DNA of 44,350 bases from an uncultured bacterium. GTDB taxonomy: Bacteria > Chlamydiota > Chlamydiia > Chlamydiales > SM23-39. Positions 1 through 44,350 of the stretch are shown here, piece after piece. Positions within the stretch are counted from its first letter, which is position 1, and the number at the start of each line of letters is the position of its first letter. The notes beneath the pieces are model-generated. The model made no database searches. It saw only the letters and a program-made list of their open reading frames with translations, and was not told the DNA's origin. The position numbers were made by a program, and so were the translations under genes. The DNA lies in the NCBI GenBank assembly GCA_964450765.1, contig CAYVDU010000001.1, positions 1 to 44,350 on the forward strand, in the 5' to 3' direction.

Positions 1-1415
1 TATGATCGGTCGGACCGAAATACAGGAGGAAGGATGGTAGGAGTGGAAGAGCGAGAGAGAATCCGAAGGGCTTATTTTATAGAGAAGAAGACGATCCGGC
101 GGATCGCGCGGGAATATCACCATAGTTCGCCGGGTGGTGCGGGAGGCCATCAAGGAGAGCACGGTTCCGGTTTACCGGCGCAAGCAGCCTGTCATCCTGC
201 CGGTGATCGGGCCGTCTGTTCCGATGATCGAGCAGTGGCTTCTGGAAGATGAGAGCCGGCCAGAGAAGCAGCGGCACACCGCGCATCGTATTTTTACCCG
301 GCTGACGGAGGAGCAGGGCTTTACCGGATGTGAGTCGAACGTAAGGCGATATGTGCGGCTGAGGCGGCCGAGGCTTGATTCCGTGTTCACTCCGATCGGG
401 CACGCCATTGGGGAGGAGACGCAGGTTGATTTTGGAGAGGCCCAGGTCTTACTTGCGGGGCGGCTGACGACGGTTCATCTGTTTTGTTTTCAACTCTGTT
501 ATTCGGGGCGCCGGTTTGTCCGAGCCTACCGGACCGAGCGGCAGGAGGCCTTCTTCGAGGGGTTGGCCCGCGCGTTGCGCGCAGTCGGCAGGGTTCCGAA
601 GCGGATCACCTTCGATAACCCCAAGACCCTGGTCAAAAAAGTCTTTCGGGGGCATCTGCGGGAAGAGCACCCCAATTTTATTGCGTTTCGGTCGCACTAT
701 CTGTTCGAAGGGAACTTCTGCAACCCTGGCAAGGGGAACGAGAAAGGGCACGTTGAGGGGCTGGTGGGGTGTGTGCCAGAAGAAACGCCCTGGTCCCGAT
801 CCCGGAGGTGGTGGCCACGCTCTCTGAACTGAATTGTATTCTAGAGCAGTGGGGGCAGAGCGATCAGGCCCGGATGTACAAGGCAGAGCGCGTTTTGGAT
901 CGCTTCGAGGCAGAGAGAGTGCATCTGAAGCCGCTGCCTGCGTTCGACTATCCCTGCTGCCGAAGAGAAGAGTCTGCCGTAGGGAGCTACTCGGAAGTGA
1001 GGGTGGGGACCACGGTGCCGGTGGCGTATGCCCATCGGAGCGTCAGCGTTCTGGCCTATCCTGAGAGAGTCGAAGTCCTCTGTCAAGGGGAGGTGATCGC
1101 CCGCCACGGGCCAGAACCAGGATATCCTCGACCCCTACCATTACATTCCGCTGCTTGCCTGTACCCGTGAGGGTGAGAGACGCCCTGCGCTGCTTCACCA
1201 TGGCAAGGCGTTTAAGGGATGGAAACTCCCCGAGATCTTCGAGCGAGTCCGATGCCGTCTGCAAGAAAGAAGCATCCGAGGGGACCGGGGGAATATATCC
1301 GGATCCTCCGCCTTCACGAGCGGCACACGACCGAATGAACGGAGAATCGTACCGCTTCAAGAGCAGCCAGAAACGGATGAAAGAGGATTACCAGGCACAA
1401 GCAACACCCTTATAA
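1..1415 (+). mobile_element. Degraded IS21-family insertion sequence (left-end leader plus istA remnant; no istB helper gene follows)
   Basis: IstA-like segments are spread over all three plus-strand frames. No IstB-like ATPase ORF lies downstream. It sits at the distal end of the EPS cluster. Confidence 0.75.
34..1415 (+). pseudogene. istA: IS21-family transposase IstA, broken by at least 3-4 frameshifts
   Basis: N-terminal HTH piece MVGVEERERIRRAYFIEKKTIRRIAREY (34..). DDE core piece ...GEETQVDFGEAQV...YSGRRFVRAY...FDNPKTLV...NPGKGNEKGHVEGLVG (134..832). Continuation in other frames: 769..1170 PLPAFDYPCC...VRVGTTVPVAYAH; then QDILDPYHYIPLL and GEYIRILRLHE read in further frames. Confidence 0.8.
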
Positions 1416-1816
1416 ACCCGGATGGGGGGGGTGGGTCCATTTTACTTGATCGTTCACATGTACGGGCTCTCTCTTGGCATGCTACGGCACCTCCTCTCTC
1501 GGAGGAGTCTAACAAATGGTGCCAAATAGCGCCAAATAGCGCAAGAACTATACGTCATCATATTTATTAAACAGGGTACTAAGGAAGCGGTTACTTGCCC
1601 CATTTTTGCGCGGCCATCCTCCCGAATGGACAACGCGAAGATCGTCGATCCGGGGGCAAGGATGAGGGCAGGCTGGAAGCCAGGATGTCAAAAAGGGTTA
1701 AAAAAGAGGTGATAACGCAACCCACGCGAGGAACTGTAAGGCGGATTTCCACGAAGAATGGACTTGACTTATATGCTGCTGCAAGTGGGAATTTTGGTGC
1801 AGACAGTTGATTGGGA

Positions 1817-3097
1817 TTAAAGCTCAGAAATAAAATCCGTTTTCTTTTTATTTGCCGATTTTAACTCCATATTGTCAAAGATTTGTACATCAAGATCGTC
1901 CTGGAAATACTTCTTAAACTCGTTGATCAGAAGCGTCAAATGAGGAGAAGTTAAACCGTTTTCTACCTCCACTTTCAGATGACCCCGCTGAGACTGAATT
2001 GCCAAATAATTCAAGATCAAGTCGTGCTCCATCGCAAGATTCTTGAAGACATAATATAAGGTTAGGCTTGGGTATTGATCTTTGTAGCCATAAATAACTT
2101 TTCCGACCCGACCCAAAACATCTTTAATAATATAATGTTGCATTCCACACCGGCATTTTTCTTGCCGATCGATCTCAACATAATCTCCTAATTTAAACCT
2201 GATAATTGGAAATGATTTTGATACCAGGTTCGTCACAATGATTTCATTGTTTTCCTCCTCAACTAAAACCGTTTCCATGTTCATATGCATATTACCGAAC
2301 GGGCACTCAAATGCAATAATCCCAGCTTCAGCCGCTCCATATTCACTGATTATTTTCCTCCCAAACGCCCTCTGAACTTCGACCTGATATTTTTCGAATA
2401 TCTTTTCCGAGGTTCCTTTAACCATCTTTAAGCTAAATTCCGGTCTGGGTTTCTTGGTATTCACCTTTTTCGCAATCTCATAAATCATGGAGGAGTATCC
2501 CCCCAGAAAGGATGCCTTCTTTAGTTTATTTATAAAAACGTCAATTTCATCGTCTTTGTATGAAAATAACCTAAATCTATTCTGAAGCAAATCTAAGAAC
2601 CTTGTCTTAATACGACGCCTTGGCGAGAGGTTATAACCCCATAAATAACCGTTTCTATCCCACGGCTTAACCCCATACCAGTGATAACCCCGATACACAG
2701 ATGCTCTATGCCATGCGTCCCAATCCATATTTCTATAAAATACCAGCGGTTTTCCGGTGCTTCCGGAAGTCTCAGAATAGAATAATTTCTCAGAGCCACT
2801 TTTAATTTGGATTGTTGAAGAATTTTGGAGCAATTCCTGTTTCGTGAGGATCGGAATCTTATTGAGGTCCTCCAGTGATTTGATCGAATCAGGCAGGATA
2901 TTCAATTGTTGAAATTTTTTTTTATAATATTCGGAATGCTGGTATGCATGATCCAGGAGGGCCCTCAGCATCTGAAATTGGTGATTTTGAAGAGTTTTTA
3001 TATCCCAATCCTGGCTTTTTAACAAAAAACCATAGTTTCGGAAGATTTTCTTATTCCGAATGAGAGTCCCGGCCAGGTAGATAATTTTGCTAAACAT
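1817..3097 (-). CDS. CapK-like / phenylacetate-CoA-ligase-family adenylate-forming enzyme (F390-synthetase-like)
   Basis: 426 aa. Adenylation P-loop-like motif SETSGSTGKPLVFY. Length and layout are typical of PaaK/CapK-family capsule enzymes. Confidence 0.7.
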   Translation of the reverse strand: MFSKIIYLAGTLIRNKKIFRNYGFLLKSQDWDIKTLQNHQFQMLRALLDHAYQHSEYYKKKFQQLNILPDSIKSLEDLNKIPILTKQELLQNSSTIQIKSGSEKLFYSETSGSTGKPLVFYRNMDWDAWHRASVYRGYHWYGVKPWDRNGYLWGYNLSPRRRIKTRFLDLLQNRFRLFSYKDDEIDVFINKLKKASFLGGYSSMIYEIAKKVNTKKPRPEFSLKMVKGTSEKIFEKYQVEVQRAFGRKIISEYGAAEAGIIAFECPFGNMHMNMETVLVEEENNEIIVTNLVSKSFPIIRFKLGDYVEIDRQEKCRCGMQHYIIKDVLGRVGKVIYGYKDQYPSLTLYYVFKNLAMEHDLILNYLAIQSQRGHLKVEVENGLTSPHLTLLINEFKKYFQDDLDVQIFDNMELKSANKKKTDFISEL

Positions 3098-3229
3098 ATT
3101 GTCTTCTCAAAGGACGATCTTCTAATCCGGTGGAGCCGGAAAGCGGGGGCTTGCGTCGCCCCTCCACCGGCCTGTGCGTGCCCTCCGCCAAAGCCGGATG
3201 GAGCCTCCCCCTCAACGCTCTCTTCGTTC

Positions 3230-3280
3230 GCTGGCATTGAAAAGATCTACGTAAAAAACGTCGATCTTTTCAATGCCAGC
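3230..3280. repeat. Perfect 18-bp inverted repeat with a 15-nt spacer
   Basis: gctggcattgaaaagatc (3230..3247) is the exact reverse complement of gatcttttcaatgccagc (3263..3280). It lies between two minus-strand genes. Confidence 0.9.
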
Positions 3281-3290
3281 CGCCCCGACC

Positions 3291-4421
3291 TTACACCCTT
3301 CCCAGTCTACGGAGAAAAGATCGCATAAAACTTTGCTTGATAATGTCCAGTTTGTACTGATAAAAATGAGTCAAAAAATAAAAGTAGTTTTCAAGGCGAT
3401 TTCGAATGATTTTTCTATCAGCAATCTTTTTATATTCCTTTTCCATGGAACCTAAGTTTGATATTTGAATATTGCCATGTTGGTCTATATATTTTTCTGT
3501 GAATAGGCTTTTCAAATATTCGAGATGGTTTGTAAACTCCTCTTTCTTCTTGCCTGAAAGAGGGTCTGGCTGAAATAGATCATTTATATATATGGGAATG
3601 AACTCAATATTTGAGATTCCCTCTCTCGAAAATACTGTTTTTAAAATGACCGATCGCCGCGTGTTTGCTTGCCACATATCAAATACAAAGTTCCCCAGGC
3701 TATATGTAATGAGAGCTCCTTTATATCTTTCGACAGTTTGGAGTACGTGAGGATGATGACTGATGACCAAATTTGTGCCATGGTCTACCAATTGGTGAGT
3801 AAAAATAATCTGTTCGGGTGAGGGATACAACATATACTCTTCACCCCAATGCAAAGAGACGATTACGAAGTTCGCCTTATTACGATATGTTTCTACTTCT
3901 TTTAGGATATTCTCTTTTCCTGTCAGAGAATAAGGGACTTCTCCCCCTTTATGGTAATTTTCACAGCAAAGGGAAAAAGAGAGAAGCACGGCCTTGGTTT
4001 CTCCTTTTGTTATCTCATATGGAATACAATGTTCGTGCGTGGACCGTAACCCGGAGACGAATATTTGATGCTCCCTCAACATGCGGATAGTATCCCAAAA
4101 AGCATCCAAGCCATATTCCATACAGTGATTGTTTGCAAAACCAAGAACGTTGAAACCCGCTTCTTTGAGAGCCGGAGCCGAGTTGGGATCTCCTCTGAAT
4201 TCAGCCGACTCTATCTTTTTCCGATCCAATCCGATATCTGAGATCACCGCTTCAAGATTGCCGAAAACAATATCCACCCCATGAAACAGATCTTTTACCT
4301 TCGAAAACAGATAGGAGGGCCCCTTTTTTTCCATCGTTGATCGAACGCCATTCCCAAGCCGAATGGGATGATCACCAAGCATAATGTCCCCTACCGCCAT
4401 TAGAGTGATCTCATCTTTCAT
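3291..4421 (-). CDS. CapA-family (PGA_cap) metallophosphoesterase-fold protein
   Basis: 376 aa. Motifs LMAVGDIMLGDH, FGNLEAVIS, GFANNHCMEYG, VSLHWGEEY and ISHHPHVLQ match the CapA/PGA_cap pattern. Confidence 0.75.
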   Translation of the reverse strand: MKDEITLMAVGDIMLGDHPIRLGNGVRSTMEKKGPSYLFSKVKDLFHGVDIVFGNLEAVISDIGLDRKKIESAEFRGDPNSAPALKEAGFNVLGFANNHCMEYGLDAFWDTIRMLREHQIFVSGLRSTHEHCIPYEITKGETKAVLLSFSLCCENYHKGGEVPYSLTGKENILKEVETYRNKANFVIVSLHWGEEYMLYPSPEQIIFTHQLVDHGTNLVISHHPHVLQTVERYKGALITYSLGNFVFDMWQANTRRSVILKTVFSREGISNIEFIPIYINDLFQPDPLSGKKKEEFTNHLEYLKSLFTEKYIDQHGNIQISNLGSMEKEYKKIADRKIIRNRLENYFYFLTHFYQYKLDIIKQSFMRSFLRRLGRV

Positions 4422-4424
4422 CTT

Positions 4425-5507
4425 TTATCCCACCTCTGTTTGGCTAGAACAATCCTTTTTACTTATCCAGCCTGCAAGGGACAAACGAATTCCAGAAAGC
4501 TCTACTTTAAAGAACAGCTCCGAGAACTGACCCTCCAAATTCAAAGAGAAATCCTCAATAATATGCCGCCGTTTCAACTCAAACGGCCTTTCGTAAGAGT
4601 CATTCGTCCCTGGAATACAACTGAATCCGGCAAGGTAGCCGGCCTCCTTCATCACTTTCAGTACCTTCTCATTATAGTTTCCATTTGGATAACATAAAAA
4701 ATGAACGGGCTTTCTCAATCGGTCTTCAATGATTTTTTTCGATTCGATCAACTCTGCCCTGATTTGATGGTCGTTGATTTGGGTGAGAATCGGGTGACTC
4801 TTGGTGTGAGAACCAAAATAGATATTATTTTTTGACATTTCGCTAACCTCTTGCCATGAAAGCATTGAGGGAAACTCATTGGACCCTTTTGAGCCGGAAA
4901 GGAACTCCAAACCGTGGTTTATTTCGTTGATCTGTTCTAAGTCAAATCTCTTGAGATCTTCAATCAGATTATTAATGGCAGAACGCCGCCGCTCATTCGA
5001 GAGTTTCAAAATACCGATTATTTTTTTTGCCACCCCCTCTGGCCATTTATTTAGCGCATCAGTAATCTCTATGATCGATGTGTGAGAAGGTATTTTGGTC
5101 AGGAGCTTTAATAACCTCTCATGCCAGAGAGTTTGATCCGTCCCGATGTAATCAGTACTAATGAATATGACGGCAGGAACGCCGTGCTTCTTTAGTAATG
5201 GAAAGGCGTGCGTATAATTGTCTCGCCAGCCATCGTCAAAGGTAATAAGGCATGATTCCTGCGGAAAAGATGCGCCACTTGTTATTATTTCCGCCAGTTC
5301 TTCTCCTGAAATGAGGTTGTAATGTCTCTTTAAAAAGACGATTTGATGTTCAAAATTTCTGAGAGAAACAATAAGGGAGTCTTCAGGATTGGGTTCATCT
5401 GCAATCCGGTGATAAGTGAGAACCATAAGGCGATTCAGACGGCTCCTCTTCCAGAAGAGCAGTGGGTATGTGAGTAAGGAGGCGATCTTTTTTATGGCGT
5501 TTCCCAC
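4425..5507 (-). CDS. Polysaccharide deacetylase (NodB homology domain, with an internal insertion of about 100 aa)
   Basis: 360 aa. LTYHRI..., catalytic ITFDDGWRDNY, PAVIFISTDYIG, then ...SHTKSHPIL... after the insertion. Confidence 0.8.
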   Translation of the reverse strand: MGNAIKKIASLLTYPLLFWKRSRLNRLMVLTYHRIADEPNPEDSLIVSLRNFEHQIVFLKRHYNLISGEELAEIITSGASFPQESCLITFDDGWRDNYTHAFPLLKKHGVPAVIFISTDYIGTDQTLWHERLLKLLTKIPSHTSIIEITDALNKWPEGVAKKIIGILKLSNERRRSAINNLIEDLKRFDLEQINEINHGLEFLSGSKGSNEFPSMLSWQEVSEMSKNNIYFGSHTKSHPILTQINDHQIRAELIESKKIIEDRLRKPVHFLCYPNGNYNEKVLKVMKEAGYLAGFSCIPGTNDSYERPFELKRRHIIEDFSLNLEGQFSELFFKVELSGIRLSLAGWISKKDCSSQTEVG

Positions 5508-5568
5508 TGGAGGTATTGCTCACTTTTTAAGTCATATCTCTGGAACTTGATTATAAAAACGGCTGCGA

Positions 5569-6708
5569 TCAATCCGAAGCAGATAACGTCGGTTTTATCT
5601 TCCTCTCTAAAATATCCGCAATCCGTGTTGCTGCCCTCCCATCCCCATACGGATTCGCAACTTGGGCCATCTTCTTATATGTCTCCTGATCTTCTATGAG
5701 CTCCCGCACGTTAGAGACAATCCTATCGGTGTCGGTGCCGACCATTTTTGCGACTCCAGCCTTTATCCCTTCAGGACGCTCCGTCGTCTCTCTGAGGACC
5801 AGTACAGGTTTTCCTAGGGAAGGTGCTTCTTCCTGAACACCACCGGAATCGGTCAAAATGAGGTAAGACTTATTTAACAGATGAATGAAGGCGACATAAT
5901 CCAACGGGTCAATAAGATGGATCCGCTCTGCATTTCTCAGAACCGCATAAACGGATTTTCGGACATTGGGATTGTAGTGAACCGGAATGACGATTTCGAC
6001 ATTTTGAAAGATCTCGGTTATCTTTTTCAACGCACTTAACGTGTTTAGGAGGGGTTTCCCGAAACTCTCCCTTCGATGAGTTGTAACAGAGATCACCTTC
6101 ATCGTCTCGAAGTCGATTTTGCCGAGGATGCTGTCATTGAAGTGATGTTCTTTGCGGATGATCATTTTGAGTGCGTCTATAATAGTATTCCCGGTCACAT
6201 CAATTTCTTTGTTGCTAATGCCTTCTGCAACCAAATTCTCTCTTGCTTTTTCAGTGGGAGCGAAATGAAAATCGGCTAACCCACCAATCAAATGGCGATT
6301 GATTTCTTCCGGAAAAGGGTTGTATTTATCTCCGGTTCTCAATCCGGCCTCGACATGGCCAATTTTAATCTTGCTGTGGTATGCAGCAAGCGCCGCAGCG
6401 AACGCGGAGGTGGTATCTCCCTGAACCAAGACGACGTCCGGTTGGATTTCGTTTAAAAGTGGCGGTAGTTTTTTAAGAATATTGATTACAATGGTATTGA
6501 GTGTCTGCTCCTTCTCCATGATAGAAAGGTCATGGTCAGGAACAATAGAAAAGAGATTGAGATAGTGCTCCACCATTTCTTTGTGTTGACCGGTGATAAT
6601 CACCTTGTGGTCGAAGCTCGGTCGCCGTCCGAGCTCTTCAATGACGGGTGCCATCTTAATTGTTTCCGGTCTTGTCCCAAAGATGGATAATACTTTAATT
6701 TTGTTCAT
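5569..6708 (-). CDS. wecB: UDP-N-acetylglucosamine 2-epimerase (non-hydrolysing)
   Basis: 379 aa. N-terminus KVLSIFGTRPETIKMAPVIEEL, then VQGDTTSAFAAALAAYH, GHVEAGLRT, LTDSGGVQEEAPSLGKPVLVLRETTERPEG. Confidence 0.9.
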   Translation of the reverse strand: MNKIKVLSIFGTRPETIKMAPVIEELGRRPSFDHKVIITGQHKEMVEHYLNLFSIVPDHDLSIMEKEQTLNTIVINILKKLPPLLNEIQPDVVLVQGDTTSAFAAALAAYHSKIKIGHVEAGLRTGDKYNPFPEEINRHLIGGLADFHFAPTEKARENLVAEGISNKEIDVTGNTIIDALKMIIRKEHHFNDSILGKIDFETMKVISVTTHRRESFGKPLLNTLSALKKITEIFQNVEIVIPVHYNPNVRKSVYAVLRNAERIHLIDPLDYVAFIHLLNKSYLILTDSGGVQEEAPSLGKPVLVLRETTERPEGIKAGVAKMVGTDTDRIVSNVRELIEDQETYKKMAQVANPYGDGRAATRIADILERKIKPTLSASD

Positions 6709-6736
6709 TGTTTTCGTCGACTTACGATCTCACGTT

Positions 6737-7963
6737 TCAGATCAGGGAAGATTCATGGCGTTGTAGCCGCTCTTGATGGATTCCTTCAACCATATTATTC
6801 AAAACGTTAGAATCCCGATCCCAATTATACCGCTTTCTTACCGCCTCCCTCCCCCTTTCTCCAAATTGCTTCATCACGGAGGCGTTACCAATCATCTGCA
6901 TGACGGTCTCAATAAAACTGTCTACATCCTCGGCCTCAAAGACCAATCCGCACTTCTCTTCATTGACAATCCGTTTGAGGGGTTTGGCACTTGATACAAT
7001 TACCGGTTTTCCGCAAACCATGTAGTCAAAAAGCTTATTTGGGACGGTCGTGTTTTTATGTTCGGTTGCATGATGTGGAATGATTCCGATATCGCTCGCA
7101 GCAATCAACGCAGGGATTTCATTCGGGGTTACCCAGCCGAGTAACTCGACATGGTTTTCCATCTTTAATTCTGTCCGGAGTTTTCTTAGGGCCTCAAGAT
7201 CGTCGCCATCCCCGATGATTACCAGCAGCAGATTACTGCATTCTTTTATCAAACGTGGCATTGCCCGGACGGCTACTCTCAATCCTCTGGCCCGATTAAC
7301 ATAGCCTTGATATAGCAATACGGTTTTCCCACGCCACCTTTCTATAAAGCCGGAAGCGCGGCTTAAATGTTTCTCAATTTCGTCGATGTTGGGAGTGTTG
7401 CCGACAATCGATATCTTTCCCTCTTGAACGCCCAAAGCGACTAAGTGTTTTTTTGCTTCGTCAACAACAACCAGGCTATGATCAACCAGTTTAAGACAGC
7501 ATCTTTCCAGGTACTTTCCTAGAACAGGATTTTTTAGGACAAAATTTGATACCTTAAACCCGTGGGTTCGAGCGACTTCGGCCCAAAGGGCAGGATAGTT
7601 TTCAGCCATATCGAATACCGTTGGAATCCCGCGCATTTTCGCGACTACGGCGCCGTTTAATACCAAGGGCAGATCTCTTGTGATGATAAGATCAATTCGA
7701 TGCTCTCTACAGACCCGTGATATTTCTAGATACCAAAATGGATTTATAAAAAAGGGAATTGAGAATACGGCGTTTAAGGAGCTGTTATTAAATGATCGAA
7801 GACGATGCACATGGATACCGTCGAGGTTTTCATAGAGAGGGAGCCTTTTCAGATTTCTGGCAATGATGTGTACTTCATGTCCGAAGCGTATGAGTGACTT
7901 GCTGATCTTTTCGACACGAACATCCCAGGGATAATCGTTCTTCCATAGAATGGCGATTTTCAC
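6737..7963 (-). CDS. Glycosyltransferase, GT4 (GT-B fold) family
   Basis: 408 aa. C-terminal GT-B signature ...IGIIPHHATEHKNTTVPNKLFDYMVCGKPVIVS... and a typical N-terminal MKIAIL start. Confidence 0.8.
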   Translation of the reverse strand: MKIAILWKNDYPWDVRVEKISKSLIRFGHEVHIIARNLKRLPLYENLDGIHVHRLRSFNNSSLNAVFSIPFFINPFWYLEISRVCREHRIDLIITRDLPLVLNGAVVAKMRGIPTVFDMAENYPALWAEVARTHGFKVSNFVLKNPVLGKYLERCCLKLVDHSLVVVDEAKKHLVALGVQEGKISIVGNTPNIDEIEKHLSRASGFIERWRGKTVLLYQGYVNRARGLRVAVRAMPRLIKECSNLLLVIIGDGDDLEALRKLRTELKMENHVELLGWVTPNEIPALIAASDIGIIPHHATEHKNTTVPNKLFDYMVCGKPVIVSSAKPLKRIVNEEKCGLVFEAEDVDSFIETVMQMIGNASVMKQFGERGREAVRKRYNWDRDSNVLNNMVEGIHQERLQRHESSLI

Positions 7964-7981
7964 AACCGTACTCCAAGATAA

Positions 7982-9166
7982 CTATTTTTGTTCTGTTTCC
8001 CCAGTCCATTGCCCGATGAGATCGGAATACAAAGACAAGTACGCTGCGACCATGTTGGCAGATGAAAACTTTGTCCGAACCAATTTTCTTCCAGCGGAGG
8101 AGATCCTGTCGATCAAAACCCTGTTTTCAATGAGCTCAATCACCGCTTTTGAGATAGCTTCTGGATCAGCAGGAGGAACTAACAGCCCTTCGCTCCGATG
8201 ACCAATCACTTCTGGAATTCCGCCGACATGACTGGCTACAACCGGTTTTCCATACGCCATTCCTTCAAGGAGTGAAATCGGGAGTCCTTCAGACAACGAA
8301 GGGAGGATAAATAAATCGATCATTTCCATAAATGGGTCTATGTTTTTGATGTATCCGATTAACTTCACATGATCTGAAAGATTCTGTTGGTTGATTAACG
8401 TCTCCAACTCATTTCTTAATGGGCCCTCGCCGGCGATAACCAGCCGGCAATTTTTTACTTTATTTAGAATCGAGGGAAGTGCCTGAATAAGGTAACGATG
8501 TCCCTTAATCGGTGCAAGGCGTCCCAGCGTGCCTATTACAAAGTCCGTATCAGAAACTCCATGCTGCCGTCGGACTTCTGATCTGGAAGATCGGGATTTT
8601 TCGGCATCGATTGTGATTCCGTTATAAACCAAATTTATTTTTGCCCGTGTCAGCCCACGTTTCGCCAGATCATCTTTTACTCCTTCAGAAACGGCAACCA
8701 CCGTGTCCATTCTGTTTAGAGCAAACGAATCGAGAAGTTCATAGGTCCGGCCTATTAGATTCGCCGATTTTTTTGACCATCCATGAACCGATGCAATCGT
8801 TTTGAATTTTTTCCGAAGCAAAAGCATTAGATAAATATCCGACTTGTACCCATGAGTGTGAATAATTCTAACTTGATTCTTTGAAATAAATTTTCCGATT
8901 CGAATAAGCCCGAGAGGATTAAATCCCCGTCTCATGGTAAAATAATGAACCTTTATCTTATAAGATTCGGCTTCTCTTGCGAGTTCTGGAACGTCAGTGT
9001 CGCTCTCTCTAATACATCCCAATGTGCCCGGAAAATGGGAGTCACGCAGTCCTCGAAGAAGGGTCAATACGACTTTTTCGGCCCCATACATTCCAGCGCT
9101 GTCAATTAAATGTAAAACTGGGGTTTGTTTTTGTGCCTTCATAGACAGCACGGTATAACTCCTCAT
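7982..9166 (-). CDS. Glycosyltransferase, GT4 family
   Basis: 394 aa. VLHLIDSAGMYGAEKV N-terminal motif and E-x7-E region LPSLSEGLPISLLEGMAYGKPVVASHVGGIPEV. The ATG at 9166 has an AAGG 5 nt upstream; an alternative ATG lies at 9142. Confidence 0.8.
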   Translation of the reverse strand: MRSYTVLSMKAQKQTPVLHLIDSAGMYGAEKVVLTLLRGLRDSHFPGTLGCIRESDTDVPELAREAESYKIKVHYFTMRRGFNPLGLIRIGKFISKNQVRIIHTHGYKSDIYLMLLLRKKFKTIASVHGWSKKSANLIGRTYELLDSFALNRMDTVVAVSEGVKDDLAKRGLTRAKINLVYNGITIDAEKSRSSRSEVRRQHGVSDTDFVIGTLGRLAPIKGHRYLIQALPSILNKVKNCRLVIAGEGPLRNELETLINQQNLSDHVKLIGYIKNIDPFMEMIDLFILPSLSEGLPISLLEGMAYGKPVVASHVGGIPEVIGHRSEGLLVPPADPEAISKAVIELIENRVLIDRISSAGRKLVRTKFSSANMVAAYLSLYSDLIGQWTGETEQK

Positions 9167-10253
9167 ATTGCCTTACAAAGTGATCCAAATTGAAATCGTT
9201 CACCACCCGTCTTCGACTTTCCCGGCCCATTTCATCTAACCGCTCAAAGTTGTTTAATGAAGCGATTACCTCTTTTTTAAATGTGTCCTCGTCATTGAGC
9301 TGGAACAAGGTTCCATTTGATTGATCAACCAGTTTGCTATTTCCACCCACATCCGAGGCGATGATTGGAAGTCCGCATGCCATCGCTTCTAAAATCGTCA
9401 TGGGAGTTCCCTCGCTCAAAGAGGTACAAACATATAAATCAAATAAGGGGAGTATTTTCTCAACCCAGTTTGATCTTCCCATAAAAACAACTTTGGGGGA
9501 GACACCGATTTCATCGGCATATCTTATTAATTGTTCTTTACTTGGACCGTCGCCCACGATCAGAACCTTACACTCTGGAATCGCTTTACAAATGTCCCGC
9601 AAACAACGGATGAGAAAATCCAAATTTTTAACCGGATCGAGGCGACACACGGTGCCTAAAACTTTATCTCTTTTACTTAGTTTCGCCGTAATCCGAAGCT
9701 GTTCTTTTTCATCCGGACTAACGGGTATAAATTTGTCAGTATCAACGCCGTTAATGATGGTGGTCAATTTTCTTCGGCTTATTTTTACTTCAGATGCCAA
9801 ATACTCCGTCAGACTGTCAGACACCCCCACCACACGGTTCATTGCTAACGAGGACAAACGGTCCTCCCATATTGCCGACCTTTTATCCGGAACGAGTCTT
9901 CCGTGGTCCGTATGGATAACGCCTATTACCCCAGCGGCCTTCCCAGCGAGTGCTGCATAGAAAGAGCAGCCATTCTGTGAATGGATAATATCGATATTCT
10001 CTTCCTTCAGGAAGCGGCACAATCGCTTAAAAAGTCGGCCATCAAAAATACCGGGTCTTCTTTCGAGAATGCAGCTCTTGATCGAGGTTAGATCTAACTG
10101 ATCGTAAAACAGACCCCCACGGTCTAAGCAACAAAGATAAGGAGTAAAGTGTTCTTTATCGATCCGATTGATTAATAGATGGACAATCCTTTGCAGCCCC
10201 CCTAGATCCATTTCTAAAACCAAATACATCACTTTTATCTTTCTAGAGCGCAT
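9102..10253 (-). CDS. Glycosyltransferase, GT4 family
   Basis: 383 aa. VMYLVLEMDLGGLQRIV, then CTSLSEGTPMTILEAMACGLPIIASDVGGNSKLV. Its 3' end overlaps the next GT4 gene out of frame. Confidence 0.8.
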   Translation of the reverse strand: MRSRKIKVMYLVLEMDLGGLQRIVHLLINRIDKEHFTPYLCCLDRGGLFYDQLDLTSIKSCILERRPGIFDGRLFKRLCRFLKEENIDIIHSQNGCSFYAALAGKAAGVIGVIHTDHGRLVPDKRSAIWEDRLSSLAMNRVVGVSDSLTEYLASEVKISRRKLTTIINGVDTDKFIPVSPDEKEQLRITAKLSKRDKVLGTVCRLDPVKNLDFLIRCLRDICKAIPECKVLIVGDGPSKEQLIRYADEIGVSPKVVFMGRSNWVEKILPLFDLYVCTSLSEGTPMTILEAMACGLPIIASDVGGNSKLVDQSNGTLFQLNDEDTFKKEVIASLNNFERLDEMGRESRRRVVNDFNLDHFVRQYEELYRAVYEGTKTNPSFTFN

Positions 10254-10256
10254 CTC

Positions 10257-10673
10257 CTAACTACCTCCAAATTCGGATGGAAGTAGGATAATAGAGAAGG
10301 TGAGATAAACAAAGGTGGTGTGGCGTTCAACGCAATAATCCCAGTGGGTAATGACCCGCTTAATTTTTTTGAGCCAAGCCAAAAGGAGCAAGGGCCGACC
10401 ATCCTGAGTGGGGGGCTTATTATGGTTGGGTTGGTGCGGCGAGATCAGTCTGATCCCTTCGACAGCGAGGTTCTGATCAAGTGGATCGCTGTTGCAGGCA
10501 CGATCCCAGATTATTCGTCGGGGGCGCCCCACGGTGAGGGTTTCATCAATGATGGTCTGGACAGGGGTGACTTTATCTGGAAAAGTAGAAGCCGTCCTTG
10601 CGGCGAGTGGAAGGCCTGCAACGCTTGCAATGATCATATCCGTCGTCCCCTTGCCCCACCTGCTTTTCCCCAT
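10257..10673 (-). pseudogene. Remnant of an IS5/IS4-type DDE transposase (C-terminal part only, corrupted)
   Basis: GLPLAARTAS...GRPRRIIWDRACNSDPLDQNLAVEGIRLISPHQPNHNKPPTQDGRP...AWLKK...THWDY...LTFSIILL follows the DDE_Tnp_1 pattern (GRPRR..D.aYDS..L...L...GI.LI.PhR.N.....DGR...W.VER.FAWLK.fRR...RYE). The N-terminal third is missing and the region around the catalytic E is scrambled. It is clearly GC-richer than its neighbours. Confidence 0.6.
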
Positions 10674-10782
10674 TTTGGAGCCTCTTTTTTAGACACTGAG
10701 TGCCGTTGATGGATCGTTTCGCTAGATCGATTTGTGCACACGACTCCAAGTTTTTGAAGAAGTGCTCTCCTCAGCAAGGTGC

Positions 10783-12243
10783 TTAAACAGGCACACTCTC
10801 TTCCGAGAGCTTTTGAGGTTTTTTCATCAGTTTTTTCAAGACCAATAATTCTGATGAATTAAATGTTTTCAACATAAAAATCGCCAAGGTGTAAACGACG
10901 GCGCCGACAAAAATAACGGCAAAAATGTTATATTCCCCAAGCAAATAAACCACTCCGGACATGACAGATGCAGCGATGACTGGCTTTAAGTAATTATGAA
11001 AGAGGCGAAGGTTTTTTATATCTCTATTCAAAAAATAATAACCCTGTCCCAATCCAAACAGAATGCAAAAAACAGATGTAATCGCTGCACCGATATGACC
11101 GTAGAGGGGAATCATGAACGAGTTCAATACGACATTTACGATTAAGGAAAAGACGTTTAGCCACATTAATATTTTTACCTTTCCGACTGCGGCGAGCCCA
11201 TAACCGAAAGGATCCCGTATAAAACCAAAACTGATCCCAACGGAGATGATTCTTAAAACAATAACCGAATTTTCATATTCTGGTCCAAAAACAAGGTTGA
11301 TAATTTGAGGCGCCAAAATAAAAGTTCCAGCGCTAATTGGGACGCCTATGATCGTTAAAATCTTAATTGTAAAGTTACAGGATCTTCTGAGTTGATCGAT
11401 CGATTCAGAGTATTGCCTTGCAAATAACGGATACGTTACAGAGGAAACCGCTTGTGGAATAATAAATAAACCAAAAAACAAGTCATTGGCTGCTGCCGAG
11501 AACCACCCAACAGCCATATCTCCCTTGAGTTTTGAGAGCATAATAATATCTATTTTGAAAAACAGAGTGGCGATTATTCCAATCGTCAAGAACGGAAAGG
11601 CGTCCACAAGGGTTTTTTTAAGAAAAGGAAAGTCGATTGTAAAATCGAGCCTTCCAAAATTTTTTATTAAAATGAGATAAGCAACGATAAAACCGATGAA
11701 TAAAGTCAGCACTTTTGAAAAGATAATTTCTATCAGAGTGCCATTCCAATAAGCTAAAAATGCGACAAAAACAAGACCAACGATGCCATTAACTATCGTA
11801 ACGATGGAGGCATATTCCATCCTCTGAAACCCTTTGAAGGCGGAAGAGATGGAGTTGGTCAGTGTATTAAAGATGATATGAAACGAAAAAACGGCAGTAC
11901 ACAAGATAATCTCTTTGGGGTATCCCATTAAATAGACCATGAGAATTAAAGAGATCATACTGAAAAAGCTGAGAAGCGGCTTGGTAATAAAACTTGCAGC
12001 GATATATTTGGGAGCAAGGGTGTAATCCTGCGCGACGTCTCGGATGATTAGATCATTAAGGCCGAAATCCGAAATAATGGTAAAAATATAAGCCAGTGAC
12101 ACTACCAAAGAGTACTTTCCGTAATCCTCAGGGCCAAGATACCTTGCTAAAATAATTGCGGTGGCCATCCCCAAGGCTCTACCGAAAACATCTCCGAATA
12201 GCACAACCACGAAGTTTTTTAATATACGCCGATGGGAACTCAT
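10783..12243 (-). CDS. Wzx-type polysaccharide/oligosaccharide flippase (MOP superfamily)
   Basis: 486 aa polytopic membrane protein. N-terminus KNFVVVLFGDVFGRALGMATAIILARYLGPEDYGKYSLV is typical of the Polysacc_synt family. Confidence 0.8.
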   Translation of the reverse strand: MSSHRRILKNFVVVLFGDVFGRALGMATAIILARYLGPEDYGKYSLVVSLAYIFTIISDFGLNDLIIRDVAQDYTLAPKYIAASFITKPLLSFFSMISLILMVYLMGYPKEIILCTAVFSFHIIFNTLTNSISSAFKGFQRMEYASIVTIVNGIVGLVFVAFLAYWNGTLIEIIFSKVLTLFIGFIVAYLILIKNFGRLDFTIDFPFLKKTLVDAFPFLTIGIIATLFFKIDIIMLSKLKGDMAVGWFSAAANDLFFGLFIIPQAVSSVTYPLFARQYSESIDQLRRSCNFTIKILTIIGVPISAGTFILAPQIINLVFGPEYENSVIVLRIISVGISFGFIRDPFGYGLAAVGKVKILMWLNVFSLIVNVVLNSFMIPLYGHIGAAITSVFCILFGLGQGYYFLNRDIKNLRLFHNYLKPVIAASVMSGVVYLLGEYNIFAVIFVGAVVYTLAIFMLKTFNSSELLVLKKLMKKPQKLSEESVPV

Positions 12244-12326
12244 CGTTGTGTCTATTTTCCGCTAAGCTGATTGATAATCTAACGCCATAAGTCCAGTAGA
12301 GTCTCTTAACTCTGGAGCTTTGCTCT

Positions 12327-14066
12327 TCAGGTGGAGTTCTTCATTTTGTATATTTTGATCACAGGGCCGCTTCTCGTTGCGGAAGGGCTAAATGTTTTTA
12401 CTAGGGTGAAGCTGCGATCCAAAGAGTCATAAAAGTCGGCCGATTTTGGATATTTTGCTCTCCATAGGTTATCCTTAATTCGATAGTCGAAGTCTTCGTT
12501 ATGGATGAAATAGTCATAACCATTATCTATGTAATAACTCACCGTTTCAATTTTTCGTCCCAATTCAGTTGTCGTAAGATCATAAGTTATTTCAGGCATA
12601 TTTTTTAATAACAACTCAAAATAAATTGAGGAGTAAGAATCGACTATTTTGACAAGGGGAGAATCAAATGTTTCCCCTTCCTTCAAGTTTTTAATAATTT
12701 CTAATTGTGACTCAAGTTTTTCTCGAGTCTGATTCAACCTGGGACCCGCAGTGATGATTGTCCTGCCGGCATCGATTAGGATTTTACTTCCTGATGGGAT
12801 GTTTTCCTCTATCCATTTCTTTGAAGTCTTACTGGTGTTTTCTTCGGTTAAGGATGCAACATATTTTATTGAGTTGGTTGCAGAATGGACCGACAGAAAG
12901 ATGGAGACTGTAAATAAGATTGCCGCTCTCTGAGAAAGGGATAGCGCGAGTTTACTAATATGGGTTTCAAGAAAACGGGCTGTTAATAAAAAAAGCGCTG
13001 GAAGCAGCGTCATTAAATATCGATCTTGAATCAAAAAGTCGGTGCTGGCAAGAATCATAAAAATGACAATGATAAAAAGTATAAGGGTATAATCCCAATC
13101 CTCTCGTTTATATAGGGCATAAATAAGACTAGCAATCATGACCAAAAAGAGTGGCAATCCAAATTCACGGTTCATCAGGAGAAGATAGGTGTAATAACCG
13201 TTTCCATCGATGGCATAAGGGACTTCTTCATATACATTTGTATAAACACCGTACTGCCAGATGAAGTGCATGAGCCATTGCTTAAAACCGATGATCATTG
13301 CGGGATTGCTGATGATTAACCCCAGTACAAAGCCTGCTGTCGAATAAAATATTTCTTTGGACCAGGCATACTCGCTGATCTTTCGTCCATTCTTTCGGCA
13401 TTTGATAATGTGTGTTACCAAAAAGATAATACCGATTCCAACCCCCATGATTTTCATATTGATGGTAACAGCACCGAAAAAGGCTGCAATCGCATAGTCC
13501 TTTGGCAGTCCAAATTGATAAAAACAACAAATAAAATAAAATGACAGCAAAAAGAAAAAAGTAAGCGGGATGTCCGTGTTCACAAGATGTGAAGTCCAGA
13601 CGTGAACCGAGCTTACGGTAAAAAAGGTGGCTGCGATGAGGGCAACGCGGCCATTATAGATTTTTCTCCCGATTGAATAAACCAATACAATTGAAAATGT
13701 CCCCATTGTCGCGCTGGTAAACCGGCCGATCAGAAAGAGTGGTTCCATATCCCTGATGATTTTTGCGGCAAAATCGATGGGGCTTTGAAAAATCTGAAGA
13801 AGATAGCCGATGACAAAGTAGATCCCATATTCGACTGCCAAGATATTTTGGAACCCTTTTTTCCACCATCTATTTAGATTGAACTTTCCCGATGCGACTC
13901 TGAGTGCTTCAATTACTTCATTATATTCATCGGTATTCTCGGCATTCTGTAACCCGTAATATCTCAGAATGATACCAGACAACAAAACAACCAAGAAAAT
14001 TCTCGTTGTTTTGTCGGTTTTCAAAAAATGAACCCAATCCCGAATGACTTCTCCTTGCGATCTCAT
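12327..14066 (-). CDS. GT-C fold membrane glycosyltransferase (GT39/ArnT/PMT-like) with a C-terminal soluble domain
   Basis: 579 aa. About 12 TM segments, then a hydrophilic tail of about 190 aa. Acidic first-loop motif NTDEYNEV. Region LFLIGRFTSATMGTFSIVLVYSIGRKIY...ALIAATFFTVSSVHVW resembles the PMT_2/ArnT family. Confidence 0.7.
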   Translation of the reverse strand: MRSQGEVIRDWVHFLKTDKTTRIFLVVLLSGIILRYYGLQNAENTDEYNEVIEALRVASGKFNLNRWWKKGFQNILAVEYGIYFVIGYLLQIFQSPIDFAAKIIRDMEPLFLIGRFTSATMGTFSIVLVYSIGRKIYNGRVALIAATFFTVSSVHVWTSHLVNTDIPLTFFFLLSFYFICCFYQFGLPKDYAIAAFFGAVTINMKIMGVGIGIIFLVTHIIKCRKNGRKISEYAWSKEIFYSTAGFVLGLIISNPAMIIGFKQWLMHFIWQYGVYTNVYEEVPYAIDGNGYYTYLLLMNREFGLPLFLVMIASLIYALYKREDWDYTLILFIIVIFMILASTDFLIQDRYLMTLLPALFLLTARFLETHISKLALSLSQRAAILFTVSIFLSVHSATNSIKYVASLTEENTSKTSKKWIEENIPSGSKILIDAGRTIITAGPRLNQTREKLESQLEIIKNLKEGETFDSPLVKIVDSYSSIYFELLLKNMPEITYDLTTTELGRKIETVSYYIDNGYDYFIHNEDFDYRIKDNLWRAKYPKSADFYDSLDRSFTLVKTFSPSATRSGPVIKIYKMKNST

Positions 14067-14974
14067 TATATGGCGCGTGCCCCCTTTTTAAATTGGAATC
14101 TGGAAACAAACAAAGCGCCAATTAACCCTGGAATTAAGGTGTTAATTGAAAAAAGCAGAAAGCTTGCATTTGCCGCGGCTTCAGGCGCGATATCAAACCG
14201 GGAAAGTGTCAATATCGAGGTGCCTTCTCTAATACCTATTCCTCCAATGGTCAGAGGAAGGATATTGGTTAAGATAATAATCGGATAAACACACAGAACA
14301 TTGAAAAACTTGATTGCCGTAAATGAGTTAATTAACAAATAAAATTGGAAGATATCGATAAAGGAAGCAAGCAGTCGGAATAACAAGCATGAAATCAAAG
14401 CGCCCGCCGGAATACTGGCCATTCCTCCCAGCATCCCCTGGAGCTTCTCTTTAAACGGCAGAAAATGCAGAATTCTCCCAATAAAAGACAAAAAGAACTT
14501 GGGGGAGAATATAAAAAAAAATCCGGTCAATACGGCTAGAGCGAGGAGGAAAGCAGGCAGGTATCCCAAAAAAACAAAAACACTCCCAATCCCCAACGCA
14601 AGAGTCACTTCCAAGTCGATCAATCTATCCACGAACGCGATCCCCACCAACCTCCCAGCACGTCCATCTCGAATAAAGGCGACACGTCCAAACTCTCCCA
14701 CCCGCCCAGGCGTTAAAAGGCCCAAAGATAATCCACCTAGAAATGATACCAATGCTTCCTTATAAGTCGCATTTTTTGCTTCATGCCGAATCATTCCATA
14801 CCATTTTCTGCTTCCAACAAATACAACCAGAGGAAAACAAAAAAAGGCAAATAAAAATAGATACGGATTGATCGTTTCTATGGTCCTTACAAATCTTTCC
14901 AGGCCGATCTTGCTGACAATAAATCCTACAATTGAAACGGTAAGGATAATTTTTAAGGAGCGTTTAATAGTCAC
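14066..14974 (-). CDS. Lysylphosphatidylglycerol-synthase-TM-region-like (flippase-like, UPF0104) membrane protein
   Basis: 302 aa with about 8 TM segments. Motif LGLLTPGRVGEFGRVAF is typical of this family. Its stop overlaps the GT-C start (TAATG). Confidence 0.55.
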   Translation of the reverse strand: MTIKRSLKIILTVSIVGFIVSKIGLERFVRTIETINPYLFLFAFFCFPLVVFVGSRKWYGMIRHEAKNATYKEALVSFLGGLSLGLLTPGRVGEFGRVAFIRDGRAGRLVGIAFVDRLIDLEVTLALGIGSVFVFLGYLPAFLLALAVLTGFFFIFSPKFFLSFIGRILHFLPFKEKLQGMLGGMASIPAGALISCLLFRLLASFIDIFQFYLLINSFTAIKFFNVLCVYPIIILTNILPLTIGGIGIREGTSILTLSRFDIAPEAAANASFLLFSINTLIPGLIGALFVSRFQFKKGARAI

Positions 14975-15127
14975 CTGGAATACTCATGATGTAATAACAG
15001 GATAGATAGCGTTTTGCCCACTCCAAGAGTGAAACATTCGACCATTTTTGCCACTTCGTTACGAAATACCCCTTCCTCTTCCTCGCCTAATCTCAGTATA
15101 GTGATGAGAGCCTTTGATAATTACAAG

Positions 15128-16069
15128 CTAAAGTAGTTCCCTGATCTCATAGTGACTTTCCGCTTTTTTATGCAAATTGATCAGTAATTCACTCAAAAGT
15201 CCGATTGAAAAAAATTGGATCCCTAAAATAATGCTCATGAGAGACAATCCAAACAGAAAGGGCGTATTTTGAATCAGTATACCAAATAAGAACTTGGCAG
15301 CGTAGAGCCCGAGGATGGCTGTTGATCCGAGCATCAACAGCATCAGACCCAACGTCCCAAAAAAGTGGAGAGGTCTCTTGTAATAATTGGTCAAAAATAA
15401 GATTGTAAGCAGATCAAAAAAACCTCGTAAAAATCGCTCAAGCCCGAATTTTGACTTCCCGTATATCCTTGGAAGATTTTCGACCCTGACTTCCCCAATT
15501 TTATATCCCCGTCTTTTTGCTAATACAGGCAAAAACCGATAGAGCTCGCCGTATACCTCATCCGGATCGATTACGCCATTTTTAAAGGCCTTAAATGGAC
15601 AGTTAAAGTCATGTAGGGTTAATCCGTTCGCTCTTCTCACTACAAAATTAAATGCCTTAGAGGGCCATGCCCGGTAAGGATTCCCCTTTCCTTTATACTT
15701 CCAGCCTGATACATAGTCATAACCGTCATCGATTTTATCAAGAAATTTTTTCATCTCTGCGGGGTCATCTTGGAGATCCCCATCCATCGTGATAATGATG
15801 TTCCCTTCTGCATAGCGAATCCCTGCAGAATAGGCCGCCGCTTTTTGAAAGTTGCGTCTAAAGATAATGCATTTGATGTTCTTGCTAGTATTCTTGAGCT
15901 TTTTCAGTTCAGATTCGGTATTATCCGTGCTGCCGTCATTGATGAATATCACCTCATATTTTTTCCCCAGTTTTTTGGCTTCTTGCTCTATTCTTGCGTA
16001 TAAAGGGGCAATATTTTGCCCTTCATTAAAGACGGGAACGAGTATTGAAATTTCCGGTTTCTGTTCCAT
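15128..16069 (-). CDS. GT2 polyprenyl-phosphate glycosyltransferase (GtrB/ArnC/DPM1-like)
   Basis: 313 aa. ISILVPVFNEGQNI, INDGSTDNT and ITMDGDLQDDP (DxD), plus two C-terminal TM helices. Confidence 0.8.
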   Translation of the reverse strand: MEQKPEISILVPVFNEGQNIAPLYARIEQEAKKLGKKYEVIFINDGSTDNTESELKKLKNTSKNIKCIIFRRNFQKAAAYSAGIRYAEGNIIITMDGDLQDDPAEMKKFLDKIDDGYDYVSGWKYKGKGNPYRAWPSKAFNFVVRRANGLTLHDFNCPFKAFKNGVIDPDEVYGELYRFLPVLAKRRGYKIGEVRVENLPRIYGKSKFGLERFLRGFFDLLTILFLTNYYKRPLHFFGTLGLMLLMLGSTAILGLYAAKFLFGILIQNTPFLFGLSLMSIILGIQFFSIGLLSELLINLHKKAESHYEIRELL

Positions 16070-16109
16070 TTTTTCTCCTTATCTGATATTACAATCGCTG
16101 GCAGATATT

Positions 16110-17465
16110 CTAAGCAAATTGTTGGTCTCCCAAGAAAGCCGGTTTTTGATTGGACACGATCTGATTCATTAAAACTTTTTTCTTATAGTTCCCCAACATC
16201 ACTGCGAGAGAACACATGAGCCAAAATTGAGGATAATACAATACCGTCAAGAAAGTACCGCTTGCCAGAAATCCAATCATTCCGCAGAAAAGCCCCATTC
16301 TTAGGGCGTGATATGTTTGCAGTTCTTGATTTGTAGAATCTGCTGTCATTTTCAATTGCCTTTGTCTCTCAGAAGAATCAGGTAAAATACGGATCAATCT
16401 TTTATCAAAACGGAGTTCCTTAAAAAACCGATACAGTATTATTGTAAATAGAACCGCTCCCACTGATCCAAGTTCAGAAAGCAGGGTGAAATACAATGAA
16501 TGACAAACTCTCCCCCATGCTCTGCTAACACCGCTAATCCGCTCATCAGTTACTGCTACTTTAGTCTCCGTATATTCAGGAAGCCATACCCCGAAGTTAT
16601 TTACACCCACCCCAAGAATGGGATTATCAAGATACATATTAAATGCGACCTTCCAGAAAAAAAGACGTGCCGCCCCTGTCCCCGTACTCTCTTGAGTTCC
16701 CTCTAATATTTGTGAAGCTTCCCCCCAAAAACCCTTAGGCGCAAATAGACCCAACCCGATGATGACCATTAGAACGATGAAAGCTGACTTCAGTTTGTTA
16801 AACGGCAACTTCAACCATATAAAGAACAATACTGCCACTAGTCCAACAATACCTCCCCTGGAACCTGATACAACAATGGAGGTTAGAAAGATCACAGACA
16901 AAACAGAGTAGAATATTTTTTTGAGTTTGTTCTTTTCTCCCAGTGCAAGAAAAATTGTTAGGGGCAGAAGGATATTCATAGCCAACGCAAGATCATTTTC
17001 ATCTGAAAAAACAGTAACCCCTTTCGCACTGCCTCCCTCTCTAATACTTATGATTGCGATGAAGGCACTGCCTAGAATAAAGACATTGAAAATAGAATGG
17101 ACTTTTCTTTGATTGTCCGCGAAGGTAATTGTTGCCAAATAGATAATGAATAAAAAAAACATACCCCTAATGGTATCCCTTGGTAATCCATTATTTCTTG
17201 CAAAGAGACTCGAGACGATCATCAGAATTAAAAAAAAGAAAAAATATTTTGTGATTGGGTGATCAACCTTTTTATTCGCAACCGAGAGCCACGCTAAAAA
17301 CAAAATTAAATGAAGCACTGTAATAGCAGGGGCGATAAATTTTAATCCGGGAATCGTCCATTCCGGCTTAAAGGAAATGAAGAACCACAATAGATAGAGG
17401 AGGTAAAAAGGCGCCTTTGTAGTTGCTTTTACCTGTTTTATTTCGTTGGTTGTGACAGCTCCCAT
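16110..17465 (-). CDS. O-antigen ligase / Wzy-like polymerase family membrane protein
   Basis: Polytopic protein with a Wzy_C-like segment SGSRGGIVGLVAVLFF and a large loop. The track ORF starts at a TTG at 17624; I prefer the ATG at 17465 (MGAVTTNEIKQ...) just before the first TM helix. Confidence 0.7.
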   Translation of the reverse strand: MGAVTTNEIKQVKATTKAPFYLLYLLWFFISFKPEWTIPGLKFIAPAITVLHLILFLAWLSVANKKVDHPITKYFFFFLILMIVSSLFARNNGLPRDTIRGMFFLFIIYLATITFADNQRKVHSIFNVFILGSAFIAIISIREGGSAKGVTVFSDENDLALAMNILLPLTIFLALGEKNKLKKIFYSVLSVIFLTSIVVSGSRGGIVGLVAVLFFIWLKLPFNKLKSAFIVLMVIIGLGLFAPKGFWGEASQILEGTQESTGTGAARLFFWKVAFNMYLDNPILGVGVNNFGVWLPEYTETKVAVTDERISGVSRAWGRVCHSLYFTLLSELGSVGAVLFTIILYRFFKELRFDKRLIRILPDSSERQRQLKMTADSTNQELQTYHALRMGLFCGMIGFLASGTFLTVLYYPQFWLMCSLAVMLGNYKKKVLMNQIVSNQKPAFLGDQQFA

Positions 17466-17822
17466 TAGCGATATCTCAATATAAGAAGTAAGAAGTAAGG
17501 GAAACTTTTCTTTGAAAGTCTCTCGCTGGCCCCACAAATCCGGTTCTTCGAAAACCTGAAGGGTAGACGTTTTTGAGGAACGATTGCCCCGGTCTGAGGT
17601 AGCAACTCCGAGCCGGATGGCCAATGACCTTTCCCGCTCCAGCGTCGTCGAGGTTATGCGTTTTGAGTAACATTTGGTCCGACCGATGATGTCCTATCGG
17701 TGGATGAGAAACCAGGCCCTCACAAAAGTTAAAGATCGCCGGCCGGGGTCACAGAAGCGATATCAGCGGATCGTTAATCATGAAATAGAGCACTGAGGTA
17801 AGTTAAAGAAATTTTTTACAGA

Positions 17823-18539
17823 TCACGCCATCTTTTCGATATCTCTTGCAACAGGTCTTGCCGGGTTGCCAGCATAGATCGAATTTTCCATTACATCTTT
17901 TGTAATCACCGACTGTGCCGAAATAATAGAGTTGTTACCGATCGTTACACCTTTTAGAATGACGCAATGAGCGCCAATCCAGACATTATTCCCAATCCTA
18001 ACGGGTCGGACTTCCTCTTTTTCAACAGGCATCTTTAAAATCCGTTTCTGAGGATCAATGGGGTGGTCATTGCTATCCATGATGAGACAACCTGGAGCGA
18101 TCAAACAATTGTCCCCGATGCTCACTTCCTTTGTGATGCTGATTGTTGTGCCATAACCTAAAGAGGTGTTACTTCCAATCTTGAGAACAGGCTCATCAAA
18201 GACCTTGCTTGCTCCGAAAGTAGACCTTCCAATACTGACATTATCTCCCACAAATATTTTTAGATGATTCCCCTCAATAAAGGGTATTCCATTTGGTAGC
18301 CGTAGGCTCTTGCCGACCCTTTCGCACCGCGCTTTAAATAAAGGGATTGCCCAAAACACACTAATAAACCATCTGATCCCTTCCTTCATAAAAAAGTCGA
18401 AATAATAAAGGGGAAGATGAATCGGCTTGAAGCTCGGCATATTAAAACGGATGACCGACTTGCCTAGAGCGTAAAGGAATGAGTAAAAAGGATTTTCCTT
18501 TCGTTTAATTTTCAGGATAAAATGGCTCAACATTTTCAA
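17823..18539 (-). CDS. Hexapeptide-repeat (left-handed beta-helix) O-acetyltransferase
   Basis: 238 aa. Repeated [LIV]G-x4 hexapeptides: IGDNCLIAPGCLIMDSNDH, IGNNVWIGAHCVILKGVTIGNNSIISAQSVI. Confidence 0.8.
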   Translation of the reverse strand: MKMLSHFILKIKRKENPFYSFLYALGKSVIRFNMPSFKPIHLPLYYFDFFMKEGIRWFISVFWAIPLFKARCERVGKSLRLPNGIPFIEGNHLKIFVGDNVSIGRSTFGASKVFDEPVLKIGSNTSLGYGTTISITKEVSIGDNCLIAPGCLIMDSNDHPIDPQKRILKMPVEKEEVRPVRIGNNVWIGAHCVILKGVTIGNNSIISAQSVITKDVMENSIYAGNPARPVARDIEKMA

Positions 18540-18560
18540 CTTCCCGATTTTAAATCCGTT

Positions 18561-19460
18561 CTAAAAAAACACTTCCATGAAACCAATGAGTCCCTCAATA
18601 CTGCCCCAACCGGCTAGCATCTGCTGAATGGCGTTTCTGGAGGTGAAAAGATTCATTCTCATGGTACCCCTGTAATAGGTCATAAAGTTGTCGAGCTCCA
18701 TGAGCATCTCCGTAATCGTCGGATACATCGGAACCCGCTTCAAATTGTAGGGGTCGCTTTTGGGGGTGACCTTCCCGCCATACACAGAGTAGCAGCAATC
18801 GAATCCTGCGCTACGAACGATTTCCAAAACTTCGTCGCGTATGGCATCTGCCCTTCCGAAAGGAAAGGCAAATGTGTTGATCTGTTGACCAATCTCCTTT
18901 TCGATCCTCTCCTTGCAGGCGACAATCTCTTCCCTGGCCTCCTCGATCGGAGCCGTTCCAAGATCGACATGGTTAACGGTATGTCCCCCGATCTCAAAAC
19001 CCATCCGGACGAGCTCCCTCACCTCGTCCCAGGTCATCATCAAATGCTTGATGGGGGAGTTATCATCCCAGGGGAAAACTCTTTCCGTATCAATATATCC
19101 GGTTGTGACGAAAAAGGTTGCGGGAAGATCATACTTCTTGAGAATTGGGGCAGCATGGAGAAAATTGTCTTTGTACCCATCGTCGAACGTGATTGCCACC
19201 GTATTTGGCTCAAAAGCCTCCCCATGTTTTACTTTCTTGATAAGGGTCTGTAATGAAATCGGATTATACTCTTTCCGGATAACCTTCATCAGCTCGTCGA
19301 ACACATCTACGCGGGTCGTCAAAGAGTCGGAATCATCATCATTCACACGATGGAAGCAGAGGATATTCGCGTAATTGAGAGACTGATTCCTCAACCGTAA
19401 AAATCCCACCTTTTTCGCCAGTAGATAGCTCATAACCAGAAGTTGCCTATTAATCCCCAT
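18561..19460 (-). CDS. Polysaccharide deacetylase (NodB domain)
   Basis: 299 aa. ILCFHRV, ITFDDGYKDNFLHAAPILKKYDLPATFFV, GGHTVNHVDL. Confidence 0.85.
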   Translation of the reverse strand: MGINRQLLVMSYLLAKKVGFLRLRNQSLNYANILCFHRVNDDDSDSLTTRVDVFDELMKVIRKEYNPISLQTLIKKVKHGEAFEPNTVAITFDDGYKDNFLHAAPILKKYDLPATFFVTTGYIDTERVFPWDDNSPIKHLMMTWDEVRELVRMGFEIGGHTVNHVDLGTAPIEEAREEIVACKERIEKEIGQQINTFAFPFGRADAIRDEVLEIVRSAGFDCCYSVYGGKVTPKSDPYNLKRVPMYPTITEMLMELDNFMTYYRGTMRMNLFTSRNAIQQMLAGWGSIEGLIGFMEVFF

Positions 19461-19463
19461 CGG

Positions 19464-20108
19464 TTAATTTGCTCCAGACAATAAGGGGATGACGATATGG
19501 TCCAGCAAAGAGTATGCTTTTTTGTTTAAATGAAGACCGTCTCCGCTGGTCAAGTCTGCTCTTAACCTTCGATCTGAATCACTCCTCCTCAAGGCAGCTT
19601 CCAAATCGAGAAGAAAAAAACCCTTCTCTTTCGAATATTTTTTAATCCAGTCATTGTATTCGAGAATATAGCTAAGCCGTTTTTCAAGATTGACTTTGCC
19701 CAGTGGGAAAACTTTCTTCAGAACATCCTTGAAATAGGGCACGCTCAAAAAATCAGGCGCGGTCACCGGCACCACCGTCGTGGGGATGGGGACGATGTTG
19801 TTTTTTGACAATTCCTCGATCCAGCCTTGCATGAGCCGCTTCTGTTTTCCGAAATCACCTGGAAAATAGGCGGCACACTCTTTTAGGAATACCGCGAATG
19901 GTCTATTCGAGGTCCTTTTCGTTATCTGGCTGACCGCTTCGCTTTTGTCGAAATCATATTCACCGATAAACTCAAACGTGTAACCGGTAACGCCGATCCT
20001 CTTCGGCAGCTCAGCGATATTCCAGGCGTGCCCCACCGACGCCCCCACCAAAATAATATGTTTTGTTTCTGAGCCGATCCTATGATTCAAGTCTATTCCC
20101 CTTAACAT
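19464..20108 (-). CDS. SGNH/GDSL-like hydrolase-fold protein (tentative), paralog A, no signal peptide
   Basis: 214 aa. IILVGASVGHAWN (GxS block-I-like) and SGDGLHLNKKAY (DxxH block-V-like). Roughly half the residues are identical to the adjacent ORF by eye. Confidence 0.4.
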   Translation of the reverse strand: MLRGIDLNHRIGSETKHIILVGASVGHAWNIAELPKRIGVTGYTFEFIGEYDFDKSEAVSQITKRTSNRPFAVFLKECAAYFPGDFGKQKRLMQGWIEELSKNNIVPIPTTVVPVTAPDFLSVPYFKDVLKKVFPLGKVNLEKRLSYILEYNDWIKKYSKEKGFFLLDLEAALRRSDSDRRLRADLTSGDGLHLNKKAYSLLDHIVIPLLSGAN

Positions 20109-20113
20109 GGTAG

Positions 20114-20833
20114 TTACTGCAGAGCGAGTTTCGTTTGTTCTTGATGCATGGTTTTCGCTTTCATTATTGTAGGGATAACGATCTTATCCAATAGGGCATA
20201 AGCATCTCGATTTAAATGCATTCCATCCCCACTGGATAACTCCGGTCTTAACCTCCGATCGCTTTCATCCCTCCTGAGGGTACCTTCTAAATCGAGAACA
20301 GCCAAACCTTTTTGATCGGCGTATTTTCTGACCCAATCGTTAAACTCCACAACGTAACTCTGTCTTTTTTCGATATTGATCTTGCCCATCGGCAGATATT
20401 TTTTCATCAGATTTTTAACATATTGTACCGTAAACATCCGAGGAGAGGTCACCGGAACGACCGTTGCCGGAATAGGAATAATCCCGTTTTTTTGAAGGGC
20501 CTCGATCCACTTTTGCATCAGCTCCTTCTGTTCCTCAAACTTGCCGGGGAAATAGGTGGAACACTCCTTTAAAATAACAGCATCAGGTTTTGGATTCCGC
20601 ATCAGGATTTCGTTCAACGCCTTGCTTTTATCGAAAACATACTCGCCGACGAACTCAAAGGTGTATCCTCCCGCGTCGATCCGATTCGGCAATTTCCCGA
20701 TATCCCATCCTTCTCCGATCGAAGCGCCAAGAAGAATGACATGTTTTGTTTGGGGAGTTTCAGCCCCGCTTGTCGCCCCTCCCCCCAAGAGCAGAAGAGA
20801 TAAAACGGCAAAAGCCCCGATTAAGGTTTTCAT
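20114..20833 (-). CDS. SGNH/GDSL-like hydrolase-fold protein (tentative), paralog B, with N-terminal signal peptide
   Basis: 239 aa. Signal-like MKTLIGAFAVLSLLLLGGGATSGAE, then VILLGASIGEGWD and SGDGMHLNRDAY. Confidence 0.4.
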   Translation of the reverse strand: MKTLIGAFAVLSLLLLGGGATSGAETPQTKHVILLGASIGEGWDIGKLPNRIDAGGYTFEFVGEYVFDKSKALNEILMRNPKPDAVILKECSTYFPGKFEEQKELMQKWIEALQKNGIIPIPATVVPVTSPRMFTVQYVKNLMKKYLPMGKINIEKRQSYVVEFNDWVRKYADQKGLAVLDLEGTLRRDESDRRLRPELSSGDGMHLNRDAYALLDKIVIPTIMKAKTMHQEQTKLALQ

Positions 20834-22032
20834 TTTACCCCCATCGACGGTTTATTGTTTCCCAGACCCTCACGCGCCGTGGTCCAGGTGGTATAAGTAT
20901 CTCCTTTTATATACTTGATCCAACCGATAAAGATCGCAATGTTCACCACCATAAAAGTGTGAGACATCGATATCAGCCTGGAAAAATTTTTCATGCGTCT
21001 CGAATAACTGAGGAGACTCAAAATGTAAAAAAACAATTGGACAAGAAAAGCAGCGAGATAGATTATTCCCTGGTTCAGGAGAAAGAGATTTAAAACAAAC
21101 GCGCTTAACAAAAAGAAGGGGACAAGCATCTTACTCACCTTATGAGACAGAAGTTCAAACGAAAAAAAACCGTATTTGAAGGGATTCATTAACCCCCTTT
21201 GGCTTACCAACGCCCGAATGGTCCTGTTGCTGATTCTGACCTGGCGGTTGAATTCTCCTTTCGTTCCCTTTGCAATCTTTTCGATACAGAATGCATTTTC
21301 ATCCAGGATGCCTCGAAATCTTTTTCTGACGATCATCAGAGGAATCACAAAATCGTTGATATCGACACTCTGGAGCGGTTCATACAAGTTTTTTCGAATG
21401 GCGAAGATGGCGCCGTCCGCGCCGACACAAGAACCGGTACGGCTCTCCAAGATCTTGGTGATATTCTCAATTTTCGAGTAGACCCCGATCGAATCGAGCA
21501 TCTTTTCGCCATTTTCGGAAATGTATTTGGTTCCTCCGGTGACAAAACCGATTCGAGGATCGGAAAAATGCGAGACCAATTTTTCGATGGCATCACGGTC
21601 ATATTTTGAATTTGCGTCTGAGAATACGATAATATCCCCCTTCGCCAACGGAACCGCCTTATTAAGGCAGGCGGTCTTTCCGATTCTCCCCTCATACGAT
21701 CGGAGGGTGACCGCCTGAGCGGCATATCGGGTGACGATCTGATCGGTCCGATCGGTCGATCCGTCGGAGATGACGACGATCTCAAAAAGATCTTTTGGAT
21801 AACTTAGCGCGAGCGAATTTAAGAGTTTTTCTTCGATCACTTCTTCTTCATTATAAACAGAGATTAAGAGCGATACTTTGGGCTTGATCTTTCTGGGTTG
21901 AATTTCTTGTTTGTCCCATTTTACAAGAGAGATGAACCACAAAAGAATCGGGTAGCCCACATACGAATAAAAAACAGCGAATACACAAAACCAGAAAAAA
22001 AATGGGAGCATTGTCATATCGCGTTCATCCAC
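20830..22032 (-). CDS. Membrane-anchored GT2 glycosyltransferase (processive-synthase-like layout)
   Basis: 400 aa. N-terminal TM, VSLLISVYNEEEVI, VISDGSTDRT, VFSDANS, then 3-4 C-terminal TM helices. Confidence 0.75.
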   Translation of the reverse strand: MDERDMTMLPFFFWFCVFAVFYSYVGYPILLWFISLVKWDKQEIQPRKIKPKVSLLISVYNEEEVIEEKLLNSLALSYPKDLFEIVVISDGSTDRTDQIVTRYAAQAVTLRSYEGRIGKTACLNKAVPLAKGDIIVFSDANSKYDRDAIEKLVSHFSDPRIGFVTGGTKYISENGEKMLDSIGVYSKIENITKILESRTGSCVGADGAIFAIRKNLYEPLQSVDINDFVIPLMIVRKRFRGILDENAFCIEKIAKGTKGEFNRQVRISNRTIRALVSQRGLMNPFKYGFFSFELLSHKVSKMLVPFFLLSAFVLNLFLLNQGIIYLAAFLVQLFFYILSLLSYSRRMKNFSRLISMSHTFMVVNIAIFIGWIKYIKGDTYTTWTTAREGLGNNKPSMGVK

Positions 22033-22038
22033 ATTGAT

Positions 22039-23268
22039 TCAGCGATTGCTGATCGAACAATTGGCAACCCACCGGAGGTCTTTCGATGGAGACTCTTGGA
22101 CAAGGAGTTGACAAACATTTTTTTTGTCCCACTCCGAAAGATAAGGATGGGTAGGTAACGCCAGAAGCGTCTCCGCCATCCTTTTCGCCACAGGAAAATC
22201 GCTTCCCTTGAAATGGTCCTTGATCTCTTCGATTTCATTGATTGGCACCGGGTACATCAGGCTGAGGCCGAAACCTTGTTTTCGTGAGAGGGCATAAAGC
22301 CGGTCTCGATCTTCATGGCGATTCATCAGAATAGGTAGCCGGAGGTAGGAAACGGCGCTTTCCTTCCTTACCGGTTTCAATTGTAAATGTTCTCTGAAGT
22401 ATGCTGCTGTTTCTGTCCTCTTTTGGTTCGATCGTTCCAGATGTTTCTTCCAGTTTCCCAGGAGAACGGCCTTCATTCCCGACAACTTCTTCACCGGGAA
22501 ATCCCGATGAAAAAACGTCTCCCCTAGTTTAAGAAAGGGAAGACCGGCCGGAAACCAGTAAAGGGCTGGACGAATAAAGAGGGTCATCAGCACAAGCTGT
22601 AGAAATTCCCCGATCGTTTCGCCCATCCGTGGCGCTTCGAGGTCATGATAATACCGACGGATTGCCTCGGCGATCCGGTCAGAATTTGTGACGACGATCC
22701 CGCCTGAACCGCAGGTAATGTTCTTTCCACGGCCCAGGCTAAAAAAACCAACGTCTCCGAGTGTGCCGAGCTTGGCCCTTTTGTAGTTCCCCCCCATTGC
22801 CTGAGCGGCATCTTCGACGACATAGACATCCCTCTCTCTGCAAAGGCGATTGACACGGTCCATATCCGAAGGAATCCCGAAGAGGTGGCTAGGAATGACG
22901 CAGAGGGTATCTTCAGTCACCGCTGCTTCCAGAAGTTGATAATCAAAATCGAAGGTCGAAGCATCAACATCACACAAGGCCACTTCAAGCCCTGCTTTCA
23001 AAATAGCCGAAGGAACGGAAAAACAGGTATACGCCGGAATGACAACCCCTCTCTTCGGGGAAAGCGACTTCAGCGCGAGCAAGATCAACGTTAGCGCCGC
23101 CTTTCCGGATGAAACAAGGAAAAGGTGTTTGACGCCGAAATAGGCTTTCATCTCCTCTTCAATTCGTTGAGTTGAAACGCGATCGGTAAAGAAACCGGTC
23201 AAACCGCGTCCGAGATCTTTCCAATCAAGCGGCGCCGCTGCCGGAGGGATCGTCCTCTGAATTTTCAT
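22039..23268 (-). CDS. DegT/DnrJ/EryC1/StrS-family PLP-dependent sugar aminotransferase
   Basis: 409 aa. VSSGKAALTLIL, VIPAYTCFSVPSAI, VVEDAAQAMGG, FFSLGRGKNITCGSGG (PLP lysine context). Confidence 0.85.
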   Translation of the reverse strand: MKIQRTIPPAAAPLDWKDLGRGLTGFFTDRVSTQRIEEEMKAYFGVKHLFLVSSGKAALTLILLALKSLSPKRGVVIPAYTCFSVPSAILKAGLEVALCDVDASTFDFDYQLLEAAVTEDTLCVIPSHLFGIPSDMDRVNRLCRERDVYVVEDAAQAMGGNYKRAKLGTLGDVGFFSLGRGKNITCGSGGIVVTNSDRIAEAIRRYYHDLEAPRMGETIGEFLQLVLMTLFIRPALYWFPAGLPFLKLGETFFHRDFPVKKLSGMKAVLLGNWKKHLERSNQKRTETAAYFREHLQLKPVRKESAVSYLRLPILMNRHEDRDRLYALSRKQGFGLSLMYPVPINEIEEIKDHFKGSDFPVAKRMAETLLALPTHPYLSEWDKKNVCQLLVQESPSKDLRWVANCSISNR

Positions 23269-24299
23269 GGAAGATTCCTCACGATCGAAGGACCGATCAG
23301 CTTTGTTAGGGCGACCGGAAGTTTTTTCCAGAGATGGATCGCTGCCGCATATTTTGGATTTTTGGGGTTCAACTCTGGAAGCGGCTCTTCATTTCGCATC
23401 CAGTAATACCAATACATCGGAACAGGGTTAGCTCCCCATTGCTCCTTAAATCTGTAAGTCCCTTCCCCCGGTGTCGAGCGGCCGAAATCAAAGACCCGGT
23501 ATCCTCTCTCGCAGGCCAAGCCAAGGGCGGTCCAGTAGAGGAGCATATTGGGGCTGGAGCGGTTGTATCCCTTGAGTGAAGAGGCCCACGGAATTTCAAT
23601 GGTTTCCCGGAACCCGATCAGAAACCCGGAGGCGACCGGAAGCGCGCCTTGGTAAACGGTGCAGATCCAACTCGTGTCTGGAAATGTTTCCAGGATATTT
23701 TTAAAAAATAGCTTCGGATAAACAGGTGTCCCAAGGTCCCGCATGTTTTCAGAGAAAACGGTATAAAAACTGTCCAGTTCGTCGACCTTCCCAATTTTCG
23801 AGACCATCCCTTCTTTCGTTGGTCTGCGAATTTGGCTCCTCAGCTTGGCGTCGAACGTCCTGAAAAGTTCATCACTGTTGGAAGGAAGGGCAAGCCGCAT
23901 CGACACCTTCGCGGTTTTGTATGGAAGACCGATATTCAAAGGGGTCTCTTGCCGCAATTCAATGTGGGACATTCCCTCTTTTTTGGCGCATTGAGCCGCT
24001 TCTTCCAAGAACGCGGTCGTTACGGAATCATCATCGCCGCAAATACCACCATAATTAAAGTAGGGGAGAGAAACCATAAAATTTCCAAAAAGAAAACTTT
24101 TTAGATGAACCGCCGGAAAAACCCCTCGGATATTTCTAAACTGGTCTTCTGCATACCAGTAATAGGTTTTCTGTCCGAAACTCTTTTCAACGACCTCCTT
24201 CCAACCGATATGGTGATACAGGGTCGAAGTGGGAGCGCTTTTGACATATCCTTCCCATCGTGCGAGATCTTTCGGTTGGTATAAAACGACCTTTATCAA
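23265..24299 (-). CDS. FemAB-family acyl/aminoacyl-transferase, PEP-CTERM-locus type
   Basis: 344 aa. N-terminus W..YV...P..TLYHHIGWKEVVEKSFGQKTYYW and C-terminal FDFGRSTPGEGTYRFKEQWGA are characteristic of the FemAB-like family found in exosortase loci. It shares a 4-nt overlap with the DegT gene. Confidence 0.7.
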   Translation of the reverse strand: MIKVVLYQPKDLARWEGYVKSAPTSTLYHHIGWKEVVEKSFGQKTYYWYAEDQFRNIRGVFPAVHLKSFLFGNFMVSLPYFNYGGICGDDDSVTTAFLEEAAQCAKKEGMSHIELRQETPLNIGLPYKTAKVSMRLALPSNSDELFRTFDAKLRSQIRRPTKEGMVSKIGKVDELDSFYTVFSENMRDLGTPVYPKLFFKNILETFPDTSWICTVYQGALPVASGFLIGFRETIEIPWASSLKGYNRSSPNMLLYWTALGLACERGYRVFDFGRSTPGEGTYRFKEQWGANPVPMYWYYWMRNEEPLPELNPKNPKYAAAIHLWKKLPVALTKLIGPSIVRNLP

Positions 24300-24301
24300 T
24301 C

Positions 24302-25390
24302 CTATCTCATCACAATTTTGGCCATCGATTTAAAAAACCGGAGCGTGAGCCAGATCATCAGGGGCCATCTTGGCTTATAAAAATGGAGTCCAAGGGAGCG
24401 GTCTCCTCGATCAGCCCAATGGAACTTATACTCCTCGTACCCTTTGAGAAAATTATACTCCGAATACCCTTCGGTAATCGCTTTTTCAATCGAAAGTCCC
24501 ACCAAGATATTTCCAATGCTGATATTTTTATTGAACGAATGGTCTACCGCCATCAGATACATCAAAAGGCTCTCTCCGCAGCGTAAATGCAAGAGTCCGG
24601 CGATGGTTTTTCCATCCACATTCAAGAGATCGAGCTGAACTTTGTCCTCTCCCTGAGAATGAAGAAGAACCTTCTCAACAAAGAGAAGAAGCTCATCTGC
24701 ATTGTCCCACCGCTGTTGATAAAGTGCCTTGAAGTCCTTGAGCACCGGCCCGATCTTCTCCCGTCTCAAGGAGTCATGACGAACCGCCCCTTCTCGCTCT
24801 AATAGCCTCAAGTGCCTTGAATATTGTTGTCTCCTATTAGGAGACAACCGCGCCAAAAAGTCTTCACGTGTTTTGGGAAGAACGAGGGAAGGGCAAAAAG
24901 CCCCTGCTTCCACCTCGGAATACTTTCCGTCTTCCTGCATCTGCTCTATAAAGTGAAGGAGAAATAAAGAATCGGACGGGACATCCAAAAACCCGAAACA
25001 GTCCCACTGAGAAACGGCTTCTTCAAAAAGAAACCGATAGATCGACCGGGCGACCTCTTTCTCTTTCCCCTTCTTTGCGAAAACATCCAGATAGTCCGAC
25101 CCCGCCTCCGGCGTCCCGAGAAACTCGATCCGCCTCATCGGGAATCCGCCATATCGGATTTTCCGTATGCACCAAGGGGCAATACCAATGAGGGTGTTCT
25201 CATTGTGAACCGTCAGAATATAGAGTTTACTGTCTTCTTTCAGGAAGACCTCTGCCCAGGGGTAGAGCCATTCCCATGTGAGAAAAATGCGATCCGACCC
25301 CGACCGACGAAGGAGATCGTTCCACTCTTTGGAAAGTGCTTGCCACCCTTCCATCGAAGTGACAATATTTATTTTGTGATCGCGGCTCAT
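24302..25390 (-). CDS. CelD/BcsL-like GNAT (FemAB-like fold) acyltransferase
   Basis: 362 aa. GWQALSKEWNDLL...IFLTWEWLYPWAEVF...LIGIAPW and C-terminal YNFLKGYEEYKFHWA resemble the Acetyltransf_6/CelD family. Confidence 0.6.
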   Translation of the reverse strand: MSRDHKINIVTSMEGWQALSKEWNDLLRRSGSDRIFLTWEWLYPWAEVFLKEDSKLYILTVHNENTLIGIAPWCIRKIRYGGFPMRRIEFLGTPEAGSDYLDVFAKKGKEKEVARSIYRFLFEEAVSQWDCFGFLDVPSDSLFLLHFIEQMQEDGKYSEVEAGAFCPSLVLPKTREDFLARLSPNRRQQYSRHLRLLEREGAVRHDSLRREKIGPVLKDFKALYQQRWDNADELLLFVEKVLLHSQGEDKVQLDLLNVDGKTIAGLLHLRCGESLLMYLMAVDHSFNKNISIGNILVGLSIEKAITEGYSEYNFLKGYEEYKFHWADRGDRSLGLHFYKPRWPLMIWLTLRFFKSMAKIVMR

Positions 25391-26946
25391 TGCGGCAAGA
25401 ACTCCGGAAGCAATGGCCGGATTGCTTTGATGAATGATTGACTCTGAACCGATTGCTTCAAAAGATCCTCCGGATGAGAAAAATCAGCGGTTACCATCAC
25501 GATAGCGCCGTCAGTTCTTGCTTGCAACAACGACCCGATCATCGTCTCTTTTTTCGCTTGATACCAATCGGCAACGTCGCGGCCATGCAGATAATACCAA
25601 AATAGGGTCAGTTTCTTTGGATTTCCGTCCTCTATCACACGATTCACTTCAATCAGGTGATTGTCATCAAGGCTTATTCTTATCTTTTCGGCATTGCGAT
25701 GGAGTCCGGAGACTTTATAGTTAATCAGCTTTTTTTCACGATCCTGGGACGCATAATACCCAACATACAAACGAAGGGAATCTCCGGTGTTTGTCTGATA
25801 GCTCCTTGAAAGTTCTTCATCCACCCCAAAAGTACGATAGAACAAATAATCTGGTGATGTTTCTTTCCCAAACCACTCTGCCAGTTGAATGGGAAAATTC
25901 TTTAAAGGCGCCTTTAATGGCGTCGGTTGCTGTTGATAGAGATGAAGGTAACTCCCTATCAGGAACAAGACGGCAGAAAGAAAGAGCCCTATGTTGGGGA
26001 GCTCAGTTTTTTTTAGAACGAGCCCTGGTCTGTTTTTCGGATTGAATGCTTTGGCCGACAGTGCCGAAGGCGCAGCAGGCTTCGACAGAATCCACACCCC
26101 CGCAAAAATCGTCCCATAACCGATCAGGGAGACAGAAAGTCCCTGTAGAACGTGGAAGGGACCGTGAAGATCTCCTGCAATGCCGTAATACGAAAGTGCC
26201 CCAATCAGGGCAACCCGGAGTACATTACTGAAGGCCGCAATGGTGACGGAAAACCCAAGAAGAAGGGTCCTTCTCCACCATCCAATCAAAAAAAGATAGG
26301 CCATGGGAATTCCGATTGCAATCACTGCAATCAGATAGTTGACCCCGCTACAAATATCGGCCACTTCCAGGGTGATATTTGGTAATTCAATATAGACTCC
26401 ATTTCGATAGACAGGGATACCGAAAAACCGTAGAAGCCGCGTCCCCAGATTCGCCGAAAAAAATTGAAAGGGAAGATGAAGCCGTTCTGTAATAAATCCC
26501 CAAAGCGGAATCATAAAAAGAAGATAGGCGATTGGAAACCACAAGTAACGAAGCGACCCCCCCCCCAACATCAGAAGAACGGCCCCCATCAGGGTCACGA
26601 TCAGCGAGAGTTCTTCAAGCAAGGCAATGCTGCTCGCGTGACCGACGACCAGCATCGATAAACCGGCCAGAAAGAGGAGACCCCCTTTAAGATAGTCCGG
26701 CGCCGGTTCGATCTCGCGGAGCTTTTCTCTTTGGACCCAAACCAGATAAAGGCTGATCCAGGGGATGAGAAAACCATACGAATAGATGTCGTTGCTCCAC
26801 CAGAGGCGGACCAAGGTCATAAACACCTGGACATAACAAAACACGAGGGCGAACAGGAGCAGTCCCGCCGACCCCAGAACTTGCCAATTGATTAAAAAAG
26901 TCTCTTTGGCATTCGAAAGAATGACCGATTTTTCTGAAAGCTTCAT
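25387..26946 (-). CDS. Exosortase (EpsH family) fused to a C-terminal EpsI-family domain
   Basis: 519 aa. YSYGFLIPWISLYLVW entry motif, and candidates for the invariant triad: ADICSGVNYL (Cys199, codon 26350..26352), NVLRVALIG (Arg244), LHGPFHVLQG (His261/265). About 8 TM helices in aa 1-290. After one more TM helix comes a soluble domain of about 200 aa (...YVGYYASQ...FWYYLHG...). Confidence 0.85.
   Translation of the reverse strand: MKLSEKSVILSNAKETFLINWQVLGSAGLLLFALVFCYVQVFMTLVRLWWSNDIYSYGFLIPWISLYLVWVQREKLREIEPAPDYLKGGLLFLAGLSMLVVGHASSIALLEELSLIVTLMGAVLLMLGGGSLRYLWFPIAYLLFMIPLWGFITERLHLPFQFFSANLGTRLLRFFGIPVYRNGVYIELPNITLEVADICSGVNYLIAVIAIGIPMAYLFLIGWWRRTLLLGFSVTIAAFSNVLRVALIGALSYYGIAGDLHGPFHVLQGLSVSLIGYGTIFAGVWILSKPAAPSALSAKAFNPKNRPGLVLKKTELPNIGLFLSAVLFLIGSYLHLYQQQPTPLKAPLKNFPIQLAEWFGKETSPDYLFYRTFGVDEELSRSYQTNTGDSLRLYVGYYASQDREKKLINYKVSGLHRNAEKIRISLDDNHLIEVNRVIEDGNPKKLTLFWYYLHGRDVADWYQAKKETMIGSLLQARTDGAIVMVTADFSHPEDLLKQSVQSQSFIKAIRPLLPEFLPQ
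26557..26566 (-). repeat. G10 homopolymer (C10 on the plus strand) inside the exosortase coding frame
   Basis: Plus strand aagcgaCCCCCCCCCCaaca. The minus strand reads TTG GGG GGG GGG TCG, encoding LGGGS at aa 127-131. Confidence 0.95.
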
Positions 26947-26978
26947 GGGTATCGTGACAGAGAAGAGGGCCTGATCCC

Positions 26979-27965
26979 TTAGATGAGGATCTCACCCACC
27001 TCTTCGACCAGTAATGGTTTGGAATGCATATAGCGGGTGGCGTTTCTCTTGACATCGATATCCCGATAAACCCGTTCTACCTGTTGAGGAGTTAAGCCAA
27101 CCTCTTCTGCAGCCTCGGCGGTGGAAACCCCCGCATTTTTTGCGTAAAGACAGAGATCCATTTTGTCGTAGGGAAGGGAGAAATAAAACTCCTCCTGCGA
27201 CTGTGGTAATGAATAGGTATCGGTCGTCGGCGGACGCTGACGAATTTCAGCCGGAACACCCAAATAGGCCGCTAATTGATAGACCTGCGTTTTATAAAGA
27301 TGGGCAATTGGTTTGATGTCGGCCAAACCATCCCCACCTTTCACAAAAAACCCCTGATCGTATTCCAACCGATTTGGCGTTCCCGCTACAACATATTGCA
27401 GCCGGTCTGCATGGTAGTATTCAAAAAATTTTCTGGCGCGCTGCTTCATGTTTGTCGCGGCAACAATTCCAAGATATGACTTTACATTCAAGCGAACCGT
27501 CTGCTGTTCTCCCTTTGGCGATTCAATGACCAAGTGAAAGAAATTAAAACCGTCTTTCTCTAGGATGTTGGCCAAGACGATCTTCGATTTATATCCCTTT
27601 CCATATTCAGGGACTTGAGCCCGGATCGCTTCGTCTCTTCGTTGATAACATCCTGCCGCTTGTAGGAGAGGTCCGATATCTTCAAGGACGCTATCGATGC
27701 CAAGAGAATCGGCCAGAAGGCGGCCGAGCTTTATGCTGTCGTCAGAGGAATCCAGTTCCGGCATGAACAGTCCCAAGACCCGCTCACGCCCCAACGCCTT
27801 GGCGCAAAGGGCGGCAGTCACGCTGCTGTCAATACCGCCTGACAGGCCAACAACCACCCCTCTCCTTTTTAATTTGTGAAACACCTGCTCTCGTAAGATC
27901 TCCTCAATTTCCTGGGAAACCTGAGCGGTATCGATATTTAAAACTTCTTTCGAAAATTTTTTCAT
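26979..27965 (-). CDS. NadE-like PP-loop ATP-pyrophosphatase (NAD+ synthetase family)
   Basis: PP-loop VVVGLSGGIDSSVTAAL, GTPNRLEYDQGFFVKGGDGLADIKPIAHLYKTQVYQLAAYLGVP. I prefer the ATG at 27965 (AGGAG about 10 nt upstream) over the track's GTG at 28028, which lies inside the ligase gene. Confidence 0.8.
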   Translation of the reverse strand: MKKFSKEVLNIDTAQVSQEIEEILREQVFHKLKRRGVVVGLSGGIDSSVTAALCAKALGRERVLGLFMPELDSSDDSIKLGRLLADSLGIDSVLEDIGPLLQAAGCYQRRDEAIRAQVPEYGKGYKSKIVLANILEKDGFNFFHLVIESPKGEQQTVRLNVKSYLGIVAATNMKQRARKFFEYYHADRLQYVVAGTPNRLEYDQGFFVKGGDGLADIKPIAHLYKTQVYQLAAYLGVPAEIRQRPPTTDTYSLPQSQEEFYFSLPYDKMDLCLYAKNAGVSTAEAAEEVGLTPQQVERVYRDIDVKRNATRYMHSKPLLVEEVGEILI

Positions 27966-27978
27966 CGACAGTGTACTC

Positions 27979-29490
27979 CTAATGGGCTGTCCGCACCGGT
28001 ACTTTGAATGCGGCCCGACTGATTTCACGAAGCTCCTGCCTCAAGACCTTGCCGGAGAAAGATTTGGGAAGTTCCTTCACCAGACAAATCGCCTTGGGCC
28101 TTTTATAAGGGGCCAGATGTCGGGCGCAATAAGCAAGCAGTTCCATATCGGTTGGTTGATGGTCTTGTTTTGGGGAAACCACGCCGCAGATCGCCTCTCC
28201 CAAAACTGGGTCATCGACACCGACGACACCAGCTTCTCGGACACCTGGATGACTCAGGAGCACTTCTTCAATTTCAACAGGGCTGATACGGTATGCGCCT
28301 GATTTGATCATCTCACAGTTACGGCCGACGATCGTCAGATATCCCTCTTCATCCATACATCCCATGTCCCCGGTTCGAAGCCACCCACCTTGCAAGACTT
28401 TGGCGGTCGACTCCGGATCTTTCCAGTAGCCTTGCATGATATTTTCTCCGAAGGCATGGATCTCTCCAACCGCACCCGGTTTGGCAGCCTCTCCCCCCTC
28501 TTTTACGATTTTCAGGGTCACGCCCGGGATCGCTCTTCCTGCAGATCTCCCTCTTTGAAGAAGATCCTCAGGAGGCAGGAAGGCTAACCTTGCTGTCGCT
28601 TCGGTTTGACCATACATTAGATAGATTTTTTTCTCGGGAAAAACAGCCCGCAGCCGCTTCAGGAGTTCAGAGGGCATCGGCCCGCCGGCATTCGTCAGGT
28701 AACGCAACGTTGGAAATGGATGGTTTTTAAGATTCGCTTGGTTCAATAGAAGGGCATATGTGGATGCCACGCCGGAGAAACCGCTCACCTGTTCTTTTCC
28801 GATCCTTTCCAGAATGAGGTTTGGATAGACGAAGCTATTTTCAATGACCAGTTTTCCCCCGACAAATAAATGTGTGAGCATGACCGAGTTCCCGTAAGCA
28901 TAGACAAACGGGAGGACTGCCACGATGGAGTCTTCCGGACTCAGCTGAAGATAAGCCAGGATAGAGCGGGTATTTGCGATCAAGTTTTGATGAGAAAGCA
29001 TCACCCCCTTCGGCCGCCCCGTTGAGCCGGAGGTGTAGATGATTTGAGCCAGTTCAACCGGACTTTTTTCCGTCTCACCGTGGAACCGATTTGGGATGAG
29101 CTCATTTTCTCTTAAAATAAATTGCAGACAGGTTGACTTAAAATCGTTGGAAAACCATTGGCGTATGGAGGGAGAGACAATTAAAGCTTTCGCGCCAACA
29201 TGGGAGATCGTCCTCGAAACTTCCGACACGGAAGCCTGTGGATGAAGGGCGATGACACTTCCTCTCCGATTCATCACTGCCAGATAGGCGGCGATATATT
29301 GGGCAGAATTCTCCATCCATAAAAGGGCTCGATCCCCTTCGGAAAATCCCGCTTCAGACAGCTTTATCTCAAGATCGGCGGCACATCCCCCCAAATCGGC
29401 ATAGGTCCAATGGTGTTCTTTATGAACAACAGCCACCCTCTTTGGCCAGCGGTCGATTGTGTGCGCGATGATCTCTTCCAATCTCATCAT
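27979..29490 (-). CDS. AMP-forming acyl-CoA/acyl-ACP ligase, exosortase-locus type
   Basis: 503 aa. AMP-binding motif IYTSGSTGRPKGVMLSH, YGQTEA, GWLRTGDMG, and a C-terminal K in ...LPKSFSGKVLRQEL. Confidence 0.85.
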   Translation of the reverse strand: MMRLEEIIAHTIDRWPKRVAVVHKEHHWTYADLGGCAADLEIKLSEAGFSEGDRALLWMENSAQYIAAYLAVMNRRGSVIALHPQASVSEVSRTISHVGAKALIVSPSIRQWFSNDFKSTCLQFILRENELIPNRFHGETEKSPVELAQIIYTSGSTGRPKGVMLSHQNLIANTRSILAYLQLSPEDSIVAVLPFVYAYGNSVMLTHLFVGGKLVIENSFVYPNLILERIGKEQVSGFSGVASTYALLLNQANLKNHPFPTLRYLTNAGGPMPSELLKRLRAVFPEKKIYLMYGQTEATARLAFLPPEDLLQRGRSAGRAIPGVTLKIVKEGGEAAKPGAVGEIHAFGENIMQGYWKDPESTAKVLQGGWLRTGDMGCMDEEGYLTIVGRNCEMIKSGAYRISPVEIEEVLLSHPGVREAGVVGVDDPVLGEAICGVVSPKQDHQPTDMELLAYCARHLAPYKRPKAICLVKELPKSFSGKVLRQELREISRAAFKVPVRTAH

Positions 29491-29756
29491 GTGGTTCCTG
29501 TGACGACTCCTGATTTTTTCTGAACAAACCGAGTGAGCCGAGAGATAGTATCGAAGTTTTCTGGAAGGATTTCTTCATCATTGACGGTGATACCAAAAAC
29601 CTCCTCAACAAAGGAAACCAGATGGACGACTCCTGTCGAATCGATGATCCCCTTTTCCAAGAAAGACTCTTCGTCGCCTAATGTTTTAGATGTGTCCCCG
29701 AAAAGAAAAGTATCGGTAATGAATGCACACAACCGCTCTTTGATTGAGTTTCCCAA
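29487..29756 (-). CDS. Acyl carrier protein
   Basis: 89 aa. Phosphopantetheine site context GIIDSTGVVHLVSFVEE (Ser40). Shares a 4-nt overlap with the ligase gene. Confidence 0.75.
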   Translation of the reverse strand: MGNSIKERLCAFITDTFLFGDTSKTLGDEESFLEKGIIDSTGVVHLVSFVEEVFGITVNDEEILPENFDTISRLTRFVQKKSGVVTGTT

Positions 29757-29846
29757 AGATATCCCTCCGGTTCTTAATATATGTAAGTATACCTTCTGTT
29801 TTGCGTTTTGAAGCGTGATACGATTTTCCGTTACGTGTATGAAGAG

Positions 29847-31832
29847 CTATTTAAGACTTAAAAACGAATCTCCAGGGAATACGGCATTGAGATCCGGTTT
29901 CTTCTTTTTTATAAACTGCTCGTACAGCAGTTGAACCGACAAAGATCCAACCAGTGCCATCCCATCTTTTATCCCCATTTTTTCTTGACGGCGGCACCGT
30001 GCGAGAAGCCCATTCAGTGGTTTTGTTGAAAAGATGCCGGCATCATCGAGTCGCCCCGGAGAGAAGGCTTCGTCTACATAACCGAATCCTTTCCCATTTG
30101 GGAAAAGAGCGGCCTGGTCCGGAGCACGGTAAGGTTGTTTTTCTCTATTCAGAATCGCAGACGGTAATTTCCCTTCGGCACCCTGGCGTAGAACATGCTT
30201 TTCTCTCAAGCATTTCAACTTGAAATGAGGCGGAATGGTTGCGGCAAATTCGACGACCCGATGATCTAAAAACGGATAACGGCCTTCGACGCCGTGCGCC
30301 ATTGCCATCCGGTCTCCTTGCGAAGCGAGAATATATCCAGGAAGAAGGTAGGCCGATTCGAGATACTGAGCTTGTGAGAGGGGATGCCACGTTGAGAAGG
30401 CCAACGGCAACTCATCTCGAAGCTCGGCGATAGGATCGTATCCCTTCAATGCTTCCTTCATCTTCTCGGAGTAAAGACCTTTTAAGGAAGAAGTTACTCG
30501 CCAGCGAGGAGCGTGGGAATAGAAGGGATCATTCGTTTCTTCCAAGCCCTGACCGAAGAAGGCGGTTAGATATGCGGCGGCTTGTCCCTTCATCTCGGAA
30601 AGATATGGATAAAGGCGCCGCAACAGGAGGGGACGCATCCGAGATTTGGGTGCTTGAGCCCAGAACCGTCGTACCTTCGCTTCCTTAAATATATCATACC
30701 CGGCCAGGACCTCATCCGCCCCCTCCCCGGTGAGAACGACTTTGATTCCTGCTTCGCGGACCCCTTTTGCCAGGAGCATCATCGGAACTGGTGCCGTTCG
30801 AATGATTGGTCTTTCTGTGTGCCAGATCGCTCTCGGGAAAACCTCGCCGATCTGCGTGCTACTGCATCGAAAGGCATGATGTTCTGTGCCAAGATGGCGA
30901 ACAACCATCGATTGAAAGGCGCTCTCATCAAAGTCTTTGGCTTCGAATCCGATCGAAAATGTTTTTAACCGATCATTGATTCGGTGCCTGGAAAGGGCGG
31001 TGATCACGGAAGAGTCGAGCCCTCCACTAAGATATGTGCCGACCGGAACATCGGCGCGAAGGCGAATCTTCACCGCTTCGTCCAAAAGCTGCATCAAAGT
31101 CTCGGTGTACCATTTTTCGGGGTGAGGATGAGACAGTCTGGACTCTTCCATCGAAGGGAACGGAAGGTCCCAGTACTGGTCGATCCGGGTTCCCCTTTCG
31201 CTCACTGTCATTGTGTGACCGGGGGGGAGCTCGTTCACTCCGATGAAACCGGTCCGGGGAGGGATCGGAAACCAAAACGTGAAGACCTGATCGATAGCAA
31301 AGGGATCGATTTCCCTTGGAAGAGTCGGGTCTTCAAAAAGGGCCTTGATCTCCGAACCGAAAAGAAGGCTTCCATTGTGCTCGGTATAAAAGAGCGGCCT
31401 CACTCCCATTCGATCTCTTGCGAGAAGGAGTTCGCGCCGTCTTCCATCCCATAGGGCAAAAGCAAATTGGCCATTGAATTCCCTGACGCAGTTTTCACCC
31501 AGCTCTTCATAAGCATGCACGATTACTTCAGTGTCTGAACCGGTCTTAAAGGTGTGTCCCTTAATGATCAGGGATGATCTGAGTTCATGGTGGTTATAGA
31601 TTTCCCCGTTGAAAACGACCCAGATCGAACCATCCTCATTGCACATTGGTTGATGCCCACCGGAAAGGTCGACGATGCTGAGCCGGGTATGTCCCAACCC
31701 GAGATCATTCGAGAGGTAGGTTCCTGAATCGTCCGGACCGCGATGATCGAGTGTTCCAACCATTCGATCTAAGAGAGCCCGATTTACAGGCACTTTTGAA
31801 ATTATATTCCAAATGCCAGCTATTCCGCACAT
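29847..31832 (-). CDS. Asparagine-synthase-family glutamine amidotransferase (AsnB-like), exosortase-locus type
   Basis: 661 aa. N-terminal nucleophile MCGIAGIW, GHQPM, and PP-loop-like YLSGGLDSSVI in the synthetase domain. Confidence 0.9.
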   Translation of the reverse strand: MCGIAGIWNIISKVPVNRALLDRMVGTLDHRGPDDSGTYLSNDLGLGHTRLSIVDLSGGHQPMCNEDGSIWVVFNGEIYNHHELRSSLIIKGHTFKTGSDTEVIVHAYEELGENCVREFNGQFAFALWDGRRRELLLARDRMGVRPLFYTEHNGSLLFGSEIKALFEDPTLPREIDPFAIDQVFTFWFPIPPRTGFIGVNELPPGHTMTVSERGTRIDQYWDLPFPSMEESRLSHPHPEKWYTETLMQLLDEAVKIRLRADVPVGTYLSGGLDSSVITALSRHRINDRLKTFSIGFEAKDFDESAFQSMVVRHLGTEHHAFRCSSTQIGEVFPRAIWHTERPIIRTAPVPMMLLAKGVREAGIKVVLTGEGADEVLAGYDIFKEAKVRRFWAQAPKSRMRPLLLRRLYPYLSEMKGQAAAYLTAFFGQGLEETNDPFYSHAPRWRVTSSLKGLYSEKMKEALKGYDPIAELRDELPLAFSTWHPLSQAQYLESAYLLPGYILASQGDRMAMAHGVEGRYPFLDHRVVEFAATIPPHFKLKCLREKHVLRQGAEGKLPSAILNREKQPYRAPDQAALFPNGKGFGYVDEAFSPGRLDDAGIFSTKPLNGLLARCRRQEKMGIKDGMALVGSLSVQLLYEQFIKKKKPDLNAVFPGDSFLSLK

Positions 31833-31890
31833 CGCTCTCTCTAGTGATCTAGGGAATGAATACTTTTTTAGTCGATCGACCTGTTACTCA

Positions 31891-32841
31891 TTACGAGTGA
31901 GGACCCGCTCCAACAGTGCAGGATTGATATTCCGTTGCCTTTCCCAAAAGAGGGGCCTGGGTCATTATTTTTTCTTTCAAGGTGCGGAGAGGGGCAAACC
32001 GGAAGTCTTGAAGCAGTTGCCGGAGACGTGGTTCGGTCTTATTAAGATTGACATAATGTCGGAAACGGGACCGAAAACTTCCGTTAATCCGGGGTTGGAT
32101 CGGGTCAATCTCCCATGGGTGGAGGTAAACGTTGGCTGGAATCCCCTCATGATCATTGAGGCGACGGATCGCCCATTGACTATACCGATAGGGGAAGAGA
32201 CGGAAATAGCCTCCCCCTGCGGCCGGTACATTCCACCCCATGATCCGAACCGTTGATAAAGGAAATTCCAGGAGTCGGGCACCATTCGAAAGCGAATGAA
32301 AATAAGGATAACGACGTGCGTTCGGAATGCCATAAAGATCGTGATGGATTGGGAAGATACTCGAATCATATTCGAATCCAATTTTCTGGAGGAAATCGAG
32401 ACACCAGAGGGTTTCACGGATAATCGAATAGCTCGGGGCTCGGTAGCCAATCACTGGGATACCGCTGAGATTTTCTAAAATTTCTTTTGATCGCTGTGTA
32501 TCCTCCTTGAACTCCTCTCGGCTCATTCGATAAATAAGGCGGTGCCGATAGCCGTGAGAGGCGATTTCATGCCCCTCTTTTTGGATGGCGAGCACCAGTT
32601 GAGGATATTTCTCTGCGATCCAGCCGAGAATGAAAAAAGTCGCTTTCACTTGGTAGAAATTTAGAATCTCGATGATTCGCCATGTATTGGCAACCACCCT
32701 ACTCTCATGACGACTCCAATCTTCAAAGCGGATTTGCGGCTCAAAAGCGGCTACTTGATAATAATCTTCAACATCAATCGTCAACGCATTGACAACATCC
32801 AAGGGACCTGGGAGGAGCCGTCTTTCAGGCGCCGGTTTCAA
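31891..32841 (-). CDS. Polysaccharide deacetylase, PEP-CTERM-locus subfamily
   Basis: 316 aa. NALTIDVEDYYQV..., KATFFILGWIAEKYP and IASHGYRH are typical of the deacetylase subfamily seen in exosortase loci. Confidence 0.8.
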   Translation of the reverse strand: MKPAPERRLLPGPLDVVNALTIDVEDYYQVAAFEPQIRFEDWSRHESRVVANTWRIIEILNFYQVKATFFILGWIAEKYPQLVLAIQKEGHEIASHGYRHRLIYRMSREEFKEDTQRSKEILENLSGIPVIGYRAPSYSIIRETLWCLDFLQKIGFEYDSSIFPIHHDLYGIPNARRYPYFHSLSNGARLLEFPLSTVRIMGWNVPAAGGGYFRLFPYRYSQWAIRRLNDHEGIPANVYLHPWEIDPIQPRINGSFRSRFRHYVNLNKTEPRLRQLLQDFRFAPLRTLKEKIMTQAPLLGKATEYQSCTVGAGPHS

Positions 32842-34175
32842 CGGGCTCCCTCCCGGCTAAAAACCACCTTAATGGTTTCGATCACGATTGTCAGATCAAA
32901 AACAGGAGAAAGATGTTTAATATAATAGAGGTCGAATTGAAGTTTTTCGAGGGCATCCTCTTCTGTCGCCCCGTAAGAATACTTTACCTGGGCCCATCCG
33001 GTTAAACCCGGTTTTACGCTGAAACGGAGATCATAATAAGGAATTTTTTTCCGAAGTTGGTCCACAAAAAGTGGTCGTTCCGGTCGGGGTCCCACGAAGC
33101 TCATCTCCCCTTTTAAAACATTGATCATCTGGGGGATTTCATCGAGACGAAGCATCCGCATAATCCTGCCCAGTCGTGTCACGCGAGGGTCATTTTGACT
33201 CGCCCAGACTGGACCGGTTCCACGTTCTGCGTCTTGATGCATCGACCTGAATTTGATCACCATGAAGAGTTTCCCATTTTCTCCAACTCGTTCTTGTCGA
33301 TAGAAAATCGGCCCTCGTGAGTCAAGTTTGATCAATACGCTTAGGGCCAGAAAAACAGGTGATAAAAGGATCAGTCCGGTTGAAGCAAGAAGAAGGTCAA
33401 GAAGATGCTTGGCAAGCCTCATCATGGTTAGTCGGTTGAATCCTTCGCTGAAAATCAAACTACTGGGCCTCAGAAATTTGACAAGGATTTTTCCGGAGAT
33501 CTTCTCGTAGAAGGAGATCCCCTCGACCACCTCTACGCCCTGCACGCGAAGCCGGAGGAGGGCTTCGACGGGAAGCTGCCTTCTTCGATCATCCAGTGCG
33601 ATCACTACCTTACGAATATCATGTTCTTTAAGGATGTTCTCCAGTTTTACCCATTCCTCGCCAAGCTTATCTGGAATATCGGGATTCCATTTAAACTGTG
33701 TCGGAAGGTATCCGAGGCCTTGCTGGTGGGTTAAGGTTTCCACAATAAGCGTCCCAAGCGGACCAGATCCGATGATCAAAATAGGCGTATCCCAATGTTG
33801 TGTAGAGACCAGGGTCTGGTATCCCAGGCGTAGTCCGATGAGCACAACGGGAAAAAGAGCCAAGTAATTCCAAAAGTACCGCGATGCTACAAATTCAGAA
33901 GGTACCAGCAAATAGATCGCAAACAAGATCCCCGCCGCCAGGACGATTGCCCGTAAATGTTTGATCCAAAATTCCTTGAGAGAAAAGCGAGGGAAAGACG
34001 GCCGGAGCTCATTATAGTAGAGAGAAATCTGCACAACCAATGGGACAAGAAGGAGCCCATCCCATCTGATCCCCGTTTTAGTCCACCAGATCAAAAACAG
34101 GAAGATCAGCATGTTTTCAAAAATAAAATAAATGGTATCCCGAATGGGAAAATATCGATTAAAGATTCTGATCAT
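32838..34175 (-). CDS. Priming polyprenyl-phosphate glycosyl-1-phosphate transferase (bacterial sugar transferase, EpsB/WbaP-like)
   Basis: 445 aa. N-terminal TM helices and a Rossmann-like linker. The C-terminal Bac_transf domain carries LLSPVFLALSVLIKLDSRGPIFYRQERVG, DEIPQMINVLKGEMSFVGPRPERP and KPGLTGWAQV. Confidence 0.9.
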   Translation of the reverse strand: MIRIFNRYFPIRDTIYFIFENMLIFLFLIWWTKTGIRWDGLLLVPLVVQISLYYNELRPSFPRFSLKEFWIKHLRAIVLAAGILFAIYLLVPSEFVASRYFWNYLALFPVVLIGLRLGYQTLVSTQHWDTPILIIGSGPLGTLIVETLTHQQGLGYLPTQFKWNPDIPDKLGEEWVKLENILKEHDIRKVVIALDDRRRQLPVEALLRLRVQGVEVVEGISFYEKISGKILVKFLRPSSLIFSEGFNRLTMMRLAKHLLDLLLASTGLILLSPVFLALSVLIKLDSRGPIFYRQERVGENGKLFMVIKFRSMHQDAERGTGPVWASQNDPRVTRLGRIMRMLRLDEIPQMINVLKGEMSFVGPRPERPLFVDQLRKKIPYYDLRFSVKPGLTGWAQVKYSYGATEEDALEKLQFDLYYIKHLSPVFDLTIVIETIKVVFSREGAR

Positions 34176-34210
34176 TTCGCAATACCCATATTATCCCCAT
34201 AAAAGACTCG

Positions 34211-34915
34211 TCAGTAGCCATACTCGTAATACTTCGAAGGCCAATCCATTTTGGCCCGGTTGAGAACGCTCCCAATTACTTTTTCAGGGCCGAGTGATTT
34301 TATTGCCTGGGAAAGGGCTTGCTGAGGAACCTCCCCCGCACCCACAACGAGGATCACCCCGTCAACCGCTTGGGAGATGAGACTCATATCGAAGAGAGGA
34401 AGAATCGGCGGCCCATCGACCCAAATGTAATCGAACCAGCTTCGCACCTCATTCAAGAGCTCTGGAACTTTCCCCGATGTCCAAACATTGTCCCCTCTTT
34501 TAAGGGAGCGTCCCATTGGAAGAACAGCCACATTCTCGACCGGACCTTTCTTCAATGCATTGCCAAGTTGTAGTTTTCCATCCACTACTTCGACCAGGCC
34601 GGACTCGTTTGCCATCTTGAAGCGTTTTGCCAGTGCCGGGTGGTTGTAGTCACCGTCGATGATGAGACATCTCTTACCAAAGTCTCTTCCGCATACAACC
34701 GCCAGATTTGCGGCCGTGGTCGTTTTGCCTTCTCCTTTGATCGAGCTCGTGAAGGCGATGATCTTCTTTTGTGGTGTCCGGCAGATCTGGTCAACCTTCG
34801 TGAACAGCATCCTGTAGCGGTCGGAGGAAACCGAGTCTCTCCGGGAGAGTGTGACCAGTTCATCTCCTCCCTGAAAGTCAGGAATGATTCGCTTCGTCAT
34901 CTGTTTCCCCATCAT
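34211..34915 (-). CDS. BY-kinase-type tyrosine autokinase (cytoplasmic ATPase subunit)
   Basis: 234 aa. Walker A SSIKGEGKTTTAANLA, A' LIIDGDYNHP, B IWVDGPPILP, and a C-terminal Tyr cluster SKYYEYGY. Alternative start at 34900 (GGGGA upstream). Overlaps the 3' end of the Wzz-like gene. Confidence 0.85.
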   Translation of the reverse strand: MMGKQMTKRIIPDFQGGDELVTLSRRDSVSSDRYRMLFTKVDQICRTPQKKIIAFTSSIKGEGKTTTAANLAVVCGRDFGKRCLIIDGDYNHPALAKRFKMANESGLVEVVDGKLQLGNALKKGPVENVAVLPMGRSLKRGDNVWTSGKVPELLNEVRSWFDYIWVDGPPILPLFDMSLISQAVDGVILVVGAGEVPQQALSQAIKSLGPEKVIGSVLNRAKMDWPSKYYEYGY

Positions 34916-36512
34916 GGACCATCGTCCTACTTATTTTTTTTTCGGAAAATCGCCACTCTTCATCAAAGTCCGGAATAGAGGCGAGTACTGGTACTGAGGT
35001 AATTCGTTCGACCTCATCCGGTTTCCGGATCGACCCGTCCAGGCGCTCTCTTACAAAAGCCAGTGCAAGGCCGACCCCCAGTCCTCCGACCAAGCCCCCA
35101 AGACCTATCTTCATCGGATCTGGTTTGAACGGTTTTTCTGGAAGGTTGGCCGGATCAAGAATTCGGAACTGCTCCCCCTTCTGTTTCTTTTCGAGGTTCT
35201 CTGAAATTTTAGCATTGAGTTTTTTGTCGTGAAGGCTTTGGTAATTTTTCTTTGTATTCTCATAATCGCGTTCTAGAACGGCTAATTCCTGCTCGCGTGA
35301 GGGGGCGGTTTCTACACGACGCTCATAGACCTGAATTTGCCGTTGAAGGTCTCGTTCCCGTTCGCTCAACCGCTTTGATTCTGCTTCCACTTCTTGAATT
35401 TGACTTTTCAGATCGGACAGACGCCTCTGTTCCAGGTCTAAATCGAGGGGAGGTCTCGCAAGCGCATCCCCCCTGTGATCGGGAGCAGCCAACCCGCCCC
35501 CTTCTGGTGGGGGAGGCGCTTCAGTTATTTGTCCTTCGACAAGCCGACTCTCCAGTTTTTCAATTTCCTGTCGAAGCATCACCACATCTGGGTAGTTTTC
35601 TTTATATTCCCCCAAGAGATTTGCAAGATCTCTTTTTCGCTCGTTCAACAACAGCATGAGAGCCGAACGGGAGCGCGACTCTTGGGAGTGATTCGTCAGG
35701 GGCTGCCCTGGAGTGGTTCCGATTGGTCCCCTCCCCGTCAGTGTTATTTCATCCATTTGTTGTTGTGTCATTTGAATGGTCTTTTCGAATATTGTTTTCC
35801 GGTCTTGGGCCGCTCGTTTCGCCAATTGGGTCCCGAGCAACTCCGACTGCATCCGATCGAGCGAGCGGAGGTTCGCCTCCAATTGTTGTGGCAGTTCGCC
35901 CATATAAGCCCGCTTGAATTGGCCGATCTGCGCCTCCTGACGTTCCAAGGTTTCTTTAAGAGTGGTCAGTTCGTTATCCAAAAACTCGGTCGTCCCCTCG
36001 ACCATTTGCTCGCGAATTTTCAGGTTTTCCTCGATAAAGAGGGAGGCCAGTTCGTTTGTCACATTCATTACGGTTAAGGGGTTTTTCCCCTGGAAAGAAA
36101 GCGAAAACGCCTCGACGTTATTGTTCCTCGCCGTGGTTGTTTTTACTTCGATGTTATTCCGCATTAAGCCGACGACTTCTTCACTCGTCATTTCTTTTGA
36201 TCCGTCGGAATAAAGGCCGAACTTCCGAATGATTTTTTCGAGAAGGGAACGGCTCATGATCTGTTGTTGTATCGTTGAGAGACGTCCTTCAACCGTCCCC
36301 GTCACAGCCGATTTGACATATTCTTCCGGAACTGTTTGGGCTTCAACCAGAATAAGAGTGGTTGACCTGTAAGTCTTCGGGAGCTTCAAAATGAGTGCAA
36401 TTGAAACCAGAATTCCAATGACGAGTGGGATGATGATCCAAAACTTTCGGCGCCATGCCATCGTCAAATATTCAAAGAAAAGTGTCTGGAACTCTCTATT
36501 CTCTTGGTCCAT
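34878..36512 (-). CDS. Polysaccharide chain-length determinant (Wzz/GumC-like, PEP-CTERM-locus type)
   Basis: 544 aa. N-terminal TM (FWIIIPLVIGILVSIALIL), a long coiled-coil periplasmic region with a Pro/Gly-rich insert (EAPPPPEGGG), and a C-terminal TM (GLGGLVGGLGVGLALAF). Confidence 0.8.
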   Translation of the reverse strand: MDQENREFQTLFFEYLTMAWRRKFWIIIPLVIGILVSIALILKLPKTYRSTTLILVEAQTVPEEYVKSAVTGTVEGRLSTIQQQIMSRSLLEKIIRKFGLYSDGSKEMTSEEVVGLMRNNIEVKTTTARNNNVEAFSLSFQGKNPLTVMNVTNELASLFIEENLKIREQMVEGTTEFLDNELTTLKETLERQEAQIGQFKRAYMGELPQQLEANLRSLDRMQSELLGTQLAKRAAQDRKTIFEKTIQMTQQQMDEITLTGRGPIGTTPGQPLTNHSQESRSRSALMLLLNERKRDLANLLGEYKENYPDVVMLRQEIEKLESRLVEGQITEAPPPPEGGGLAAPDHRGDALARPPLDLDLEQRRLSDLKSQIQEVEAESKRLSERERDLQRQIQVYERRVETAPSREQELAVLERDYENTKKNYQSLHDKKLNAKISENLEKKQKGEQFRILDPANLPEKPFKPDPMKIGLGGLVGGLGVGLALAFVRERLDGSIRKPDEVERITSVPVLASIPDFDEEWRFSEKKISRTMVHDGETDDEANHS

Positions 36513-36558
36513 TTCCCCTGGTGTCCTCTCTTAAATCTTCTCGGTGGTATGTCTAAGA

Positions 36559-36588
36559 ATTGTAAAAATCTCGAATCCGGTTTGTAAA
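36559..36588 (-). promoter_or_regulatory. Candidate sigma70-type promoter for the EPS operon (TTTACA-N18-TACAAT)
   Basis: The minus strand reads TTTACA (36583..36588), an 18-nt spacer, then TACAAT (36559..36564), about 45 nt upstream of the ATG at 36512. Pattern match only. Confidence 0.3.
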
Positions 36589-37015
36589 ACAGGAGCTTGC
36601 GGTGATCCGGAGCCATCCCTGGGAAAACTTCATGATATATAGTAAAATGTATGTGATCACTTCCTAGAGATCAATCCCCTCAAAAGGGGGGGGCATCATC
36701 CCTCTTTAAAAATTTATAATACATTGAAATTAAATAATACTTAATCTACGTATTATTTTTAAATAGGGACCTTGTAATGATTAGTTTCTGATTATGTTAA
36801 GTATAATTATATAGTATATTGTGCCTAATATTAAGTTCTCATTTTATCATAATCTCATTTAAGTTGGAGTTCAGAGGTGGAGGATAGTAGGACCTTTGAT
36901 TTTTTGATAGAAACATTCAGGAAACTGACAGCTTTTTATGTAGAGAGCCTCAGTAATAACACTTGTCTTTGGGTTAGCCCCCTATGAAGTGTCTCAGTAA
37001 TGGTTTTACAGTCCA

Positions 37016-37082
37016 TTCATCCTGAGCGTGTCGAACCAAGAACGGATTAATATCGTTCATACCTCGACACGCTCAGGATGAA
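37016..37082. repeat. Perfect 19-bp inverted repeat with a 29-nt spacer (REP/MITE-like palindromic element)
   Basis: ttcatcctgagcgtgtcga (37016..37034) against tcgacacgctcaggatgaa (37064..37082). There is an inner 5-bp stem gaacg/cgttc (37040..37044 / 37054..37058) and outer gtgtctc/gagacac (36989..36995 / 37106..37112). Confidence 0.9.
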
Positions 37083-37206
37083 CGGGGTATGTTAAAGAAG
37101 TATTGGAGACACGACACTAACTATGGTGGGGGGCGAAAGGATTGGGATTGTTTTGAAGTCAGCAGTATAAGTAGAAAAACCTACGGATAAGTAACATTAT
37201 ATATAC

Positions 37207-39492
37207 TCATAGTCCCTGAAGTGTTTTTTCCGCTTCATCCGAGCCCGGGAATATCTTGCTTAACCTTAATGACTCAGCGAGTTCTCTTTTGGCATCCTCT
37301 TTCTGTCCGTTTTTATAATATGCCATGCCGAGGTGGTATCGAACGACGGGGTTCTGAGAAAGCTTGGCGGCGCTCTCTTCCAAAAGGGAGATCGCTTTCA
37401 GATAAACATTCTTCTTATAGTAGATCCAGCCGAGCGTATCCGAAATTCCCGGATCATCGGGATGTTTTTCCTTCGCCATCTGCGCCAGGTCTAACGCACG
37501 GTCGATATTTCCGCCATGTTCAGCATAAAGCCATGCCAGGTTATTTGCCGCAGGGGTAAATGTTGAGTCTATTTCAAGTGCCTTTTCATATTCCTTTTGC
37601 GCTTCATCATGTTTCTGTTGCCCGTCGTAAATCACCCCCCGTAACATATGAATTTGGGGCGCATTTGGTTTGACTTTCAGGGCTTCATCCAGTCGATGTA
37701 AGGCCTGATCGAATTTTTTCTCATGGGCATATAGATTTCCAAGATCGATATATGAAACCAGGTCATTCGGATTCACTTCGATTCCTTTTTGAAGGGCCTC
37801 TTCGGCTTTCTTGAGGTCCCTTTTCGTAATATAGAGTTTGGCCAAAAGAGAATACAAAGCCGAATTTTGAGGCGATACTTCTATCTGCGTGATCACCCGT
37901 TTGAGTGCCTTCTCAAGGTCTTTTTTGGAGAGGTCGATTGAGACGATTCGTGCCAATGCCTCAACATGATTGGGATAAAGAGAGAGCGCTTTTTCAAAGA
38001 GGGGAACCGCCTCCTGTTCCTTTTTCTGGCTGTATCGAATCAGGCCCAATTTGTAGTAACCGATCGGGTTATCCGGAGCCGACTTCATGACCTGTTGATA
38101 AACCGCCTCCGCCTTTTTAATCTCCCCTTTCAAGAATGACGCGTCTCCCAAAATCACCTGCGCCGTCAGATTCCCCGGGTCCAATGCGGTCACCCGTTCC
38201 GCTTCAGAAGCGGCAAGGTCAAATGAACGCGACTGGAGATAAATGTCGGCCAGAACAAGCCGGGCCCGGAAGTCATTCGGATTCTGCTTGACCGCCTCTA
38301 AAAACGCCCCCTTCGCTTGTTGAGGATGATGATCGGCGAGCAAGGCAAGCCCAAGGTAATATTGCCCTGAAAAGAGGGACGGTTCGGACTGGATCGCCTT
38401 CCGCAGAAATGTGACCGCTTCGCCGCTCTTGTTCTCGGTAAGGAGGAACCGTCCTTTTAGCAAAAGTCCCTCCGGGTTTCCCTCGTTTTTGCCAAGGATT
38501 TCTTCAATCATCCCCTTCGCTTCTTCTTTCTTTCCCTGACTCAGGTAGAAATCCGCCAGCTTTTTCCAGACAAAAATCGATTCCGGCTTTGCCTCTTTTG
38601 CTTGTCGATAACTCTTTTCCGCTTCTTCCATTTTTCGAAGGCCGGCATAAAAATCGCCGAGTGTGATCAACGGCTCAGGGTCTTTCGGGTCGAGACGGGT
38701 CGCTTCGATCAACCGCATCTCCGCTTCTGCGGTCCGTTTTTCAATGATGTAAAAATTCGCCAATCCGAAATAGAGAAATTTGTTCTTGGGCGCGATCGAG
38801 AGCCCTTTTTGGTAGTAAGATTCCGCTTCTTTCGGTTGACGGGTATAATGATAAAACCGAGCCAGATGGATGTGACTTTCGACCGATTGCGGATCGATGG
38901 CGAGGGCCTTTTGAAGGAGGGCCTCTGCGGCAGCGGGATCCTTCTTCATTAGGGAGAGGCCGGCGAATTCGTAATAGGTCGGCAGACGCTTCGGGTCAAG
39001 GTCGAGCATCTCTTGATAAATCTTTCCAGCCTCATCGAGACGGCCTTCCCGCTGGTCGATTCGTGCCTTGATGGAGAGCGCACCCAGGTTATCCGGTGCT
39101 TTTTCCAACACCCGGTCGGCTTTTTCCCATGCACTCTTGAGGTCGTTGGCCGATAAGTAAAGCATGGCAAGGTCGACTTGGGCATCAATCAGTTCGGGTC
39201 TTTGCTCCGTCACCTCGCTCAAGAGTTTAAACCCGTTCCGAAGATTCGCCGTACCCCCGAGTTTTAGATAGATCCGTCCAAGTTGGTATTTTGCATCGGA
39301 ATGATTCGGGTCGGCCTGCAAGACGTTTTTAAACTCGATCATTGCCTCTGGATATTTCATTTGAGAAACATATTCCATCCCCCTCCGAAAATGCTTCTCT
39401 TTCTTGGCCTCGGTCGAAGTGCAAGAGGATAACGCTGCAAGAAAGAACAGGGAGAAGACCACCAAGAGGATTGTTTTTAACTTCATGTTCAC
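37207..39492 (-). CDS. prsT: PEP-CTERM-system TPR-repeat lipoprotein
   Basis: 761 aa. Lipoprotein signal MNMKLKTILLVVFSLFFLAALSSC (lipobox LSSC), followed by TPR repeats throughout (many A..Y..AL..DP motifs). It sits at the head of an exosortase locus. Confidence 0.8.
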   Translation of the reverse strand: MNMKLKTILLVVFSLFFLAALSSCTSTEAKKEKHFRRGMEYVSQMKYPEAMIEFKNVLQADPNHSDAKYQLGRIYLKLGGTANLRNGFKLLSEVTEQRPELIDAQVDLAMLYLSANDLKSAWEKADRVLEKAPDNLGALSIKARIDQREGRLDEAGKIYQEMLDLDPKRLPTYYEFAGLSLMKKDPAAAEALLQKALAIDPQSVESHIHLARFYHYTRQPKEAESYYQKGLSIAPKNKFLYFGLANFYIIEKRTAEAEMRLIEATRLDPKDPEPLITLGDFYAGLRKMEEAEKSYRQAKEAKPESIFVWKKLADFYLSQGKKEEAKGMIEEILGKNEGNPEGLLLKGRFLLTENKSGEAVTFLRKAIQSEPSLFSGQYYLGLALLADHHPQQAKGAFLEAVKQNPNDFRARLVLADIYLQSRSFDLAASEAERVTALDPGNLTAQVILGDASFLKGEIKKAEAVYQQVMKSAPDNPIGYYKLGLIRYSQKKEQEAVPLFEKALSLYPNHVEALARIVSIDLSKKDLEKALKRVITQIEVSPQNSALYSLLAKLYITKRDLKKAEEALQKGIEVNPNDLVSYIDLGNLYAHEKKFDQALHRLDEALKVKPNAPQIHMLRGVIYDGQQKHDEAQKEYEKALEIDSTFTPAANNLAWLYAEHGGNIDRALDLAQMAKEKHPDDPGISDTLGWIYYKKNVYLKAISLLEESAAKLSQNPVVRYHLGMAYYKNGQKEDAKRELAESLRLSKIFPGSDEAEKTLQGL

Positions 39493-39599
39493 AGGAAAAC
39501 CTCAAAAAGATCAGGCAGTTCGTATCAAATTCAAGGTATCCCAGAAAAGTCCAGTTGTCAAATGACGGAGCCCCTTCGATCCCAAGCTAGAAAATCCCC

Positions 39600-39629
39600 T
39601 TGACCGAGGCCGAGGCAAATCGCTATTCT
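39600..39629 (+). promoter_or_regulatory. Candidate sigma70-type promoter for the VOC/DUF485/actP operon (TTGACC-N18-TATTCT)
   Basis: TTGACC at 39600..39605 and TATTCT at 39624..39629. GAGAGGGG RBS precedes the ATG at 39649. Pattern match only. Confidence 0.3.
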
Positions 39630-39648
39630 CTTTGCGAAGAGAGGGGTT

Positions 39649-40092
39649 ATGCCATCGGTCATCTTTCATCTTGCCTTTCCCATCCACCATTTGGAAGAAA
39701 CAAAGCGGTTTTATGTCGATGGGCTGGGGTGTACCTTGGGGCGGGTTTCTGACAAGGCAATCACATTGGAATTGGGAGGACATCAGCTCGTGGGACATCT
39801 CTCCCCGCCGGTTGAACCGCAGAAGGGGATCTACCCGCGTCATTTTGGCCTGATCTTCGGATCCGAACAGGATTGGCAAGCCTTGGTCGATCAGGCCCGC
39901 AAAAAAGGGCTCCCTTTCTACCAGGCACCGCGACGCCGGTTCGAGGGAACCCGTCTCGAACATGCCACCGTCTTCTTGGAAGATCCGTCGCATCACCTTC
40001 TGGAATTCAAATGGTATAAGTATCCGTCGGCCATTTTCGGGGAGCACGAGATGAAGGAAGTGGGTGACACGTCTGATGAGGCGCAAGACTAA
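39649..40092 (+). CDS. VOC-family (glyoxalase/bleomycin-resistance/extradiol-dioxygenase fold) protein
   Basis: 147 aa. N-terminus FHLAFPIHHLEETKRFYVDGLGCTLG and HFGLIF... are typical of VOC-fold proteins. Confidence 0.65.
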   Translation: MPSVIFHLAFPIHHLEETKRFYVDGLGCTLGRVSDKAITLELGGHQLVGHLSPPVEPQKGIYPRHFGLIFGSEQDWQALVDQARKKGLPFYQAPRRRFEGTRLEHATVFLEDPSHHLLEFKWYKYPSAIFGEHEMKEVGDTSDEAQD

Positions 40093-40102
40093 GGAAAAAC
40101 CG

Positions 40103-40537
40103 ATGGGGAAGAAGAAACGGCTCACCCCAACTGATCCAACCCCGGAGGTTGGCGCGGCCACCGATATCGCCCCGGTCGGGAGGGGCAAAACAAAACCGCC
40201 GCACGAGCGGACCGCCGACGAAGATCTCGATGTCGTCGATTGGGAGAGGGTGGCGGCGATGGCGGAGTTCAAGGCGCTGCTCGCCGCAAAGCGGCGGTTT
40301 ATCCTCCCGGCCACGATCTTCTTCGTCGTCTACTACTTCGCCCTCCCGGTTTTGGTCGGCTACGCGCCGGAGTTCATGAAGACCAAAGTCATCGGCTCGG
40401 TGAACCTCGCCTACCTCTTCGCCCTCTCTCAGTTCTTCATGGCCTGGATCGTTGCAGCCCTTTACATGCGGGCGGCGGGACGGTTCGATGGGATGATCGA
40501 GACCCTCTTGACCATCCTGAAAAAACGGCGGAGATAG
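40103..40537 (+). CDS. DUF485 (YjcH-like) inner-membrane protein
   Basis: F.AL...KRRFILPATIFFVVYYFALPVLVGYAPEFM...NLAYLFALSQFFMAWIVAALYMRAA, lying immediately upstream of actP as in other bacteria. I prefer the ATG at 40103 (AAGGA upstream); the track's GTG at 40064 overlaps the VOC gene. Confidence 0.75.
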   Translation: MGKKKRLTPTDPTPEVGAATDIAPVGRGKTKPPHERTADEDLDVVDWERVAAMAEFKALLAAKRRFILPATIFFVVYYFALPVLVGYAPEFMKTKVIGSVNLAYLFALSQFFMAWIVAALYMRAAGRFDGMIETLLTILKKRRR

Positions 40538-40541
40538 AGCG

Positions 40542-42104
<1,563 letters not shown>

Positions 42105-42105
42105 G

Positions 42106-42321
42106 ATGAGACTCGATCCGGGGCAGATCGAAGTCATGGATGATACGATGGTAGAGGTTCTCCGTCAAAAGGAGCCGTGGGAACGGATCGCAATTGGGTT
42201 TAGTCTATGGGAGAGCGCGTGGAATAGGCTTGTCTCACTTTTGACTGGACTCCATCCGGAGTGGAGTGAGGATCAGGTTCGGCGGGAGGTCGTAAAAAGG
42301 ATGTCGCATGGGACCGTATGA
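42106..42321 (+). CDS. Small hypothetical protein (possible partner of the downstream nucleotidyltransferase-fold remnant)
   Basis: 71 aa. The ATG is 1 nt after the actP stop (TGAgATG). The ending ...EDQVRREVVKRMSHGTV resembles small proteins I recall upstream of nucleotidyltransferase-fold genes; this is from memory and unverified. Confidence 0.35.
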   Translation: MRLDPGQIEVMDDTMVEVLRQKEPWERIAIGFSLWESAWNRLVSLLTGLHPEWSEDQVRREVVKRMSHGTV

Positions 42322-42484
42322 TCTTCTTCACGCTGTGGTGGAAGTTTTGGAACGGATGCAGATTCCCTATCTTGTTACCGGCTCTGTTGCTTCAATGGCC
42401 TATGGCGAGCCGCGCTTGACCAATGATATCGATATTGTGGGTGGAAGTTACGGAGATTTGGGAGGCTGTTCTTCGGCGGCTTAA
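42308..42484 (+). pseudogene. Truncated nucleotidyltransferase-fold gene (N-terminal ~45 aa only)
   Basis: A 58-aa ORF below the track cutoff: MGPYDLLHAVVEVLERMQIPYLVTGSVASMAYGEPRLTNDIDIV then an unrelated tail and stop. The G[ST]-x..-DIDI motif is the start of a minimal nucleotidyltransferase domain. It overlaps the preceding ORF by 14 nt. Confidence 0.4.
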
Positions 42485-42558
42485 AGCGTGAATCGACTCA
42501 AATCCCCTGAGCGGAGAGATTGGTGCGGAAAAGGCGGAAAAATCGAAAGAAGGTTTGG

Positions 42559-43116
42559 ATGAGGTTTCTTTCTGTACAATCAGCCTTCCGTCTCGGTGGG
42601 GCGCTGTTCCTCTTGCTTTTAATCGGCCGTGTCGGTACCCTGCTTGCGTGTGATGCGCCGGCTGTTTCTATCAGCCAAACCAAAGAAGAGGTGAAGGCGA
42701 AATGCGGGGCGCCGATCTGGGTCGAGAAACGAAAGGGGGATCTGGCGGCGGAAAAGCATCCCCTTGAAAAGCACCGCTCTTCCCGGAGCGTCGAGGAGTG
42801 GTATTACAATTTGGGGCCGCAACAGTTTATTCGAATCCTTCAATTTAAGAATGGAAGATTGGCCGCGATCGAGACCGGAGGATATGGCTGGACAGCCGAC
42901 TCCTCCTCCGACTTCGGATGCGAGCGGGCGGTTCTCCCCAGCGGGGCCCCGAAGGTGGAGGTGAGGGTCCGGTGTGGGAAGCCGACTTCCATACAAAAAA
43001 AGAAGGGGCGGTACGAAACGTGGTTCTACGATCTGGGTCCCAGCCGGTTTGTGCGGATGTATGAATTCCAGAACGGTCGGCTTGCCAACATCAAAACAGG
43101 AGAATATGGTCGTTAA
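42559..43116 (+). CDS. Secreted/lipoprotein with two tandem DUF2845-like repeats
   Basis: Signal MRFLSVQSAFRLGGALFLLLLIGRVGTLLAC. Repeat 1 is CGAP..VEKRKG...EEWYYNLGPQQFIRILQFKNGRLAAIETGGYG. Repeat 2 is CGKPTSIQKKKGRYETWFYDLGPSRFVRMYEFQNGRLANIKTGEYG. The track start at 42520 is a TTG. Confidence 0.45.
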   Translation: MRFLSVQSAFRLGGALFLLLLIGRVGTLLACDAPAVSISQTKEEVKAKCGAPIWVEKRKGDLAAEKHPLEKHRSSRSVEEWYYNLGPQQFIRILQFKNGRLAAIETGGYGWTADSSSDFGCERAVLPSGAPKVEVRVRCGKPTSIQKKKGRYETWFYDLGPSRFVRMYEFQNGRLANIKTGEYGR

Positions 43117-43191
43117 CCATTCATGGACCAATCGGACTGAACAAAGAAATACCAGAGAGCTTATTCATTTTCAAAAATAAGATAGAAAGGA

Positions 43192-44350
43192 ATGCCATTG
43201 GCCACCTATCAGTATATCTACACCATGCACAAAGTGACGAAGATTGTTCCGCCGAAGCGGAAGATCCTGGAAGATATCTCGCTGTCGTTTTATCTCGGAG
43301 CGAAGATCGGGGTGTTGGGACTCAACGGCTCCGGAAAATCGAGTCTGCTGAAGATCATGGCGGGGGTCGACCCCGACTTTTTGGGGGAGGCGAAGCCGGC
43401 GAAGGGGGTGAAGATCGGATTTCTTCCGCAGGAGCCGAAGCTCGATATGACCAAAAACGTTCGCGGCAACGTGGAAGAGGGGGTCGCCGAAACGAAGGCG
43501 TTGCTCGATGAATTCAATGCGGTCAGCGCAAAGTTTGCCGAGCCGATGTCGGACGACGCGATGACGGCGCTGATCGAAAAACAAGGAAAGCTTCAAGAGC
43601 GGATCGACGCCGTCAACGCCTGGGAGCTCGATCGACAACTGGAGGTCGCCGCCGACGCCCTGCGGCTTCCGCCGTGGGAGGCCGATGTCACCAAGCTCTC
43701 CGGCGGGGAGAAGCGGCGGGTGGCCCTTTGCCGTCTCCTGTTGTCCGCGCCCGACATGCTCCTTCTCGATGAGCCGACGAACCATCTCGATGCCGAATCG
43801 GTCGCTTGGCTGGAGCGGTTCCTCAAGGAGTTTCCGGGGACGGTGGTGGCGGTGACGCACGATCGGTATTTCCTCGATAACGCCGCCGGATGGATCCTGG
43901 AGCTCGACCGGGGCCGTGGCATTCCCTGGGAAGGGAATTACTCCTCCTGGCTCGATCAGAAATCGCAGCGGCTGGCGATCGAGGAGAAACAAGAGACTGC
44001 CCGGCAGCGGGCGCTCAAACATGAGTTGGAGTGGGTTCGGACCGCGCCAAAGGGGCGTCACGCCAAGAGCAAGGCGCGCCTGAGTGCGTATGAGGAGCTG
44101 GCGTCGATCGAGACGCAGGCCCGGAACGAGACGAAAGACATCGTCATCCCGCCCGGACCGCGTTTGGGGGATCTGGTTGTCGAAGCGATCGATCTAAAGA
44201 AGAGCTTTGGTGATCGCCTTTTGATCGACGGTTTGAGCTTCAGTCTCCCGCGGGGTGGAATTGTTGGGATCATTGGGCCGAACGGCGCCGGAAAGACGAC
44301 CCTCTTCAACATGATTGCCGGGTTGGACAAACCGGACAGCGGCACCCTTC
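43192..44350 (+). CDS. ettA: ABC-F translational throttle ATPase EttA (3'-partial, runs off the window)
   Basis: Not in the ORF track because there is no stop before the window end. The translation [51 protein letters not shown]...[41 protein letters not shown]...[30 protein letters not shown]...[11 protein letters not shown] is near-collinear with my memory of E. coli EttA. Confidence 0.92.

Follow-up and report, generated by a model that had tools for sequence, protein, structure and literature searches.

A possible sugar-amine acylation module formed by a DegT aminotransferase and two FemX-like transferases in an exosortase W exopolysaccharide operon

Why should an exosortase share an operon with a DegT-family aminotransferase and two Fem-fold acyltransferases? 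The locus that raises this question lies in a stretch of 44,350 nucleotides from an uncultured Chlamydiales bacterium, the whole of which was analyzed and is called the window here. The original prediction was that the transferases build an aminoacyl acceptor for cleaved PEP-CTERM proteins, by analogy with sortase and lipid II, but the linking sugar of T9SS is a closer analogy. In T9SS, the VimA/VimE/WbpE/WbpS pathway leads to a 2-N-seryl or 2-N-glycyl amino sugar, and a sortase-like enzyme amide-links the C-termini of cargo proteins to that sugar (PMC7468200). VimA of P. gingivalis, which matches TIGR03019, sets Ser or Gly on the sugar (Veith et al. 2020, PMC7468200), and VimE (CE4), WbpE (DegT family), and WbpS (AsnB family) complete the pathway (PMC7468200; Veith et al. 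2026, PMC13086638). Veith et al. 2020 speculated that TIGR03019 proteins make an amino-acid-modified sugar acceptor for exosortase (PMC7468200); the idea of an aminoacyl-sugar acceptor is therefore not new but already proposed in print.

Profile matches bore out the predicted identities of the four genes, namely, an exosortase (XrtW), a PF13480 protein (termed GNAT6 here), a TIGR03019 protein (FemAB), and a DegT aminotransferase. They are linked on the minus strand as predicted, with ATGA overlaps at 25387-25390 (XrtW/GNAT6) and 23265-23268 (FemAB/DegT) and a 2-nt gap at 24300-24301 between GNAT6 and FemAB (Table 1). The claimed translational chaining to the exosortase is, however, not distinctive, as the same tight junctions are found throughout a longer operon: an uninterrupted run of junctions that overlap or are at most 6 nt apart extends from 19460 to 25390, the same spacing recurs elsewhere in the window, and approximately 11 of its 30 same-strand junctions are equally tight. 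Because the tight spacing extends well beyond the four genes, they are an ordinary part of a long compact EPS operon, and the non-random feature is the co-occurrence of these gene families, which is kept in other genomes. The public gene call for GNAT6 (P0001) is a 350-aa protein starting at an ATG 12 codons downstream of the long start, and with this start one overlap would vanish. The long start is favored because many homologs align over 100% of the longer protein and residues 5-10 fall in the first β-strand of the AF2 model. The TTG start of FemAB is likewise supported by homologs of 343-344 aa with 100% coverage.

Table 1. Coordinates and profile matches of the genes discussed (positions in the window)
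Gene product	Coordinates	Strand	Length and start	Profile match
LPG_synthase_TM flippase-like protein	14066..14974			
Membrane GT2 (PgaC/NodC-like)	20830..22032	minus		TIGR03937 81 bits and TIGR03111 57 bits, both below cutoff
DegT aminotransferase	22039..23268	minus	409 aa	
FemAB (TIGR03019 protein)	23265..24299	minus	344 aa, TTG start	
GNAT6 (PF13480 protein)	24302..25390	minus	362 aa	
Exosortase XrtW	25387..26946	minus	519 aa	
NadE-like ATP-pyrophosphatase	26979..28028	minus		PRK00876 523 bits (cutoff 313)
AMP-forming acyl ligase	27979..29490	minus		TIGR03098 346 bits, below cutoff; PRK06187 361 bits
ACP-like protein	29487..29756	minus		weak PP-binding match
AsnB-type glutamine-dependent amidotransferase	29847..31832	minus		TIGR01536 536 bits (cutoff 267)
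XrtA-system CE4 polysaccharide deacetylase	31891..32841	minus		TIGR03006 390 bits (cutoff 276); PF01522 and DUF3473
Priming polyprenyl-phosphate glycosylphosphotransferase, PEP-CTERM EPS pathway	32838..34175	minus		TIGR03013 416 bits (cutoff 393)

Together, the four genes form the middle of a single extended EPS operon that belongs to an XrtW-type PEP-CTERM system, read in the analysis as that of a relative of Ca. Manganitrophus (Nitrospirota). The exosortase scored 573 bits against NF038142 (cutoff 425) and also matched PF09721, and a fused EpsI/DUF3485 domain was detected at residues 325-517 by TIGR02914 and PF11984. With eight hydrophobic segments and Cys199 in the sequence ...ADICSGVNY..., XrtW is predicted to consist of an 8-TM exosortase domain and a periplasmic EpsI/DUF3485 domain. 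FemAB is encoded in the same operon 1 kb downstream of XrtW, and canonical PEP-CTERM EPS genes flank the pair. TIGR03019 proteins are known from XrtA-type PEP-CTERM/EPS loci (Haft et al. 2006, PMC1569441, and later TIGRFAMs/NCBIfam curation). Such loci have in common with the present one the TIGR03019 FemAB, PrsT, the TIGR03007 chain-length determinant, a tyrosine kinase, the TIGR03013 priming transferase, the TIGR03006 deacetylase, an AsnB-type amidotransferase, an acyl ligase with ACP, and stp-type GT4s. By contrast, the exosortase here is XrtW with its fused EpsI domain instead of XrtA, and two components are additional: a second Fem-fold paralog that no curated family covers, and a DegT subfamily that carries a conserved insertion.

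FemAB matched TIGR03019 with 381.2 bits (cutoff 260.35; residues 13-344 aligned), PF13480 with 56.8 bits (cutoff 22), and PF02388 with 37.6 bits (cutoff 24), although the last match spans only 74 residues. GNAT6 matched PF13480 (Acetyltransf_6) with 74 bits (cutoff 22), and profile searches gave no NCBIfam or PF02388 match for it. The AF2 models of both proteins had pLDDT values of at least 93 (93.9 for FemAB and 93.0 for GNAT6), and the best Foldseek match of both was FemX of W. viridescens (FemX_Wv), with TM scores of 0.69-0.71 (E about 1e-17) for FemAB and 0.59-0.64 for GNAT6. Further top matches were S. aureus FemX, Sbb17/Sba18, FemA, and MprF aminoacyl-PG synthase domains for FemAB, and aminoacyl-tRNA-dependent Sba18, S. 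aureus FemX, and aminoacyl-PG synthase domains for GNAT6. In addition, the FemAB family profile matched FemX at E = 1.6e-9. Phe284-Lys285 of FemAB is invariant in 45 sequences and aligned with Phe304-Lys305 of FemX; in 55 GNAT6 sequences, Lys322 never varies and Tyr321 shows at least 90% conservation, and this pair was aligned with the same FemX residues by MAFFT, whereas hhalign placed it one residue off. Lys305 of FemX has been described as its only reactive active-site residue, and DhpH-C cannot do without the corresponding Lys (PMC12945691). Both proteins are confidently predicted to adopt FemX-like double-GNAT folds, in line with the fold originally proposed, and both keep the residue aligned with the Fem lysine. 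This fold is common to FemX, FemA, FemB, MurM, and the natural-product relatives VlmA, DhpH-C, PacB, Orf11, and Sbb17/Sba18; like FemX_Wv, FemAB and GNAT6 are without the coiled-coil arm, and they have in common with the FemX group the aromatic-Lys dyad and the absence of the acetyl-CoA motif. However, sequence identity to this group is 10-17%, the acceptor-binding residues of FemX are out of register (FemX Lys36 lies opposite Val37), and the genomic context is EPS synthesis instead of peptidoglycan or antibiotic synthesis.

The structural neighbors also bear on the acyl donor. Either Fem-fold protein, the PF13480 paralog being the likelier one, or both might use acyl-CoA or a ligase-loaded ACP in place of tRNA; the reaction would then be an N-acylation like that of WbpD or follow a carrier-protein route of the AlmEFG/Dlt type. 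The annotation of PF13480 is that of a GNAT acetyltransferase family, and homologs of GNAT6 carry the public name "GNAT family N-acetyltransferase" or, at JGI, "CelD/BcsL family acetyltransferase." Moreover, the ACP/acyl ligase/NadE-like cassette (26979..29756) directly upstream of XrtW is a possible alternative acyl donor system and recurs in L001, L005, L007, L136, L121, L053, L065, and L084; its ACP and AMP-ligase genes, 2.5 kb upstream, are found again in many XrtW loci. Tandem-GNAT acetyltransferases that use acetyl-CoA are also present in the Foldseek lists of both proteins, but they rank below the aminoacyl-tRNA-dependent transferases, and the top neighbors all use aminoacyl-tRNA. The acetyl-CoA P-loop [QR]xxGx[GA] was absent from both proteins in a motif search, the lysine that lies opposite the catalytic Lys of Fem enzymes does not vary, and many GNAT6 loci (L140-L164) have no ACP or ligase in the DNA examined. 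We therefore regard an acyl-CoA or ACP donor as unlikely. The relation to the CelD/BcsL proteins of cellulose loci (COG5653, PF13480) consists of the PF13480 match of GNAT6, which has no cellulose synthase genes close by and whose orthologs go with FemAB, DegT, and XrtW; in the window, no BcsA or BcsB was found, and CelA models gave just 25-31 bits on the GT2. Signal peptides and TM segments are absent from both FemAB and GNAT6, which would give them access to aminoacyl-tRNA in the cytoplasm; no tRNA gene lies in the window.

For the acceptor, the neighboring enzymes point to a sugar. The DegT protein (PF01041, 204.8 bits) is, judged by sequence, a divergent DegT/DnrJ/EryC1-type PLP aminotransferase, with the PLP lysine Lys182 (in FFSLGRGK) aligned with its counterpart in PDB 7b0d. 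Among solved structures, 7b0d and QdtB come closest, followed by WbpE (112 bits). A hydrophobic insertion of approximately 45 residues (206-251) with the motif ...YWxPxxLPFLxLGET... is kept in 63 orthologs from related loci and is unique to this subfamily. Orthology to WecE, PseC, ArnB, LegC, or DesI was rejected, the best equivalog match being 137 bits against a cutoff of 375, and because all equivalog models were far below cutoff and the insertion is unique, DegT is not a WbpE ortholog either. In Nostoc, a PF01041 aminotransferase lies directly upstream of cyanoexosortase B (PMC12188702). The CE4 deacetylase may be the functional counterpart of VimE and could provide a free amine on a sugar by a second route. 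The AsnB-type amidotransferase, which scored 480 bits against TIGR03108 (XrtA/PEP-CTERM system amidotransferase), below its cutoff of 817, is a WbpS-like candidate for uronamide formation, and the GT2, with four hydrophobic segments, is a candidate transferase for the modified sugar. The original prediction of sugar-amine aminoacylation by the DegT and Fem-fold enzymes thus has a precedent in T9SS, whereas its supply of keto-sugar was not found: among the scanned window ORFs of at least 150 aa there is no WbpA/WbpB-type dehydrogenase or 4,6-dehydratase, which leaves DegT without a visible substrate supplier.

An acceptor other than a sugar, that is, a lipid head-group or a peptidoglycan precursor, with an aminoacylated lipid as the exosortase acceptor, if any, would fit the MprF domains among the structural neighbors, the LPG_synthase_TM flippase-like gene in the window, and the case of rhombosortase, whose substrate is joined to a glycerophosphoethanolamine-containing moiety in the account of Veith et al. 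2020 (PMC7468200). However, FemX outscores the aminoacyl-PG synthases for both proteins in Foldseek, and the immediate conserved neighbors of FemAB are the sugar-modifying CE4, DegT, and GT2 and not lipid synthases, which makes such an acceptor very improbable. By analogy with the T9SS pathway, the two FemX-like transferases probably attach amino acids to a sugar.

Conservation was analyzed in approximately 160 related loci, which are the best 80 matches per scan and not a random sample. GNAT6 orthologs co-occur with FemAB (94%), DegT (94%), CE4 (81%), and an exosortase (75%), in sets with at least five gene orders, and FemAB and DegT form a conserved adjacent pair, in line with the original prediction. 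In 39 of 46 FemAB loci, FemAB has a CE4 gene or a member of this DegT subfamily no more than 10 kb away, and in 30 of 46 it directly adjoins such a gene, usually just one of the two kinds; CE4 is within 10 kb in 61% of the FemAB-seeded loci and directly upstream in 18 of 46. Of the FemAB-seeded loci, 50% hold an ortholog of the GT2, and the usual arrangement is FemAB-DegT-GT2 or CE4-FemAB-GT2. The exosortases of loci with both DegT and FemAB were XrtW in all 10 tested, whereas those of FemAB loci without DegT were XrtA-like. The second Fem-fold paralog and the insertion-bearing DegT subfamily co-vary with XrtW, so that among the exosortases tested the set follows a single subtype, in line with the suggested correlation.

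The same loci lend weight to a simpler role, in which the amino-sugar acylation chemistry is the same but its product merely decorates the EPS (charge, metal binding, or phage/grazing resistance) and the exosortase is only co-resident. An exosortase lies within 10 kb in just 28-39% of FemAB loci. FemAB-DegT-GT2 modules have none within that distance in 9 of the 11 loci with DegT but no CE4, and EPS loci lacking an exosortase within 10 kb often contain these or CE4-FemAB-GT2 modules, as do those of Nitrospira (L019, L023, and L039) and Bacteroidota (L016 and L020). The tight spacing is a general operon property, and a regular-expression scan found no PEP-CTERM-like C-terminus in any ORF of the 44-kb window, although substrates may lie elsewhere in the genome. 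Attachment of PEP-CTERM proteins to the product, as originally proposed, is accordingly not supported by the window, which holds no substrate, or by the modules, which are often more than 10 kb from an exosortase. On the other hand, TIGR03019 is a curated PEP-CTERM-associated family, named for that association. The set of GNAT6 and DegT accompanies XrtW in all 10 cases tested, with the genes in shuffled order, and T9SS provides a precedent of an acceptor role for exactly such a sugar (PMC7468200). On balance, we consider a purely decorative role rather unlikely, though a serious contender.

Four enzyme classes of the Wbp/Vim pathway are represented here, with a Fem/TIGR03019-type transferase (VimA), CE4 (VimE), a DegT-family aminotransferase (WbpE), and an AsnB-type enzyme (WbpS), and both systems have an adjacent glycosyltransferase (VimF in T9SS) and a C-terminal protein-sorting transpeptidase. 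The likeness of VimA to FemAB comes from the published TIGR03019 match (PMC7468200), not from a direct sequence comparison. By contrast, the transpeptidase here is an exosortase, unrelated to PorU of T9SS; no WbpA, WbpB, or WbpD orthologs were identified; and a second Fem-fold enzyme is present where T9SS has one. The analysis establishes the gene identities, the Fem fold, the conserved Lys, and the conserved neighborhood with its link to the XrtW subtype, which make an aminoacyl-sugar mechanism plausible; the acyl donor, the acceptor sugar, the GT2/Wzx/Wzy step, and the XrtW linkage step are inferred. Taken together, DegT and the two Fem-fold enzymes may form a cytoplasmic sugar-amine acylation module whose sugar amine serves XrtW as acceptor, a reading that we advance tentatively. 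In this mechanism, DegT would convert a keto-sugar, made by an enzyme encoded outside the window, to an amino sugar, and the TIGR03006 deacetylase may uncover a second amine. FemAB would then put an amino acid, most likely from aminoacyl-tRNA, on the sugar amine, with a free α-amino group remaining, and GNAT6 would add a second residue or acylate the second amine. The downstream GT2 would load the modified sugar on a lipid-linked EPS unit, to be flipped by Wzx and polymerized by Wzy. At the outer face of the inner membrane, XrtW would cut PEP-CTERM proteins via its Cys, and the sugar-borne amine would resolve the acyl-enzyme, leaving the protein amide-linked to EPS. By analogy with T9SS, it is plausible that the modified sugar is the anchor for sorted proteins.

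On its minus strand, the window carries a single XrtA-like EPS locus, which encodes PrsT, a chain-length determinant and a tyrosine kinase; a TIGR03013 priming transferase and a TIGR03006 CE4 deacetylase; an AsnB-type amidotransferase, an ACP, an AMP-ligase and a NadE-like enzyme; XrtW, GNAT6, FemAB, DegT and GT2; SGNH-like proteins, a second deacetylase and a hexapeptide acetyltransferase; and Wzy, Wzx, GT4s and WecB. The closest genome, Ca. Manganitrophus sp. GAC4, has an identical gene order and a FemAB with 85% identity. In this genome (CP114561; the closest complete one), the DegT ortholog (L005 10936..12251) is split into two overlapping frames, for which a frameshift, a pseudogene and an assembly error are the alternatives. 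The exosortase XrtW, the PF13480 protein GNAT6, FemAB and the aminotransferase DegT are encoded by consecutive ORFs on the minus strand, with ATGA overlaps at 25387-25390 and 23265-23268 and a 2-nt gap at 24300-24301, and these ORF and junction coordinates bear out the four-gene arrangement of the original prediction. XrtW has eight hydrophobic segments, with Cys199 lying within ADICSGVNY; no literature on XrtW was found. TIGR03019 is a curated family named "FemAB family XrtA/PEP-CTERM system-associated protein".

Genes of the XrtW block and associated sugar-modifying enzymes
Gene	Coordinates	Strand	Assignment
XrtW	25387..26946	-	Exosortase W; NF038142, 573 bits (cutoff 425); fused EpsI domain
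GNAT6	24302..25390	-	Second Fem-fold transferase; PF13480, 74 bits only; no NCBIfam model matches
FemAB	23265..24299	-	TTG start; TIGR03019, 381 bits (cutoff 260)
DegT	22039..23268	-	Aminotransferase; PF01041, 205 bits; PLP Lys182 present
GT2	20830..22032	-	Membrane glycosyltransferase
AsnB	29847..31832	-	Amidotransferase
CE4	31891..32841	-	TIGR03006 deacetylase

The FemAB homologs are 343-344 aa long with 100% coverage. In the public annotation, the PF13480 gene (P0001, 350 aa) starts 12 codons further downstream; the long form of GNAT6 is covered by many homologs, and its residues 5-10 form the first β-strand in the AF2 model. The ORF starts are therefore credible, that of FemAB from homolog lengths and that of GNAT6 from homolog coverage and the modeled first strand. 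Junctions that overlap or span at most 6 nt run unbroken from 19460 to 25390 and also occur elsewhere (approximately 11 of 30 same-strand junctions in the window). We rejected the 4-nt overlaps as a special coupling to the exosortase because the entire operon is equally compact, and the proposal that tight chaining distinguishes these four genes thus fell away. A scan of 17.5-32 kb returned promoter-like sites at shuffle level and 26 terminator-like sites versus 17.9 ± 4.8 in shuffled sequence (1.7 sd above), all weak and intragenic; the scan gave nothing convincing inside the block, and neither an operon boundary nor proof of a single transcript.

The AF2 models of FemAB and GNAT6 were of high confidence (pLDDT 93.9 and 93.0, respectively). 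For both, the best Foldseek match in the PDB was FemX of Weissella viridescens (TM 0.69-0.71 for FemAB and 0.59-0.64 for GNAT6), followed by FemX and FemA of S. aureus, then by the aminoacyl-tRNA-dependent peptide synthases Sbb17 and Sba18, and then by MprF aminoacyl-PG synthase domains. Lipid acceptors are one rival to the aminoacyl-sugar reading. Another is that acyl-CoA or acyl-ACP serves as the donor; acetyl-CoA tandem GNATs ranked lower for both proteins, and the [QR]xxGx[GA] acetyl-CoA motif is absent from FemAB and GNAT6. The FemAB family profile reached FemX by sequence (E = 1.6e-9), placing the invariant Phe284-Lys285 on FemX Phe304-Lys305. PDB sequence searches with the PF13480 protein, both single-sequence and profile, gave no meaningful match, and fold comparison alone succeeded. 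In a MAFFT alignment of the C-terminal domains, GNAT6 Tyr321-Lys322-x-x-Trp325 fell on FemAB Phe284-Lys285-x-x-Trp288 and on the FemX Phe-Lys pair; Lys322 and Trp325 are invariant in the GNAT6 family, and Tyr321 is at least 90% conserved. An hhalign comparison of the two families (79% probability), which halted at the aromatic residue, had suggested His324 of GNAT6 for the catalytic Lys position; we rejected it as one residue out of register. The MAFFT register was preferred because its invariant Lys and Trp match FemAB and FemX, and the spacing to the flanking β-strands is consistent with it in both AF2 models. Lys305 of FemX is described as the sole reactive active-site residue, and DhpH-C cannot do without its equivalent Lys (PMC12945691). 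The FemX matches and the aligned Lys dyad confirm the earlier description of two FemAB/CelD-fold acyltransferases, and as judged from sequences and models, both proteins appear compatible with tRNA-dependent aminoacyl transfer.

DegT scored far under every equivalog cutoff, and its closest solved structures are scyllo-inosose aminotransferase, QdtB and WbpE. Residues 206-251 form a hydrophobic insertion of approximately 45 residues (...LxLxxMxxFIxPxLYWFPxGLPFLKLGET...) that is missing from the aligned solved DegT structures and was kept in all 63 FemAB-associated DegT orthologs examined. The insertion sets this DegT in a distinct, perhaps new, subfamily and may serve either for membrane association or as a substrate lid. 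This insertion holds the only strongly hydrophobic segment of DegT, and FemAB, GNAT6, CE4 and AsnB have none; all five proteins are therefore predicted to be cytoplasmic.

We compared two sets of loci, 80 seeded with FemAB from GTDB genomes and 80 seeded with GNAT6 from metagenomes, which were annotated using HMMs and phmmer queries from the window proteins with flanks of up to 10 kb; they are best matches, not a random sample. Counts refer to the 46 FemAB loci whose flanks reach 6 kb or more on both sides and to 16 GNAT6 loci with good flanks. A TIGR03006-type CE4 was present in 61% of the FemAB loci, a DegT ortholog in 39%, and at least one of both in 85%. CE4 alone lay directly upstream of FemAB in 16/46 loci, DegT alone directly downstream in 12/46, and both flanked it in 2/46, as would be anticipated for a FemAB that acylates a sugar amine. 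GNAT6 orthologs were rarer (4% of FemAB loci) but closely linked to this set: the GNAT6 loci contained FemAB (94%), DegT (94%), CE4 (81%) and an exosortase (75%) in at least five gene orders, including Xrt-GNAT6-FemAB-DegT, CE4-GNAT6-FemAB-DegT, Xrt-DegT-FemAB-x-GNAT6, CE4-FemAB-Xrt-GNAT6-DegT and FemAB-GNAT6...DegT. All 10 exosortases sampled from DegT+FemAB loci were XrtW above cutoff, so that the correlation with exosortase subtype that the original prediction proposed to test was positive; exosortases of FemAB loci without this DegT were XrtA-like, and DegT occurred together with an XrtA-type exosortase in two Desulfobacterota loci. A further rival is that the module decorates the EPS and has no acceptor role; many FemAB-DegT-GT2 modules, for example in Nitrospira, had no exosortase within the locus DNA compared (flanks up to 10 kb).

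A cassette directly upstream of XrtW (26979..31832) encodes the AsnB-type amidotransferase, an ACP-like protein, an AMP-forming acyl ligase and a NadE-like ATP-pyrophosphatase (PRK00876, 523 bits), and was found again in eight loci (L001, L005, L007, L136, L121, L053, L065 and L084). The ACP and AMP-ligase were considered as obligatory partners of GNAT6, but this was unsupported, both being missing from the compared DNA of many GNAT6 loci. Directly after the exosortase, some XrtW loci (L001 6720..7886, L086 1302..2516, L111 2683..3825 and L136 5365..6579) carry a third PF13480-type gene that is more distant, at 59-129 bits to the GNAT6 profile, with the true GNAT6-FemAB-DegT set a few genes further along. 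The wider PF13480-type superfamily comprised 22,219 representative proteins at E ≤0.001, of which only about the top 50 scored in the orthologous range. Many relatives, including P0291, P0293, P0296, P0298 and P0300, have lengths of 650-1085 aa and two stretches that match, and seem to be tandem fusions of Fem-fold proteins or to carry fused domains of other kinds.

A regular-expression scan of all ORFs found no PEP-CTERM substrates in the window, and only three were found in the approximately 160 related loci. Neither dedicated tRNA genes nor a keto-sugar-forming enzyme were found in the window, and an Rfam search across it returned no families. Between PrsT and the chain-length determinant lies a 694-nt AT-rich intergenic region (36513..37206) without an ORF of at least 50 aa; a long, near-perfect inverted repeat at approximately 37020-37090 (catcctgagcgtgtcgag...ctcgacacgctcaggatg) has no Rfam match, and the region probably comprises a terminator and, after it, the promoter of the operon. 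In canonical XrtA loci, a Wza/OPX-type protein adjoins the chain-length determinant; no such polysaccharide export protein was recognised among the scanned window ORFs of at least 150 aa. Two adjacent paralogous ORFs (19464..20833; 214 and 239 aa) with weak, sub-threshold SGNH/GDSL-hydrolase matches may, from sequence, be EPS O-acyl esterases or transferases. Also within the operon, an LPG_synthase_TM (MprF-type flippase-like) gene overlaps a PMT_2/GT39-like membrane glycosyltransferase gene by 1 nt (12327..14974), and the distal end of the locus (1817..4421) holds a PGA_cap gene (CapA-like, PF09587, 200 bits) and a PaaK/F390-synthetase-like adenylating enzyme. The G+C content of the EPS locus (0.40-0.51 overall) is lower than that of both window ends (0.55-0.57), dropping from 0.55 to 0.40 past the first 2 kb (1..2000), and a weak rve integrase-core match (24 bits, under cutoff) was obtained for the ORF at 134..832. 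The ORFs at 39511..40314 and 43171..44061 had zero family matches.

In the T9SS (type IX secretion system), the C-termini of the cargo are joined by an amide bond to 2-N-seryl- or 2-N-glycyl-3-N-acetyl-(gluc/mann)uronic acid or its amide; this linking sugar is made by WbpA/B/E/D, VimE (CE4), VimA and WbpS (AsnB type), with VimA, which matches TIGR03019 according to the same source, setting Ser versus Gly (PMC7468200, Veith et al. 2020). These authors also remarked on the deacetylase-FemAB-exosortase-AsnB arrangement in PEP-CTERM loci and speculated that its proteins make an amino-acid-modified sugar serving as the exosortase acceptor (PMC7468200). The T9SS linking sugar is placed at the tip of a pentasaccharide linker, and its transfer is assigned to VimF, a glycosyltransferase adjoining vimA and vimE (PMC13086638); the conserved FemAB-(DegT)-GT2 order is reminiscent of this placement. 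A 2025 study of cyanoexosortase B, which locates a PF01041 aminotransferase just upstream of crtB, still regards the exosortase acceptor as unknown (PMC12188702). The terms "exosortase" and "FemAB" were never mentioned together in the literature searched.

By analogy with the T9SS, the genes most likely encode a Wbp/Vim-like cytoplasmic module that would make an amino sugar, N-aminoacylated and destined for the EPS or its linker. The sugar amine would come from DegT, CE4 or both, FemAB would load an amino acid onto it, GNAT6 may attach another residue or acylate a second amine, and GT2 would install the modified sugar. That the sugar-borne amine would then resolve the XrtW acyl-enzyme is an attractive but wholly inferred step with a precedent in the T9SS. 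We consider it unlikely, albeit worth stating, that XrtW systems use a dedicated two-amine acceptor sugar (from the insertion-bearing DegT and CE4) on which separate tRNA-dependent Fem-fold transferases (TIGR03019 and the PF13480 paralog, which lacks a curated family) each load one amine, or lengthen one of them to a dipeptide, with XrtW amide-linking PEP-CTERM proteins to this EPS aminoacyl sugar. The original prediction, an aminoacyl or peptidyl acceptor for cleaved PEP-CTERM proteins, is partly supported: its gene identities and Fem fold hold, the subtype correlation that it proposed to test is positive, and its special spacing falls away; its acceptor idea had previously been published as a hypothesis.

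Because the core idea and the family association were already published, the window is a further example and not a discovery. What is new is the XrtW-specific quartet (XrtW, DegT, FemAB and GNAT6), a second Fem-fold family that lacks curation, and the alternation of DegT and CE4 beside FemAB. The conserved quartet, the amine-generating enzyme that nearly always flanks FemAB and the Lys aligned with the Fem catalytic Lys in both paralogs make the acceptor idea easier to test. A dedicated two-amine sugar, if true, would identify the long-sought exosortase acceptor and would place beside the T9SS a second, independent instance of proteins anchored via a sugar-borne amino acid. Should the acceptor come from the FemAB/DegT module, PEP-CTERM sorting and the T9SS would share a chemical logic via unrelated transpeptidases.

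Follow-up and report, generated by a model that had tools for sequence, protein, structure and literature searches.

Runs of G or C within reading frames act as contingency loci in the capsule and LOS genes of Campylobacter jejuni, in Neisseria meningitidis siaD, in Bordetella fim/bvgS, and also in Haemophilus. In these pathogens, a G/C run of at least 8 nt lies in the 5' part of a surface-biogenesis gene, and the gain or loss of one nucleotide leads to an early stop; the loci are polymorphic in length between and within strains, such tracts recur in many genes, and their switching rates have been measured. The organisms concerned are host-adapted, and we know of no SSR contingency loci described in free-living chemolithoautotrophs.

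In the homopolymeric-tract model of Orsi et al. (2010), homopolymer-based gene inactivation is proposed to be general in prokaryotes; the overrepresentation reported there is of poly(A) and poly(T) tracts of up to 7 nt (PMC2831843). Frameshifted alleles have been seen at a 5' poly(A) tract in inlA of Listeria monocytogenes, at ∼1000-fold above the point-mutation rate (PMC2831843). Akkermansia muciniphila, a non-classical organism that likewise has a PEP-CTERM/exosortase system, carries (G)8 and (C)10 tracts in exopolysaccharide/capsule genes, for which phase variation was proposed from sequence alone; the tracts lie in capsule biosynthesis and acyltransferase genes, not in an exosortase, and a genome-wide positional bias of repeats was demonstrated (PMC3048395). 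Searches of the literature on exosortases and phase variation or homopolymeric tracts turned up no phase-variable exosortase, and the comparative-genomics paper on the Manganitrophaceae contains nothing relevant to phase variation or SSR contingency (PMC9040806).

Here we analyze a complete NCBI contig of 44,350 bp (the window) in which an exosortase gene carries an uninterrupted run of ten G in frame. Its source is a free-living relative of the Nitrospirota and of manganese oxidisers; an identical copy of a neighboring protein is filed in NCBI under the name “MAG: Candidatus Manganitrophaceae bacterium”. The run shares with the pathogen loci its length class, its place in the 5' part of a surface-biogenesis gene, and the early stop computed for a ±1 change. 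Unlike those loci, it is G10 in all resolved copies, it is known from 44 kb of genome, and its organism is free-living rather than host-adapted. As in inlA, the homopolymer falls in the 5' part of a gene related to the cell surface and could allow efficient and potentially reversible inactivation, but it consists of G rather than A, and no variant allele was observed. In the evidence behind it, the tract resembles those predicted in Akkermansia; there, repeats were assessed across the genome, and the present view extends over a single 44-kb contig.

Results

The gene in question (25387–26946, minus strand) is intact and encodes a 519-aa exosortase W (XrtW) with a C-terminal EpsI domain, as judged from matches to NF038142, PF09721, and PF11984. 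With the NCBIfam model NF038142 (cut-off 425 bits) the protein reaches 573 bits, in a match that covers residues 27–517 and profile positions 5–494 of 494; within the C-terminal EpsI fusion, TIGR02914 matches residues 351–517 and PF11984 residues 325–516. Three catalytic-type residues, encoded between 26164 and 26352 on the minus strand, are invariant in a 32-sequence family alignment: Cys199 (26350–26352), Arg244 (26215–26217), and His261 (26164–26166). The HMM match, the invariant Cys, Arg, and His, the EpsI fusion, and the location within an EPS locus are all common to other exosortase W proteins.

The gene stands in the middle of a long same-strand locus of the XrtA-like EPS/PEP-CTERM kind. 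The other genes of the locus encode a PrsT-like TPR lipoprotein, a chain-length determinant, a tyrosine autokinase, a priming sugar transferase, a DUF3473 deacetylase, an Asn-synthase-type amidotransferase, an acyl-CoA ligase, and an NAD-synthase-like protein. Downstream of the exosortase, the locus continues with genes for GNAT and FemAB-family proteins, an aminotransferase, glycosyltransferases, Wzy, and a flippase, among others. No ORF within the 44-kb window ends in the combination of a P-E/D-P motif, a TM segment, and a basic tail that would mark a PEP-CTERM-type substrate.

The stop codon of the exosortase overlaps the first ATG of a GNAT-like ORF (24302–25390) in an ATGA at 25387–25390 on the minus strand (sequence CAATGA). 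The gene calls for the homologous exosortase and its downstream neighbor overlap in two relatives as well, while the gene caller on an identical Logan contig placed the start of the downstream ORF 36 nt further downstream. The overlap may indicate translational coupling between the two genes. Given this overlap and the position of the exosortase gene inside an operon, a premature stop in the gene could exert polarity, with lower expression of the downstream genes. The preliminary description of this DNA had held that slippage in the tract would leave the EPS synthesis genes intact; since polarity is possible, that part of the claim is not secure.

The tract itself, which reads G10 in the coding direction and C10 on the plus strand, occupies 26557–26566 (minus strand) in the interior of the 44,350-bp contig. 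It consists of the last base of the Leu127 codon followed by three GGG codons for Gly128–130, so that the surrounding coding strand reads ATG TTG GGG GGG GGG TCG CTT (M126 L127 G128 G129 G130 S131 L132). Codons 127–130 of 519 fall in the first quarter of the gene. A run scan of the window, the codons, and the 32-sequence alignment bear out what the preliminary description had said of the tract, namely that it is the longest G/C homopolymer present, that it encodes Gly128–130 upstream of Cys199, Arg244, and His261, and that other G/C runs in coding sequence are at most 7 nt long (22789–22795 and 31221–31227). The only remaining runs of at least 8 in the window are two G8 runs, at 1424–1431 and 36686–36693, each of them intergenic. 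Two other roles for the tract were considered and set aside. Programmed frameshifting or transcriptional slippage is unnecessary, G10 being in frame, and a G-quadruplex would have to be built from the single G10 and a distant G5, which do not make a convincing four-run motif.

The description had also put the truncation of the protein after a slip of one nucleotide at about 130 aa. We computed truncation in both directions: a G9 allele would end after 144 aa at a TGA in the −1 frame (26511–26513, minus strand), where a G12 allele would end after 145 aa, and a G11 allele would end after 186 aa at a TGA in the +1 frame (26387–26389, minus strand), where a G8 allele would end after 185 aa. All four predicted products lack Cys199, Arg244, His261, and the EpsI domain. 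The first candidate restarts past the tract are a TTG at L135 and an ATG at M145, and products initiated there would be without approximately the first four helices. The tract thus has, as contingency genes do, a slippable length within an ORF and a computed ON/OFF outcome of a ±1 change.

At the protein level, the site of the tract aligns gap-free with 31 homologues, and in the family alignment Gly128 alone is invariant. Residues 129–130 vary (ER, RG, KR, KP, TR, AR, and others) and are mostly Lys, Arg, Glu, Thr, or Gly. An AlphaFold model (mean pLDDT 82) shows a helix at residues 108–126, a break at 127–128, and a second helix at 129–145, with one hydrophobic segment on each side of the site by hydropathy; in this model the tract site is a tight turn between two predicted transmembrane helices. 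In the 57 homologous loci where the site was identifiable, G runs across the Gly128 codon measure 2–6 nt and Gly-Gly-Gly is encoded by none. Among the sites examined, a long G run or three consecutive Gly at the helix turn thus occur only in the present exosortase W. The preliminary description had suggested comparing orthologues for retention of the nucleotide tract as opposed to the GGG peptide; in these loci neither is kept, so that the refuting case it had named, the same GGG written in mixed GGN codons, does not arise.

The nearest other species are the Nitrospirae MAG nzgw269 and Candidatus Manganitrophus sp. GAC4, and the closest relatives share 70–74% amino acid and about 74–77% nucleotide identity with the present gene. 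Their homologous codons read TGG GGG GAG AGA, CTG GGG AGG GGG, and CTG GGA AAG CGG, with G/A-rich strings at the site (G4-A-G5 and G6-A-G-A-G-A) in the nearest of them. CTG GGG AGG GGG, which contains G4-A-G5, is one A>G change short of G10. Because the relatives have interrupted G/A strings, we regard the tract as a recent, species-specific product of substitution at a G/A-rich and structurally permissive site, and not as a nucleotide feature that selection has kept across lineages. Among the lineages compared it occurs in this species alone, in two strains at 99.8% identity.

Three further sequences from the same species reach the tract. The Logan contig L089 (SRR12808459) is 100% identical to the window over 4,667 bp, across the tract, and has G10. 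L088, the terminal part of a 31.7-kb contig from GCA_049651725.1, is 99.8% identical and also has G10; this contig ends 14 nt past the tract, and its last 9 nt contain two mismatches and a gap of 1 nt. L087, a 1,926-bp contig of GCA_049276495.1, ends inside the tract after seven G. Because two SNPs are common to L088 and L087, they represent a second strain. The resolved copies of the species (the window, L089, and L088) are therefore in-frame G10 in 3 of 3 cases, which are consensus sequences from two strains, and the C8, A9, and C7 homopolymers of the window strain are likewise equal in length in the second strain.

Two of the three MAG assemblies of the species, both from the second strain (L087 and L088), thus break at the tract, which is the one hint that favors a switch. 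For two contigs to end so close to the run, within 15 nt, is no coincidence, and the tract must cause the breaks. Short reads are prone to quality loss or coverage dropout at poly-G, and the breaks fit true length heterogeneity and poly-G sequencing or assembly trouble equally well. The garbled end of L088 looks like contig-tip errors rather than a clean ±1 allele, so for this contig a technical explanation fits slightly better; assuming a 10-nt deletion at the same end instead did not improve the fit. The breaks in both sister MAGs are most likely due to poly-G, at which short reads perform poorly or contig tips form.

Shifted alleles were sought through their products and by their flanks. 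A 130-aa query for truncated N-terminal products returned only two contig-end partials, of 129 and 134 aa, and the C-terminal ORFs of 375 and 385 aa expected from G9 and G11 contigs are not on record. In JGI metagenome contigs, a search with both flanks around a tract of N{6,14} gave 0 matches, as did the upstream flank followed by G6. An exact-product look-up with the full exosortase yielded no further contig. For the far side of the breaks in GCA_049276495.1 and GCA_049651725.1, we queried the GNAT, 239-aa, aminotransferase, and FemAB proteins and found exact matches only in Logan contigs, L089 among them, and no NCBI MAG contig. These negative results for OFF alleles carry little weight, as the site is covered by very few assemblies, in whose consensus sequences minority alleles would not show.

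Under a first-order Markov model of the window, 0.15 G/C runs of at least 10 are expected in 44 kb (P ∼0.14). GGG accounts for 30% of Gly codons in the window, which contains four Gly-Gly-Gly tripeptides, and codon usage predicts ∼0.1 all-GGG triplets among them. Manganitrophus-type genomes measure 4.3–5.2 Mb (PMC9040806), and over such a length the Markov rate gives roughly 15 G/C runs of at least 10, provided there is no counter-selection. Such a tract is uncommon in a single window, and its statistical excess is weak. Moreover, the tract was picked post hoc as the longest run of a window whose genes are almost all EPS or surface genes, and for that reason little can be made of its falling in a “surface” gene.

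Runs of at least 8 number 3 in the window against ∼1.9 expected from the Markov model (P = 0.29). Compared with homologous loci of other species, in which there are 3 such runs in 569 kb and none of 10 or more, the 3 runs in the 44-kb window represent a 13-fold higher density per kb (binomial P = 0.006), and the source genome may tolerate or favor long G/C runs.

Discussion

We conclude, with a probability of about 60%, that the G10 run is genuine and of the correct length, but an incidental feature specific to one Candidatus Manganitrophaceae species. One or two A>G transitions at a G/A-rich, variable site would have been enough to produce GGG-GGG-GGG behind the TTG codon, and the common use of GGG for Gly in this genome would favor such an origin. 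Once formed, a G10 run should slip in replication far more often than ordinary sequence, and in large populations this should seed exosortase-null variants with 144- or 186-aa stubs that lack the Cys/Arg/His site. Nothing indicates upkeep of the tract or its use as a switch. The tract is thus probably slippage-prone in the physical sense, while the reading as adaptive phase variation leans toward unsupported.

The preliminary description had proposed the tract as a candidate phase-variation switch. In such a switch, G10 (ON) would interchange with G9 or G11 (OFF) by replication slippage and exosortase W would be lost reversibly in a subpopulation, the OFF cells being predicted to be without processing and anchoring of PEP-CTERM-type substrates. 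What stands of this proposal is a slippable, in-frame tract in an intact gene. A G10 run is clearly longer than G/C tracts need to be to serve as switches in known phase-variable genes, it falls in the first quarter of a gene for surface biogenesis, and in both shifted frames translation would end before the catalytic residues. In addition, G10 is kept in two strains ∼0.2% apart, contigs of both second-strain assemblies break off at it, and the window is denser in G/C runs of at least 8 than are the loci of relatives. Published work lends the idea some plausibility, since homopolymer-based inactivation has been put forward as general in prokaryotes (PMC2831843) and G8 and C10 tracts have been flagged in capsule genes of a non-classical organism (PMC3048395). 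However, the part of the proposal that concerns switching finds no counterpart in the data: length variants number 0 in the resolved copies (n = 3, two strains), OFF products are absent from the records searched, and the deviations with which L088 ends do not amount to a ±1 change in the tract. The tract is also absent from all other species examined, and hence there is no sign of long-term selection for mutability. One to two substitutions in a context of common codons explain its origin, the excess over chance is weak (P ∼0.14 per window), and the organism is a free-living chemolithoautotroph. We therefore consider a contingency switch possible but doubtful.

Essentially the same sequence facts would suit a one-way mutational hot spot, at which loss-of-function exosortase mutants arise repeatedly, for example in enrichment culture, are simply favored or removed by selection, and do not revert to a meaningful extent. 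The G5 run in Pseudomonas mucA offers a parallel, and the recent origin of the tract would have left selection little time to shape it. Yet a frameshifted allele was not observed here either, and G9 and G11 would stay highly mutable, so reversion would be expected and the distinction from a switch would be mainly one of selection; we regard this explanation as improbable. Still less credible is an artefact of sequencing or assembly, whether a true length other than 10 or a poly-G error. The sequence does come from a MAG, and contigs of two further assemblies end at the tract, one with errors right after it, but the G10 frame runs gap-free across the site against the 31 homologues, the full-length protein matches the XrtW model well over its cut-off, three separate assemblies have exactly G10, and the tract lies in the interior of a 44-kb contig.

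For the reading of MAGs, the result mainly counsels caution: where codons are G-rich, one or two substitutions can create a long G run in a surface gene, and short-read assemblies can break at such a run even if it is no evolved switch. The tract is at most a candidate for a known mechanism in a gene family and an organism for which it has no earlier description, and an ordinary chance run is more likely. That it should be a working contingency switch, and with that the first phase-variable exosortase and a rare SSR switch in free-living manganese-oxidising Nitrospirota, seems to us unlikely. If it were true, the assembly breaks in the second strain would reflect real heterogeneity in G length, and a subpopulation would shed its whole PEP-CTERM surface proteome, for example when leaving the biofilm or Mn-oxide matrix or when escaping phage. 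The display of all PEP-CTERM proteins on the surface of an environmental manganese oxidiser would then depend on one nucleotide run, a finding that would extend contingency-locus biology beyond host-adapted pathogens and provide a handle on the function of exosortase substrates.

Homopolymeric tracts

In both other NCBI MAG assemblies of the species (2 of 2), the contig ends either within the G10 tract of the exosortase W gene (window 26557-26566) or 14 nt past it, at 1920-1926 of the contig from GCA_049276495.1 (L087) and at 11400-11423 of L088, the contig-end sequence from GCA_049651725.1. The exosortase proteins deposited from these two assemblies are accordingly partial, at 129 and 134 aa, solely because the contigs break at this tract. 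Two more G/C runs of eight were found in the window (36686-36693 and 1424-1431), both of which are intergenic. The former is a C8 on the operon strand, lies within an AT-rich gap of 690 bp upstream of the chain-length-determinant gene (34878-36512), and has the same length in L088, which represents a second strain. Per kb, G/C runs of at least 8 nt were 13-fold more frequent in the window than across the homologous loci of other species (569 kb).

Neighboring reading frames and strain differences

The exosortase gene (25387-26946) is followed downstream by a GNAT-like ORF (24302-25390), whose first ATG overlaps the exosortase stop codon (ATGA). This overlapping start was chosen by the gene calls in two relatives (L001 and L002); on L004 and on the Logan contig L089, the called start lies ∼36-45 nt further downstream.

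The EPS locus has at its distal end a 426-aa ORF (1817-3097) that carries an AMP-binding-type motif, SETSGSTGKP, but had no Pfam match at E≤1e-6; it may encode a CapK/PaaK-like ligase. At the contig end, an ORF on the opposite strand (134-832) had no family match and by eye resembles a transposase fragment, a candidate identity that might be the reason the contig ends there.

The ORFs at 19464-20108 (214 aa) and 20114-20833 (239 aa) are tandem paralogues that have long identical motifs in common (e.g., GYTFEFxGEYxFDKS and SGDGxHLN). Neither had a Pfam match at E≤1e-6, and one of the two has a signal-peptide-like N-terminus.

Differences between strains were strongly clustered: 10 of the 19 substitutions between the window and L088 fall within a 180-nt stretch of the PrsT-like gene, at its 3' end (37231-37411), and 24 of 28 relative to L090, a further sequence compared as a strain, fall within 150 nt (21688-21841) of the GT2 gene (20830-22032). 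Both clusters look like short recombination imports.

Follow-up and report, generated by a model that had tools for sequence, protein, structure and literature searches.

What is a gene resembling an NAD+ synthetase doing beside an exosortase gene, in a run with genes for an amidotransferase, an acyl carrier protein (ACP) and an AMP-forming ligase? The window analysed here (the whole 44,350-nt stretch of contig CAYVDU010000001.1, from an uncultured member of the Chlamydiales) does contain, as the original prediction held, four tightly packed genes next to the exosortase, all of them on the minus strand. The cassette begins with an AsnB-like glutamine amidotransferase of 661 amino acids (29847..31832), which combines an N-terminal Cys glutaminase domain, starting MCGIAG, with a PP-loop synthetase domain (SGGLDSS). 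It continues with a dedicated acyl or aminoacyl carrier protein of 89 amino acids (29487..29756; phosphopantetheine site Ser40 in IIDSTG), an AMP-forming ligase of the ANL family (27979..29490; 503 amino acids; YTSGSTGRPKG), presumed to load the carrier, and a NadE-like PP-loop ATP-pyrophosphatase of 328 amino acids (26979..27965; LSGGIDSS) from subfamily NF002048/PRK00876. The open reading frame of this last protein spans 26979-28028; because the database protein P0001 and all homologues begin at M22 (MKKFSK), we take the shorter version as the true gene.

Directly upstream of the cassette is a polysaccharide N-deacetylase gene of the XrtA-system type (31891..32841; TIGR03006, 390 bits against a cutoff of 276), and 32 nt downstream is the exosortase gene (25387..26946), again on the minus strand. 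The exosortase passes the XrtW model (NF038142, 573 bits against 425) and ends, according to domain models, in a fused EpsI/DUF3485 domain; its assignment as XrtA was rejected, as it reached 193 bits against a cutoff of 208. The same strand then carries two candidate transferases, a GNAT (Acetyltransf_6) acyltransferase whose gene (24302..25390) has a 4-nt overlap with the XrtW stop, and a FemAB-family XrtA/PEP-CTERM-associated protein (23265..24299; TIGR03019, 381 bits against 260), followed by a DegT/PseC-type sugar aminotransferase (22039..23268), a context gene predicted to make an amino sugar. From the deacetylase through the AsnB-like, ACP, ligase and NadE-like genes to the exosortase, the intergenic gaps are 58, 90, -4, 13 and 32 nt, and inspection of these spacers found no convincing terminator. 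With gaps of -4 to 90 nt, the four genes are predicted to form one tightly linked transcription unit.

Family models confirmed each of the four assignments. The AsnB-like protein contains Asn_synthase and GATase domains and scores 536 bits against TIGR01536 (cutoff 267) and 480 bits, under the cutoff of 817, against TIGR03108, the XrtA/PEP-CTERM amidotransferase model. Among solved structures a hydroxyamidotransferase (7YLZ, E 2e-66) lies nearest to it, nearer than E. coli AsnB, and its sequence is 53% identical to the product of asnB on pSymB of Sinorhizobium meliloti. The carrier protein has a weak PP-binding match (20.5 bits); its best curated family is the OlsHI ACP, at 47.5 bits under a cutoff of 130, and with the ACP encoded in the S. 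meliloti operon (locus L088) it shares 44% identity. The ligase contains AMP-binding and AMP-binding_C domains and falls under the TIGR03098 cutoff (346 bits against 592). With SMb20650-type ligases it shares just 34% identity. Closer relatives, at 58-70% identity, are the ligase of L009, the only one in that cassette, and, in L033, L110, L144 and L165, the second member of a tandem ligase pair. The window ligase is a divergent paralogue from a separate group, not the SMb20650 type; in four loci the two types stand in tandem.

The NadE-like protein has an NAD_synthase domain, passes NF002048 (523 bits against 313) and shares 61% identity with its S. meliloti counterpart. Structural matches to its AlphaFold model (pLDDT 91) are NadE folds only, for example 2E18 with a TM score of 0.82, normalised to the target. 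As in the ammonia-dependent NadE enzymes (EC 6.3.1.5; B. subtilis 1KQP, P. horikoshii 2E18), the fold, the PP-loop, the Mg/ATP ligands and an FFxKxGDG motif are present, and the two-step adenylation-amidation chemistry is probably common to both. The original prediction had proposed comparing its pocket with that of bona fide NadE, and the outcome is divided. Residues of adenylation and amidation are kept (S42, D46, S47, R178, T196, E201, K209, D212, K225 and T247), as are most of those around the nicotinate site (N133, R137, Y144, F167, F168, K170, D173, D177 and K258), so that the substrate may still be NaAD or a related carboxylate of pyridine or aryl type. However, B. subtilis residues Y32, F129, T169, E223 and H257, which reportedly contact NaAD, are replaced. 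Furthermore, the protein differs from NadE by an insert of about 67 residues (103-169), found in none of the structurally matched NadEs, with invariant C106, Y107, K128 and R158; insert residues are kept in 69 homologues.

Are the four genes a unit, or merely neighbours? We examined 83 dereplicated species-level genome loci holding an NF002048 NadE-like gene (59-69% identity, about ten phyla), and counted a partner when it lay on the same strand within 7 kb. At least one cassette partner accompanies the NadE-like gene in 79 of the 83 loci: an AsnB-like gene in 67, a ligase in 67 and an ACP in 66, with all three in 52. The cassettes follow 30 different patterns, of which about 19 are complete four-gene orders. 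Variants without the ligase (A-C-N) or without NadE (A-C-L, C-L) also exist. Among the loci with full flanks only one has a truly solo NadE-like gene. A copy at 76% identity (L001-L003) stands alone and adjoins transposase genes. No fifth gene family is universal among the cassette loci. Gene fusions point the same way. P0121, found in three independent assemblies, joins a complete ligase to a NadE-like domain within the order AsnB-ACP-[fusion]-GNAT; P0131 combines NadE-like, AMP-binding_C and carrier domains and has an A-T protein, hydrolases and a phosphopantetheinyl transferase (PPTase) as neighbours; P0124 is a NadE-like and PPTase fusion; and a member at 31% identity has an adjoining PPTase gene. 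Fusions of NadE to AsnB are doubtful, because they are singletons and the glutaminase Cys must be N-terminal. Thus, despite its shuffled order, the four-gene set is a real, conserved module, as the original prediction had supposed.

This gene set is not new. The pSymB operon asnB-smb20651(ACP)-smb20650(ligase)-nadE of S. meliloti matches the window cassette in its four gene families and in their order (A-C-L-N, verified in L088), and its ACP and ligase have been studied since 2009. The window shares with it an insert-bearing NF002048 protein, an adjacent co-directional AsnB-like gene, a DS-site carrier and tight linkage; both NadE-like proteins pass NF002048. The two differ in setting and in ligase: the S. 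meliloti operon stands free on a chromid, without polysaccharide or exosortase genes, whereas the window copy is embedded in an XrtW operon, and the SMb20650-type ligase is not present in the window cassette, which has the divergent paralogue instead. Ramos-Vega et al. in 2009 (Microbiology 155:257) reportedly described the composition of the operon, and are said to have seen C12 and C18 acyl forms of SMb20651 in E. coli. We take SMb20651 to be the ACP of the L088 operon. In published work, smb20650 was co-transcribed with smb20651, the ACP was acylated in vivo in E. coli on co-expression with the ligase, and smb20650 did not replace FadD, the ligase showing no oleate activation for growth (PMC7232532). 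The claim that the chemistry is undescribed held up, in that no curated family model names the four-gene system and the only literature found gives the function of the S. meliloti operon as unknown.

The cassette is widespread, optional and horizontally mobile. Its NadE-like gene is present on 116 rhizobial or Azospirillum plasmids or chromids, in Mesorhizobium it is flanked by IS elements, and some Mesorhizobium loci have a type I secretion pair downstream. Moreover, S. meliloti tolerates the loss of the whole of pSymB after engA and a tRNA-Arg gene have been transferred to the chromosome (PMC4207669). With its linkage and sometimes fusion to carrier-protein genes, its plasmid-borne copies and its presence on a dispensable replicon, the NadE-like subfamily does not behave as a housekeeping NAD synthetase, in agreement with what had been suspected from the window.

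How does the cassette relate to exosortases? The original prediction saw in it a variant of the exosortase-A-associated set (TIGR03098-TIGR03101), which, going by TIGRFAM names, consists of a ligase, an ACP, a PLP-dependent decarboxylase and two hydrolases. The likeness is that in both cases a PEP-CTERM/exosortase polysaccharide locus includes an AMP-ligase and a small ACP, and TIGR03098 is the best curated match of SMb20650-type cassette ligases (457 bits). In the window, however, the exosortase is XrtW and not XrtA, AsnB-like and NadE-like partners are present instead, and, as the prediction had noted, a PLP decarboxylase and an alpha/beta-hydrolase are absent from the scanned open reading frames of at least 110 amino acids. 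Two weak GDSL-like reading frames occur at 19464-20833. Haft 2006 makes no mention of the exosortase-A ligase/ACP/decarboxylase/hydrolase set. The idea of a variant set was abandoned, as the cassette is independent and mostly outside exosortase loci: an exosortase is near it in about 10 of the 83 loci, and none lies within 10 kb in the other 73. Neighbourhood analysis of the NadE-like genes therefore upheld their linkage to AsnB, ACP and ligase, but not a general linkage to exosortases.

Seen from the exosortase, the association is recurrent. In 20 of 50 XrtW-like loci the gene immediately upstream of XrtW is the NadE-like one. Among the 24 with at least 6 kb of upstream sequence, 9 have the NadE-like gene, 7 have an ACP and/or ligase only and 8 have nothing. 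In L099 the flanking genes are 61-80% identical to those of the window and there is no cassette; in such cassette-less loci the deacetylase is just upstream of XrtW, either in direct contact with it or with no more than a NusG-like gene in between. The site between the N-deacetylase and the exosortase is thus a recurrent insertion site, and the cassette is an optional insert in XrtW loci, not an obligatory part of them. The GNAT and FemAB genes of the window also occur in cassette-less XrtW loci; the GNAT is therefore a member of the core XrtW system, and neither is a cassette-specific transferase.

What, then, might the cassette make? We consider it reasonably probable that the window carries a copy of the S. 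meliloti pSymB kind, placed in an XrtW operon, that builds an amidated carrier-bound acyl group and passes it to a polysaccharide amine. The ligase would adenylate a carboxylic acid and attach it to the carrier protein in thioester linkage. The AsnB-like enzyme, with ammonia from its own glutaminase, would turn a carboxylate left free on the tethered or growing unit into a carboxamide, and the NadE-like protein, a PP-loop adenylating amidase without a glutaminase, would amidate another carboxylate. A nearby N-acyltransferase (here the GNAT or FemAB-type protein; elsewhere an Eis-like GNAT or hexapeptide transferase) would move the finished group to an amine, in the window operon most likely that of a polysaccharide amino sugar, which the deacetylase would uncover or the DegT aminotransferase would produce. 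The conserved unit, its optional and mobile nature, the fusion of NadE-like relatives to carrier-protein machinery and the acylation of the S. meliloti ACP in E. coli are observed; that both enzymes amidate, which acid is loaded and where the group ends up are inferred. The order of steps is tentative because of the variants without ligase or without NadE. On the amidated uronic acid and the sorting acceptor suggested in the original prediction, the evidence speaks neither for nor against. A GNAT or hexapeptide acyltransferase is present in 34 of the 83 loci, and a HemK-family methyltransferase accompanies the cassette in 15, often inside it; this is a family of N5-glutamine (amide-nitrogen) methyltransferases and so fits a carboxamide product. 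Taken further, the NF002048 'NAD(+) synthases' could be not NAD synthetases but a new NadE-fold PP-loop class that acts on or loads phosphopantetheinyl carriers, and the cassette a widespread pathway to an amidated, sometimes amide-N-methylated, acyl group grafted on de-N-acetylated surface sugars, XrtW-type matrices included; we hold this broader proposal tentatively, as somewhat less likely than not.

Other readings have to be weighed. One is that the product is a small molecule, lipid-like or secreted (e.g. an amidated fatty-acyl or N-acyl amino-acid amide), or an exosortase acceptor or anchor rather than a polysaccharide decoration, the XrtW placement of the cassette reflecting co-regulation or acceptor supply. 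No polysaccharide-type gene lies within 10 kb in 52 of the 83 loci (about two thirds), the solitary S. meliloti operon included, and a glycan acceptor is therefore not general; the nearest curated family of the ACP is that of ornithine lipids, the C12 and C18 forms reported for SMb20651 would fit, as would the type I secretion pair in Mesorhizobium, and the NadE-like gene abuts the exosortase gene in 20 XrtW loci. Yet SMb20650 did not activate oleate for growth, and the deacetylase-cassette-GNAT order recurs inside glycosyltransferase clusters, as in Azospirillum thermophilum, which without an exosortase has the order GT2-GT4-GT4-deacetylase-ACP-ligase-AsnB-NadE-GNAT. Furthermore, XrtW loci such as L099 function without the cassette, which therefore cannot supply an obligatory sorting acceptor. 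On balance, we regard this reading as unlikely, though worth keeping in mind.

It is also rather improbable that the NadE-like protein truly serves as an ammonia-dependent NAD+ synthetase, be it for housekeeping or in an auxiliary role, and just travels along or supplies NAD locally while the chemistry needs only AsnB, ACP and ligase. Linkage in 79 of 83 loci despite shuffled orders, fusions to ligase, carrier domain and PPTase, the 116 plasmid-borne records, the dispensable pSymB copy, the conserved insert seen in no solved NadE and the replacement of Y32, F129 and H257 all speak against it, even though the protein passes an NCBIfam NAD(+) synthase subfamily model, has only NadEs as structural neighbours, keeps the catalytic and most nicotinate-site residues, and is missing from the A-C-L cassettes of some XrtW loci. 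The 76%-identical solo copy would favour an independent role, but adjoins transposase genes. Finally, each family has known stand-alone roles (WbpS-like AsnB enzymes amidate O-antigen uronic acids), and the genes could be neighbours by chance or operon packing, with AsnB forming a uronamide, ligase and ACP serving acylation and NadE making NAD. Co-occurrence over phyla, replicon types and 30 cassette patterns, together with the fusions, is far beyond chance and effectively refutes this, leaving it scarcely any probability.

The favoured scheme, an amidated acyl group built on a carrier, has partial parallels in known systems. In DltA/DltC-type systems an ANL ligase loads a small dedicated carrier, and the cargo ends on a cell-surface polymer. 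The logic of a ligase and dedicated carrier serving such a polymer, as in D-alanylation and similar ligase-carrier systems, may be alike, but at the domain level the cassette is without DltB/DltD homologues and adds two predicted amidating enzymes. Tailoring amidotransferases such as OxyD, TsnB9 (7YLZ) and the WbpS type are likewise AsnB homologues that amidate the carboxylate of a pathway intermediate and not aspartate; OxyD acts in formation of the malonamyl starter unit and WbpS-type enzymes in that of uronamides from the uronic acids of O-antigens. Unlike the cassette enzyme, none of these is known to be paired with a NadE-like protein.

In summary, the cassette was noticed in 2009 and is conserved over about ten phyla. 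Automatic annotation gives NF002048 proteins of hundreds of species, among them model rhizobia, Azospirillum, Sorangium, Nitrospira and the manganese-oxidising Manganitrophus lineage, the name NAD(+) synthase, which is probably wrong as to function. Their fusion to ligase, carrier and PPTase domains suggests a carrier-linked chemistry not yet described for the NadE fold. Natural XrtW loci with and without the cassette, together with the tractable S. meliloti and Azospirillum, make the question directly testable. In the biology of biofilms, the polysaccharide matrix of XrtW systems would owe to this cassette a chemical decoration that is optional.

All four genes of the original prediction lie on the minus strand exactly where it had placed them and carry the motifs it quoted: an AsnB-like gene at 29847-31832 (MCGIAG and SGGLDSS), a carrier protein (ACP) gene at 29487-29756 (IIDSTG), an AMP-ligase gene at 27979-29490 (YTSGSTGRPKG) and a NadE-like ORF at 26979-28028 (LSGGIDSS). 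The HMM searches that had been suggested, in Pfam and NCBIfam alike, confirmed the family proposed for each of the four. Spacing between the genes of this cassette is -4 to 90 nt, and no convincing terminator was found between them in the intergenic regions of the window. The NadE-like gene in fact starts at the ATG at 27965, a start common to all homologues, and encodes a 328-aa protein identical to P0001, a database entry from a Candidatus Manganitrophaceae MAG.

The cassette forms part of a polysaccharide operon of the PEP-CTERM/exosortase kind, a single long minus-strand unit that fills the whole centre of the window. Its genes encode, in order, a PrsT-like TPR protein, a chain-length determinant, a tyrosine kinase and a TIGR03013 priming transferase; a TIGR03006 deacetylase, the four cassette proteins and the exosortase; an Acetyltransf_6 GNAT, a TIGR03019 FemAB-family protein and a DegT aminotransferase; and glycosyltransferases, further deacetylases, a flippase and WecB. 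The arrangement is identical in a close Manganitrophus relative (L169). The exosortase (25387-26946) is of the XrtW type, with an EpsI domain fused to it (573 bits, cutoff 425); as XrtA it scored 193 bits, under the cutoff of 208. Similarly, the AsnB-like protein and the ligase fall well under the cutoffs of the XrtA-associated models TIGR03108 and TIGR03098; the AsnB-like protein is not a TIGR03108 member, and the window genes do not belong to the exosortase-A set of ligase, ACP, decarboxylase and hydrolase. In line with the original remark that a PLP decarboxylase and hydrolases are missing, the scanned ORFs of the window yielded neither a PLP decarboxylase nor an alpha/beta-hydrolase. A regular-expression search of the window gave no PEP-CTERM-like C-terminal tails, which is weak negative evidence given the strict pattern used.

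Several other features of the window deserve mention. A 695-bp non-coding gap (36513-37207; 37% GC) upstream of the chain-length determinant contains the best sigma-70-like matches of the region. In the related loci L169 and L004 the chain-length determinant gene has a Poly_export (Wza-like) gene as its direct upstream neighbour; the window showed no Poly_export gene at any position. The GC content is approximately 55% at both ends, 39-45% over the glycosyltransferase/flippase part (2-21 kb) and 48-51% over the exosortase part, and an integrase-core (rve) fragment is found at the left end (134-832). The distal polysaccharide genes resemble a stretch that is variable or has been acquired. The operon's distal end also encodes a further adenylating enzyme, PaaK/F390-synthetase-like (1817-3097), beside which lie the genes for a CapA-like PGA_cap protein (3291-4421) and for a deacetylase (4425-5507). 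A lipid-carrier sugar-transfer module at 12327-16069, likewise inside the operon, consists of an ArnT/PMT_2-like membrane glycosyltransferase (12327-14066), a protein carrying the flippase-like domain LPG_synthase_TM (14066-14974) and an ArnC-like GT2 (15128-16069). Two tandem ORFs with weak GDSL/SGNH-like matches (19464-20833) are also paired in L169, and GDSL-like genes recur near the cassette in eight genome loci.

The NadE-like protein of the window belongs to the NadE subfamily NF002048 (PRK00876; 523 bits, cutoff 313). When one genome from each GTDB species was scanned, more than 545 NadE-like relatives were found, the best 80 of which are 59-69% identical to the window protein and come from Nitrospirota, Acidobacteriota, Myxococcota, Alpha-, Beta- and Gammaproteobacteria, Actinomycetota, Planctomycetota, Verrucomicrobiota, Gemmatimonadota, Elusimicrobia and others. 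Partner genes on the same strand within 7 kb were counted in 83 dereplicated loci by tblastn with the window proteins, in place of counts from the ORF clustering, which used a GC3-aware choice of ORFs. An AsnB-like homologue (at least 40% identity) was present near the NadE-like gene in 67 of the 83 loci, the AMP-ligase also in 67 and the carrier protein in 66; all three accompany it in 52 loci, and at least one in 79. Thirty different cassette patterns were seen, approximately 19 of them complete four-gene orders; AsnB-like, carrier, ligase, NadE-like (A-C-L-N) was seen 25 times and N-A-L-C nine times, with many others besides. That the linkage outlasts so much rearrangement and taxonomic distance argues strongly that the four genes work in one pathway.

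Clustering of all ORFs in these 83 loci revealed no fifth universal partner. The accessory genes met most often are those for large Eis-like and other GNATs (25 loci), GT4 glycosyltransferases (17), a HemK-family methyltransferase (15), two types of exosortase (10), hexapeptide acyltransferases (10) and SDRs (nine). In four Mesorhizobium loci (L039, L059, L069 and L079) the cassette has the order N-A-L-C, and two more genes come after it, one resembling a type I secretion ABC permease/ATPase and a second, conserved one of about 516 aa; this is a hint that the product, or an acylated protein, is exported in these strains. Among the loci with full flanks, L001 alone holds a true solo NadE-like copy, adjoining transposase genes. 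Across L001-L003 (contig ERZ25039512 contig_42428 and relatives) the solo gene is 76% identical, with IS91-type and TnpB (Cas12f-like) genes upstream and eutBC downstream; it is possibly the remnant of a broken cassette.

The idea that the NadE-like gene is linked specifically to exosortase loci did not survive the neighbourhood check, as only about 10 of the 83 cassette loci have an exosortase within 10 kb and only 31 have a polysaccharide-type gene of any sort within that distance. The converse relationship was surveyed by searching metagenome contigs with an alignment of XrtW homologues. In 50 loci with at least 1.2 kb upstream, the immediate upstream neighbour of XrtW is the NadE-like gene in 20, a deacetylase in seven, the ligase in five and the ACP in three. 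When at least 6 kb upstream is available (24 XrtW-like loci), nine have a NadE-containing cassette, eight have none, which rules out the cassette as a core part of XrtW systems, and the other seven have the ACP and/or ligase only, with or without AsnB. A NadE-containing cassette is present in 12 of the 16 closest XrtW relatives (at least 44% identity). Locus L099 is 61-80% identical to the window in its chain-length, kinase, priming-transferase, deacetylase, GNAT, FemAB and DegT genes, but lacks the cassette, its deacetylase being followed by a NusG-like gene and then XrtW. Thus, from these counts and L099, XrtW operons often carry the cassette as an insert at a single fixed site, but it is optional there.

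In many related loci (L099:9200-9773, L004:5333-5947, L097 and L112) the TIGR03006 deacetylase is separated from the cassette or XrtW by a NusG-like gene of the transcription antiterminator type; the window is without it. In four Nitrospira-type XrtW loci (L033, L110, L144 and L165) the ACP and NadE-like genes flank a tandem pair of AMP-ligases, one of the type of SMb20650, the ligase of Sinorhizobium meliloti pSymB, and one of the window type; the window and L009 have kept the second type alone.

The cassette is mobile. In PLSDB, 116 plasmids or chromids carry the NadE-like gene, with 76 records from Sinorhizobium, 12 from Azospirillum, nine from Ensifer, eight from Shinella and seven from Mesorhizobium. 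On a Mesorhizobium plasmid nadE-asnB-ligase-ACP adjoins a methyltransferase, with IS elements on the flanks, and in Azospirillum thermophilum the order is GT2-GT4-GT4-deacetylase-ACP-ligase-asnB-nadE-GNAT. The pSymB-type replicon of S. meliloti has a free-standing asnB-ACP-acyl-CoA ligase-nadE operon with no polysaccharide genes nearby. Ramos-Vega et al. in 2009 reportedly gave this operon as asnB, smb20651, smb20650, nadE1. The predicted long-chain acyl-CoA ligase gene smb20650 is co-transcribed with the ACP gene smb20651, E. coli making holo-SMb20651 and SMb20650 produces acylated SMb20651 in vivo, and FadD cannot be replaced by smb20650 (PMC7232532, which cites Ramos-Vega et al. 2009). A 2017 paper still said that the function of SMb20651 needed investigation. 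The whole of pSymB can be removed once engA and a tRNA-Arg gene have been moved to the chromosome (PMC4207669), so its NadE-like copy is not the only NAD synthetase of S. meliloti. The gene set itself is already known. The window copy shares four of the five features tested for the S. meliloti-type cassette, but its ligase and SMb20650 fall in different paralogue groups, and different cassettes may therefore carry different cargo.

Several representatives of the subfamily, from the exhaustive search given below, are fusions with cassette partners. P0121 (849 aa; three independent assemblies) joins a complete AMP-ligase to a NadE-like domain, in the order AsnB-ACP-[ligase·NadE-like]-GNAT, and P0124 joins a NadE-like domain to a phosphopantetheinyl transferase (PPTase). 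P0131 consists of NadE-like, AMP-binding_C and carrier domains, and its neighbours are an A-T protein, a GDSL protein, two alpha/beta-hydrolases and a PPTase. A PPTase gene also adjoins a NadE-like member of only 31% identity. Taken together, the fusions and this neighbour tie the subfamily to phosphopantetheinyl carrier biochemistry. An NRPS-like cluster, L173:6207-12594 (metagenome contig ERZ24794679 NODE_2245), encodes a 510-aa protein with the domains and neighbours given for P0131, in which a NadE-like domain stands in place of the N-terminal core of an adenylation enzyme; this suggests that the NadE fold can directly serve carrier-protein chemistry. Two apparent NadE-AsnB fusions (P0155 and P0208) were set aside as unreliable; they are singletons, and AsnB-type glutaminases require a free N-terminal Cys, a nucleophile (Cys1) that an N-terminal fusion would block.

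No solved structure exists within NF002048. The best structural match by sequence is Pyrococcus horikoshii NadE (2E18), in two stretches split by an insert of about 67 residues. A confident AlphaFold model built from 69 homologues (pLDDT 91, pTM 0.90) folds this insert into a helix (106-115) and a three-stranded sheet (126-158) before a long helix (161-189). Foldseek with the model returned NAD synthetases only (2E18, TM 0.82 normalised to target), and the insert is absent from all of them. B. subtilis NadE, its sequence verified against PDB 1EE1, was mapped onto the family, with its NaAD-contacting residues as assigned in structural papers. The PP-loop, the Mg/ATP ligands, N133, R137, Y144, F167, F168, K170, D173, D177 and K258 are kept, whereas Y32, F129, T169, E223, H257, R78 and Q84 are replaced; C106, Y107, K128 and R158 of the insert are invariant. 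Judged by this conservation, the protein probably retains adenylation of a carboxylate followed by ammonia attack. An exhaustive search of 1.84 billion representatives gave 442 clusters at E ≤ 1e-30, with full-length insert-bearing members down to approximately 31-40% identity; the divergent members (31-41%) lie on 1-2 kb contigs with fragmentary gene context. By sequence tests the protein falls within the NadE superfamily, and wherever this was testable it was not a housekeeping NadE.

In the model that we favour, with moderate confidence, the ligase would load an acid onto the carrier protein. Two enzymes would each convert a cargo carboxylate to a carboxamide, the AsnB-like one by means of its own glutaminase and the NadE-like one with free or channelled ammonia, and an N-acyltransferase would pass the cargo to an amine. 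Amidation fits the AsnB-like protein, which is closer to the tailoring amidotransferase 7YLZ, a hydroxyamidotransferase structure, than to E. coli AsnB. The HemK family methylates the amide nitrogen of glutamine, and the recurrence of a HemK-family methyltransferase inside or beside the cassette fits an amide product. Re-acylation of a de-N-acetylated amino sugar would fit the deacetylase-cassette-N-acyltransferase arrangement that recurs in the window, Azospirillum and L006.

It is unlikely, though not negligibly so, that the product is instead a lipid, a small molecule or an exosortase acceptor rather than a glycan decoration; the rhizobial operons are free-standing and the ACP resembles lipid ACPs, but XrtW loci without the cassette mean that it cannot make an obligatory acceptor. 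We also doubt that the NadE-like protein is a genuine NAD synthetase hitch-hiking with the cassette: despite the conserved active site, the solo copy and the existence of A-C-L cassettes without it, this improbable reading leaves the linkage, the fusions, the plasmid location and the insert unexplained. That the four genes are simply unrelated is so improbable as to be effectively excluded.

Literature searches for an exosortase-NAD synthase link, for XrtW and for NadE, AsnB or ACP in polysaccharide clusters gave no pertinent work other than the S. meliloti ACP/ligase papers; Haft 2006 makes no mention of ligase, decarboxylase, ACP or NAD, and Aravind 2010 concerns other systems. To our knowledge, what is new within the literature searched is how broad and robust the linkage is, that fusions with carrier machinery exist, and the recurrent optional docking site in XrtW operons with the divergent ligase found here. 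The four genes constitute one conserved, optional and mobile unit.

Follow-up and report, generated by a model that had tools for sequence, protein, structure and literature searches.

A 694-bp gap in an exosortase W-type EPS locus carries a conserved promoter-like module and probably marks the former place of export genes

The window, a stretch of 44,350 nt of contig C1, carries a co-directional cluster on the minus strand in which a 694-bp gap (36513-37206) separates a PrsT-like gene from the chain-length determinant gene (ChnLen), with which the downstream EPS/exosortase W operon begins. It is the only large gap in the cluster, as the earlier note on this DNA had it; none of the other 30 gaps exceeds 198 bp. 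No ORF of more than 50 aa lies within it, and the several ORFs of 20-50 aa that it holds all lack a convincing start context. The features that we distinguish here are the following:

34878-36512, minus strand: chain-length determinant gene (TIGR03007 274.6 bits vs a cut-off of 278.85; its best family by far)
36513-36645, minus strand: predicted leader of the ChnLen operon; a purine-rich ribosome-binding region directly precedes the ATG at 36512
36559-36588, minus strand: second promoter-like site inside the leader (TTTACA, 18 nt, TACAAT; 10/12 in a consensus scan)
36646-36651, minus strand: putative −10 box (TACATT), separated from the −35 box by 17 nt
36669-36693, minus strand: 25-nt module, formed by a GC palindrome (C8 run 36693-36686, TTTT, GAGGGG to 36676) and then a putative −35 box, TTGATC (36674-36669)
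36688-36876, no strand: AT-rich core (25% GC overall, minimum 17.5%), a lineage-specific spacer directly upstream of the promoter module
37013-37085, no strand: imperfect, REP-like palindrome (arms of 32 nt, perfect core of 19 nt), at 122-194 nt past the stop codon of prsT
37207-39492, minus strand: PrsT-like TPR lipoprotein gene (TIGR02917 390.6 bits vs a cut-off of 312.2), whose stop codon is the right edge of the gap

The composition of the gap departs strongly from its surroundings only in this core. Over positions 36721-36840 we measured 21.7% GC, in agreement with the hand count of ~22% made from the sequence beforehand, and the lowest 120-nt window of the gap, at 36703, has 17.5%; on the 44-kb contig, 120-nt windows of at most 25% GC are found only within 36688-36876. 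The flanks had been put at ~50% GC, which holds for the upper end of the ~41-50% that we measured locally. Since the entire gap has 37% GC, compared with 47.1% for the contig and 40.8% for the bin to which the contig was assigned, only the core is extreme. The bin contains 195 comparably AT-rich segments, none of them on this contig. The small motifs reported for the core are real: the TTAAGT hexamers at 36797, 36831 and 36859 and the 9-bp inverted repeat (36732-36740 / 36750-36758) lie where they had been described, while the palindrome tataattata is present but one base away from its first placement, at 36802-36811. In 75% of the dinucleotide shuffles of the core, some hexamer occurs three times, and, with the hexamer chosen post hoc, the threefold TTAAGT is not significant. 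These motifs are thus no more than chance would produce and are evidence of nothing. We also considered a 15-mer at 37142-37156 as a repeat, but its matches to a repeat in C2, C22 and C74 extend over only 14-15 nt, so it was treated as a chance match and rejected.

The origin of the contig bears on how absences from its bin are to be read. The bin comprises 1.69 Mb in 318 contigs and is 90% complete, and C1 is its largest contig; the GC content of C1 lies 3.7 standard deviations above the bin mean, and the contig is the second-worst tetranucleotide outlier. No ChnLen gene was found in 30 taxonomic relatives of the bin, which pointed to mis-binning and meant that these relatives offered no synteny. 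The ABC-F gene at the right end of the contig has only 30-33% identical paralogues in the genus of the bin, while its matches in genomes of Nitrospira and Candidatus Manganitrophus are 61-76% identical. The contig is most likely mis-binned Nitrospirota DNA, and less likely a large island. The bin is therefore probably not the genome of the contig's owner, and the absence of a gene from it means little for the LuxR-type regulator and the barrel discussed below. The DNA of the window is present in biofilter and drinking-water metagenomes from several studies; a run search open to any type returned no RNA runs that contain it.

To place the gap in a syntenic context we relied on scans for ChnLen in genome and metagenome collections, which yielded 13 related loci. 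Gene orders and ChnLen identities were as follows:

L007, L009 and L013/L016 (ChnLen 63-65%): PrsT - LuxR/GerE (~385 aa) - PilZ (~100 aa) - OPX (207-230 aa) - ChnLen - TyrKin - EpsB_2
L014 (58%): LuxR - PilZ - PilZ - OPX - ChnLen - TyrKin - EpsB_2, with no PrsT match in the 6-kb flank
L008 and L017 (65% and 42%): shorter contigs in which OPX immediately precedes ChnLen
L011, L018 and L019, of Nitrospira type (38-49%): PilZ and one or two OPX genes at most 1.5 kb upstream of ChnLen
L012, of Nitrospira type (37%): OPX at most 1.5 kb upstream of ChnLen, with no PilZ match

An OPX gene is found upstream of ChnLen in every related locus with sufficient upstream flank, so for this clade the earlier note was right to expect an export gene directly before the chain-length determinant. 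In the closest relatives, which are Manganitrophaceae-like Nitrospirota, the LuxR, PilZ and OPX genes occupy exactly the interval between PrsT and ChnLen; the objection foreseen in the earlier note, that relatives would show the order of the window around a similarly short intergenic region, was not borne out. The window lacks all three of these middle genes, and profile searches confirmed that it holds no OPX protein, no ExeA-like ATPase and no locus barrel. A permissive tblastn with the relatives' proteins returned only noise as remnants of LuxR, PilZ or OPX in the gap. Likewise, nhmmer found no homology between the AT-rich core together with 36877-37012 and the relatives' PrsT-LuxR spacer, LuxR gene or LuxR-to-motif spacer, and the region upstream of the ChnLen start shows no similarity to the relatives either; no breakpoint can therefore be defined on either side. 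An apparent MAFFT alignment of the gap with the relatives was rejected as not meaningful, because the nhmmer profiles match nothing in the gap.

A second difference from the relatives lies further downstream. Between EpsB_2 and the deacetylase gene they carry a conserved gene of ~410 aa that weakly matches TIGR03016, and no homologue of it was found in the bin; in the window the EpsB_2 and deacetylase genes overlap by 4 nt.

A search of the bin for the missing export gene, along the lines proposed in the earlier note, returned candidates. Two genes of the bin match Poly_export (PF02563), both on the 4.4-kb contig C140 (157 and 142 bits, where the cut-off of TIGR03027 is 180). The order on this contig is a frameshifted remnant of a DDE transposase, PilZ, OPX, OPX, an NAD-dependent epimerase and a 234-aa ORF for a putative sugar transferase. 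The PilZ protein of C140 is 58-62% identical, and both OPX proteins are 59-62% identical, to the proteins that lie between PrsT and ChnLen in the relatives, values not far from those of the neighbours ChnLen and PrsT, 65-67% (67% for PrsT and its Manganitrophus orthologue). The six top sequencing runs, from four studies, are identical for the gap of C1 and for C140, which fits a single organism. No LuxR orthologue was found in the bin.

The two contigs also have a short sequence in common. When the gap was compared with the bin by blastn, the one significant match elsewhere was a 25-nt stretch of C140, which precedes PilZ and is oriented to the genes as it is in the gap; allowing up to five mismatches, the bin contains only two such sites, the one in the gap and C140:465-489. 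The same module recurs at the corresponding site of L007, L008, L009 and L013/L016, where it separates LuxR from PilZ, and L014 carries four copies, including one before each PilZ gene and one before OPX. A 4.6-Mb Manganitrophus genome contains a single perfect site and none for the reversed control. In total we counted 10 copies in 7 loci, all of which end in TTGATn and all of which are followed by TAnAnT (10/10) after a spacer of 17 nt (18 nt on C140). The G8 tract at 36686-36693 is the left arm of the module's GC palindrome, so that this tract and the plausible sigma-70 promoter, both listed separately in the earlier note, are two parts of one conserved element.

In the gap this element has the architecture of a sigma-70 promoter, with TTGATC, 17 nt and TACATT in the direction of the genes and upstream of the start codon. 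We thus describe the module and the −10 box as a promoter-like element of sigma-70 type in which a 16-bp GC palindrome abuts the −35 box; transcription would start near 36639 on the minus strand and give a leader of ~127 nt. Strain variants in run X1 affect the spacer (36662, 36665 and 36667) and the length of the C run (G8 to G9 on the plus strand) and leave the hexamers intact. Both copies of this organism have in common a T-to-C change that breaks one position of the palindrome, and none of the ten copies shows compensatory changes. For this reason the palindrome looks like a protein-binding site conserved as sequence rather than an RNA hairpin. The second promoter-like site, at 36559-36588, is not conserved in the relatives and constitutes weak evidence. 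In an extended alignment of the regions upstream of the two modules of C1 and C140, only the 25-nt core was significant, the −10 box being also common to both; with the similarity confined to these parts, a duplication event cannot be shown. On C140 the transposase remnant ends ~45 nt upstream of the module copy, which hints at how the genes may have moved.

A conserved element of ~160 nt stands before every PilZ and OPX gene of the relatives. It combines a 12-bp hairpin that never varies, a second one whose sequence changes from copy to copy but stays self-complementary, and a long-range AAGGAGGG/CCCUCCUU helix. A covariance model of this leader detected two copies ~570 nt apart in 6 of 9 Manganitrophaceae genomes, one copy in 2 and none in 1; with the same model no copy was found in the window, on C140, in the rest of the bin or in the Nitrospira-type loci. 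Rfam returned nothing at threshold for the relatives' leaders, and RNAalifold gave few compensatory pairs, which we attribute to the great similarity of the leader sequences and to the mis-registration of one helix by MAFFT. We consider the element a candidate new cis-regulatory RNA that would have been lost in the lineage of the window.

Taken together, we favor, with a probability of about 0.7, the reading that the gap is a spacer between the prsT unit and the ChnLen-led operon as well as the scar of a rearrangement. The ancestral interval would have been that of the relatives, with a LuxR/GerE regulator, the promoter module, the structured ~160-nt leader, PilZ and OPX, followed directly by ChnLen. 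In the lineage of the window the regulator, the leader, PilZ and OPX would have been removed from the interval, a direction of change that we infer from the relatives. The promoter module, which would be the ancestral promoter of the export operon, would have been retained and now lies ~160 nt upstream of ChnLen, while PilZ and two OPX genes would have moved to a second locus, on C140, behind a second copy of the module. Polymer length control and outer-membrane export would still be co-regulated, through a shared promoter/operator, without being co-transcribed. The REP-like palindrome behind prsT, which has no U-tract, probably shapes the 3′ end of the prsT transcript as a hairpin. The AT-rich filler may add strength to the promoter from upstream and shows no specific signal. 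Among the three origins that the earlier note had offered for the gap (a silenced regulatory hub, the footprint of a replaced export gene or the home of a small RNA), the footprint is the only one supported, by synteny and by the OPX genes on C140.

The opposite direction of change has to be weighed first. If the adjacency of PrsT and ChnLen were older and LuxR-PilZ-OPX had been inserted in the Manganitrophaceae-like relatives, the gap would be an ordinary long promoter region; this would account for a gap with neither pseudogene remnants nor definable breakpoints, and the four copies in L014 show that the module behaves as a portable unit. The distant Nitrospira-type loci speak against it: at only 37-49% ChnLen identity they also have OPX upstream of ChnLen, and three of the four have PilZ there too. 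Moreover, the C140 genes are as close to the syntenic genes of the relatives as the flanking genes are. On this sample of 13 loci we therefore disfavor the older adjacency and consider it unlikely.

It is somewhat more doubtful still that the AT-rich core serves as a platform for a nucleoid-associated or xenogeneic-silencing protein that would keep the EPS operon off until counter-silenced. The position of DNA of 17-25% GC directly upstream of the promoter, on a contig of 47% GC, is what such a hub would look like, and promoter-like hexamer pairs are enriched (8 found vs 2.6 expected), but an enrichment of this kind is expected in any AT-rich DNA. The curvature check called for by the earlier note gave no phased A-tracts: AA/TT phasing at 10-11 bp is absent from the core, where the power at 9.5-11.5 bp falls short of the mean of the shuffles (P = 0.95). 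The hexamer repeats are at chance level, as described above, and the core is conserved in no relative. Homologues of H-NS and Lsr2, the two silencer families searched for (PF00816 and PF11774), were found neither in the bin nor in a complete Manganitrophus genome nor in one Nitrospira genome. The idea of a nucleoid-protein-silenced hub is thus unsupported.

An unannotated small RNA or small protein is similarly improbable as the content of the gap. About 500 bp of the gap are without an assigned function, and the gap holds, besides the short ORFs already mentioned, a very stable hairpin: the palindrome at 37013-37085, with a folding energy of −57.7 kcal/mol (z = −10 vs shuffles), which gives a weak Rfam match to AaHKsRNA41 (E = 2e-5). 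This match scores 32 bits vs a gathering score of 97 and has the palindrome alone behind it, however, and Rfam 15 returned nothing at gathering threshold for the gap. The palindrome itself belongs to a dispersed family. In each of nine Manganitrophaceae genomes we counted 6-38 matches to its 18-nt arm, compared with 0-1 for the control, and many of the matches form closely spaced inverted pairs with hairpin folds; we therefore consider the palindrome a REP-like element; the palindromic element of the earlier note is thus real and a repeat. The affiliation of the arm family with the Manganitrophaceae also supports a Nitrospirota origin of the contig. In addition, nothing in the gap is conserved outside the promoter module, the start contexts of the small ORFs are unconvincing, and a scan for intrinsic terminators found no terminator-like site.

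That unrelated pieces were joined by assembly or binning where the export genes should be is hardly credible: Logan unitigs from biofilter runs do break within the AT-rich core, and in composition the contig stands apart from its bin, but a 1895-nt contig from an independent drinking-water metagenome bridges positions 36089-37900 (12 substitutions and 1 indel, ~99% identity) and fragmented unitigs of other runs tile the gap with no conflict, so the join is not an artefact, and mis-binning bears on which genome owns the contig, not on the join.

Beyond the rearrangement, a more speculative proposal can be made for what the retained elements do, to which we give a low probability. The GC palindrome and the −35 box may serve as an operator for a regulator of their own that would tie slime export to polymerisation; the LuxR-type protein encoded next to the module in the relatives is a candidate. 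The leader of the relatives may be an undescribed riboswitch-like RNA that controls PilZ and OPX. The lineage of the window would then have divided the operon, with an operator retained in each part, and would no longer have the RNA. If this were true, the locus would be a natural experiment in the rewiring of EPS export control.

We regard the feature as an operon rearrangement and not a new kind of element, a variant arrangement of a known locus type with a promoter module that was previously undescribed and is ordinary-looking. An exosortase-type slime locus can apparently lose its export genes from the canonical position and keep them elsewhere under the same type of promoter, so that calling such loci incomplete or non-functional from one contig can mislead. 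The palindrome, the −35 box and the −10 box offer a short, testable cis-element for the control of EPS export in relatives of manganese oxidisers; a search of the literature library returned no paper that links Manganitrophus with exopolysaccharide. These relatives inhabit drinking-water biofilters, where the formation of biofilms has practical interest. A word of caution also follows for users of the bin, since its largest contig is probably foreign to the binned organism.

The locus can be compared with several known systems. It resembles the PEP-CTERM/exosortase EPS loci with PrsK-PrsR-PrsT regulation (Haft et al. 2006, PMC1569441) in that PrsT, ChnLen, a tyrosine autokinase and the EpsB_2 priming transferase lie in one co-directional cluster, which also includes a TIGR03006 deacetylase, a FemAB-like protein and an exosortase, and in that its relatives carry OPX just upstream of ChnLen. 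Unlike the XrtA type of these loci, its exosortase is an XrtW (NF038142, 573 bits vs a cut-off of 425; 193 bits with the XrtA model, below the cut-off of 208), and the cluster lacks OPX, the TIGR03015 ATPase and the TIGR03016 barrel. The latter two profiles have no match anywhere in the bin, which is 90% complete and probably not the owner's genome. Its control would differ as well. No −24/−12 site of sigma-54 (TGGCAC-N5-TTGCW, up to three mismatches) exists inside 36513-37206, and the best PrsR-family match of the bin reaches 323 bits, below the cut-off of 503; the PrsR-like regulators that the earlier note had suggested thus find no sigma-54 site in the gap, in contrast with the proteobacterial PEP-CTERM regulon (Haft et al. 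2006, PMC1569441). Instead, control appears to go through the sigma-70-like promoter with its GC palindrome.

The palindrome behind prsT is like REP elements in being imperfect, intergenic and placed after a stop codon, with an arm that is dispersed, often as inverted pairs, in related genomes. It differs from them in its long 32-nt arms, which look like two units tail to tail, and in being single-copy, arm included, in this bin, probably not the true host genome.

The module, in turn, recalls the class II sites of LuxR-type activators, lux-box-like and overlapping the −35 box. Its 16-bp palindrome abuts the −35 box, and in the relatives the gene of a GerE-type regulator lies immediately upstream of it. 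It differs from such sites in that its binding by a regulator is putative, in that no LuxR orthologue was found in the bin and in that both copies of this organism have lost symmetry at one position of the palindrome.

The closest counterparts are the loci of Candidatus Manganitrophus and of Manganitrophaceae MAGs (L007, L008, L009, L013 and L014). The window differs from them in the absence of LuxR, PilZ and OPX between PrsT and ChnLen, of the ~160-nt leader before each PilZ and OPX gene and of the TIGR03016-like gene between EpsB_2 and the deacetylase. It matches them in the order of PrsT, ChnLen, TyrKin, EpsB_2 and the deacetylase, at 58-76% identity, and in carrying the same 25-nt palindrome/−35 module with its −10 box.

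C1, the largest contig of the MAG, is probably mis-binned Nitrospirota DNA. Its GC content (47.1%, vs. 40.5 ± 1.8% for the rest of the bin) and its tetranucleotide composition both make it an outlier, and we found no orthologues of its genes in the genus of the bin. Such orthologues occur in Nitrospira and Candidatus Manganitrophus, with 61-76% identity, a figure that refers to the ABC-F gene at the right end of C1.

The bin contains further GC-high contigs, namely C140, C10, C6 and C3. Outside C1, the following features were located on two of these, together with one at the GC-rich left end of C1 itself:

C6, 1311-1754 (locus L006): distant chain-length-determinant homologue, the second in the bin, 34% identical across the C-terminal part
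C140, 3-417 (locus L001): frameshifted remnant of a DDE (IS4/IS5-like) transposase, 60% GC
Window, 134-832: ORF weakly matching the integrase core (rve)

On C140, the promoter module preceding PilZ-OPX-OPX starts ~45 nt past the end of the transposase remnant; the rve-like ORF therefore places mobile-element debris at the edge of C1 as well.

When C1 was compared with an independent metagenome contig spanning 36089-37900, all substitutions (12/12) fell inside 400 nt (37009-37411) covering the REP-like palindrome and the prsT 3' end, with none in the 920 nt leftward or the 490 nt rightward. This stretch looks like a short inter-strain recombination tract. In the gap, positions 37142-37156 match exactly, over 14-15 nt, a longer repeat on C2, C22 and C74 that is an element carrying its own hairpin; the similarity between this repeat and the gap stops there.

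In the window, the EpsB_2 and deacetylase genes (31891-34175) share a 4-nt overlap. In the relatives the two are separated by a conserved gene of ~410-440 aa, whose copies share 67-71% identity and match TIGR03016 weakly (47 bits); it is absent from the window and has no homologue in the bin. This gene is a second outer-membrane-type component absent from the locus of the window.

In the Manganitrophaceae-like loci, a conserved leader element of ~160 nt lies upstream of each PilZ gene and each OPX gene:

L007: 2756-2920 and 3331-3493
L008: 79-244 and 644-806
L009: 4548-4701 and 5125-5266
L013: 4553-4715 and 5132-5291
L014: 3658-3819, 4425-4589 and 5063-5227

It comprises an invariant 12-bp hairpin, a variable but self-complementary second hairpin and a long-range helix formed by AAGGAGGG/CCCUCCUU pairing. 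The element was not found in the window or in the bin and has no Rfam match; it is present in 8/9 Manganitrophaceae genomes (two copies in six, one copy in two) and is a candidate new cis-regulatory RNA.
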